Assembly: GCF_044704955.1 (NCBI RefSeq)
Contig: NW_027251311.1
Coordinates: 1 to 53,664, forward strand
Length of the DNA stretch: 53,664 nt
Source: Pristiophorus japonicus
Lineage: Eukaryota
Direction: 5' to 3'
Part shown: positions 1-53,664 of the stretch, one piece after another
Position numbering within the stretch: position 1 is the first letter of the stretch
Layout of the letters: each line of letters starts with the position of its first letter
Notes under the pieces: generated by a model
Told to the model about the DNA's origin: nothing
Database searches by the model: none
Seen by the model: only the letters and a program-made list of their open reading frames with translations
Program-made: the position numbers and the translations under genes

Positions 1-585
1 CACCCGGTCCGTCCCATTCTCAGTCCCCATTCTCCCGGTCCGTCCCATTCTCAGTCCCCATTCTCCCGGTCCGTCCCATTCTCCCGGTCCGTCCCATTCT
101 CAGTCCCCATTCTTCCGGTCCGTCCCATTCTCGGTCCCCATTCTCCTGGTCCGTCTCATTCTCAGTCCCCATTCTCCCGGTCCGTCCCATTCTCAGTCCC
201 CATTCTCACGGTCCGTCCCATTCTCAGTCCACATTCTCCCGGTCCGTCCCATTCTCAATCCCCATTCTCCCGGTCCGTCCCATTCTCAGTCCCCATTCTC
301 CCGGTCCTTCCCATTCTCAGTCCCCATTCTCCCGGTCCGTCCCATTCTCCCGGTCCGTCCCATTCTCAGTCCCCATTCTCCCGGTCCGGTCCCATTCTCA
401 GTCTCCATTCTCCCGGTCCGTCCCATTCTCAGTCCCCATTCTCCCGGTCCGTCCCATTCTCAGTCCCCATTCTCCCGGTCCCATTCTCAGTCCCCATTCT
501 CCCGGTCCGTCCCATCTCAGTCCCCATTCTCCCGGTCCGGTCCCATTCTCAGTCCCCATTCTCCCGCTCCGTCCCATTCTCGGTC
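1..585. repeat. 31-bp pyrimidine-rich minisatellite
   Basis: Unit CTCCCGGTCCGTCCCATTCTCAGTCCCCATT. Confidence 0.92.
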
Positions 586-1199
586 CCCGGACACACACAA
601 TGCTCTCTCTCTCCCCCCCCAATGTGTGAATTGGGACCGGACAGCCGTCGGGTGAGGTTGGAGGTAAGTTGCTGCTATGTATTTTTGAATTGTGTGTGTG
701 TCCGGGCACTTGCTGCGCCGATTTCCTTAACTCGAGGGAAGGTTTTTCAGCAGAGGCCACATACTCTTGCCTAAGCACAACTGGAGTAACTCTCAGCTGG
801 CCAAACTTCCCTAATTGGTGGAAGTGGCTGGTTACGCCCCTTTGGCTGAAAAAAACTGACCTAAAGAAATGGTAACTGAGTTACATTGCTGCAGATTGAT
901 TGGGGAAACTGGTTTTTCAACTTCAGCCAAAAGGAATTGCTGCAAAAAACCGGCGCAAATCACTGGTGAGAATTGTGCCCAACATTATGTGATCAGAAAA
1001 GTTGCACTTTATACAGTTCGCAACAAGTAGCAATCATACTTCAGGTGTGTGCCTCGGGGGATATTAGTACATCTGAGAGAGAGAGAGCCCTGAGAGCATT
1101 GTGAGAGAGAGAGAGCCAAGATTATCAAAAGGAGAAAGGAGCGAACGAGTGAATATGGGGAAGAGCAATGAGGAGTGAGGGAGTAAGGGAAGGAGGGGG

Positions 1200-3155
1200 A
1201 GTGGAGCGACGGAGGGGGACAAGGGAGGGAGAATGGAGATGAGGGAGGGAGGGAGAATGGAGATGAGGGAGGGAGGGAGAATGGAGATGAGGGAGGGANN
1301 NNNNNNNNNNNNNNNNNNNNNNNNNNNNNNNNNNNNNNNNNNNNNNNNNNNNNNNNNNNNNNNNNNNNNNNNNNNNNNNNNNNNNNNNNNNNNNNNNNNN
1401 NNNNNNNNNNNNNNNNNNNNNNNNNNNNNNNNNGGAGAGAGATGAGGGAGGGAGGGAGGGAGGGGGAGAGAGATGAGGGAGGGAGGGGGAGAGAGATGAG
1501 GGAGGGAGGGGGAGAGAGATGAGGGAGGGAGGGGGAGAGAGATGAGGGAGGGAGGGGGAGAGAGATGAGGGAGGGAGGGGGAGAGAGATGAGGGAGGGAG
1601 GGGGAGAGAGATGAGGGAGGGAGGGGGAGAGAGATGAGGGAGGGAGGGGGAGAGAGATGAGGGAGGGAGGGGGAGAGAGATGAGGGAGGGAGGGGGAGAG
1701 AGATGAGGGAGGGAGGGGGAGAGAGATGAGGGAGGGAGGGGGAGAGAGATGAGGGAGGGAGGGGGAGAGAGATGAGGGAGGGAGGGGGAGAGAGATGAGG
1801 GAGGGAGGGGGAGAGAGATGAGGGAGGGNNNNNNNNNNNNNNNNNNNNNNNNNNNNNNNNNNNNNNNNNNNNNNNNNNNNNNNNNNNNNNNNNNNNNNNN
1901 NNNNNNNNNNNNNNNNNNNNNNNNNNNNNNNNNNNNNNNNNNNNNNNNNNNNNNNNNNNNNNNNNNNNNNNNNNNNNNNNNNNNNNNNNNGGAGAGAGAT
2001 GAGGGAGTGAGGGAGGAGGGGAGAGGGGAGGGAGGAGGGGAGAGGGGAGGGAGGAGGGGAGAGATGAGGGAGGAGGGGAGGGAGGAGGGGAGAGATGAGG
2101 GAGGGGGGAGAGATGAGGGAGGGATGAGGGAGGGAGGGGGTGAGGGAGGGAGGGGGAGGGGTGAGGGAGGGAGGGGGAGAGATGAGGGAGGGAGGGAGGG
2201 GGAGAGATGAGGGAGGGAGGGAGGGGGAGAGATGAGGGAGNNNNNNNNNNNNNNNNNNNNNNNNNNNNNNNNNNNNNNNNNNNNNNNNNNNNNNNNNNNN
2301 NNNNNNNNNNNNNNNNNNNNNNNNNNNNNNNNNNNNNNNNNNNNNNNNNNNNNNNNNNNNNNNNNNNNNNNNNNNNNNNNNNNNNNNNNNNNNNNNNNNN
2401 NNNNNNNNNNNNNNNNNNNNNNNNNNNNNNNNNNNNNNNNNNNNNNNNNNNNNNNNNNNNNNNNNNNNNNNNNNNNNNNNNNNNNNNNNNNNNNNNNAGA
2501 GATGAGGGAGAGATGAGGGGGGAGAGATGAGGGAGGGAGGGAGGGGGGAGAGATGAGGGAGGGAGGGAGGGGGGAGAGATGAGGGAGGGAGGGAGGGGGG
2601 AGAGATGAGGGAGGGAGGGGGGAGAGATGAGGGAGGGGGGAGAGATGAGGGAGGGAGGGAGGGGGAGGGGGAGAGAAGAGGGAGGGAGGGGGAGGGGGAG
2701 AGATGAGGGAGGGAGGGGGAGGGGGAGAGATGAGGGAGTGAGGGGGAGAGATGAGGGAGGGGGAGAGATGAGGGAGGGAGGGGAAGAGATGAGGGGGAGA
2801 GATGAGGGAGGGAGAGATGAGGGGGGGAGAGAGGAGCGAGGGAGGGACAGGGACGAGGCAGGGGGACGAGGGAGGGAGGGAGACGAGGGAGGGAGACGAG
2901 GGAGGGAGGGAGAGAGTAGAGAGGGAGGGGGAGAGTAGCGAGGGAGGGAGGGGGAGAGTAGCGAGGGAGGGAGGGAAGGGGGGAGAGTAGCGAGGGAGGG
3001 GGAGAGTAGCGAGGGGGGGAGAGTAGCGAGGGAGGGGGAGCAGCGAGGGAGGGTGGGGAAAGAGGGAGGGTGGGGAGAGAGGGAGGGTGGGAGAGGAGCG
3101 AGGGAGGGAGGGGGAGAGGAGCGAGGGAGTGAGTGGGAGATGAGGGAGGGATGGA
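1200..3155. repeat. Polypurine tandem repeat (~23-bp GAGGGAGGGAGGGGGAGAGAGAT and variants) with three N gaps
   Basis: Direct inspection; assembly gaps at ~1299-1433, 1829-1990 and 2241-2497. Confidence 0.93.
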
Positions 3156-3598
3156 TGGGGAACAGTGAGCTGTTCCAAGACTTTCAGATGGGTGGGAGGG
3201 GAGACAATGGTTTAACTTGAAAATCCGTCACCTGCATGTTATTCAAGGTGCCAGGATATTTAAATTATGAAAAGTTAAGGAAGCTTTGATTGTTTCCTTT
3301 GCAAAACAGAAAACTTCAGCTTGATCTGTTGAACTTTATAAGATTCTGAAGGAATGTGCCAAAGCAAATTGTTCAAATACCAGGAGAAACAAGTTAGGAA
3401 GACAGGAGTAACTTGGGCAGAATAAATGGGTCCAGGAGATAATCTGTTGAGAAAAGGGATTGAGGTATCTGGTGAGTAGGTGGGGAGCAGGTTTGTTGGG
3501 TCTGATAACCTTTCCTGCTCAAAATGTCCATCGTATGTTCGTCCTCCCAGAATAGCATCTTATGGCAGGACTTCTTCTGTGGGTCAGCTGTCAGCTGT

Positions 3599-3609
3599 TT
3601 ATTTATTGC
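3599..3609 (-). CDS. Candidate terminal coding exon (GNK-stop) followed by 3' UTR
   Basis: Strong pyrimidine-rich acceptor ttgtttttaattttgttcaaacag|GC AAT AAA TAA, phase-1 compatible, in unique sequence. Alternatives exist (an acceptor near 12607, or read-through of the 13099 donor). No clear AATAAA seen downstream. Confidence 0.4.
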
Positions 3610-3754
3610 CTGTTTGAACAAAATTAAAAACAAAGCAGTTATCTGAAGTAATCTAGTGCAAAATGTGACAATAAAAGACAATTTCAGACACTGTCTGAGT
3701 TTATCCCGGGCGTATCTGAGCCATACAGACTGGGAAGGCCTCAGGGTTGAGTGA

Positions 3755-6700
3755 ATCAGAAATATATGTCACAGAAGGAGGCCATTCGACCCAGTGTGTC
3801 TGTGCCGGCTGACAAAGAGCTATCCAGCCTTATCCCATTGTCCAGCTCTCGGTCCGTAGCCTTGTTAGCCCTCCCCATAGGTTACACTTCAAGAGCATAT
3901 CCAAGTACTTTTGAACTGTGACGAGGGTTTCTGCCTCTACCACCCTTTCAGGCAGTGAGTTCCAGAGTTCCCCCAACCCTCTGGGGAAAAAAGTTTTCAA
4001 CTCCCCTCTAATCCTTCTACCAATGACTTTAAATCTATGCCCTCTGTTATTGACCCCTCTGCTAGGAGAAATAGGTCCTTCCTTTCCACTCTATCTCAGC
4101 CCCTCATAATTTTATACACCTCAATCACGTCTCCCCTCAGCCACCTCTGAGCTCTCCTCAGATAACAACCGCAGCCTATCCAATCTTTCCTCATAACTAA
4201 AATTCTCCATTCCTGGCAAAATCCTGGTAAATCTCCTCTGCACCAGAGAGGGTACAATCACATTTTTCCTGTAATGCAGTGAGCAGAACTGTATGCAGTA
4301 CTGTGGCCGAACAAGTGTTTTATGCAGTTCTAGCATAATCTCCCTGCTCTTATATTCTATGCCTCGGCTAATAAGGGCAAGTATCCCGTTTGCCTTCTGA
4401 ACCACTTTATCAGGAATAAGAACAGGAGCAGGAGTAGGCCATACGGCCCCTCGAGCCTGCTCTGCCATTTAATACGATCGTGGCTGATCCGATCATGGAC
4501 ACAGCTCCACTTCCCTGCCCGCCCCCCATAACCCTTTATTCCATTATCGGTTAAGAAACTGTCTATCTCTGTCTTAAATTTATTCAATATCCCAGCTTCC
4601 GCAGCTCTCTGATGGGTGGGGGTAGGTCGAAGGTCAGGGGGTGGGGGAGAGTGGTGGAGGAGGGGGGAGGGTCGGGGGTCTGGGGGATGGGGGAGGGTCA
4701 GGGTGGGGGAGGGTCACGGGGTAGAGGAGGGTCGGGGGTCAGGGGGATGGGGGAGGGTCAGGGTGGGGGAGGGTCACGGGGTAGAGGAGGGTCGGGGGTC
4801 AGGGGGGTGGGGGAGGGTCAGGGGTCTGGGGGATGGGGGAAGGTCGGGGGTCTGGGGGGTGGGGGAGGGGTGGGGGAGGGTCTGGGGGATGGGGGCAGGC
4901 CGGGGGGGGTGGGGGAGGGTCGGGGGTGGAGGAGGGTCGGTGGGTCGGGTCAGGGGTGGGGGAGGGTCGGGGGGGTGGGGGTGGGCCGGGGGTCTGGGGA
5001 AGATCGGGGGGGGAGGGTCGGGGGTGGGTGGGTGGGGGGAGGGTTGGGGGTGGAGGAGGGTCGGGGGGGTGGGGGCGGGCCGGGGGTCTGGGGGGTGGGG
5101 AAGGTCCGGGGTGGGGGAGGGTCTGGGGGGGTGGGGGGAGGGTCGGGGGTGGAGGAGGGTCGGTGGTCGGGTCAGGGGTGGGGGAGGGTCGGAGGGGTGG
5201 GGGCGGGCCGGGGGGGGGGTGGGGGCGGGCCGGGGGTCTGGGGAAGATCGGGGGGGGAGGATCGGGGGTGGGTGGGTCGGGGGTCTGGGGGGAGGGTTGG
5301 GGTGGAGGAAGGTTGGGGGTGGGGGAGGGTCGGGGGGTGGGGGCGGGCCGGGGGTCTGGGGGGTGGGGAAGGTCCGGGGTGGGGGAGGGTCGGGGGTCGG
5401 GGGGGTAGGGAAGGTCGGGGGGAGGGTCGGGAGGTGGGGAGGGGTCAGGGCCGGGGGTGGCTGGGTCAGGGGTGGCTGGGTCGGGGGTCGGGGGTGGGAG
5501 TGGCTGGGTCAGGGGTGGGGAGGTGGGTCCTGCTGTTACCTTCCTGCTACCTTCAGGGATCTGCAGACATACACTCCAAGGTCCCTCTGTCCCTCTACAC
5601 CTCTCAGTGTCCTACCATTTATTGTGTATTCCCTTGCCTTGTTAGCCATCCTCAAATGGAATACCTGATATTTCTCTGGGGTGATTTCCATTTGCCACCT
5701 TTCTCCCACTTGTCTGAAGCTTTCTTCCTCACTGTCAACCACACGATCAATTTTATATCATCTTCAAACTACATTGGAATATAAATCATTGACGCATACC
5801 ACAAAAAGCAAGGGCCCCAGTACTGAGCCCTGTGGAACCCCATTGGAAACAGCCTTCCAGTCACAAATACACCCGTTGGCCATTACCCTTTGCTTCCTGC
5901 CACTGAGACAATTTTGGATCCAACTTGCCACTTCCCCTTGGATCCTCTGGGCTTTTACTTTCCTGACCAGTCTGCCATGTGGGATCTTGTCAAAGGCCTT
6001 GCTAAAAATCCATGCAGACAAGCACTACTCTCATCAAACATCCTCGTTACCTCCTCAAAAAACTCAATCAAGTAAGTCAGACACGACCTTCCCTTAACAA
6101 ATCCATGCTGATTATCCTTGGTTAATCCATGCCTTTTTAAATGATGATTAATTAATATTGTCCCTCAGAACTTTTGCCAACAATTTCCCCACCACTGTGG
6201 TTAGGCTGACTGGGCTGTAATTACTTGGTCTATCCCTTTCTCCCTTTTTAAACAACGGTACAACATTAGCAGTCCTCCAGTACCACACATGTAGCCTGAG
6301 AGGATTGAAAAATGATGGTCAGAGCCTCCGCTATTTCCTTCCTTGCTTGTCTTAACAGCCTGGGATGCATTTCATCCAGGCCTGGCAATTTATCCACTTT
6401 CAAAGATGCTAAACCCCCTTATATCTCCAGTCTCACTATATTTATCTCATCTAATATATTACACTCCTCCTCCTTAACTACAATGTCTGCATCATCCCTC
6501 TCTTTTGTGAGGACAGATGCAACGTATTCATCAAGACCCATACCCATGTCTTCCACCTCCACACACAGGTTACCTTTATGGTCTCTAATAGACCCGACTC
6601 TTTTTTTCGTTATCCTCTTGCTCTTTATGTATTTATAAAACATCTTTGGGTTTTCCGCGATTTTACTTGCCAATATTTTTTCAAACCCTCTCTTTGCTTT

Positions 6701-7580
6701 CTGAATTCCCTTTTTAATGTCACCTCTGCACTTTCTAACTCTCGGTATCCAATATAAGCTTCCCTTTTTTGCCTTATCCCACCCTGTATCTCCCTTGACA
6801 TCTGGGGAGCTCTAGATGTGGGAGTCCCACCCTTTTTCTTTGAGAGAACATATTTGCTCTGAACCACCACTATCTCCTCCTTGAATGCCTCCCACTGCCC
6901 CAACACTGATTTACCTTTGTCGCTGTTTCCACTCCACTTTTGCTAAGTCACATCTCAGCTTATTAAAATTGGCCTTTCCCCAACTGAGAACTTTTACTCT
7001 TGGTTTATCTTTCTCCTTTCCATAACTACACTAAATCTAACTGAATTATGATCACTATCACCAAAATGCTCCCCCATTGATACCCCTTCCACCTCTCCAG
7101 CATCATTCCCTAAAACTAAGGCCAGAACCGCCTCTCTCTTGTTGGGTTTGCTGTGTGTTGGCTATAAATGTTCTCGATTGCATTTTGTGAATTCTGTGCT
7201 CTCTATACCTTTTACACTGATGCTATCCCAGTTCATGTTAGGGTAGTTGAAATCCCCTACTATTACTGCCTATTGTTTTTGCACTTCTCAGAAATGTGGC
7301 CATATTTGTTCTCCTGTCCCCTCTGACTGTTTGGGGGCCTATAATACACTCCCAGCAGTGTAATTGGCTCTTTTTTGATCTTCAGTTGAACCCATATGGA
7401 CTTATTTGATGATCTTTCTAATGTATCATCCCTCCTCACAGTTGTAATTGTTTCTTTAACCAATATTGGGACCCCCCCTCATTTTTATCTCCCTCTCTAT
7501 CACGTCTGAAAACCCTGTAACCAGGAATGTTATGCTGCCAGTCCTGCCCTTTCAGCCATGTTTCAGTAATAATGATCTGT
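3755..7580 (-). mobile_element. Degenerate CR1 LINE (endonuclease, RT and 3' UTR) interrupted by a second CR1 3' fragment (4411-4611) and a G-rich array
   Basis: Minus-strand peptides KAFDKIPHGRL, GVPQGSVLGPLLF, ANGILALISRGIEYKSRE, VYYRPPNS and NPKMFYKYIKSKR are typical of CR1 ORF2. Confidence 0.88.
4612..5527. repeat. Degenerate G-rich tandem repeat
   Basis: Recurrent GGGGGAGGGTC and GGGGGTCTGGGG units. Confidence 0.9.
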
Positions 7581-7773
7581 GTTGTCTCCAACAGTGGCAG
7601 TTGAGGAGCCATGGGCTGGAGAGGGATAAAATCTGGTCACATTGCCACTCCTGATCACCATCAGGGACTGCTGCTGGAACTGTTTCCCTCCTCAACTCTC
7701 ATTTTAAGATTATGCCTTGTTCTTAATTCTCCCATCAGAGAAAATAGTTTCTCTCAATCTACCCCATCAAATC

Positions 7774-8018
7774 TGTCATTTTGTAACTGCAATGTAACAC
7801 CACTGTATTACTGTATGCACTCAACTGAGATGCACACCTTGACCACAAGGGGTGAACTTGTGGGAGACACTCCTTACCTGATCACACAGGTATATAAAGG
7901 GAGGTCCCACACAGGGTCATCACTTCTGGAGTACTGAATAAAGAGTTCAGGTCACGTAGTAGCCTTGTCCCTGGAATGTGCCTCGTGTGGTTTCATGCAG
8001 TGGAGTAAGGACTTTACA
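7774..8018 (+). repeat. 5' LTR of the Gypsy element
   Basis: Runs TGTCATTTTG...GACTTTACA and contains TATATAAA and AATAAA. About 11 differences from the 3' LTR by manual count. Confidence 0.95.
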
Positions 8019-11000
8019 TTGGCGACGAGAAACGGGAACTCACGACCCACGAGAATGGCCACCGGTAACACAGATGAACGGTACTGTGTTGGGGAAGACT
8101 GGGACGATTTTGTTGAGAGGCTTCAGCAGAGTTTTGTGACGAAAGACTGGCTGGGGGATGCAGCGGCCGACAAGCGTCGGTCTCATCTCTTGACCAGCTG
8201 TGGACCAAAGACTTATGCGCTCATGAAGGACTTACTGGCACCTGAGAAGCCGTCGGACAAAACCTTTGAGGAGCTTAGCAAGTTGATTGGGGAGCACCTC
8301 AAGCTGGTGAGCAGCATACACATGGCTCGACACAGATTCTACACATTGTGAAGGGCAGAGCATACCGGACTTTGTAGTGGACCTCCGGCGTTTGACCAGT
8401 CTCTGTAAGTTCACAGATGCCTGCAGTGGGGAGATGCTAAGGGTCTTCTTTATTGAAGGTATCGGTCATGCGGGAATCTTTCACAAGTTAATTGAGACCA
8501 AGGACTTGACCTTGAAGCGGCGGCGTTGTTGGCTCAGACTTTCATGGCGGGGGAGGAAGAGACGAAAATGATTTACGCGCGCAATTCTGTCTCCAACACG
8601 GCGATGGATCAGGGAGTCAACGTCCTCCATGCTACTCAGAGCCCCGCAGGCAGGCAGGGGCAGTCCGACACTCCCCAGGCAGCAATAGACCCCAGAGTAG
8701 GACCTCAACAAAGACAATGGCAGGCTGAACGGACGTTCACGCCATCACAGTGGACAATGCAGCCCGGGATGGGGCCATTGACACCCACTAATAGGGTACT
8801 TAAGAGCAGTCAAAGAGACAGTCAGCACGGAATCACTGGCCACAGCCCTTTCGTCCCCAATAATGGAAACTTTAACTTGTGTTGGAGGTGTGGGGGAAAA
8901 CACTCAGCCAGATCTTGCAGGTTCCAACAGTTCGTTTGCAGAAACTGCAACCTCAGTGGCCATTTAGCCCGTCTGTGCAGAAAGCCTGCAACCAGACTGA
9001 TATTTGAGGCAGATGGACCAAAAGAGGGTTCTGTGAGGCAGGATGACTTTTGGGGCAAACCGATGGATGCCGAGGTTCAGCGGGTCCATGCGGTGAATAT
9101 TCACAGTTTATACACCAAAACGCCACCAATGATGATGAGGGTTTTGTTGAACAGCATCCCGGTACACATGGAGCTGGACACGGGGGCCAGCCAGTCACTC
9201 ATTAGCGTTCAGCAATTCGCGAAATTATGGCCACGCAAAGCCAGCAGACCCAAATTACAACTCATCGAGACGCAAAGAAATCATTCCGGTGCTAGGCAGT
9301 GCAATGTTGGCTGTCACACACAATGGCTCGGTGAACCGGCTGCCGCTCTGGATTGTCCCGGGAAATGGGCCCGCATTGTTGGGAGGAGCTGGTTAGCCGA
9401 GATGAACTGGAAATGGGGGGATGTTCACGCAATGTCATCCGTGGTCCTCATAAGTCCTACAACAATTCGAGTCACTGTTCCAACCTGGCGTCGGGACATT
9501 CAAAGGCACCAAAGTAGTGATACACATCACCCCAGACGCCAGGCCAGTGCACCACAAAGCCAGAGCGGTGCCGTATGTGATGCGGGAGAAAATTGAGAGC
9601 GAATTGGACCAGCTGTTGAGAGAGGGCATCGTCTCGCCTGTTGAATTCAGCGACTGGGTGAGCCCCATTGTCCCCGTTCTGAAAGCAGATGGTTCTGTCA
9701 GGATCTGTGGCGACTACAAGGCCACCATCAATCGGGTGTCCCTACAAGACCAATACCCGCTCCCAAGAGCGGAGGACCTCTTCGCCACGCTGGCAGGCAG
9801 CAAGCTGTTCACCAAGTTGGACCTCAATCAGCCTATATGACCCAGGAACTGGCCGATGAATCTGAACTGCTGATCACCATCACCACGCACAAGGGACTGT
9901 TTGCGTATAACAGGTGCCCGTTTGGCATTCGATCAGCGGCCGCGATCTTTCAACGCAACAGAGAAAGCCTGCTTAAATCAATTCCTGGCACGATTGTATT
10001 CCAGGACGACATCCTCATCACGGGTCGAGACACCGAGGAACACCTCCACAACCTGGAGGAGGTGCTACGCCGACTGGACCGGGTAGGCCTGCGACTCAAG
10101 AAATCTAAATGCATGTTTTTAGCTCCCGAGGTTGAGTTTCTGAGCAGGAGGGTTGCTGCAGATGGGATTTGGCCCACCGAATCCAAAACAGAGGCGATTC
10201 GACGAGCACCCAGGCCCTGCAACACATCGGAGCTGCGTTCATGCCTGTGACTGTTGAACTATTTCGGGAACTTTCTGCCGAACTTGAGCACGTTGTTGGA
10301 GCCGCTACACGTGCTCCTGCGTAAGGGCTGCAATTGGTTTTGGGGGGACTGTCAGGAATGTGCTTTCGATCGAGCGCGAAACCTACTGTGTTCTAACAAG
10401 CTGTTGACCCTGTATGACCCCTGTAAAAGTTTAGTTCTGACTTGTGATGCTTCGTCCTATGGGGTTGGGTGCGTGTTGCAGCAGGGTAATGCTGAGGGTC
10501 AGCTACAACCTGTGGCTTATGCCTCCAGGTCGCTCTCTCAAGCAGAAAGGGGGTATGGGATGGTTGAGAAGGAAGTGCTCGCATGTGTCTATGGTGTAAA
10601 GAAATGCATCAGTATCTCTTTGGTAGAAAGTTTGAATTGGAAATGGACCATAAGCCACTCACATCCCTGTTGTCAGACAGCAAGCCTGTCAATGCCAACG
10701 CATCAGCTCACATACAGCGATGGGCTCTCACGCTGGCTACCTATGACTACTCCATCCGGCACCGGCCCGGCACTGAAAATTGCGCTGACGCGCTCATCAG
10801 GCTTCCACTGGCCACCACTGAGGGGGCAGCTGAGCAAAGCGCTGAGATGGTCATGGCTGTCGATGCTTTCAGCAGTGCAGGCTCCCCCATCACAGCCCGC
10901 CAGATCAAAATCTGGACAAAGAGGGATCCCCTCCTATCCCTGATTAAGAAATGTGTCCTGACTGGGGATTGGGCGCCCGTTCCACAGGCGGATGGATGAG

Positions 11001-12209
11001 CTTTCTGTCCAAGCTGACTGCCTACTATGGGGCAGCCGGGTAGTTATGCCCCAGAAGGGCAGGGAGGCGTTCATCAGGGAACTCCACAGAGAGCACCCAG
11101 GCATTGTGATGATGAAGGCCATTGCCCGGTCACACGTTTGATGGCCTGAAATTGACTCAGACCTGCAACACTGTGTTTGAAGGTGCACGACATGTTCCCA
11201 GCTGGGTAATGCCCCCAGGGAGGCCCCACTCAGCCAGTGGCCCTGGCCCACCAAGCTATGGTCACGCATTCACGTTGACTACACGGGCCCGTTCATGGGT
11301 AAGATGTTCCTTATCGTTGTAGATGCGTACTCGAAATAGATCGACTGCATCATCCTGAATTCATGCACATCATCCACCACCATGGAAAGCCTACGTGCGA
11401 TCTTCGCAACCCATGGCTTGCCAGACATCCTGGTTAGTGACAATGGCCCGTGTTTCACGAGTTATGAATTCCGGCAATTTATGTCAGGCAATGGCATCAA
11501 CGATTTCAGGACTGCATCATTGAAGCCGGCCTCCAATGGCCAGGCGGAACGTGCGGTCTAAATCGTTAAGCAAGGTATGCTCAGGATTCAAGGACCCTCC
11601 CTACAATGCCACCTATCGCGCCTCCTGCTGGCCTATAGATCCCGCCCGCACTCGCTCACGGTGGTCCCGCCCGCGGAGTTACTAAAGAAACGGACACTCC
11701 AAACTCGGTTGTCCCTCATCCACCCAGTCCTGACTGACATAGTTGAGGGCAAGCGCAAGTCACAAAACGAGTACCATGACCGTAATTCGAGGGGGAGATG
11801 TATAGAAATAAATGATCCTGTATTCGTCCTCAATCACGCAATGGGACCCAAATGGCTCGAGGGTACTGTAATAGACAAAGAAGGGAATAGAGTCAACTCA
11901 ACAATGGCCAGATATGCCGAAAGCATCTGGACCAAGTAAAGAAAAGGTTCAGCAATGACACGCAGGAAGCTGAAGAAGACCATGAGATGGAGCTCACACT
12001 ACCGCCAGTGAATGTGCAACAAAAACAATCAGAAGAATGCACAGTCCCTGAGGTCAGCCCGGACAGGCCGGAATCACCACAGGGGACAGACACTCACGTC
12101 AGTGTTCAACAACCAGAGCCCCAACTGCAGCGCTCCACGAGGGAGCGTAGACCACCTGAAAGACTGAACCTATGATCCCAATAAGACTTTGGGGGTGGGG
12201 GGAAGGTGA

Positions 12210-12454
12210 TGTCATGTTTGTAACTACAATGTAACACCACTGTATTACTGTATGCACTCAACTGAGATGCACACCTTGACCACAAGGGGTGAACTTGTGG
12301 GAGACACTCCTTACCTGATCACTCAGGTATATAAAGGGAGGTCCCACGCAGGGTCATCAATTCTGGATACTAAATAAAGAGTTCAGGTCACGTAGTGGCC
12401 TTGTCCCTGGAAGGTGCCCCGTGTGGTTTCATGCAGTAGAGTAAGGACTTTACA
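12210..12454 (+). repeat. 3' LTR of the Gypsy element
   Basis: Direct repeat of 7774-8018, preceded by a polypurine tract. Confidence 0.95.
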
Positions 12455-13098
12455 GAATCCCTTTAACATTTTAACACCTCGATTAGATCACCCCTCGACC
12501 TTCGAAACTGAAGGCAATACAATCCAATTGATGCAATCATTTAACCCTTTCAGTCCCTGTATCATTCTGAGGTTGAAAAATTGATCAGCGGGAGATGTGT
12601 TTATCTCTGAAATAACAGTGACAAGTAATTACTGGTTATAGGAGTGTAAGTGGCCGGCTAGTATGTAGCTTTTCCTTGATTATTATGGTCTATTTTCCCA
12701 GAATTAATGTGACATAGCTCTTGTTGGAAAAATCAGGCCCAATAACTTGCTTAACCCTCGACACCAATGGAAAATGTTGAATCAGAAAATGAAGTGTGCT
12801 GGCTACTTTTAACCTGGTTACAATACTCAGTGTGAACAAAGGAGAGGATTTGTGTGTGTGCGGCTGTGGGTGTTAATGATTTAGTGAAAGCTGTTCATCA
12901 CCACACAACATTCAATCCATCACCGTACTGGGCTACTGATGGCCCGTTACCACACTGGGCCCATTGCTCTCGGTCTATTCCAGGCAGTGTTGCTGCTATG
13001 GATCCATTTTAGGTTTCCCACAGTTTCGCCATTTATACAAAAAGTGACCGATATCACACGCTTTGCCTCTACCCTTGTCAAGTGTGAGAGAAACATAC

Positions 13099-13141
13099 CT
13101 TTAAGCTCACTGTATATGGACTGATCCGGTTGCTGTAATGC
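13099..13141 (-). CDS. Receptor cytoplasmic exon 3 (second half of ITAM)
   Basis: Acceptor ctctgttccctgttag|GCA and donor AAAG|gtatgt; 43 nt, phase 0 to 1. Translation: ALQQPDQSIYSELK. Joined to the previous exon it gives YMAL-QQPDQSI-YSEL. Confidence 0.82.
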
Positions 13142-13243
13142 CTAACAGGGAACAGAGCAATGATAGAATCAGCAATCTAGTAACACGTGCCCAATGAAGG
13201 GTTATTTGGAATGTATTAACGTTCTGAATTTGGAGTTTCTTAC

Positions 13244-13285
13244 CATGTACGTGGCATTTGGATCCTCCAGACGATCTCCGGAGTT
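13244..13285 (-). CDS. Receptor cytoplasmic exon 2 (first half of ITAM)
   Basis: Acceptor tattttgttgtag|AAC and donor ATG|gtaaga; 42 nt, phase 0/0. Translation: NSGDRLEDPNATYM. Confidence 0.82.
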
Positions 13286-14146
13286 CTACAACAAAATACA
13301 AATGATAGTTACATTGTCCAATACATTGCTGATGCTGGTTTAAGAATTCTCTGGGATGACGGCGTTGTTATTCAGTAATCTACACATTTTCCTTAAATGT
13401 ATAACCAAAAAAAGTCCGATCCAATCAGTCTTGTACAGTGCGTGGAGAGAAGCATGAAGTAAAGGATATCCCCAACTTGATAAAAATGCCGTCCAGCCAC
13501 TGAGAACATGCCATAAGGAAACAGGCTGATGAAAGAGAGAGTGTTCTGGGGCCAGCAGATAAACACAGTCACAGAGGGAGCAAAGCACAGTCTGAGAGCT
13601 GATTTCCTTTCCCAGTCTTTGAGTTTCACAACTCAGGACACGATAGGACAAGTGGAGAAAGAGGTTTGAAATGTGTCAGAGCGGTGGATGTGAAAGATTG
13701 GACCAGGAAACTTGGCAGTCACTTCATTGTTTGGGTGAACAAACACTCAATATTTCCCAAACATTGCGAGACATGGGGTTAGGGAAGGTGTTGGTAACGA
13801 GTATAACCAGCCGACAAGAAAGCTTACAGTTTATTTCTCCAAAGACCAAAAGGTGTTGACTTTGTAATCTATAAACGGAGGCCTGCATTATAACAAACTG
13901 GGAGCAGCATGAACGAGCTCCAAGCAACACCATGTCACGTAGGAGTCAATAATGTGAATGGAATTCAGAGACTAGAAGAGTGTTTATCAGCAAGGTTGTG
14001 AAGGCAAGTTTTAAAGGGTTCTGAAATGATTTTAAACAAGCGATCACAGACCAATCAACTCAATGTGGAGTCAGAAACAGGCACAGCAAATGGAAAATGG
14101 GAGTGCAGGTGACCTGGCTGACACTTCCATTATTCCCAGACAAGAC

Positions 14147-14369
14147 CAGATTTACTGCTGGTCCCATACCTCCGACTACATCCTATAACTACAGGGTGAA
14201 TACCACAAACCAGGTGTGTCCAGATTTACTGCTGGTCCCATACCTACGACTACATCCTATAACTACAGGGTGAATACCACAAACCAGGTTTGTCCTGATT
14301 TACTGCTGGTCCCATACCTCCGACTACATCCTATAACTACAGGATGAATACCACAAACCAGATTTGTCC
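14147..14369. repeat. 74-bp tandem repeat, 3 copies
   Basis: Units c(a/t)gatttactgctggtcccatacc...aaccag start at 14147, 14221 and 14295. Confidence 0.92.
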
Positions 14370-14589
14370 TGCCAAGGGTGAAATTTGTAACAGTTCTGGA
14401 GAACCAACTGCTTTGTAAAAAATTGCAGATCCAAAGATATTCAATCGAACAAGCTCCATGTGAACCCATCGAGCCTGATTACTCAGTTGTGATGGCATAC
14501 ACACACTCATAGTTGTGTCCTGAATGGCACCTGGTTTGGGTGTCTGCACCTATTTGGTCACCCCCGCCCCCCGGCCCCCCCGAATGTTT

Positions 14590-16200
14590 GTGGTGGAGGA
14601 GTGGCGAGAGATTGTGGCCACACGGACCAGCCCACACTGCGATATGTGCATGTATTAGGTCGGTGCAGCAGAGCAGGTCTCCAGTCGTCCTGGTTAACTC
14701 TTGCCACTGGATAAAGGCCGAGCTCTGTTAAGCCCGTGTGGTGGCTGATGTGCAACGGCCACCACACGTTAAACAAATCCACGCACTGACATTTTCCACC
14801 CCTTCAGTTGAAGTTCAGGACTGGAACATCGGGTCCTTCATTGAAACACCTGTGGACCCATGTGGAAACATAGAAACATAGAAAATAGGTGCAAGAGTAG
14901 GCCATTCGGCCCTTCGAGCCTGCACCACCATTCAATAAGATCATGGCTGAACATTCCCTCAGTAACCCTTTCCTGCTTTCTCTCCATACCCCTTGATCCC
15001 TTTAGCTGTAAGGGCCATATTTAACTCCCTCTTGAGTATATCCAATGAACTGGCATCAACAAAACTCTGCGGTAGGGAATTCCACAGCTTAACAACTCTC
15101 TGAGTGAAGAAGTTTCTCCTTATCTCAGTCCTAAATGGCCTACCCCTTATCCTAAGACTGTGTCCCTTGATTCTGGACTTCCCCATCATCGGGAACATTC
15201 TTCCCGCATCTAACCTGTCCAGTCCCGTCAGAATCTTGTAAGTTTCTATGAGATCCCCTCTCATCCTTCTAAACTCCAGTGTATAAAGGCCCAGTTGATC
15301 CAGTCTCTCCTCATATGTCAGTCTCGCCATCCCTGGAATCAGTCTGGTGAACCTTTGCTGCACTCCCTCAATAGCAAGAACGTCCTTCCTCAGATTAGGA
15401 GACCAAAACTGAACACAATATTCCAGGTGAGGCATCACCAAGGCCCTGTACAACTGCAGTAAGACTTCCCTGCTCTATAAATCAAATCCCCTAGCTATGA
15501 AGGCCAACATACCATTTGCCTTCTTCACCACCTGCTGAACCTGAATGCCAACTTTCAATGACTGATGAACCATGACACCCAGGTCTCATTGCACCTCCCC
15601 CTTTCCTAATCTGCCACCATTCAGATAATATTCTGCCTTCGTGTTTTTGCCCCCAAAGTGGATAACCTCACATTTATCCACATTATACTGCATCTGCCAA
15701 GCATTTGCCCACTCACCTAACCTGTCTAAGTCACCCTGCAGCCTCTTAGCCTCCCCTCCACAGCTCACATCGCCACCCAGCTTAATGTCATCTGCAAACT
15801 TGGAGATATTACACTCAATTCCTTCATCTAAATCATTACTGTGTATTGTAAATAGCTGTGGTCCCAGCACTGAGCCCTGCGGCACTCCACTAGTCACTGC
15901 CTGCCATTCTGAAAAGGACCCGTTTATCCCAACTCTGCTTCCTGTCTTCCAACCAGTTCTCTATCCACGTCAGTACATTACCCCCAATACCATGTACTTT
16001 AATTTTTCACACCAATCTCTCGTGTGGGACCTCTTTCAAAACCCTTTGAAAGTCCAAATACACCACAGCCACTGGTTCTCCCTTGTCCACTCTACTAGTT
16101 GCATCCTCAAAAAATTCCAGAAGATTTGTCAATCCTCATTCTCATTCTCATTCTCATTGTCAAGTCATCCTCATTCGAGAGAGCGCCTGTGATTTGATTT
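14590..16200 (+). mobile_element. Short non-autonomous RTE-related element, split by a CR1 insertion (pieces ~14590-14866 and ~16158-16200)
   Basis: Reverse-complement homology to 22830-23195, and an RTE-like 3' end (caagtcatcctc...gcctgtga) resuming after the CR1. Confidence 0.6.
14866..16130 (-). mobile_element. 5'-truncated CR1 LINE (RT and 3' UTR)
   Basis: Peptides TSGVPQGSVLGPQLF, KFADD and YRALVMPHLEYCVQFWSP, with an (AGAAACAT)n tail at ~14866-14885. Confidence 0.92.
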
Positions 16201-17214
16201 GGACTCAGTTGCCAACCATCGGTGCTTTGCAGGGGCAGACAATGTTTTGGGGTTTTGGGGTCCCAGTCAGCGTGTTAGTGTATCAGAACAAAAATCGTCA
16301 CAGTCAGGCCCCATAGTGCCCCCCAGTCCTGCTCTCTCCTCTCAGCACTCTCTCAGTGCTAATGGCCAGGATATCTGTCTCAGTGCTAATGGCCAGGATA
16401 TCTGTCTCAGTGTGGGCAGATACTCACATTCTGATGAAAGACAGCAGTGCAGGCCATTAGTGATGCATCTGTCCAGTGCATTCATTGGCAAACACAGGGA
16501 GAAGCGGGGGAGGGGGGAATAAATGGTCAGGGAAACAAAATGGATAGCGAGAGCAGGCAGGAAAATGGATGTCAAGGAGAGATGAGAGAATGGATGGCAG
16601 TGGAAGAGGGAGAAAAGAATGGGAGGCTGTTAGAGGGAGGGGACAATGGACAGCAGCAGGAAGTTGAGGGAAATGGATAGCAGTGTCGGGAGGGAGGGCG
16701 TGGATGGTAGTGGGAAGGACAGTAGCAGGAATGAATGGCAGAATGCATGGCAGTGAAGCAGGAGTAAGTGCCTGGCATGGAAAGGTGGGATGACGTGATT
16801 GGCTGTGGCAGTGGGAAGACAGAGAAGATTGAAGCGAATCCCAAAGAGTAGGTCCCATGCGGCAGAAAGATTTATTACCAATGGGCGGACACGGGAATTA
16901 GGTGCTCGACAGGCCAGAGCCAGGAGAATGGAGTCATGAGGTGGAGGATTGTAGAGTTGGGATTGGACGATGGGAATTCAGCAGATTTGCTGATCAAAGG
17001 CCTGACAAGCTACTGCCCACTAAGCTATCACTCGTTCAAACTTGGAGTTTGTGTCCACGCGTCTCATCAGCTGCCAGTGTGTGATAAGTAGAATGGGGGC
17101 AGAAGCAAAAGATAGAAAGAAGAAAAGTAAAAGTGGAGGGCAGAGAAACCCAAGGCAAAAAACAAAAAGGGCCACATTGCAGCAAAATTCCAAAGGGGCA
17201 AAGTGTGTTGGAAA

Positions 17215-17380
17215 GAAATATAGAAACATAGAAAATAGGTGCAGGTGCAGGCCATTCAGACCTTCGAGCCTGCACCGCCATTCAATGAGTTCATGGCTGA
17301 ACATGCAACTTCAGTACCCCATTCTTGCTCTCTCACCATACCCCTTGATCCGCCTAGTAGTAAGGACTACATCTAACTCC
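17215..17380 (-). mobile_element. CR1 3' UTR and tail fragment
   Basis: agaaacatagaaaataggtgcagg...gccattc...cttcgagcctgcacc, the same tail family as at 14866 and 23200. Confidence 0.8.
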
Positions 17381-18960
17381 TGAAAGCTCTGTGCCTCAAT
17401 TCGAGGAGTATTCGTAATAAGGTGGACGAATTAACTGCGCAGATAGCAGTTAACGGGTATGATGTAATTGGCATCACGGAGACATGGCTCCAGGGTGACC
17501 AAGGCTGGGAACTCAATGTCCAGGGGTATTCAACATTCAGGAAGGATTGACAGAAAGGAAAAGGAGGCAGGGTGGCATTGCTGGTTAAAGAGGAAATTAA
17601 TGCAATAGTAAGAAAGGACATTAGCTTGGATGATGTGGAATCAGTATGGGTGGAGCTGCGGAATACCAAAGGGCAGAAAACACGAGTGGGAGTTGTGTAC
17701 AGACCACCAAACAGTAGTTGTGAGGTTGGGGACGGCATCAAACAAGAAATAAGGGATGCATGCAACAAAGGTACAGCAGTTATCATGGGTGACTTTAATC
17801 TACATATTGATTGGGCTAACCAAACTGGAAGCAATGCGGTGGAGGAGGATTTCCTGGAGTGTATTAGGAATGGTTTTCCAGACCAATATGTCGAGGGAGC
17901 TGGCCATCCTAGACTGGGTGATGTGTAATGAGAAAGGACTAATTAGCAATCTTGTTGTGCGAGGCCCCTTGGGGAAGAGTGACCATAACATGGTAGAATT
18001 CTTTATTAGGATGGAGAGTGACACAGTTAATTCAGAAACTAGGAACCTGAACTTAAGGAAAAGTAACTTCGATGGTATGAGAGGTGAATTGGCTAGAATA
18101 GACTGGCAAATGATACTTAAAGGGTTGACGGTGGATAGGCAATGGCAAACATTTAAAGATCACATGGATGAACTTCAGCAATTGTACATCCCTGTCTGGA
18201 GTAAAAATAAAATGGGGAAGGTAGCTCAACCGTGGCTAACAAGGGAAATTAAGGAAAGTGTTAAATCCAAGGAAGAGGCATATAAATTGGCCAGAAAAAG
18301 CAGCAAACCTGAGGATTGGGAGAAATTTAGAATTCAGCAGAGGAGGACAAAGGGTTTAATTAAGAGGGGGAAGAGAGAATACGAGAAGAAGCTTGCCGGG
18401 AACATAAAAACTGACTGCAAAAGCTTCTATCGATATGTGAAGAGAAAAAGATTAGTGAAGAAAAATGTAGATCCCTTGCAGTCTGATTCAGGTGAATTTA
18501 TAATGGGGAACAAAGAAATGGCAGATCAATTGAACAAATACTTTAGTTCTGTCTTCACTAAGGAAGACACAAATAACCTTCCGAAAGTACTAGGGGACCG
18601 AGGGTCTAGTGAGAAGGAGGCATTGAAGGATATCCTTATTAGGCGGGAAATTGTGTTCTGGAAATTGATGGGATTGAAGGCTGATAAATCCCCGGGGCCT
18701 GATAGTCTGCATCCCAGAGTCTTTAAGGAAGTGGCCCTAGAAATAGTGGATGCATTGGTGATCATTTTCCAACAGTCTATCGACTCGGGATCAGTTCCTA
18801 TGGATTGGAGGGTATCTAATGTAACACCAGTTTTTAAAAAAGGAGGGAGAGAGAAAACGGGTAATTATAGACCGGTTAGCCTGACATCAGAAGTGGGGAA
18901 AATGTTGGAATCAATCATTAATGATGAAATAGCAGCACATTTGGAAAGCAGTGACAGGAT
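17381..18960 (+). mobile_element. CR1 ORF2 N-terminal part (AP endonuclease, linker, start of RT)
   Basis: Peptides VIGITETWL, VGVVYRPPNS, IMGDFNLHIDW, LGKSDHN, KSPGPD and GNYRPVSLTS. Confidence 0.9.
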
Positions 18961-20325
18961 CCCCCAGAACTGGTACCAATGTCCCAGGAATTTGAATCCC
19001 TCCCTCTTGCACCACTCCTCAAGCCACGTATTCATCTGAGCTATCCTGCGATTCTTACTCTGACTATCACGTGGCACTGGTAGCAATCCTGAGATTACTA
19101 CTTTTGAGGTCCTACTTTTTAATTTCGCTCCTAGCTCCCTAAATTCGTCTCGTAGGACCTCATCCTGTTTTTTTACCTATATCGTTGGTACCTATATGCA
19201 CCACGACAACTGGCTGTTCACCCTCCCTTTTCAGAATGTCCTGCAGCTGCTCTGAGACATCCTTGACCCTTGCACCAGGGAGGCAACATACCATCCTGGA
19301 GTCTTGGTTGCGGCCGCAGAAACGCCTATCTATTCCCCTGCAATCGAATCCCCTATCACTATCGCTCTCCCACTCTTTTTCCTGCCCTCCTGTGCAGCAG
19401 AGCCACCCACAGTGCCATGATTTTGGCTGCTGCTGCCCTCCCCTGATGAGTCATTCCCCTCAACAGTACCTATAGCGGTGTATCTGTTTTGCAGGGGGAT
19501 GACCGCAGGGGACCCCTGCACTACCTTCCTTGCACTGCTCTTCCTGTTGGTCACCCATCCCCTATCTGGCTGAGTACCCTTTACCTGCGGTAAGACCAAC
19601 TCGCTACACGTGCTATTCACATCATTCTCAGCATCGTGGATGCTCCAGAGTGAATCCACCCACAGCTACAGTGCCACAATGCGGTCCGTCAGGAGCTGGA
19701 GGCGGATACACTTCCCGCACACGTAGTCGTCAGGGACACCGGAAGTGTCCCTGACTTCCCACATAGTACAGGAGGAGCATAACACGTGTCCCAGCTCTCC
19801 TGCCATGACTTGACCCTTAGATTAACTTAATTTGGCAACAGCAATGCTAAATGTTACTTACTGATAAAGAAAGAAAAAGAAAAACTATTTACCAATCACT
19901 TACCCCCTTGGCTGTGACGTCACCTTTCGATTTCTTTCTACTTCTTTTTGCCTGCCTGCTGCACCTGCCCCGACTCCTCGACACTCGAACTCCCGAGCCT
20001 CCCGACTCCTCGACACTCGAACTCCCGAGCCTCCCGACTCCTCGACACTCGAACTCCCGAGCCTCCCGACTCCTCGACACTCGAACTCCCGAGCCTCCCG
20101 ACTCCTCGACACTCGAACTCCCGAGCCTCCCGACTCCTCGACACTCGAACTCCCGAGCCTCCCGACTCCTCGGCCTTTTGTAGACCATCTCGATCTCCCC
20201 GCTCCGCCTCCTCGAACTCCCGAGCCTCCCGACTCTTGGGCCTTTTGTAGGCCACCTCGATCTCCCCACTCCATGTCCTCGAACTCCCGAGCCTCCCGAC
20301 TCCTGTGCCTTTTGTAGGCTGCCTC
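18961..20325 (-). mobile_element. CR1 5' UTR and ORF1 (Cys-rich N-terminus plus SGNH esterase), inverted relative to flanking ORF2 pieces
   Basis: Minus-strand AIVIGDSI (GDSL-like) and LPVPR...MNTWLEEWCKREGFKFLGHW match the esterase-type CR1 ORF1. Confidence 0.8.
19970..20172. repeat. 32-bp CpG-rich tandem repeat (~6 copies, variants to ~20325) in the CR1 5' region
   Basis: Unit CCGACTCCTCGACACTCGAACTCCCGAGCCTC, period 32. Confidence 0.9.
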
Positions 20326-21895
20326 GATGGGATTGAAGGCCGATAAATCCCCTGGGCCTGATAGTCTGCATCCCAGAGTCTTTAAGGAAGTACCCGAGAA
20401 ATAGTGAATGCATTGGTGATCATTTTCCAACAGTCTATCAACTTTGGATCAGTTCCTATGGACTGGAGGGTAGCTAATGTAACACCACTTTTTAAAAAGG
20501 GAGGGAGAGAGAAAGCGGGTAATTATAGACCGGTTAGCCTGACATCAGTGGTGGGGAAAATGTTGGAATCAATTATTAAGGATGAAATAGCAGCGCATTT
20601 GGAAAGCAGCAAGAGGATCGGTCCAAGTCAGCATGGATTTATGAAAGGGAAATCATGCTTGACAAATCTTCTGGAATTTTTTGAGGATGTAACTAGTAGA
20701 GTGGATAAAGGAGAACCAGTGAATGTGGTGTATTTGGACTTTCAAAAGGCTTTTGACAAGGTCCCACACAAGAGATTGGTGTACAAAATCAAAGCACATG
20801 GTATTGGGGGTAATGCACTGTAGAGAACTGGTTGGCAGACAGTCGGGAGAAACGGGTCCTTTTCAGAATGACAGGCAGTGACTAGTGGAGTGCCGCAGGG
20901 CTCAGTGCTGGGACCCCAGCTCTTTAAAATATACATCAATGATTTGGATGAGGGAATTGAGTGTGATATCTCCAAGTTTGCAGATGACACTAAACTGGGT
21001 GGTGGTGTGAGCTGTGAGGGGGACACTAAGAGGCTGCAGGGTGACTTCGACACATTAGGTGAGTGGGCAAATGCATTACAAATGCAGTATAATGTGGATA
21101 AATGTGAGGTTATCCACTTTGGGGGCAATAAGGTGAAGACAGAATATTATCTGAATGGTGGCAGATTCGGAAAAGGGGAGGTGCAACGAGACAGGTTCAT
21201 CAGTCATTGAAAGTTGGAATGCAGGTACAGCAGGCGGTGAAGAAGGCAAATGGTATGTTGGCCTTCATAGCTAGGGTATTTGAGTATCGGAGCAGGGAGG
21301 TCTTACTGCAGTTGTACAGGGCCTTAGTGAGGCCTCACCTGGAATATTATGTTCAATTTTGGTCTCCTAATCTGAGGAAGGACGTTCTCACTATTGAGGG
21401 AGTGCTGCGAAAGTTCACCAGACTGATTCCCGGGATGGCCGGACTGACATATGAGGAGAGACTGGATCAACTGGGCCTTTATACATTGGAGTTTAAAAGG
21501 ATGAGAGGGGATCCCATAGAAACATACAAGATTCTGACGGGACTCGACAGGTTAGATGCGGGTAGATTGTTCCCGATGTTGGGGAAGTCCAGAACCAGGG
21601 GACACAGTCTTAGGATAAGGGGTAGGTCATTTAGGATTGCGATGAGGAGAAACTTCTTCACTCAGAGAGTTGTTAACCTGTGGAATTCCCTGCCGCAGAG
21701 AGTTGTTGATGTCAGTTCATTGGATATATTCAAGAGGGAGTTAGATATGGCCCTTACGGCTAAGGGGATCAAGGGGTATGGAGAGAAAGCAGGAAAAGGG
21801 TACAGAGGGAATGATCAGCCATGATCTTATTGAATGGTGGTGCAGGCTCGAAGGGCCGAATGGCCTACTCCTGCACCTATTTTCTATGTTCCGAT
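20326..21895 (+). mobile_element. 5'-truncated CR1 LINE (RT and 3' UTR)
   Basis: Peptides QHGFMKGKSCLTNL, YLDFQKAFDKVPH, GVPQGSVLGP and KFADDTKL, with the 3' end ctcctgcacctattttctatgtt. Confidence 0.93.
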
Positions 21896-22124
21896 GTTTC
21901 GAAGTGTCTCAGAGTCCAGCTGTATCAAAATACATTTGCGCAGGACAAGGACATTCATCTTAACTGCCAATATTCAGATGGTCTACAGGGCCACGAGGGA
22001 AAATAATGCAGAAATAACTGGTAACAGTGGTGTCGAAAGACACAAACACACCATCAGATCTGTCACATCACACAGATACTTCTCGTTACAGAAAGCAATA
22101 TCCTCGAAAACCAACGGAACTCAC

Positions 22125-22198
22125 CTGTGTGTCTCCTGCAGAAAAAACATTTTCATAATCAGCAGTTGTGTTCTGATCAGCAGCAGTTCCCGATGGTG
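22125..22198 (-). CDS. Receptor cytoplasmic exon 1 (YENV motif)
   Basis: Acceptor tttattttacag|CA and donor CAG|gtgagt; 74 nt, phase 1 to 0. Translation: APSGTAADQNTTADYENVFSAGDTQ. Confidence 0.85.
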
Positions 22199-22364
22199 CT
22201 GTAAAATAAAGGATAAAATATCACCAACATTAACTACAATGATATTAATAATATCTTGCTGCCGACAGTAATATTTTATATATTATCAAAACAGGTTCTT
22301 CAACAAATATCTTATTAACTATATACAGCAATCGAGACAAACTGAATTATTTAGTCACACATAC

Positions 22365-22484
22365 CGGACTGTTTTTTTCCAAAAAGTGTGTGTCTGATGA
22401 GTAAAATGCCTCCAGTAACAACAGTGACTCCCAGCACAGCACCCAGAATGATCCAGACCAGGCTTGACTTCACAACTTTTGTTT
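22365..22484 (-). CDS. Receptor transmembrane exon
   Basis: Acceptor tttcctttcacag|AA and donor TCCG|gtatgt; 120 nt, phase 1/1, in frame with V3. Translation: ETKVVKSSLVWIILGAVLGVTVVTGGILLIRHTLFGKKQS. A ~22 aa hydrophobic stretch followed by basic stop-transfer residues. Confidence 0.9.
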
Positions 22485-22829
22485 CTGTGAAAGGAAATCA
22501 CATGTTTAAGGCAGAAGCCCCGGGGAAGACATCAGATTCTCGTCAGTCAGTGAAGTGTGAAATGGTACCACTGGGAAAATCAAATCCCGGTGGAATTCAG
22601 ATAGAGCGGGGCACCCGACATGATGGAAAGTTGGAGGGATAATGTTAGTTTAAACATAGAGCAGCTTGATTTATCTGTAATGTGGGCTGTCAGTCAGTCC
22701 TAGTATCACACACTGACTACTTGCTGTGCTATCGAGCTGGCTTGGCAAAAGGAAGCAGAACTGTTGGTCAATGTAGAAAAGCTCCACTGATGGAGGGAAA
22801 GTGACGAGCAGAGTCCCAGTGGGTGCCCT

Positions 22830-23195
22830 TCTGTCTTCTTCTGAGGCGATCCCTTGTATCGAGGATGACTTGCTTCCACACCAAAAAGGGATGAGTTCAC
22901 AGGTGTTTCAATGAAGGACCTAGTATTCCAGATCCCGAACTACCTATTGAAAGGTGGAAGATGCCTGTGCGTGGATTTTTTTAATGTGTAGTGGCCATTG
23001 CACACCAGCCACCACACGGGCTTGACAGAGCTAGGTCTTGGTCCAGTGGTAAGGATTAACCAAGACAACTGGAGACCAGCTATGTTGCACGGACCTTGTG
23101 CGCACATGTATTGCAGTGTGGGCTGGCACATGCTGGCCCTGGGCCCTCGCCTCTTCTAGTCCCCGAACTCGCGCCTCTCCTGGGCCCCCATCATG
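22830..23195 (-). mobile_element. Short non-autonomous RTE-related element
   Basis: gaggatgacttgcttccac is the reverse complement of the RTE-type 3' end gtggaagcaagtc(a/t)tcctc also seen at 49190. The body is homologous to 14590-14866. Confidence 0.6.
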
Positions 23196-23197
23196 TC

Positions 23198-23867
23198 AAA
23201 GAAACATAGAAACATAGAAAATAGATGCAGGAGTAGGCCATTCAGCTCTTCGAACCTGCAATTCAATAAGATCATGGCTGATCATTCCCTCAGTACACCT
23301 TTCCTGCTTTCTCTCCATTCCCCTTGATCCCCTTAGCCGTAAGGGCCATATCTAATTCCCTCTTGAATATATCCAATGAACTGGCACCAACAACTCTCTG
23401 CGGCAGGGAATTCCACAGGTTAACAACTCTCTGAGTGAAGAAGTTTCTCTTCATCTCAGTCCTAAATGGCCTACCCCTTATCCTTAGTCAATGTCCCCTG
23501 GTTCTGGACTTCCCCAACATCGGGAGCATTCTTCCCGCATCTAACCTGACCAGTCCCGTCAGAATCTTATACGTTTCTATGAGATCCCCTCTCATCCTTC
23601 TAAACTCCAGTGAATAAAGACCCAGTTGATCCAGTCGCTCCTCATATGTCAGTCCAGCCATCCCTGGAATCAATCTGGTGAACCTTCGCTGCACTCCCTC
23701 AACAGCAAGAATGTCCTTCCTCAGATTAGGAGACCAAAACTGAACACAATACTCCAGGTGAGGCCTCACCAAGGCCCTGTACAACTGCAGTATGACCTTC
23801 CTGCTCCTATACTCAAATCCCCTAGCTATGAAGGCCAACATACCATTTGCCTTCTTCACTGCCTGCT
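23198..23867 (-). mobile_element. 5'-truncated CR1 LINE 3' end
   Basis: Peptides KKANGMLAFIARGFEYRS...YRALVRPHLEYCVQFWSP, with an (AGAAACAT)n tail. Confidence 0.92.
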
Positions 23868-24640
23868 TTAGCTGGGGGAGGTATGTACTTGGTCTGGGGT
23901 AAGGTACTTTGGCTGGGGGAGGGATGTACCTGGACTGGGGTAAGGTACTTTGGCTGGGGGAGGGGTGTACTTGGACTGGGGTAAGGTACTTTGGCTGGGG
24001 GAGGGGTGTACTTGGACTGGGGTAAGGTACTTTGGCTGGGGGAGGGGTGTACTTGGACCAGGGTAAGGTACGTTGGCTGGGGGAGGGGTGTACTTGGACC
24101 AGGGTAAGGTACTTTGGCTGGGGGAGGGGTGTACTTGGACCAGGGTAAGGTACTTTGGCTGGGGGAGGGGTGTACTTGGACCAGGGTAAAGTACTTTGGC
24201 TGGGGGAGGGGTGTACTTGGACTGGGGTAAGGTACTTTGGCAGGGGGAGGGATGTACCTGGACTGGGGTAAGGTACTTTGGCAGGGGGAGGGATGTACCT
24301 GGACCAGGGTAAGGTACTTTGGCTGGGGGAGGGATGTACCTGGACTGGGGTAAGGTACTTTGGCTGGGGGAGGGGTGTACTTGGACTGGGGTAAGGTACT
24401 TTGGCTGGGGGAGGGATGTACTTGGACTGGGGTAAGGTACTTTGGCTGGGGGAGGGATGTACTTGGACTGGGGTAAGGTACTTTGGCTGGGGTAGGGATG
24501 TACTTGGTCTGGGGAAAGGTACTTTGGCTGGGGAAGGGATGTACCTGGACTGGGGTAAGGTACTTTGGCTGGGGGAGGGATGTACCTGGACTGGGGTAAG
24601 GTACTTTGGCTGGGGGAGGGATATACCTGGACTGGGGTAA
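23868..24640. repeat. 41-bp minisatellite, ~19 copies
   Basis: Unit GGACTGGGGTAAGGTACTTTGGCTGGGGGAGGG(A/G)TGTAC(C/T)T. Confidence 0.93.
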
Positions 24641-25203
24641 GGCCCTTGCTGTCTTCTGGGGAGCTCTGTCCTCTGTCGCTTCAGGAAGTCAAAGTGGATC
24701 GAATTACAATTTGCAAAGTCAGTGAGACCTTGGGATGGGCGGTTCCAGTTACACATTCCAGTGAAACTTCAGGGTGTGGCTTATCCTCCACAAGGACCAA
24801 TCATTGACAAAGGGTGGAGCATGGCGGCCATTTTTCAGTACAAATATGTGTGCCCATCTCATTTCTCATGTCTGGTTTCCCTTCTCCCGTCTCTTTTGTT
24901 CTGAGTGGCCCACACCCAAAATGTCAACTCCTCCGTTTTCTCCACAAAAAACAGACTTGCCGAGACATTCCGTATGTTCTGTTGTTGTTCCAGAGTTTTG
25001 ATCCATTCTTACATTGCCACTATTCAACTCTGGCATTTCGCACATCACTAACAACATTCCCACTCTCTGTTCCACAGCACGACAGTAACCACTGTGTCTG
25101 ACGGTATATTTCCACTGGTCCACCCCACTGTGTGAAGGTTACACATGTTCCCAGTAAGGAGCTGTTACTGTGACCCTGCCAGTGTGAGTTAACATTGACT
25201 TAC

Positions 25204-25551
25204 CGGTTACATTGAGCTGGGTCCCTGCTCCATAGATGTAGCTCCACACACTGCAGCTGTAGGCAGCAGTATCACTGAGGGACACATTCACGATGGTCAG
25301 AATGTAACTGTTACTGATGATGTTCCTGGAAGGCAGAAAACGGTCGTGGATACCCCGGGACCTGGTAATGGTGCCATTCACAAACTGGCTCATCACCCAC
25401 TCGCTGTTGTTCCCGGGTCGCTGGCAGTGCCAGTGGACATCAGTGTCACTCACACTGGCATTGTACATGGCACATTGTAACTGCACGGTTTCACCCTCTG
25501 GGACCTTGCTGACTGTTGGATGCTGAACAAGGACCGGATCAGCTAATGGAT
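25204..25551 (-). CDS. Receptor exon V3: germline-encoded VJ-type Ig domain
   Basis: Acceptor tttcccacgtacag|AT and donor ACCG|gtaagt; 348 nt, phase 1/1. Translation: PLADPVLVQHPTVSKVPEGETVQLQCAMYNASVSDTDVHWHCQRPGNNSEWVMSQFVNGTITRSRGIHDRFLPSRNIISNSYILTIVNVSLSDTAAYSCSVWSYIYGAGTQLNVT. About 55% identical to V2 by manual count. Confidence 0.95.
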
Positions 25552-25724
25552 CTGTACGTGGGAAATATATGGAGCTTAAAACAAAGAAATATATTTCTCC
25601 AGAGTTCAAAGTTGAACAATTTATAACATTTGGAATGTTATGAGAGCACCTGATGCTTAACCCAGCAGTTTGTAAACTGAGAGCCCAGACAAAGTGGAAC
25701 TCGACATCATCAATAGTGTCTGCC

Positions 25725-26553
25725 ATGACTCAGTGGCTGCACTCTTGCATCGGGGTCAGAAGGTTATGGGTTTATGTCCCACTCCAGAGACTTCAGCACA
25801 TATCTAGACATTCCAGTGCAGTATGGAGTGCAGTAGGCTGACACTCCCAGTGCAGTGCTGAGGGAGTGCTGCACTGTCCGAGGTGCCAGCTTTTGAATGA
25901 GTTGTTAAACCGAGGCCCCATCTGCTCTCTCAAGTGGATGTAAAAGATCCCACGGCACTATTTTGAAGAAGAGCAGGGGAGTTATCCCCAGTGCCCTGGC
26001 CATTATCACATTGCTGTTTATGGGAGCTTGCTGTGTGCAAAGTGGCTGCCTTGTTTCCTACATTACAACAGTGTCGACATTTCAACAAGTACTTCATTGG
26101 CTGTAAAGTGCTTTGGGACATCATGAGGTCATGAAAAGCACTGTAGAAATTCAAATCTTTCTTTCTTGGAGTCAGAGTGTCGTGGGTTCAAGTCCCACTC
26201 CAGAGATCCCAGCACATATCTCGACACTCCAGTGCAGTATGGAGGGTGTGCTGCACTGTTGGAGGTGCTGTTATTGAAATGAGATGTCAAAACAAGATTG
26301 GCATCTCAGTTGGATGTAAAAGATCTCACGGCATTATTCGAAGATTAGCAGGGGAGTTCTTCCAGTGTCCAGGCCAACATTTATACCTAAAACACATGAT
26401 CTGGCTATTTATTTAATCGCTGTTTGTGGGACCTTGTGTGTTTCCTAAATTACAACAGTAACTACACTTCACATGTACTTCATTGGCTTATGTAAAGTGC
26501 TTTGGGACATCCCGAGACTGTGAAAGGTGCTATAGAAGTGCAGGTTCTTTCTC
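25725..26553 (+). mobile_element. Two tandem tRNA-derived DeuSINEs (SacSINE1-like), ~25725-26167 and ~26168-26553
   Basis: tRNA-like head (gtcaga..ggttcaagtcccactccagag), Deu-like core (gttaaaccgaggcccc...ggatgtaaaagatccc...gcactattt) and 3' end gtaaagtgctttgggacat...tctttctt. Family recognised from memory, not by search. Confidence 0.75.
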
Positions 26554-28716
26554 TTAGTGTCTATCCCTGGTGCCCCCAAAAGGCCAATGGAAGACTGGGA
26601 CCAGGCATATCCGGGTCCAAGAATAACTTGCAGCCCTCCCATGCACTCCCAGCAGAGTTATAGCAGCAGAGTGGCCGAGAGCTGTGGATAAGAACATAAG
26701 AAGTAGGAGCAGGAGTAGGCCATTGGCTCCTCGAGCCTGCTCCGTCATTCAATAAGATCATGGCCAATCCGATCATGGACTCAGCTCCACTTTCCTGCCC
26801 ATCTCCTGAATCAACCTGGTGAACCTTCTCTGAACAGCCTCCAATGCAAGTATATCCTTCCGTAAATACGGAGACTAAAACTGCACGCAGTACTCCAGGT
26901 GTGGCCTCACCAATACCCTGTGTAGAAGTGTGACGATAGAATTAGATTAGTTCTCACTGGAGCAGGGATATTTCATTGAGAGAGGACATGAAGCAGGTTT
27001 TTTAAATGCTGAAAATAGACTGGGATATAGAGGGCATAATTTCAAAGTTTGCAGATGAGGAGGAAAGCAGCAGCCTCCAGGAGGACTGGTGAAATGAGCA
27101 GATACATGGCAGATGCAATTTAATGCAGAGAAGTGTGAAGTGATGCATTTTGGAAGGAAAAATGAGGAATGGTAATATGAACTAAATGGTGCAATTATAA
27201 AGTGGGTGCAGGAACAGGGAGCCCTGGGGGTTCACATACACAAATCTTCATAGTGGCAGGACAAGTTGATGAGGCTTTAAAAGAGCTAAAAAACCCTGGG
27301 TTTATAAATCGAGGTGTAGAGTACAAAAGCAAGGAAGTGATGCTAAACCTCCATACATCACTGGTTAGGCCTCAGCTGGACTATTGTGTCCAATTCTGGG
27401 CACCACACTTTAGGAACGATGTCAAGGCCTTGGCGAGGGTGCAGAGGAGATTTACTAGAATGAGACCAGAGATGAGGGACTTCAGTTATGTGGAGAGACT
27501 GAAGAAGTTAGGATTGTTCTCCTTAGAGCAGTGAAGTTACAGGGGGATTTAATCGAGGTGCCAAAATTATGAGGGGTTTTGCTGGAGTAAATGAGGATGA
27601 AATGTTTCCAGTGTGGGGAGGATCAGTAACCAGAGCACACAGATTGAAGATAATTAACAAAAGTACCAGGGGGGAGGGGGGAAAGAGATGAGAATTCCTT
27701 TTTACGCAGCGAGTTGCTGTGATCTGGAATGTGCTGCCTGAAAGGGCGGTGGAAGATTCAATAGTAACTTTCAAAATGGAATTGGATAAATACTTGAAAA
27801 GGAATAAAATTGCAGGGCTGTGGGGAAAGAGCAGGGGCAGTGGGACTAATTGGATCGTTCTTTCAAAGAGCCAGCACGGGCACGATGGGCCGAATGGCCT
27901 CTTTCTGTGCTGTAAGATTATATAAAAGCTTGGATAATACAAGTGTAAACTTTATCAAAGTTTGATTCAAACAGAAGGAAGTCGGAGCATAAAACTGGTC
28001 AATGGGACTGTGGAGCGAGAACAGCTTGTATTGTGAGACAGCAAGTACCTAAAATATACAGCGCATGGTGTTTGTCTCAATGTTATACCAGTGATGGTCA
28101 TCCCTGCCCTACTTCAATAACTGCACTTGGTGCGAGGGGGAACACATCCTCTGCCCAGAACATCGCAAATCCAGCCAAACAATTTTTATAGAATTAACCA
28201 CAAATCATTATTTCAGGTGAATTTATAAAGAATGAACAAATCCTGTAGGGAGCGGAAAGGAGCAGCATAAAAATCAACTTAGGAATTAAATCGAGGGAAA
28301 GGGAGGGATATGTGGGTGGGGGAGGGGGAGGTGCGGGGACATGGGGGGGGGGGGCATGGGTGGGAGGGGATGTGGGGGGGAGGGGGATGTGGATCGGGGA
28401 GGGGGGATGTGGGTGGGGGGGACGTGGGGGAGGGGTGATAAGGGTGGGGGAGGGACGTGGGCGAGGGGGAGGGGTGATGTGGGTGGGAGGACGGGACGTG
28501 GGGGAGGGGTGATGTGGGTGGGGAAGGGGACGTGGGGGAGGGGTGATGTGGGTGGGGGAGGGACGTGGGAGGGGGAGGGGTGATGTGGATGGGGGAGGGG
28601 ACGTGGGGGAGGGGTGATGTGGATGGGGGAGGGGACGTGGGGGAGGGGGAGATCAGCACAGCCCGGGTTCAGCTTTCCCGATGTGAAACTTTGAATGGGC
28701 CGCGCCGCCCGTTAAA
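26334..28716 (+). repeat. Segmental direct repeat, copy A (SINE half, CR1 fragments, unique DNA, G-rich tract)
   Basis: Near-identical to 30084-33942 apart from the G-rich tract. The ORF track shows an identical 110-aa ORF at 27202 and 30946. Confidence 0.95.
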
Positions 28717-29268
28717 GGGACCACGCATCAAAAAGCAAATGCAGGGTAACACTGATGGGGATATGTGTGGGTGTGAATGGTAACTTGGGCAAGGAGTCAG
28801 GGACTGTGGACTGGACCATCACGAGGAGAAAATAGGTGCAGATAAATGTGAGAAATTATTGCAAAACTATCTGCTGCTGAGTTGCACTGTGACGGATTAC
28901 TGGCACTTTAACGTTTAGTAATGTTGAATTTTAAAAGAATCAAATCGCCTTAGAATTCCTAATCCCTGTCAGTGTAAGTGAAATCACACTTTAGGCAAAA
29001 CAAAATATTTCCATCAAGTTTGGGAAGCTCCTGTGTTCTATTGAGAAGTGAAGTGTGTATAAGAGGGATCCCACAATGCCGTGCTCCCAGTGAGAAGCCA
29101 CAGTCCCATGGAATGTGGGTCAGATATAGGGCCACAACATCACAGCCCCAATTCTCCAGTCCATGCTCCCAGTGTGTGTGTGCCTCTCGACTGGGAGTGT
29201 ATTGTTGTAAAATTATCCTCTATGTAGTAACGCTGTTATAAATAAAACCAAATGTAACTTATACTTAC

Positions 29269-29613
29269 TGGTTACATTGAGCTGGGTTCCGTTCCCGCTG
29301 ATATTGCCCCACACTTTACAGTAATAGGCGGCAGTGTCACTGGGCTGCACGTCTGTGACTGTCAGAATGAAGCTGTTATTGGAGGTGTCTCTGGAAGGCT
29401 GGAGACGGTCAGTGGAACCTGGGCTCCCTCGTGTGCTGCCACTTGCCTCATGTGTTAAAACCCACTCCGTATCTTGCCCCGGTAGTTGCCGGTACCAGTG
29501 GACATCAGTGTCACTCACTCTGGCGTTCCGCATGGTGCACTGTAACCGTGCCGTGTGACCCTCTGTGACACGTTCCAGGCTCGGAGACTGGGTCAGGACA
29601 GGGACAACTGCAC
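29269..29613 (-). CDS. Receptor exon V2: germline-encoded VJ-type Ig domain
   Basis: Acceptor ttttcccattaaag|GT and donor ACCA|gtaagt; 345 nt, phase 1/1. Translation: AVVPVLTQSPSLERVTEGHTARLQCTMRNARVSDTDVHWYRQLPGQDTEWVLTHEASGSTRGSPGSTDRLQPSRDTSNNSFILTVTDVQPSDTAAYYCKVWGNISGNGTQLNVT. Shows the WYRQ, DTAAYYC and GNGTQLNV motifs. Confidence 0.95.
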
Positions 29614-29962
29614 CTTTAATGGGAAAATATCAATCACTTAAAAACCGGTCTGAAGGTTGATAAATGTCTGAAATGTTTCAATGAAAACTGCAGGCAGCTC
29701 ACCTGAGCTTCAGTAAATTCTAAACAACTGATCATTATCTGGCCTGATATGAAAAGCTCCAGGATTTCTTTGCTTCATGCACACAGCTGCCTCTGCCACT
29801 TCCTCCCCAACCTCCCCGAGTCTTCCTCCCTGATCCCCATCACTGCAGATTCTCCCCAATCTCCCTCCCATGCCTTCTCTTCACTTATTTCCCAAATGAT
29901 GCTCACACCCTGGCCCATTGATTTCTTCTCAATACACCTCCTGACTCCTCTTTATCCCTTAC

Positions 29963-30083
29963 TGTCATGTGTCTGACATGTTACTGCTTACACTATTACA
30001 AGGTATGCCACCAGAGGGCACTGCAGTGGGAGACTTGCAGGTTACCTGTCCAGGTGTGCCTGACCTAGTATAAAAGGCAGGCC
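29963..30083 (+). mobile_element. Truncated LTR-like fragment
   Basis: Begins TGTCATGT like the 3' Gypsy LTR in this window and shares gtgggagac and a TATAAAAG box. It is cut off at the duplication junction. Confidence 0.55.
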
Positions 30084-33000
30084 TTATTCGAAGATTAGCA
30101 GGGGAGTTCTCTTAGTGTCCAGTCAACATTTATACCTAAAACACATGATCTGGCTATTTATTTATTCGCTGTTTGTGGGACCTTGTGTGTTTCCTAAATT
30201 ACAACAGTGACTGCACTTCACATGTACTTCATTGGCTTATGTAAAGTGCTTTGGGACATCCCGAGACTGTGAAAGGTGCTATAGAAGTGCAGGTTCTTTC
30301 TCTTAGTCTCTATCCCTGGTGCCCCCAAAAGGCCAATGGAAGACTGGGACCAGGCATATCCGGGTCCAAGAATAACTTGCAGCCCTCCCATGCACTCCCG
30401 GCAGAGTTATAGCAGCAGAGTGGCTGAGAGCTGTGGATAAGAACATAAGAAGTAGGAGCAGGAGTAGGCCATTTGGCCCCTCGAGCCTGCTCCGCCATTC
30501 AATAAGATCATGGCTAATCCGATCATGGACTCAGCTCCACTTTCCTGCCCATCTCCAGAATCAACCTGGTGAACCTTCTCTGAACAGCCTCCAATGCAAG
30601 TATATCCTGAATATGGAGACTAAAACTGCACGCAGTGCTCCAGGTGTGGCCTCACCATACCCTGTGTAGAAGTGTGACGATAGAATTAGATTAGTTATCA
30701 CTGGAGCAGGGATATTTCATTGAGAAAGGACATGAAGCAGGTATTTTAAATGCTGAAAATAGACTGGGGTATAGAGGGCATAATTTCAAAGTTTGCAGAT
30801 GAGGAGGAAAGCAGCAGCCTCCAGGAGGACTGGTGAAATGGGCAGATACATGGCAGATGCAATTTAATGCAGAGAAGTGTGAAGTGATGCATTTTGGAAG
30901 GAAAAATGAGGAACAGTAATATGAACTAAATGGTGCAATTATAAAGTGGGTGCAGGAACAGGGAGCCCTGGGGGTTCACATACACAAATCTTCATAGTGG
31001 CAGGACAAGTTGATGAGGCTTTAAAAGAGCTAAAAAACCCTGGGTTTATAAATCGAGGTGTAGAGTACAAAAGCAAGGAAGTGATGCTAAACCTCCATAC
31101 ATCACTGGTTAGGCCTCAGCTGGACTATTGTGTCCAATTCTGGGCACCACACTTTAGGAACGATGTCAAGGCCTTGGCGAGGGTGCAGAGGAGATTTACT
31201 AGAATGAGACCAGAGATGAGGGACTTCAGTTATGTGGAGAGACTGAAGAAGTTAGGATTGTTCTCCTTAGAGCAGTGAAGTTACAGGGGGATTTAATCAA
31301 GGTGTTTAAAATTCTGAGGGGTTTTGCTGGAGTAAATGAGGATGAAATGTTTCCAGTGTGGGGAGGATCAGTAACCAGAGCACACAGATTGAAGATAATT
31401 AACAAAAGTACCAGGGGGGAGGGGGGAAAGAGATGAGAATTCCTTTTTACGCAGCGAGTTGCTGTGATCTGGAATGTGCTGCCTGAAAGGGCGGTGGAAG
31501 ATTCAATAGTAACTTTCAAAATGGAATTGGATAAATACTTGAAAAGGAATAAAATTGCAGGGCTGTGGGGAAAGAGCAGGGGCAGTGGGACTAATTGGAT
31601 CGTTCTTTCAAAGAGCCAGCACGGGCACGATGGGCCGAATGGCCTCTTTCTGTGCTGTAAGATTATATAAAAGCTTGGATAATACAAGTGTAAACTTTAT
31701 CAAAGTTTGATTCAAACAGAAGGAAGTCGGAGCATAAAACTGGTCAATGGGACTGTGGAGCGAGAACAGCTTGTATTGTGAGACAGCAAGTATCTAAAAT
31801 ATACAGCGCATGGTGTTTGTCTCAATGTTATACCAGTGATGGTCATCCCTGCCCTACTTCAATAACTGCACTTGGTGCGAGGGGGAACACATCCTCTGCC
31901 CAGAACATCGCAAATCCAGCCAAACAATTTTTATAGAATTAACCACAAATCATTATTTCAGGTGAATTTATAAAGAATGAACAAATCCTGTAGGGAGCGG
32001 AAAGGAGCAGCATAAAAATCAACTTAGGAATTAAATCGAGGGTAAGGGAGGGATATGTGAGTGGGAGAGGGGAGGGGATGTGTGGGGACATGGGGGAGGG
32101 GACGTGGGGGAGGGGGGATGTGGGTGGGGGAGGGGACGTGGGGGAGGGGGATTTGGATGGGGAGGGGACGTGGGGGAGGGGGATGTGGGGGGGGAAGGGA
32201 GATGTGGGTGGGGGAGGGGACATGGAGGAGGGGTGATGTGGGGGAGGAGGAGGGGTGATGTGGATGGGGTAGGGGACGTGGGGGAGGGGAGGGGACGTGG
32301 GGGAGGGGGGTTGTGGGCGGGGAGGGGGGAAGGGAGATGTGGGTGGGGGAGGGGACGTGGGGGAGGGGGAGGGGTGATGTGGATGGGGGAGGGGACGTGG
32401 GGGAGGCGAGGGGACGTGGGGAAGGGGAGATCTGGATGGGAGAGGGGATGTAGGGGAGGGGGAGGGGATGTGGGGAGGGGAAGGGACATAGGGGAGTTGG
32501 AGGGGACGTGGGGGAGGGGAAGGGGACGAGGGGAAGGGGACGTGGGGGAGGGGTGATGTGGGGGAGGGGACGTGGGGAGGGGTGATGTGGGTGGGGGAGG
32601 GGACGTGGGGGAGGGGACGTGTGGGAGGGGTGATGTGGATGGGGAAGAGGACGTGGGGGAGTGGGAGGTGTGCTGTGGGTGGGGGGGTTGCGTGGGGGAG
32701 GATGAGAGGACGTGGGGGAGGGGGAGGTGTGCTGTGGATGGGGGAGGGGACGTGGGGGGGAGGGGACGTGGGGGAGGATGAGAGGACGTGGGGGACGGGG
32801 AGGTGTGCTGTGGGTGGGGGGTTGCGTGGGGGAGGATGAGAGGACGTGGGGGAGGGGGAGGTGTGCTGTGGATGGGGGGTGGACGTGGGGGAGGGGGAGT
32901 GGTTGATGTGGGTGGGGGGGACGTGGGGGAGGATGAGAGGACGTGGGGGAGAGGGAGATGTGCTGTGGATGGGGGAGGGGACGTGGGGGAGGGGGAGGGG

Positions 33001-33942
33001 TGCTGTGGATGGGGGGGGGGCGTGGGGGAGGATGAGAGGACGTGGGGGAGAGGGAGGTGTCCTGTGGATGGGGGGGGACGTGGGGGAGGGGGAGGGGTGA
33101 TGTGGGTGGGGGGGGGCGTGGGTGTGGATGAGAGGACGTGGGGGAGGCGGAGGTGTGCTGTGGATGGGGGGGCATGGGGAGGGGGAGGGGTGCTGTGGGT
33201 GGGGGGGGACGTGGGGGAGGGGGAGGGGGAGGGGTTGAAGTGTGTGGGGGGAGGATGAGAGGACGTGGGGGAGGGGGAGTGGTGATGTGGATGGGGGGGC
33301 CGTGGTGGAGGATGAGAGGACGTGGGGGAGGGGGAGGTGTGCTGTGGATGGGTGGGGACGTGGGGGAGGGGGAGGGGTGATGTGGGTGGGGGGGGACGTG
33401 GGTGAGGATGAGAGGACGTGGGGGTGGGGGAGGCGGAGATGTGCTGTGGATGGGGGGGGCATGGGGGAGGGGGAGGGGTGCTGTGGGTGGGGGGGGGGCG
33501 TGGGGGAGGATGAGAGGACGTGGGGGAGGGGGAGGGGGGATGTGGGTGGGGGAGGGTACGTGGGGGAGGGGGAGGGGGGGTGTGGGTGGGGGAGGGTACG
33601 TGGGGGAGGGGGAGGGGGGATGTGGGCGGGGGAGGGTACGTGGGGGAGGGGGAGGGGGGATGTGGGTGGGGGAGGGTACGTGGGGGAGGGGGGATGTGGG
33701 TGGGGGAGGGTAGGTGGGGGAGGGGGAGGGGGGATGTGGGTGGGGGAGGGTACGTGGGGGAGGGAGGGGGAGGGGGGATGTGGGTGGGGGAGGGTACGTG
33801 GGGGAGGGGGAGGTGTGTTGTGGATGTGCGGGGGGGGGGGGGCGGGGGGGAGGGGGAGATCAGCACAGCCCGGGATCAGCTTTCCTGATGTGAAAGTTTG
33901 AGACATGCCTGAAACTTTGAATGGGCCGCGCCGCCCGTTAAA
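30084..33942 (+). repeat. Segmental direct repeat, copy B, with an expanded G-rich tract
   Basis: Starts ttattcgaagattagc as copy A does (offset 3750) and ends gggccgcgccgcccgttaaa as copy A does. Confidence 0.95.
32040..33858. repeat. G-rich tandem array (GGACGTGGGGGAGG-type)
   Basis: Expanded homologue of the ~350-bp tract at ~28296-28651. Confidence 0.9.
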
Positions 33943-35450
33943 ATTCTCTGGACTCTGGGGAGGTACCAGCGGATTGGAAAGCAGCTAATGTAACGCCTCT
34001 GTTTAAAAAAGGGGGCAGGCAAAAGGCAGGTAACGATAGGCCGGTTAGTTTAACATCTGTAGTGGGGAAAATGCTTGAAACTATCATAAAGGAAGAAATA
34101 GCGGGACATCGAGATAGGAATAGTGCAATCAAGCAGACGCAGCATGGATTCATGAAGGGGAAATCATGTTTAACTAACTTACTGGAATTCTTTGAGGATA
34201 TAACGAGCATGGTGGATAGAGGTGTACCGATGGATGTGGTGTATTTAGATTTCCAAAAGGCATGCGATAAGGTGCCACACAAAAGGTTACTGCAGAAGAT
34301 AAAGGTACGCGGAGTCAGAGGAAATGTATTAGCATGGATAGAGAATTGGCTGGCTAACACAAAGCAGAGAGTCGGGATAAATGGGTCCTTTTCGGGTTGG
34401 AAATCAGTGGTTAGTGGTGTGCCACATGGATCAGTGCTGGGACCACAACTGTTTACAATATACATAGATGACCTGGAAGAGGGTACAGAGTGTAGTGCAA
34501 CAAAATTTGCAGATGACACAAAGATTAGTGGGAAAGCGGGTTGTGTAGAGGACTCAGAGAGGCTGCAAGGAGATTTGGATAGGTTAAGCGAATGGGCTAA
34601 GGTTTGGCAGATGGAATACAATGTCGGAAAGTGTGAGGTCATCCACCTTGGGGGAAAAAAAACAGTAAAAGGGAATATTATTTGAATGGGGAGAAATTAC
34701 AACATGCTGAGGTGCAGAGGGACCTGGGGGTCCTTGTGCATGAAACTCTTTTTGGTCCTTGTGCATGAATCCCAAAAAAAGGTTAGTTTGCAGGTGCAGC
34801 AGGTAATCAGGAAGGCAAATGGAATGTTGGCCTTCATTGCGAGAGGGATGGAGTACAAAAGCAGGGAGGTCCTGCTGCAACTGTACAGGGTATTGGTGAG
34901 GCCGGACCTGGAGTACTGCTTGCAGTTTTGGTCACCTTACTTAAGGAGGGATACACTAGCTTTGGAGTGGGTACAGAGACGATTCACTTGGCTGATTCCG
35001 GAGATGAGGGGGTTACCTTTTGATGATAGATTGAGTAGACTGGGTCTTTACTCGTTGGAGTTCAGAAGGATGAGGGATAATCTTTCTCGAAACATTTAAA
35101 ATAATGAAAGGGATAGACAAGATAGAGGCAGAGAGGTTGATTCCACTAGTCGGGTAGACTCGAATTAAAGGGCACAGCCTCAAAATACGGGGGAGCCAAT
35201 TTAAAAATGAGTTGAGAAGGAATTTCTTCTCCCAGAGGGTTGTGAATCTGTGGAATTCTCTGGCCAGGGAAGCAGTTGAGACGAGCTCATTGAATGTATT
35301 CAAATCACAGATAGATACATTTTTAACCAATAAGGGAATTAAGGGTGACAGGGAGCGGGTGGGTAAGTGCAGCTGAGTCCACGGCCAGATCAGCCATGAT
35401 CTTTTTGAATGGCGGAGCAGGCTCGAGGGGCCAGATGGCCTACTCCTGTT
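33941..35450 (+). mobile_element. 5'-truncated CR1 LINE (RT and 3' UTR)
   Basis: Peptides QHGFMKGKSCLTNL, YLDFQKACDKVPH, GVPHGSVLGP and KFADDTK, with a 3' UTR ending ggcctactcctgttc. Confidence 0.92.
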
Positions 35451-38400
35451 CGAGACCCACTAAAGTCTGTGTGTACCAGGTACATTCCAGACCCACGACA
35501 GTCTGTGTGTACTGGGTACATTCCAGACCCACTACAATCTGTGTGTATTGGGCACATTCCAGACCCACTACAGCCTGTGTGTATTGGGTACATTCCAGAC
35601 CCACTACAGTCTGTGTGTACTGGGCACATTCCAGACCAACTACAGTCCGTGTGTATTGGGTACATTCCAGACCCACTACAGTTTGTGTGTATTGGGTACA
35701 TTCCAGACCCACTACAGTCTGTGTGTACTGGGTACATTCCAGACCCACTACAGTCTGTGTGTACTAGTACATTCCAGACCCATGACAGTCTGTGTATATT
35801 GGGTACATTCCAGACCCACTACAGTCTGTGTGTATTGGGCACATTCAAGACCCACTACAGTCTGTGTGTATTGGGTACATTCCAGACCCACTACAGTCCG
35901 TGTGTATTGGGTACATTCCAGACCCACTACAGTCTGTGTGTATTGGGCACATTCCAGACCAATTGCAGTCTGTGTGTATTGGGTACATTCCAGACCCACT
36001 ACAGTCTGTGTGTATTGGGTACATTCCAGACCCATTACAGTCTCTGTGTATTGGGTACGTTCCAGACCCATTATAGTCTGTGTGTATTGGGTATGTTCCA
36101 GACCCACTACAATCTGTGTGTATTGGGTATGTTCCAGACCCACTACAATCTGTGTGTATTGGGTACATTCCAGACCAACTACAGTGTGTGTGTATTGGGT
36201 ATATTTCAGACCCATTACAGTCTGTGTGTATTGTGTACATTCCAGACCCACGACAGTCTGTGTGTATTGGGTACATTCCAGACCCACTACAGTCTGTGTG
36301 CATTGGGTACATTCCAGACCCACGACAGTCTGTGTGTACTGGGTACATTCCAGACCCACTACAGTCTGTGTGCACTGGGTACATTCCAGACCGACTACAG
36401 TCTGTGTGTACTGGGTACATTCCAGACACACTACAGTCTGTGTGTACTGGGTACATTCCAGACCAATTACAGTCTGTGTGTACTGGGTACATTCCAGACC
36501 CACTACAGTCTGTGTGTACTGGGTACATTCCAGACCCACTACAGTCTGTGTGTACTGGGTACATTCCAGACCCACTACAGTCTGTGTGTACTGGGTACAT
36601 TCCAGACCAACTACAGTCTTTTTGTATTGGGTACATTCCAGACCCACTACAGTCCGTGTGTATTGGGTACATTCCAGACCCACTACAGTCTGTGTGTACT
36701 GGGCACATTCCAGACCCACTACAGTCTGCGTGTATTGGCTACATTCCAGACCCACTACAGTCCGTGTGTATTGGGTACATTCCAGACCCACTACAGTCTG
36801 TGTGTATTGGGTACATTCCTGACCCACTACAGTCTGTGTGTATTGGGCACATTCCAGACACACGACAGTTTGTGTGTATTGGGTATATTCCACACCCACT
36901 GCAATCTGTGTGTATTGTGTACATTCCAGATCCACTACAGTCTGCGTGTATTGGGTACATTTCAGACCCACTACAGTCTGTGTGTACTGGGTACATTCCA
37001 GACCCACTACAGTCTGTGTGTACTGGGTACATTCCAGACCAACTACAGTCTGTATGTATTGGGTACATTCCAGACCCACTACAGTCCGTGTGTATTGGGT
37101 ACATTCCAGACCCACTTCAGTCTGTGTGTACTGGGCACATTCCAGACCAACTACAGTCTGTGTGTATTGGGTACATTCCAGACCCACGACAGTCCGTGTG
37201 TATTGGGTACATTCCAGACCCACTACAGTCTGTGTGTATTGGGTACATTCCAGACCCACTACAGTCTGTGTGTATTGGGCACATACCAGACGCACTACAG
37301 TCTGTGTGTATTGGGTATATTCCAGACCCATTACAGTCTGTGTGTATTGTGTACATTCCAGACCCACTACAGTCTGTGTGTATTGGGCACATTCCAGACG
37401 CACTACAGTCTGTGTGTATTGGGTACATCCCAGACCCACTACAGTCTGTGTGCATTGGGTACATTCCAGACCCACGACAGTCTGTGTGTATTGGGTACAT
37501 TCCCGACCCACTACAGTCTGTGTGTATTGGGCACATTCCAGACCCACTACAGTCTGTGTGTATTGGGCACATTCCAGACCCACTACAGTCTGTGTGCATT
37601 GGGTACATTCCAGACCCACGACAGTCTGTGTGTACTGGGTACATTCCAGACCCACTACAGTCTGTGTGCACTGGGTACATTCCAGACCCACTACAGTCTG
37701 TGTGTACTGGGTACATTCCAGACCCACTACAGTCCGTGTGTATTGGGTACATTCCAGACCCACTACAGTCTGTGTGTACTGGGCACATTCCAGACCCACT
37801 ACAGTCTGCGTGTATTGGGTACATTCCAGACCCACTACAGTCCGTGTGTATTGTGTACATTCCAGATCCACTACAGTCTGCGTGTATTGGGTACATTCCA
37901 GACCCACTACAGTCTGTGTGTACTGGGTACATTCCAGACCCACTACAGTCTGTGTGTACTGGGTACATTCCAGACCAACTACAGTCTGTATGTATTGGGT
38001 ACATTCCAGACCCACTACAGTCCGTGTGTATTGGGTACATTCCAGACCCACTTCAGTCTGTGTGTACTGGGCACATTCCAGACCAACTACAGTCTGTGTG
38101 TATTGGGTACATTCCAGACCCACGACAGTCCGTGTGTATTGGGTATATTCCAGACCCACTACAGTCTGTGTGTATTGGGTACATTCCAGACCCACTACAG
38201 TCTGTGTGTATTGGGCACATTCCAGACACACGACAGTTTGTGTGTATTGGGTACATTCCAGACCCATTACAGTCTGTGTGTATTGTGTACATTCCAGACC
38301 CACTACAGTCTGTGTGTATTGGGTACATTCCAGACCCACTACAGTCTGTGTGTATTGGGTACATTCCAGACCCATTGCAGTCTGTGTGTATTGTGTACAT

Positions 38401-41400
38401 TCCAGACCCACTACAGTCTGTGTGTATTGGGTACATTCCAGACCCACTACAGTCTGTGTGTATTGGGTACATTCCAGACCCACTACAGTCTGTGTGTATT
38501 GTGTACATTCCAGACCCACTACATTTTGTGTGTATTGGGTACATTCCAGACCCACTACAGTCTGTGTGTATTGGGCACATTCCAGACGCACTACAGTCTG
38601 TGTGTATTGGGTACATTCCAGACGCACTACAGTCTGTGTGTATTGGGTACATTCCAGACCCACTACAGTCTGTGTGTATTGGGCACATTCCAGACGCACT
38701 ACAGTCTGTGTGTACTGGGTACATTCCAGACCCACTACAGTCTGTGTGCACTGGGTACATTCCAGACCCACTACAGTCTGTGTGTACTGGGTACATTCCA
38801 GACCCACTACAGTCTGTGTGTACTGGGTACATTCCAGACCAACTACAGTCTGTGTGTACTGGGTACATTCCAGACCCACTACAGTCTGTGTGTACTGGGT
38901 ATATTCCAGACCCACTACAGTCTGTGTGTACTGGGTACATTCCAGACCCACTACAGTCTGTGTGTACTAGTACATTCCAGACCCATGACAGTCTGTGTAT
39001 ATTGGGTACATTCCAGACCCACTACAGTCTGTGTGTATTGGGCACATTCAAGACCCACTACAGTCTGTGTGTATTGGGTACATTCCAGACCCACTACAGT
39101 CCGTGTGTATTGGGTACATTCCAGACCCACTACAGTCTGTGTGTATTGGGCACATTCCAGACCAATTGCAGTCTGTGTGTATTGGGTACATTCCAGACCC
39201 ACTAAAGTCTGTGTGCATTGGATACATTCCAGACCCACGACAGTCTGTGTGTATTGGGTACATTCCAGACCTACTATAGTCTGTTTGTATTGGGTCTATT
39301 CCAGACCCACTGCAGTATGTGTGTATTGGGTACATTCCCGACCCACTACAGTCCGTGTGTATTGGGTACATTCCAGACCCACGACAGTCTGTGTGTATTG
39401 GGTACATTCCCGACCCACTACAGTCTGTGTGTATTGGGCACATTCCAGACCCACTACAGTCTGTGTGCATTGGGTACATTCCAGACCCACGACAGTCTGT
39501 GTGTACTGGGTACATTCCAGACCCACTACAGTCTGTGTGCACTGGGTACATTCCAGACCCACTACAGTCTGTGTGTACTGGGTACATTCCAGACCCACTA
39601 CAGTCCGTGTGTATTGGGTACATTCCAGACCCACTACAGTCTGTGTGTACTGGGCACATTCCAGACCCACTACAGTCTGCGTGTATTGGGTACATTCCAG
39701 ACCCACTACAGTCCGTGTGTATTGTGTACATTCCAGATCCACTACAGTCTGCGTGTATTGGGTACATTCCAGACCCACTACAGTCTGTGTGTACTGGGTA
39801 CATTCCAGACCCACTACAGTCTGTGTGTACTGGGTACATTCCAGACCAACTACAGTCTGTATGTATTGGGTACATTCCAGACCCACTACAGTCCGTGTGT
39901 ATTGGGTACATTCCAGACCCACTTCAGTCTGTGTGTACTGGGCACATTCCAGACCAACTACAGTCTGTGTGTATTGGGTACATTCCAGACCCACGACAGT
40001 CCGTGTGTATTGGGTATATTCCAGACCCACTACAGTCTGTGTGTATTGGGTACATTCCAGACCCACTACAGTCTGTGTGTATTGGGCACATTCCAGACAC
40101 ACGACAGTTTGTGTGTATTGGGTACATTCCAGACCCATTACAGTCTGTGTGTATTGTGTACATTCCAGACCCACTACAGTCTGTGTGTATTGGGTACATT
40201 CCAGACCCACTACAGTCTGTGTGTATTGGGTACATTCCAGACCCATTGCAGTCTGTGTGTATTGTGTACATTCCAGACCCACTACAGTCTGTGTGTATTG
40301 GGTACATTCCAGACCCACTACAGTCTGTGTGTATTGGGTACATTCCAGACCCACTACAGTCTGTGTGTATTGTGTACATTCCAGACCCACTACATTTTGT
40401 GTGTATTGGGTACATTCCAGACCCACTACAGTCTGTGTGTATTGGGCACATTCCAGACGCACTACAGTCTGTGTGTATTGGGTACATTCCAGACGCACTA
40501 CAGTCTGTGTGTATTGGGTACATTCCAGACCCACTACAGTCTGTGTGTATTGGGCACATTCCAGACGCACTACAGTCTGTGTGTACTGGGTACATTCCAG
40601 ACCCACTACAGTCTGTGTGCACTGGGTACATTCCAGACCCACTACAGTCTGTGTGTACTGGGTACATTCCAGACCCACTACAGTCTGTGTGTACTGGGTA
40701 CATTCCAGACCAACTACAGTCTGTGTGTACTGGGTACATTCCAGACCCACTACAGTCTGTGTGTACTGGGTATATTCCAGACCCACTACAGTCTGTGTGT
40801 ACTGGGTACATTCCAGACCCACTACAGTCTGTGTGTACTGGGTACATTCCAGACCAACTACAGTCTTTTTGTATTGGGTACATTCCAGACCCACTACAGT
40901 CCGTGTGTATTGGGTACATTCCAGACCCACTACAGTCTGTGTGTACTGGGCACATTCCAGACCCACTACAGTCTGCGTGTATTGGGTACATTCCAGACCC
41001 ACTACAGTCCGTGTGTATTGGGTACATTCCAGACCCACTACAGTCTGTGTGTATTGGGTACATTCCAGACCCACTACAGTCTGTGTGTATTGGGCACATT
41101 CCAGACACACGACAGTTTGTGTGTATTGGGTATATTCCACACCCACTGCAGTCTGTGTGTATTGTGTACATTCCAGACCCACTACAGTCTGTGTGTATTG
41201 GGTTCATTCCAGACCAACTACAGTCTGTATGTATTGGGTACATTCCAGACCCACTACAGTCTGTGTGTATTGTGTACATTCCAGACCCACTACATTTTGT
41301 GTGTATTGGGTACATTCCAGACCCACTACAGTCTGTGTGTATTGGGCACATTCCAGACGCACTACAGTCTGTGTGTATTGGGTACATTCCAGACGCACTA

Positions 41401-44400
41401 CAGTCTGTGTGTATTGGGTACATTCCAGACCCACTACAGTCTGTGTGTATTGGGCACATTCCAGACGCACTACAGTCTGTGTGTACTGGGTACATTCCAG
41501 ACCCACTACAGTCTGTGTGCACTGGGTACATTCCAGACCCACTACAGTCTGTGTGTACTGGGTACATTCCAGACCCACTACAGTCTGTGTGTACTGGGTA
41601 CATTCCAGACCAACTACAGTCTGTGTGTACTGGGTACATTCCAGACCCAGTACAGTCTGTGTGTACTGGGTATATTCCAGACCCACTACAGTCTGTGTGT
41701 ACTGGGTACATTCCAGACCCACTACAGTCTGTGTGTACTAGTACATTCCAGACCCATGACAGTCTGTGTATATTGGGTACATTCCAGACCCACTACAGTC
41801 TGTGTGTATTGGGCACATTCAAGACCCACTACAGTCTGTGTGTATTGGGTACATTCCAGACCCACTACAGTCCGTGTGTATTGGGTACATTCCAGACCCA
41901 CTACAGTCTGTGTGTATTGGGCACATTCCAGACCAATTGCAGTCTGTGTGTATTGGGTACATTCCAGACCCACTAAAGTCTGTGTGCATTGGATACATTC
42001 CAGACCCACGACAGTCTGTGTGTATTGGGTACATTCCAGACCTACTATAGTCTGTTTGTATTGGGTCTATTCCAGACCCACTGCAGTATGTGTGTATTGG
42101 GTACATTCCCGACCCACTACAGTCCGTGTGTATTGGGTACATTCCAGACCCACGACAGTCTGTGTGTATTGGGTACATTCCCGACCCACTACAGTCTGTG
42201 TGTATTGGGCACATTCCAGACCCACTACAGTCTGTGTGCATTGGGTACATTCCAGACCCACGACAGTCTGTGTGTACTGGGTACATTCCAGACCCACTAC
42301 AGTCTGTGTGCACTGGGTACATTCCAGACCCACTACAGTCTGTGTGTACTGGGTACATTCCAGACCCACTACAGTCCGTGTGTATTGGGTACATTCCAGA
42401 CCCACTACAGTCTGTGTGTACTGGGCACATTCCAGACCCACTACAGTCTGCGTGTATTGGGTACATTCCAGACCCACTACAGTCCGTGTGTATTGTGTAC
42501 ATTCCAGATCCACTACAGTCTGCGTGTACTGGGTACATTCCAGACCCACTACAGTCTGTGTGTACTGGGTACATTCCAGACCAACTACAGTCTGTATGTA
42601 TTGGGTACATTCCAGACCCACTACAGTCCGTGTGTATTGGGTACATTCCAGACCCACTTCAGTCTGTGTGTACTGGGCACATTCCAGACCAACTACAGTC
42701 TGTGTGTATTGGGTACATTCCAGACCCACGACAGTCCGTGTGTATTGGGTATATTCCAGACCCACTACAGTCTGTGTGTATTGGGTACATTCCAGACCCA
42801 CTACAGTCTGTGTGTATTGGGCACATTCCAGACACACGACAGTTTGTGTGTATTGGGTACATTCCAGACCCATTACAGTCTGTGTGTATTGTGTACATTC
42901 CAGACCCACTACAGTCTGTGTGTATTGGGTACATTCCAGACCCACTACAGTCTGTGTGTATTGGGTACATTCCAGACCCATTGCAGTCTGTGTGTATTGT
43001 GTACATTCCAGACCCACTACAGTCTGTGTGTATTGGGTACATTCCAGACCCACTACAGTCTGTGTGTATTGGGTACATTCCAGACCCACTACAGTCTGTG
43101 TGTATTGTGTACATTCCAGACCCACTACATTTTGTGTGTATTGGGTACATTCCAGACCCACTACAGTCTGTGTGTATTGGGCACATTCCAGACGCACTAC
43201 AGTCTGTGTGTATTGGGTACATTCCAGACGCACTACAGTCTGTGTGTATTGGGTACATTCCAGACCCACTACAGTCTGTGTGTATTGGGCACATTCCAGA
43301 CGCACTACAGTCTGTGTGTACTGGGTACATTCCAGACCCACTACAGTCTGTGTGCACTGGGTACATTCCAGACCCACTACAGTCTGTGTGTACTGGGTAC
43401 ATTCCAGACCCACTACAGTCTGTGTGTACTGGGTACATTCCAGACCAACTACAGTCTGTGTGTACTGGGTACATTCCAGACCCACTACAGTCTGTGTGTA
43501 CTGGGTACATTCCAGACCCACTACAGTCTGTGTGTACTGGGTACATTCCAGACCAACTACAGTCTTTTTGTATTGGGTACATTCCAGACCCACTACAGTC
43601 CGTGTGTATTGGGTACATTCCAGACCCACTACAGTCTGTGTGTACTGGGCACATTCCAGACCCACTACAGTCTGCGTGTATTGGGTACATTCCAGACCCA
43701 CTACAGTCCGTGTGTATTGGGTACATTCCAGACCCACTACAGTCTGTGTGTATTGGGTACATTCCAGACCCACTACAGTCTGTGTGTATTGGGCACATTC
43801 CAGACACACGACAGTTTGTGTGTATTGGGTATATTCCACACCCACTGCAGTCTGTGTGTATTGTGTACATTCCAGACCCACTACAGTCTGTGTGTATTGG
43901 GTTCATTCCAGACCAACTACAGTCTGTATGTATTGGGTACATTCCAGACCCACTACAGTCAGTGTGTATTGGGTACATTCCAGACCCACTACAGTCTGTG
44001 TGTACTGGGCACATTCCAGACCAACTACAGTCTGTATGTATTGGGTACATTCCAGACCCACGACAGTCCGTGTGTATTGGGTACATTCCAGACCCACTAC
44101 AGTCTGTGTGTATTGGGTACATTCCAGACCCACTACAGTCTGTGTGTATTGGGCACATTCCAGACACACGACAGTCTGTGTGTATTGGGTATATTCCACA
44201 CCCACTGCAGTCTGTGTGTATTGTGTACATTCCAGACCCACTACAGTCTGTGTGTATTGGGTACATTCCAGACCCACTACAGTCTGTGTGTATTGGGCAC
44301 ATTCCAGACGCACTACAGTCTGTGTGTATTGGGTACATTCCAGACCCACTACAGTCTGTGTGCATTGGGTACATTCCAGACCCACGACAGTCTGTGTGTA

Positions 44401-46394
44401 CTGGGTACATTCCAGACCCGCTACAGTCTGTGTGCACTGGGTACATTCCAGACCCACTACAGTCTGTGTGTACTTGGTACATTCCAGACCCACTACAGTC
44501 TGTGTGTACTGGGTACATTCCAGACCAACTACAGTCTGTGTGTACTGGGTACATTCCAGACCCACTACAGTCTGTGTGTACTGGGTACATTCCAGACCCA
44601 CTACAGTCTGTGTGTACTGGGCACATTCCAGACCCACGACAGTCTGCGTGTATTGGGTACATTCTAGACCCACTACAGTCTGTGTGTATTGGGCACATTC
44701 CAGACCCACTACAGTCTGTGTGTATTGTGTACATTCCAGACCCACTACAGTCTGTGTGTATTGGGTACATTCCAGACCCACTACAGTCTGTGTGTATTGG
44801 GTACATTCCAGACCAACTGCAGTCTGTGTGTATTGGGTACATTCCAGACCCATTACAGTCTCTGTGTATTGGGTACGTTCCAGACCCACTATAGTCTGTT
44901 TGTATTGGGTATATTCCAGACCCACTGCAGTCTGTGTGTATTGTGTACATTCCAGACCCACTACAGTCTGTATGTATTGGGTACATTCCAGACCCACTAC
45001 AGTCTGTGTGTATTGGGTACATTCCAGACCCACTACAGTCTGTGTGTATTCGGTACATTCCAGACCCACTACAGTCTGTGTGTATTGGGTATGTTCCAGA
45101 CCCACTACAATCTGTGTGTATTGGGTACATTCCAGATCAACTACAGTCTGTGTGTATTGGGTATATTCCAGACCAACTACAGTTTGTGTGTATTGGGTAT
45201 ATTCCAGACCCATTACAGTCTGTGTGTATTGTATGCATTCCAGACCCACTGCAGTCTGTGTGTAATGTGTACATTCCAGAACAACTACAGTCTGTGTGTA
45301 TTGGGTACATTCCAGACCCACTGCAGTCTGTGTGTATTGGGTACATTCCAGACCCACTACAGTCTGTGTGTATTGGGTACATTCCAGACCCACTACAGTC
45401 TGTGTGTATTCGGTACATTCCAGACCCACTACAGTCTGTGTGTATTGGGTATGTTCCAGACCCACTACAATCTGTGTGTATTGGGTACATTCCAGACGCA
45501 CTACAGTCTGTGTGTATTGGGTACATTCCAGACCCACTACAGTCTGTGTGTATTGTGTACATTCCAGACCCACGACAGTCTGTGTGTATTGGGTACATTC
45601 CAGACCCACTACAGTCTGTGTGTATTGGGTACATTCCAGACCCATTACAGTCTGTGTGTATTGTGTACATTCCAGACCCAATACAGTCTGTGTGTATTGG
45701 GTACATTCCAGACCCACTACAGTCTGTGTGTATTGGGTACATTCCAGACCCACAACAGTCTGTGTGTATTGGGTACATTCCAGACCCACTACAGTCTGTG
45801 TGTATTGGGTACATTCCAGACCCACTACAGTCTGTGTGTATTGGGTACATTCCAGACCCACTACAGTCTGTGTGTATTGGGTACATTCCAGACCCACTGC
45901 AGTCTGTATGTATTGGGTACATTCCAGACCCACTACAGTCCGTGTGTATTGGGTACATTCCAGACCCACTGCAGTCTGTATGTATTGGGTACATTCCAGA
46001 CCCACTACAGTCCGTGTGTATTGGGTACATTCCAGACCCACTACAGTCCGTGTGTATTGTGCACATTCCAGACCCACTACAGTCTGTGTGTATTGGGTAC
46101 ATTCCAGACCCACTACAGTCCGTGTGTATTGTGCACATTCCAGACCCACTACAGTCTGTGTGTATTGGGCACATTCCAGACCCACTACATTCCGTGTGTA
46201 TTGTGCACATTCCAGACCCACTACAGTCTGTGTGTATTGGGCACATTCCAGACCCACTACAGTCTGTGTGTATTGGGTACATTCCAGACCCACTACAGTC
46301 TGTGTGTATTGGGTACATTCCAGACCCACTACAGTCCGTGTGTATTGTGCACATTCCAGACCCACTACAGTCTGTGTGTATTGGGCACATTCCG
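35451..46394. repeat. 36-bp satellite, ~300 copies (~10.9 kb), within the V1-V2 intron
   Basis: Consensus CCAGACCCACTACAGTCTGTGTGTATTGGGTACATT, head to tail, with no spacers. Confidence 0.98.
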
Positions 46395-46936
46395 GGCCCA
46401 CGGACGAGTTTCTCACGGGACTCTATTATTAAATATTTTCTGGCTTTCAACTCCAAAACGAGACGCACTACTTTGCCGCCCAGCCATTCTGAAAGCCGAT
46501 TGCACATTCCTGAATTACATTTGCAGCTGAAGGATGGTTTATTGCAGCTTGGAAAGGGTCGAGGGGTCATTTGTTTGCATTGATGAGTGCAGATTTAGTC
46601 ACTAAGAGATGCATTGTTTTATATATATACCCTGTCAATATCCTGATTTAACCAGGTCGGTCACCATTGTTCCTATTACTGCACTTTTCCCTCAACATGT
46701 ATTTTCCCGTTGAATCCTTTGTGTGAGGGTTTGTCCCACCATGTGCTCACACGCTTTTGTTCAATTAAAAACAAATGGTGTTTGTCCCAGATTTCACCTT
46801 CCATTCTTTTTTCAGAAATTCCACTCAGTGTTGTTACTGTAAAAGTGACAATGTTGTATAACATTTACTTCCACATGAGATGTTGGTATTGTAACATTAT
46901 TAGATATAAAACCAATATAATGTACAAAGCACTTAC

Positions 46937-47290
46937 TGGTTACATTCAGCCGGGTTCCATTTCCATAGATTGTTCCCCAAATACCACAGATATAGACCGC
47001 GCTGTCTCTGCGCTCCACGCCTCTGATGGTCAGAATGCAGCTGTTACTGGCAACATCTCTGGAAAGCTGAAACCGCTCAGAGACACCGTGTGATCGGTAA
47101 ATCCTGCCACCTACATAATGAGTAAATATTATGTGTTTCCTATCCTGTGAGAGGTACCAGTGTACAGTATATTTATCCACACGGTCATTCACATTGCTGC
47201 TCTCCAGGGTACACCGAAACTGCACCGTCCCACCCTCGGGCACCGTCACAACTTCTGGGGACTGGATAAGAACCGGACTTGCCTTTCGAC
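46937..47290 (-). CDS. Receptor exon V1: germline-encoded VJ-type Ig domain
   Basis: Acceptor ctattcacag|GT and donor ACCA|gtaagt; 354 nt, phase 1/1. Translation: RKASPVLIQSPEVVTVPEGGTVQFRCTLESSNVNDRVDKYTVHWYLSQDRKHIIFTHYVGGRIYRSHGVSERFQLSRDVASNSCILTIRGVERRDSAVYICGIWGTIYGNGTRLNVT. Has the B-strand Cys, C-strand Trp, DSAVYxC and a J-like GxGTxLxV G strand. Confidence 0.93.
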
Positions 47291-48840
47291 CTGTGAATAG
47301 TAAATAACTGATGATCAGAACAGATGAGGAACAGCATAAAGTAATAACTTGAAACTGAAGCGATTATAAAATCTCCTGTGTGTTTGCGAATGGATATTGG
47401 TCTGAAATCCCACTCCTCTGTTTCCCGCGGGCGCTCGACAGAAAATGGTAAAAAAGATGCGCACCGACCTTTTCCTGCTGCGCCCACCAGAGATCCCGGT
47501 CCTGAGGCCTACTCTCCCTGCACATCGGAGCGTGTGTCTGTCAGGACGGATGTATGTTGGAGCTGGAGTGACATGGCACTGGGCAGCCAATCCAGGTCAA
47601 GTATTTTCTCATTCATAATAATGGGAACTCGGTCAGTGGGAGTTCTCATTATGATTGAGAAACACTCCCCCCCAACACCCAAACACAAGTAAAAAATAGA
47701 AAAAACACATCACATATTTAAGATTGATTTTAATTAAAGTTAATAAATGTCTTAGAAAAAATACGTATTTTTCCAATTTTTTAAAAGTTTTTTCATTATG
47801 GTTTAAAATAAACTTACCTTAGTGGGCAGGATTTTTAACATAAAATATGCTTTTTAAATTTTATTTTTACATGTTTTTGTATGTTTTAAAACTCTTACGC
47901 TGGTTAAAGTAGAGTATGTTTCTGCTTTCACCAGACACACATTATCAGGACATTCGCTGGGCAAGAGATGGGTAAATACCACAACCTTGTCCAGGCGAAT
48001 GTCCTGCTGTGGGGATACGGAGGATGTCAAGCCAGAGCTTGACAGATCGGAAAAGGTGGTTTTCAGCACATGCGAATTGCACACCGAAAACCGGCTTTTG
48101 TGATGCCTTCCCCGGTCCGTACACACTCCGTACAGACTCAGGGAGGCCGGGATATCTGCCCCAATGTGTATTATCAGTAATTTGTAGCCGAGTTGTTCAA
48201 ACATATCCTGAGCCTAGCTGTCCCACATTGCCCTGTACTGACCAACAATCCCACTGTGAACAGGCAGCCCAAAAACACACACACTGCAACTGAACTCAGA
48301 ACTCCTGCTGTGGATATGTTCTTTGATGCCTTTACCACGGAGGTTGCTATTAAAAGGATCAGAAAATCAGGAAAAAGTTGCCAGTTTTAGTGATATTTTG
48401 CGATACCCAACACAAGATTCTGATGTAGGTTCAGATACAGAAGGCTCTCGGTCCACTTCATCTCATCCTTCCAGAATTCCAATACTACCATCGTCCCATT
48501 GCAGCGTCCAGCGGTTTGTAAACCTGTCCCGTGTTCTGGCCTCGCCTGGGAACCTGTTCCAGCTTTTGATCACCGTCTTCAAATAACTGAGTCCTGAACT
48601 TGGCCTTTACAATCCTGACTGTGCCCTCCTGCCCTGGTTATATCTGAAAGTATTGTTCTGGGTTTGCTTTACCTACCCCACAACACGTGCTGTCCTTCCC
48701 CTGGAGCACGGGTACCTCCTATTGTTTATTTCCAATATTTTTATTCATTTATTCGTGGGCATCGATGGCAAGGCCAGCATTTATTGCCCATCCCTAATTG
48801 CCTTAGAGAAGGAGGTGGTGAGCCGCCTTATACAACTGAG

Positions 48841-49238
48841 AGCAAGTGCTCTACTCGGAACTCCGACACGGCAAGCGAGCCCCAGGTGGGCAGAGGAAAC
48901 GTTTCAAGGACACCCTCAAAGTCTCCCTAATAAAATGCAACATCCCCACTGGCACCTGGGAATCCCTGGCCCAAAGACCGCCCGAAGTGGAGGAAGAGCA
49001 TCCGGGAGGGCGTTGAGCACCTCGAGTCTCGTCGCCGAGAGCGTGCAGAAACCAAGCGCAGGCAGCAGAAGGAGAGTGCGGCAAACCAGTCCCATCCACC
49101 CTTTCCTTCAACCACAGTGTGTCCCACCTGTGACAGAGACTGTAATTCCTGTATTAGACTGTTCAGTCACCTGAGAACTCACTTCTCGAGTGGAAGCAAG
49201 TCTTCCTCAATTCCGAGGGACTGCCTGTGATGATGATG
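48841..49238 (+). mobile_element. 5'-truncated RTE LINE 3' end with a 9-bp TSD, inserted in a SINE-like element (~48750-49560)
   Basis: Translates LYSELRHGKRAPGGQRKRFKDTLK...CPTCDRDCNSCIRLFSHLRTH. Has a (TGA)n tail and TSD acaactgag at 48832-48840 and 49239-49247. Confidence 0.85.
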
Positions 49239-49664
49239 ACAACTGAGTGGCTTTTTAGACTATTTCAGAGGGCAGTTAAGGGTCAACCACATTGACCTGG
49301 GTCTGGAGTCACATATAGGCCAGACCGGGCAAGGGCGGCAGATTTCCTTCCCTAAAGGCCATTAATGAACCAGATGGGTTTTTATGACAATCCGGTGGTT
49401 TCATGGTCACCATTACTGACACTGGATTTTTATTCCAGATTTATTTATTCACTGAATTTAAATTCCCCAGCGGCCGTGGTGGGATTTGAACTCATGTCTC
49501 TGGATCATTAATCCAGGCCTCTGGATTACTCATCCAATGATATAACCACTATGCTACCGTTCCCGATATATACGGCACCTTTCATTTATTCTTACTGAAC
49601 ACCATTCATCATTAATCAGCCCAGCTGGGAAGCTTGTTGAGCTCTTTGTGAGATCTTGGCTGCG

Positions 49665-52600
49665 TCCACTGAATCCACCCCCCCCACCCCCCGAGTCCAC
49701 CCCCCCGTCCCCGCTCAATCCACACTCCCCCCACCCCCCGAGTCCACCCCCCCACCCCCCGAGTCCACCTTCCCCCCCACCCCCCGAGTCCACTCCCCCC
49801 CGTCCCCGCTCAATCCACACTCCCCCCCGCCCCGAGTCCACCTCCCCCCACCCCCCCGAGTCCACCTCCCCCCACCCCCCGAGTCCACCTCCCCCCACCC
49901 CCCGAGTCCACCTCCCCCCACCCCCCAGTCCACCTTCCCCCCCACCCCCCGAGTCCACCCCCCACGTCCCCGCTCAATCCACACTCCCCCGCCCCCCGAG
50001 TCCACCTCCCCCCACCCCCCGAGTCCACCTCCCCCCACCCCCCGAGTCCACCTCCCCCCACCCCCCGAGTCCACCTCCCCCCACCCCGAGTCCACCTTCC
50101 CCCCCACCCCCCGAGTCCACCTCCCCCCGTCCCCGCTCAATCCACACTCCCCCCACCCCCCCGAGTCCACCTCCCCCCACCCCCCGAGTCCACCTCCCCC
50201 CACCCCGAGTCCACCTTCCCCCCCACCCCCCGAGTCCACCTCCCCCCACCCCCCGAGTCCACCCCCCACCCCCCGAGTCCACCTTCCCCCCCACCCCCGA
50301 GTCCACCTTCCCTCCCACCCCCCCGAGTCCACCCCGCCCCGTCCCCGCTCAATCCACACTCCCCCCACCCCCTGAGTCCACATCTCCCCCGCCCCCGCTC
50401 AATCCACACTCCCCCCCACCCCCCGAGTCCACCTCCCCCCGCCCCCGCTCAATCTACACTCCCCCCCCCCCCCACCCCCCGAGTCCACCTCCCCCCCGCC
50501 CCCGCTCAATCTACACTCCCCCCCCCCCACCACCCGAGTCCACCTCCCCCCCACCCCCGCTCAATCCACACTCCCCCCCCCACCCCCCGAGTCCACCTCC
50601 CCCCCACCCCTGCTCAATCCACACTCCCCCCCCACCCTGAGTCCACCCCCCCCGCCCCCGCTAAATCCACACTCCCACCCCACCCCGAGTCCACCTCCCC
50701 CCACCCCCGCTCAATCCACACTCCCCCCACCCCCCGAGTCCATCTCCTCCCACCCCCGCTCAATCCACACTCCCCCCCCACCCCCCGAGTCCACCTCCCC
50801 CCCACCCCCGCTCAATCCACACTCCCCCCCCACCCTGAGTCCACCCCCCCGTCCCCGCTCAATCCACACTCCCCCCCCCCACCCCCCGAGTCCACCTCCC
50901 CCCCGCCCCCGCTAAATCCACACTCCCACCCCACCCCGAGTCCACCTCCCACCGCCCCCGCTTAATCCACACTCCCCCCACCCCCCGAGTCCACCTCCTC
51001 CCACCCCCGCTCAATCCACATTCCCACCCCACCCCCCGAGTCCACCCCCCCCACCCCCGCTCAATCCACACTCCCCCCCCACCCACCGAGTCCACCTCCC
51101 CCCCACCCCCGCTCAATCCACACTCCCCCCCACCCCGAGTCCACCTCCTCCCACCCCCGCTCAATCCACACTCCCTCCCCACCTCCCCGAGTCCACCACC
51201 TCCCCCCACCCCCGCTCAATCCACACACCCCCCCCACCCCGAGTCCACCTCCTCCCACCCCCGCTCAATACACACTCTCCCCCCCCACCCCGAGTCCACC
51301 TCCCCCCACCCCCGCTCAATCCACACTCCCCCACCCCCCCCGGCCCCCGCTCAATCCACACTCTCCACCCCCACACCCCGAGTCCACCTCCCCCCACCCC
51401 CGCTCAATCCACACTCCCCCCACCCCCCCCGGCCCCCGCTCAATCCACACTCTCCACCCCCACACCCCGAGTCCACCTCCCACCACCCCCACTCAATCCA
51501 CACTCTCCCGCACCCCCCGAGTCCACCCCGCCCCCCATCCCCCGAGTCAACACCCCTCCCTCCCCGCTCAATCCACACTCCCCCCCCAACCCCCTGAGTC
51601 CACCCCCCCCGCCCCCGCTCAATCCACATTCTCCCCCCCACCCCGCGAATCCACACTCTTCCCCCCCCACTCCCCGCTCAATCCACACTCTCCCCCGCCC
51701 CCAAATCCACACTCTCCCCCCCGCCCAAATCCACACTCTTCCCCCCCCGAATCCACACTCTTCCCCCCCCCCCACCGAATCCACACTCTTTCCCCCCCAC
51801 CCCAGCGAATCCACACTCTTCCCCCCCCCGAATCCACACTCTTCCCCCCCACCACCGAATCCACACTCTTCCCCCCCCCGAATCCACACTCTTCCCCCCA
51901 CCACCGAATCCACACTCTTCCCCCCCCCCGAATCCACACTCTTTCCCCCCCGCTCGAATTCATACTCTCGCCCCCTCCCTCGAATCCACACTCTCCCTCC
52001 ACCCCCGAATCCACACTCTCCAGCCCTCCGCCTTGGATCCACAGTTCCCCCCCCCCCGAATCCACACTCTCCCCCCCCCCACCAAATCCACACTCTTTTC
52101 CCCCCCCCCCGAATCCACACTCTCCAGCCCCCTCGCCAAATCCACACTCTGCCCCCCACCCCCGAATCCACACTCTCCCCCCACCCCCGAATCCACACTC
52201 TCCCCCCCCCGAATCCACACTCCCCCCCACCCCCGAATCCACACTCTCCCCCCCCCCCCTGAATCCACACTCTCCCCCCCCCCCGAATCCACACTCTCCC
52301 CCACCCCGAATCCACACTCTCCCCCCCCCCCCCCTGAATCCACACTCGCCCCCCCCCCCCGAATCCCACACTCTCCCCCCCCGAATCCACACTCCCCCCC
52401 CCCGAATCCACACTCGCCCCCCCCCCCCGAATCCACACTCTCCACCCCCCGAATCCACACTCTCCCCCCCCCCCCCGAATCCACACTCTCCCCCCCCCTG
52501 AATCCACACTCGGCCCCCCCCCCGAATCCACACTCTCCACCCCCCGAATCCACACTCTCCCCCCCCCCCCCCGAATCCACACTCTCCCCCCCCCCTGAAT

Positions 52601-53664
52601 CCACACTCTCCCCCCCCCCCCCGAATCCACACTCTCCCCCCCCCCCCGAATCCACACTCTCCCCCCCACCGAATCCACACTCTCCCCCCACACTGAATCC
52701 ACACTCTTCCCCCCCCCCCCCGAATCCACACTCCCCCCCCCCCCGAATCCACACTCGCCCCCCCCCCCCGAATCCACACTCTCCCCCCACCGAATCCACA
52801 CTCTCCCCCCACCGAATCCACACTCTCCCCCCCACCGAATCCACACTCTCCCCCCACCGAATCCACACTCTCCCCCCCCCCCCCGAATCCACACTCTCCC
52901 CCCACCGAATCCACACTCTCCACCCCCCGAATCCACACTCTCCCCCCCCCACCGAATCCACACTCTCCACCCCCGAATCCACACTCTCCCCCCCCCCACC
53001 GAATCCACACTCTCCCCCCCCCCCACCGAATCCACACTCTCCACCCCCCGAATCCACACTCTCCCCCCCCCACCGAATCCACACTCACCCCCCCCCCCCC
53101 GAATCCACACTCGCCCCCCCACCGAATCCACACTCGCCCCCCCCCCCCCGAATCCACACTCTCCCCCCCCCCTCCCGAATCCACACTCGCCCCCCCCCAC
53201 CGAATCCACACTCTCCCCCCCCCCCGAATCCACACTCTCCCCCCCCCCCCGAATCCACACTCTCCCCCCCCCCGAATCCACACTCCCCCCCCCCCGAATC
53301 CACACTCCCCCCCCCCCGAATCCACACTCTCCCCCCCCCGAATCCACACTCTCCCCCCCCGAATCCACACTCTCCCCCCCCCCGAATCCACACTCCCCCC
53401 CCCCCCCGAATCCACACTCCCCCCCCCCCGAATCCACACTCTCCCCCCCCCCGAATCCACACTCCCCCCCCCCCCCCGAATCCACACTCTCCACCCCCCG
53501 AATCCACACTCTCCCCCCCCCCCCCGAATCACACTCTCCCCCCCCCCGAATCCACACTCTCCCCCCCCCGAATCCACACTCTCCCCCCCCCCCCGAATCC
53601 ACTCTCCCCCCACCGAATCCAACTCCCCCCCCGAATCCACACTCTCCCCCCCCCCCGAATCCAC
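49665..53664. repeat. C-rich compound satellite (CCGAGTCCACC / CGCTCAATCCACACT / GAATCCACACTCT plus poly-C), running off the window end
   Basis: Direct inspection. Confidence 0.93.

Follow-up and report, generated by a model that had tools for sequence, protein, structure and literature searches.

The window, the 53,664-nt stretch of sawshark (Pristiophorus japonicus) DNA that was analysed, carries on its minus strand a receptor gene with the layout V1-V2-V3-transmembrane, near the 3' end of which lie two small exons, A and B. Exon V1 (46937..47290, 354 nt) encodes a V domain of germline VJ type that varies more among the sawshark paralogs than any other domain, and is followed by the VJ-type exons V2 (29269..29613, 345 nt), which is 99% identical in an activating and an inhibitory paralog of the sawshark, and V3 (25204..25551, 348 nt), all three of phase 1-1. 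Downstream are a transmembrane exon (22365..22484, 120 nt, phase 1-1) whose helix has no charged residue and cytoplasmic exon 1 (22125..22198, 74 nt, phase 1-0), which holds a YENV motif of the YxN, Grb2 type. Exon A (13244..13285; 42 nt, 14 codons, phase 0-0, preceded by tag and followed by gtaaga) ends in Tyr-Met, an intron of 102 nt (13142..13243, phase 0, GT-AG) lies inside the first YxxL, and exon B (13099..13141; 43 nt, phase 0-1, preceded by tag and followed by gtatgt) begins with Ala-Leu and supplies the rest of the first YxxL, a 7-residue spacer and the second YxxL. Combined, the two exons encode N-x-x-YMAL-x7-YSEL, with the Asn at -3. The coding part of the last exon (3599..3609) reads Gly-Asn-Lys-stop, equals the end of the annotated sawshark paralog P0061 and is followed by a presumed 3' UTR.

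Joined at their canonical splice sites, the eight predicted exons give 445 codons in one open frame that runs to a single stop at its end, and the last 93 residues are identical to those of P0061 (93/93). The V2 domain shares 95-99% identity with annotated Pristiophorus japonicus proteins, and the V1 of the window copy differs from the V1 of P0061. The exon and intron lengths, the intron phase and the YxxL-x7-YxxL motif given in the original prediction were confirmed by the splice sites, the frame and the match to P0061; the peptide quoted there covered only the last eight of the 14 codons of exon A, with the motif itself correct, and its distance of ~8.8 kb to the previous exon was measured as an intron of 8,839 nt, the upstream exon ending at 22125. 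No leader exon was found within the window, in which 6.4 kb of contig precede V1; two other copies have the leader 13-14 kb upstream of V1.

Several repeats were observed around these exons. An LTR-retrotransposon-like element, recognized by eye from two similar terminal repeats, occupies window positions 7780-12450, 650 nt downstream of exon B within the last intron, and a 32-nt satellite is repeated over about 11 kb of the V1-V2 intron (35450-46400). Additionally, the V2 exon is flanked on both sides by a duplicated block of ~2 kb (26400-28700 and 30100-33900, by eye), which may be the trace of a V-exon duplication.

Support for the exon pair and its splicing

The chance level of the exon pair was assessed by resampling the window in 500-nt blocks with the local dinucleotide content kept. 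With a loose pattern, defined as any Tyr-x donor plus an x-L/I..YxxL/I acceptor within 1 kb, one or more pairs turned up in 99 of 200 resamples; therefore, the motif by itself is not beyond chance. A strict pattern, defined after the motif was seen, gave a pair in 1 of 500 resamples. At the level of sequence, the decisive support comes from the gene frame, the identity to P0061 and the relatives, not from the motif pattern. The Pfam ITAM model (PF02189) gave no match on P0061, P0075 or P0021, and a search of the genome with the Pfam ITAM model returned two weak matches, one of them the last exon of CD247 and neither in the receptor family.

Among the public sequencing runs, 14 were guessed to be RNA or were of unspecified kind, and no RNA record was listed for the V3 exon; the contigs came from four runs, none recorded as RNA. 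A comparison of a 16.7-kb region with the runs gave matches dominated by repeats. Contigs from these runs cover precisely the V2 exon, and one X9 contig joins V2 to V3 exactly where the two exons end and begin. All four contig runs gave depth in the bin that includes exons A and B, with one contig stopping at 13244, the donor of exon A; the joint between A and B was not among the joints listed from the four runs, and the splicing of A to B therefore rests on annotation. All four sawshark models with this transmembrane exon continue into exon A, and two of them include exon B while the other two skip it, with loss of the second tyrosine. An acceptor near 21983, which would lead to TI-stop, is present in the sequence and is used by none of the four models; splicing of cytoplasmic exon 1 to this nearer acceptor, named in the original prediction as evidence that would speak against the ITAM tail, therefore fails as a refutation. 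In the models P0065 and P0256, from the copy at C9:6.24 Mb, exon B is left out and the last exon is translated in a different frame; these models finish with a long, partly hydrophobic tail that has a single tyrosine module.

Relatives, tail types and other copies

The set of family proteins examined contained 110 members, 87 of which have a membrane helix. In 22 of the 87, representing 14 species of sharks and rays, an ITAM was found; its spacer is 7 residues long in all 22, and 19 have a YxN motif upstream of the ITAM. According to regular expressions, 44 of the 87 have ITIM/ITSM tails (26 full, 18 partial) and 21 have other or shortened tails. The helices of 86 of the 87 lack a charged core residue, and one is charged. 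A further tail class, with YxN-type motifs and neither ITAM nor ITIM, was noted in P0070, P0072, P0079, P0080, P0081 and P0088. Conservation in related sharks, the absence of which had been named as grounds for giving up the claim, was borne out, the exons being kept in other sharks and rays. Outside the sawshark, where exon borders were read from gene models, the same borders recur: the 14-residue exon A is skipped in frame in C. punctatum P0032 as against P0113, S. canicula P0043 has a tandem duplication of it, and the end of exon B in H. perlo P0016 is of phase 1. A description of the family in print was not found in the open-access literature searched, which lacks most subscription journals, and this paired-receptor family of cartilaginous fish is apparently unnamed so far.

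Paired-receptor traits were seen both in the ectodomains and in the locus. Activating and inhibitory tails are present on highly similar ectodomains: when the V2 of an activating member was compared with that of an inhibitory member of the same species, in six pairs picked by hand, identity was 99, 97, 95, 98, 78 and 76%, and between activating members across species it was 55-78%. Among the sawshark paralogs, V1 differs mainly in CDR1- and CDR2-like stretches. Genes of both types are clustered, occurring together on G000:C9 at 5.7-6.2 Mb and again on C3961. In the sawshark assembly, matches were found at 4 places for the activating transmembrane region and at 18 each for the inhibitory transmembrane exon and the ITIM/ITSM exon, figures that are not copy numbers because many of the matched places lie on unplaced contigs.

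Two inhibitory sawshark genes were mapped, and in each the ITIM and ITSM share a single terminal exon, entered in the same phase, 0, as exon A. Given this common entry phase of the ITAM cassette and the ITIM exon, the tails are probably exchangeable between paralogs. In a FastTree tree of the transmembrane and juxtamembrane region (52 columns), ITAM tails fall on both sides of a starred split, and four carpet-shark models and one catshark model place the ITAM cassette behind an inhibitory-type helix. The occurrence of the cassette behind two transmembrane lineages therefore points to tail swapping; combined, the 52-column tree and the gene models, which can fuse neighbouring genes, suggest that tails have been exchanged within the family.

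Matches to the ITAM region were found at 25 places in the genome: five with both exons, one with exon B and part of the intron, and 19 with exon B alone. One of the five two-exon copies (G000:C9:5720238-5720506, L011; 5.72 Mb) has a stop at the third codon of exon B. The places with exon B alone include G000:C1816:755059, C9:5931046, C2932:461036, C4060:59242, C3833:232383 and C2571:563491 (L001-L006), with 13 more. In the six of these 19 copies that were examined, exon B lies ~2.9 kb behind a V2 exon, and neither the membrane exon nor cytoplasmic exon 1 nor exon A found a match between the two; a LINE-like element makes up the gap in the one copy that was read throughout. The splice sites of exon B are intact in the copies with exon B alone, and splicing of V2 to the lone exon B is predicted to give an out-of-frame reading with a stop after 11 residues. 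Such copies could therefore yield a secreted two-V protein, a possible decoy. The exon structure of the activating tail, its agreement with CD247 and CD3E-like introns of the same genome, the phase compatibility of the ITAM and ITIM/ITSM tails and the copies with exon B alone are additions of the present analysis.

The split ITAM, its proposed function and alternative explanations

According to the accessible portion of PMC4536121, a classical ITAM is coded for by a pair of exons whose border falls within the first tyrosine module and has the consensus D/E/NxxYxxL/I-x7-YxxL/I. Exons A and B show this consensus and this layout, with the border at phase 0; the negatively charged residue in the membrane helix that is a trait of signalling subunits is absent. 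Within the sawshark genome, CD247 was located at C11, 77.27-77.30 Mb, and a CD3E-like gene, so labelled from a Pfam match, an acidic helix and its tail, at C11, 219.88 Mb. The three ITAMs of CD247 and the one ITAM of the CD3E-like gene are all cut between Tyr-x and x-Leu/Ile at phase 0, and the statement that the intron lies at the classical ITAM position was thus upheld in four of four ITAMs of this genome, as well as in the available text of PMC4536121. Searches for FCER1G, TYROBP, CD79A and CD3G/D in the sawshark genome did not locate these genes and gave only CD247 and the CD3E-like gene.

The same layout is known from receptors. As described in the sections available of PMC2832619, PMC2110893 and PMC5112662, the ITAM-bearing CEACAM receptors (CEACAM3/4, dog CEACAM23-28 and Xenopus Ceacams) have a receptor-intrinsic ITAM with YxxL-x7 spacing and four cytoplasmic exons, with a phase-0 split of the first YxxL that is characteristic of receptor-borne ITAMs, a conserved upstream YxN motif in Xenopus, and ITIM/ITSM partners with homogenised ectodomains. 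The hagfish receptors NICIR3/ALA, in the part of PMC3634110 that is accessible, are germline Ig V-domain receptors with their own tyrosine motifs, NICIR3 joining V-C domains to two ITAMs. Since CEACAM receptors and hagfish NICIR3 both have it, an ITAM tail on an Ig receptor is a known and possibly ancient arrangement. The phase-0 intron is the ordinary layout of ITAM genes, a feature already known, and its shared position does not name a donor gene.

Classical ITAM subunits (CD3, CD247, FcR-gamma, DAP12 and CD79a/b) agree with the sawshark receptor in the consensus and in the two-exon border within the first tyrosine module, as far as PMC4536121 could be consulted, whereas the sawshark receptor has no acidic helix residue and has a large putative ligand-binding ectodomain as well as inhibitory paralogs. 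From the sequence features assembled here, exons A and B very probably constitute the ITAM of a shark type-I receptor, likely the activating member of a paired-receptor family, in which an uncharged helix connects three V domains to a YxN motif and a single ITAM. Because the helix is uncharged, no adaptor chain would be needed, and the receptor most likely signals on its own. In ITAM signalling, a Src-family kinase phosphorylates both tyrosines, after which Syk or ZAP70 docks via tandem SH2 domains. For the sawshark receptor, a ligand at the variable V1 domain would cluster the receptor, a Src-family kinase would then phosphorylate both ITAM tyrosines, and Syk or ZAP70 would dock on the ITAM through its tandem SH2 domains. 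Additionally, phosphorylated YENV (pYENV) would recruit a Grb2-family adaptor, and the inhibitory paralogs would bring in SHP-1/2 against the same ligands. By analogy, the sawshark receptor likely works like the CEACAM paired receptors.

The tail could alternatively be an ITAM-like endocytic or Grb2-docking tail that internalises ligand or tunes signals without a Syk/ZAP70 cascade, as some CEACAM tails of this layout are described as ITAM-like or endocytic in the CEACAM papers cited above, as family members with only YxN motifs exist and as two models skip exon B. Against this stands the retention of both YxxL/I halves and of the exact 7-residue spacer in all 22 ITAM members, from sharks and rays, with which tandem-SH2 binding should fit better than a single endocytic motif, and a purely endocytic or Grb2-docking role is regarded as quite improbable. 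It is also unlikely that the window copy is a non-functional fragment or an assembly duplicate of an otherwise real family. The lack of a leader exon on the contig would agree with a fragment, broken copies do occur (the stop in exon B at C9:5.72 Mb and the 19 places with exon B alone), and the ITAM region is 100% identical on the window and on contigs C3961 and C691, so that the window copy may be an assembly duplicate or a haplotype. However, its eight exons are intact and in one open frame with canonical splice sites, its V1 is distinct from that of P0061, and the contig ends well short of the 13-14 kb at which the leader is found in other copies.

The origin of the ITAM exons bears on a further alternative, in which they were copied from a signalling-adaptor gene (CD3, CD247, FcR-gamma or DAP12) and shuffled onto a V-domain receptor. 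The intron position and phase shared with the four CD247 and CD3E-like ITAMs of this genome favour such a copy, and entry at phase 0 makes the cassette portable, the cassette having apparently moved within the family. However, the same split, the four cytoplasmic exons and the upstream YxN are published for CEACAM ITAM receptors (sections available of the papers cited above), and therefore a receptor lineage can also be the source of the module. A search with the tail region gave 5 matches among 57 candidates, all of them family members, with no non-family protein resembling the tail among these 57; by eye, exon B has no clear likeness to the CD247 or CD3E exons beyond the motif residues, and the exons are too short for assignment of a donor gene. 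A copy from an adaptor gene is thus possible, though doubtful. Even with a receptor-type tail as the source, a distant shared ancestor of all split ITAMs would still be likely. The original prediction had proposed shared ancestry with the classical ITAM exon module followed by shuffling onto a V-domain receptor: the canonical ITAM and the classical intron site held, and the split, which also occurs in CEACAM receptors, is no proof of shuffling from an adaptor gene onto a V receptor; hagfish NICIR3 already combines V-C domains with ITAMs. The paired-receptor family and the sigma-2-like V domains were no part of that prediction.

V-domain affinity and significance of the family

The shark family probably stands apart from the CEACAM receptors in its ectodomain, which consists of two to eight V domains of VJ type, arranged in tandem and most similar to Ig light-chain V; no CEACAM name occurred among the 107 matches of a protein search. 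Each V exon comprises a V and a J-like G strand, and no recombination signal was found inside the V exons. The closest outside relative of the family V domains is the V of Ig sigma-2 light chains (identity is 48% with the horn shark sigma-2 chain and 50% with a light chain of the white shark). In the protein search, the white shark light chain was the only non-family antigen-receptor match among the 107, and the nearest outside matches of the family profile were shark light chains, in a cluster that holds the horn shark Igsigma-2 chain. Conversely, when the horn shark sigma-2 chain was searched against the sawshark genome, family V2 exons were best (48%, E 5e-26) among the 150 of 1521 candidates that were scored. 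The family differs from Ig sigma-2 in its tandem V exons, membrane helix, signalling tail and very short CDR3; it consists of V-set domains, helix and tail only and, unlike sigma-2 light chains, has no C1 constant domain. A close sigma-2 ortholog was not found in the sawshark assembly among these 150 of 1521 candidates; a pair of divergent V genes of sigma-2-like type, one of them split and the other joined, was noted at C23:3.51 Mb and 8.90 Mb (L090, L051).

Phylogenetic placement was based on a V tree of 61 rows, with V regions cut after the second cysteine, which omits two chimaera rows that failed the trimming rule and most redundant family rows. The outgroups were matches of the family profile and sequences from this genome, without UrIg, PRARP, NKp30, CD8 or VpreB, and the Ig, TCR and NITR labels were assigned by eye, except for sigma-2 in the case of P0245. 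The family falls with sigma-2 and sigma-2-like V in one starred clade (95/86), apart from kappa, lambda, sigma, IgH and TCR. Two other placements, as a sister lineage (p 0.31) or outside every Ig and TCR V (p 0.064), were not rejected by the AU test. NFAM1 and teleost NITRs are germline Ig V-domain receptors bearing their own tyrosine motifs; NITR-like V domains fall outside the family clade in the V tree, and the Pfam NFAM1 Ig model matched P0021 only, below the cut-off. A germline VJ-type V exon at G000:C19:78206497-78206757 (L095) groups with teleost NITR-like V (95/82) and is possibly a shark NITR relative. A search of solved structures, which had engineered antibody constructs among the 60 matches listed, did not help the placement.

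Germline-joined V-J is common in sigma-2 genes (sigma-cart, type I, NS5), according to the accessible text of PMC5985310 and PMC4279169, and recycling of a joined light-chain exon is therefore plausible. It is tentatively proposed, at somewhat less than even confidence, that the paired-receptor family of sharks and rays, with V-domain relatives in chimaeras, arose from an Ig sigma-2 VJ exon joined in the germline, which was copied in tandem and linked to exchangeable phase-0 tails (ITAM or ITIM/ITSM), and that in the sawshark the family expanded to dozens of gene units, including copies without a membrane exon that could be secreted decoys.

As far as its genes and proteins indicate, the family is CEACAM-like paired-receptor logic on antibody-like V domains, and the split intron itself is not new. 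The gene would represent the activating arm of a paired-receptor family whose candidate ligand-binding domains resemble pre-joined antibody light-chain V exons. If these V domains came from Ig sigma-2, a piece of an adaptive-immune gene would have been turned into an innate receptor; if they are a sister lineage, the family would offer a present-day model for VJ receptors that do not rearrange and carry an ITAM themselves, a type of precursor that has been proposed for antigen receptors (PMC10751288, in the portion available). A 2014 survey did not find homologs of the Fc-receptor and LRC families in cartilaginous fish, according to the accessible part of PMC4016189. Whichever origin applies to the V domains, a defined activating/inhibitory pair would be available for testing in cartilaginous fish.
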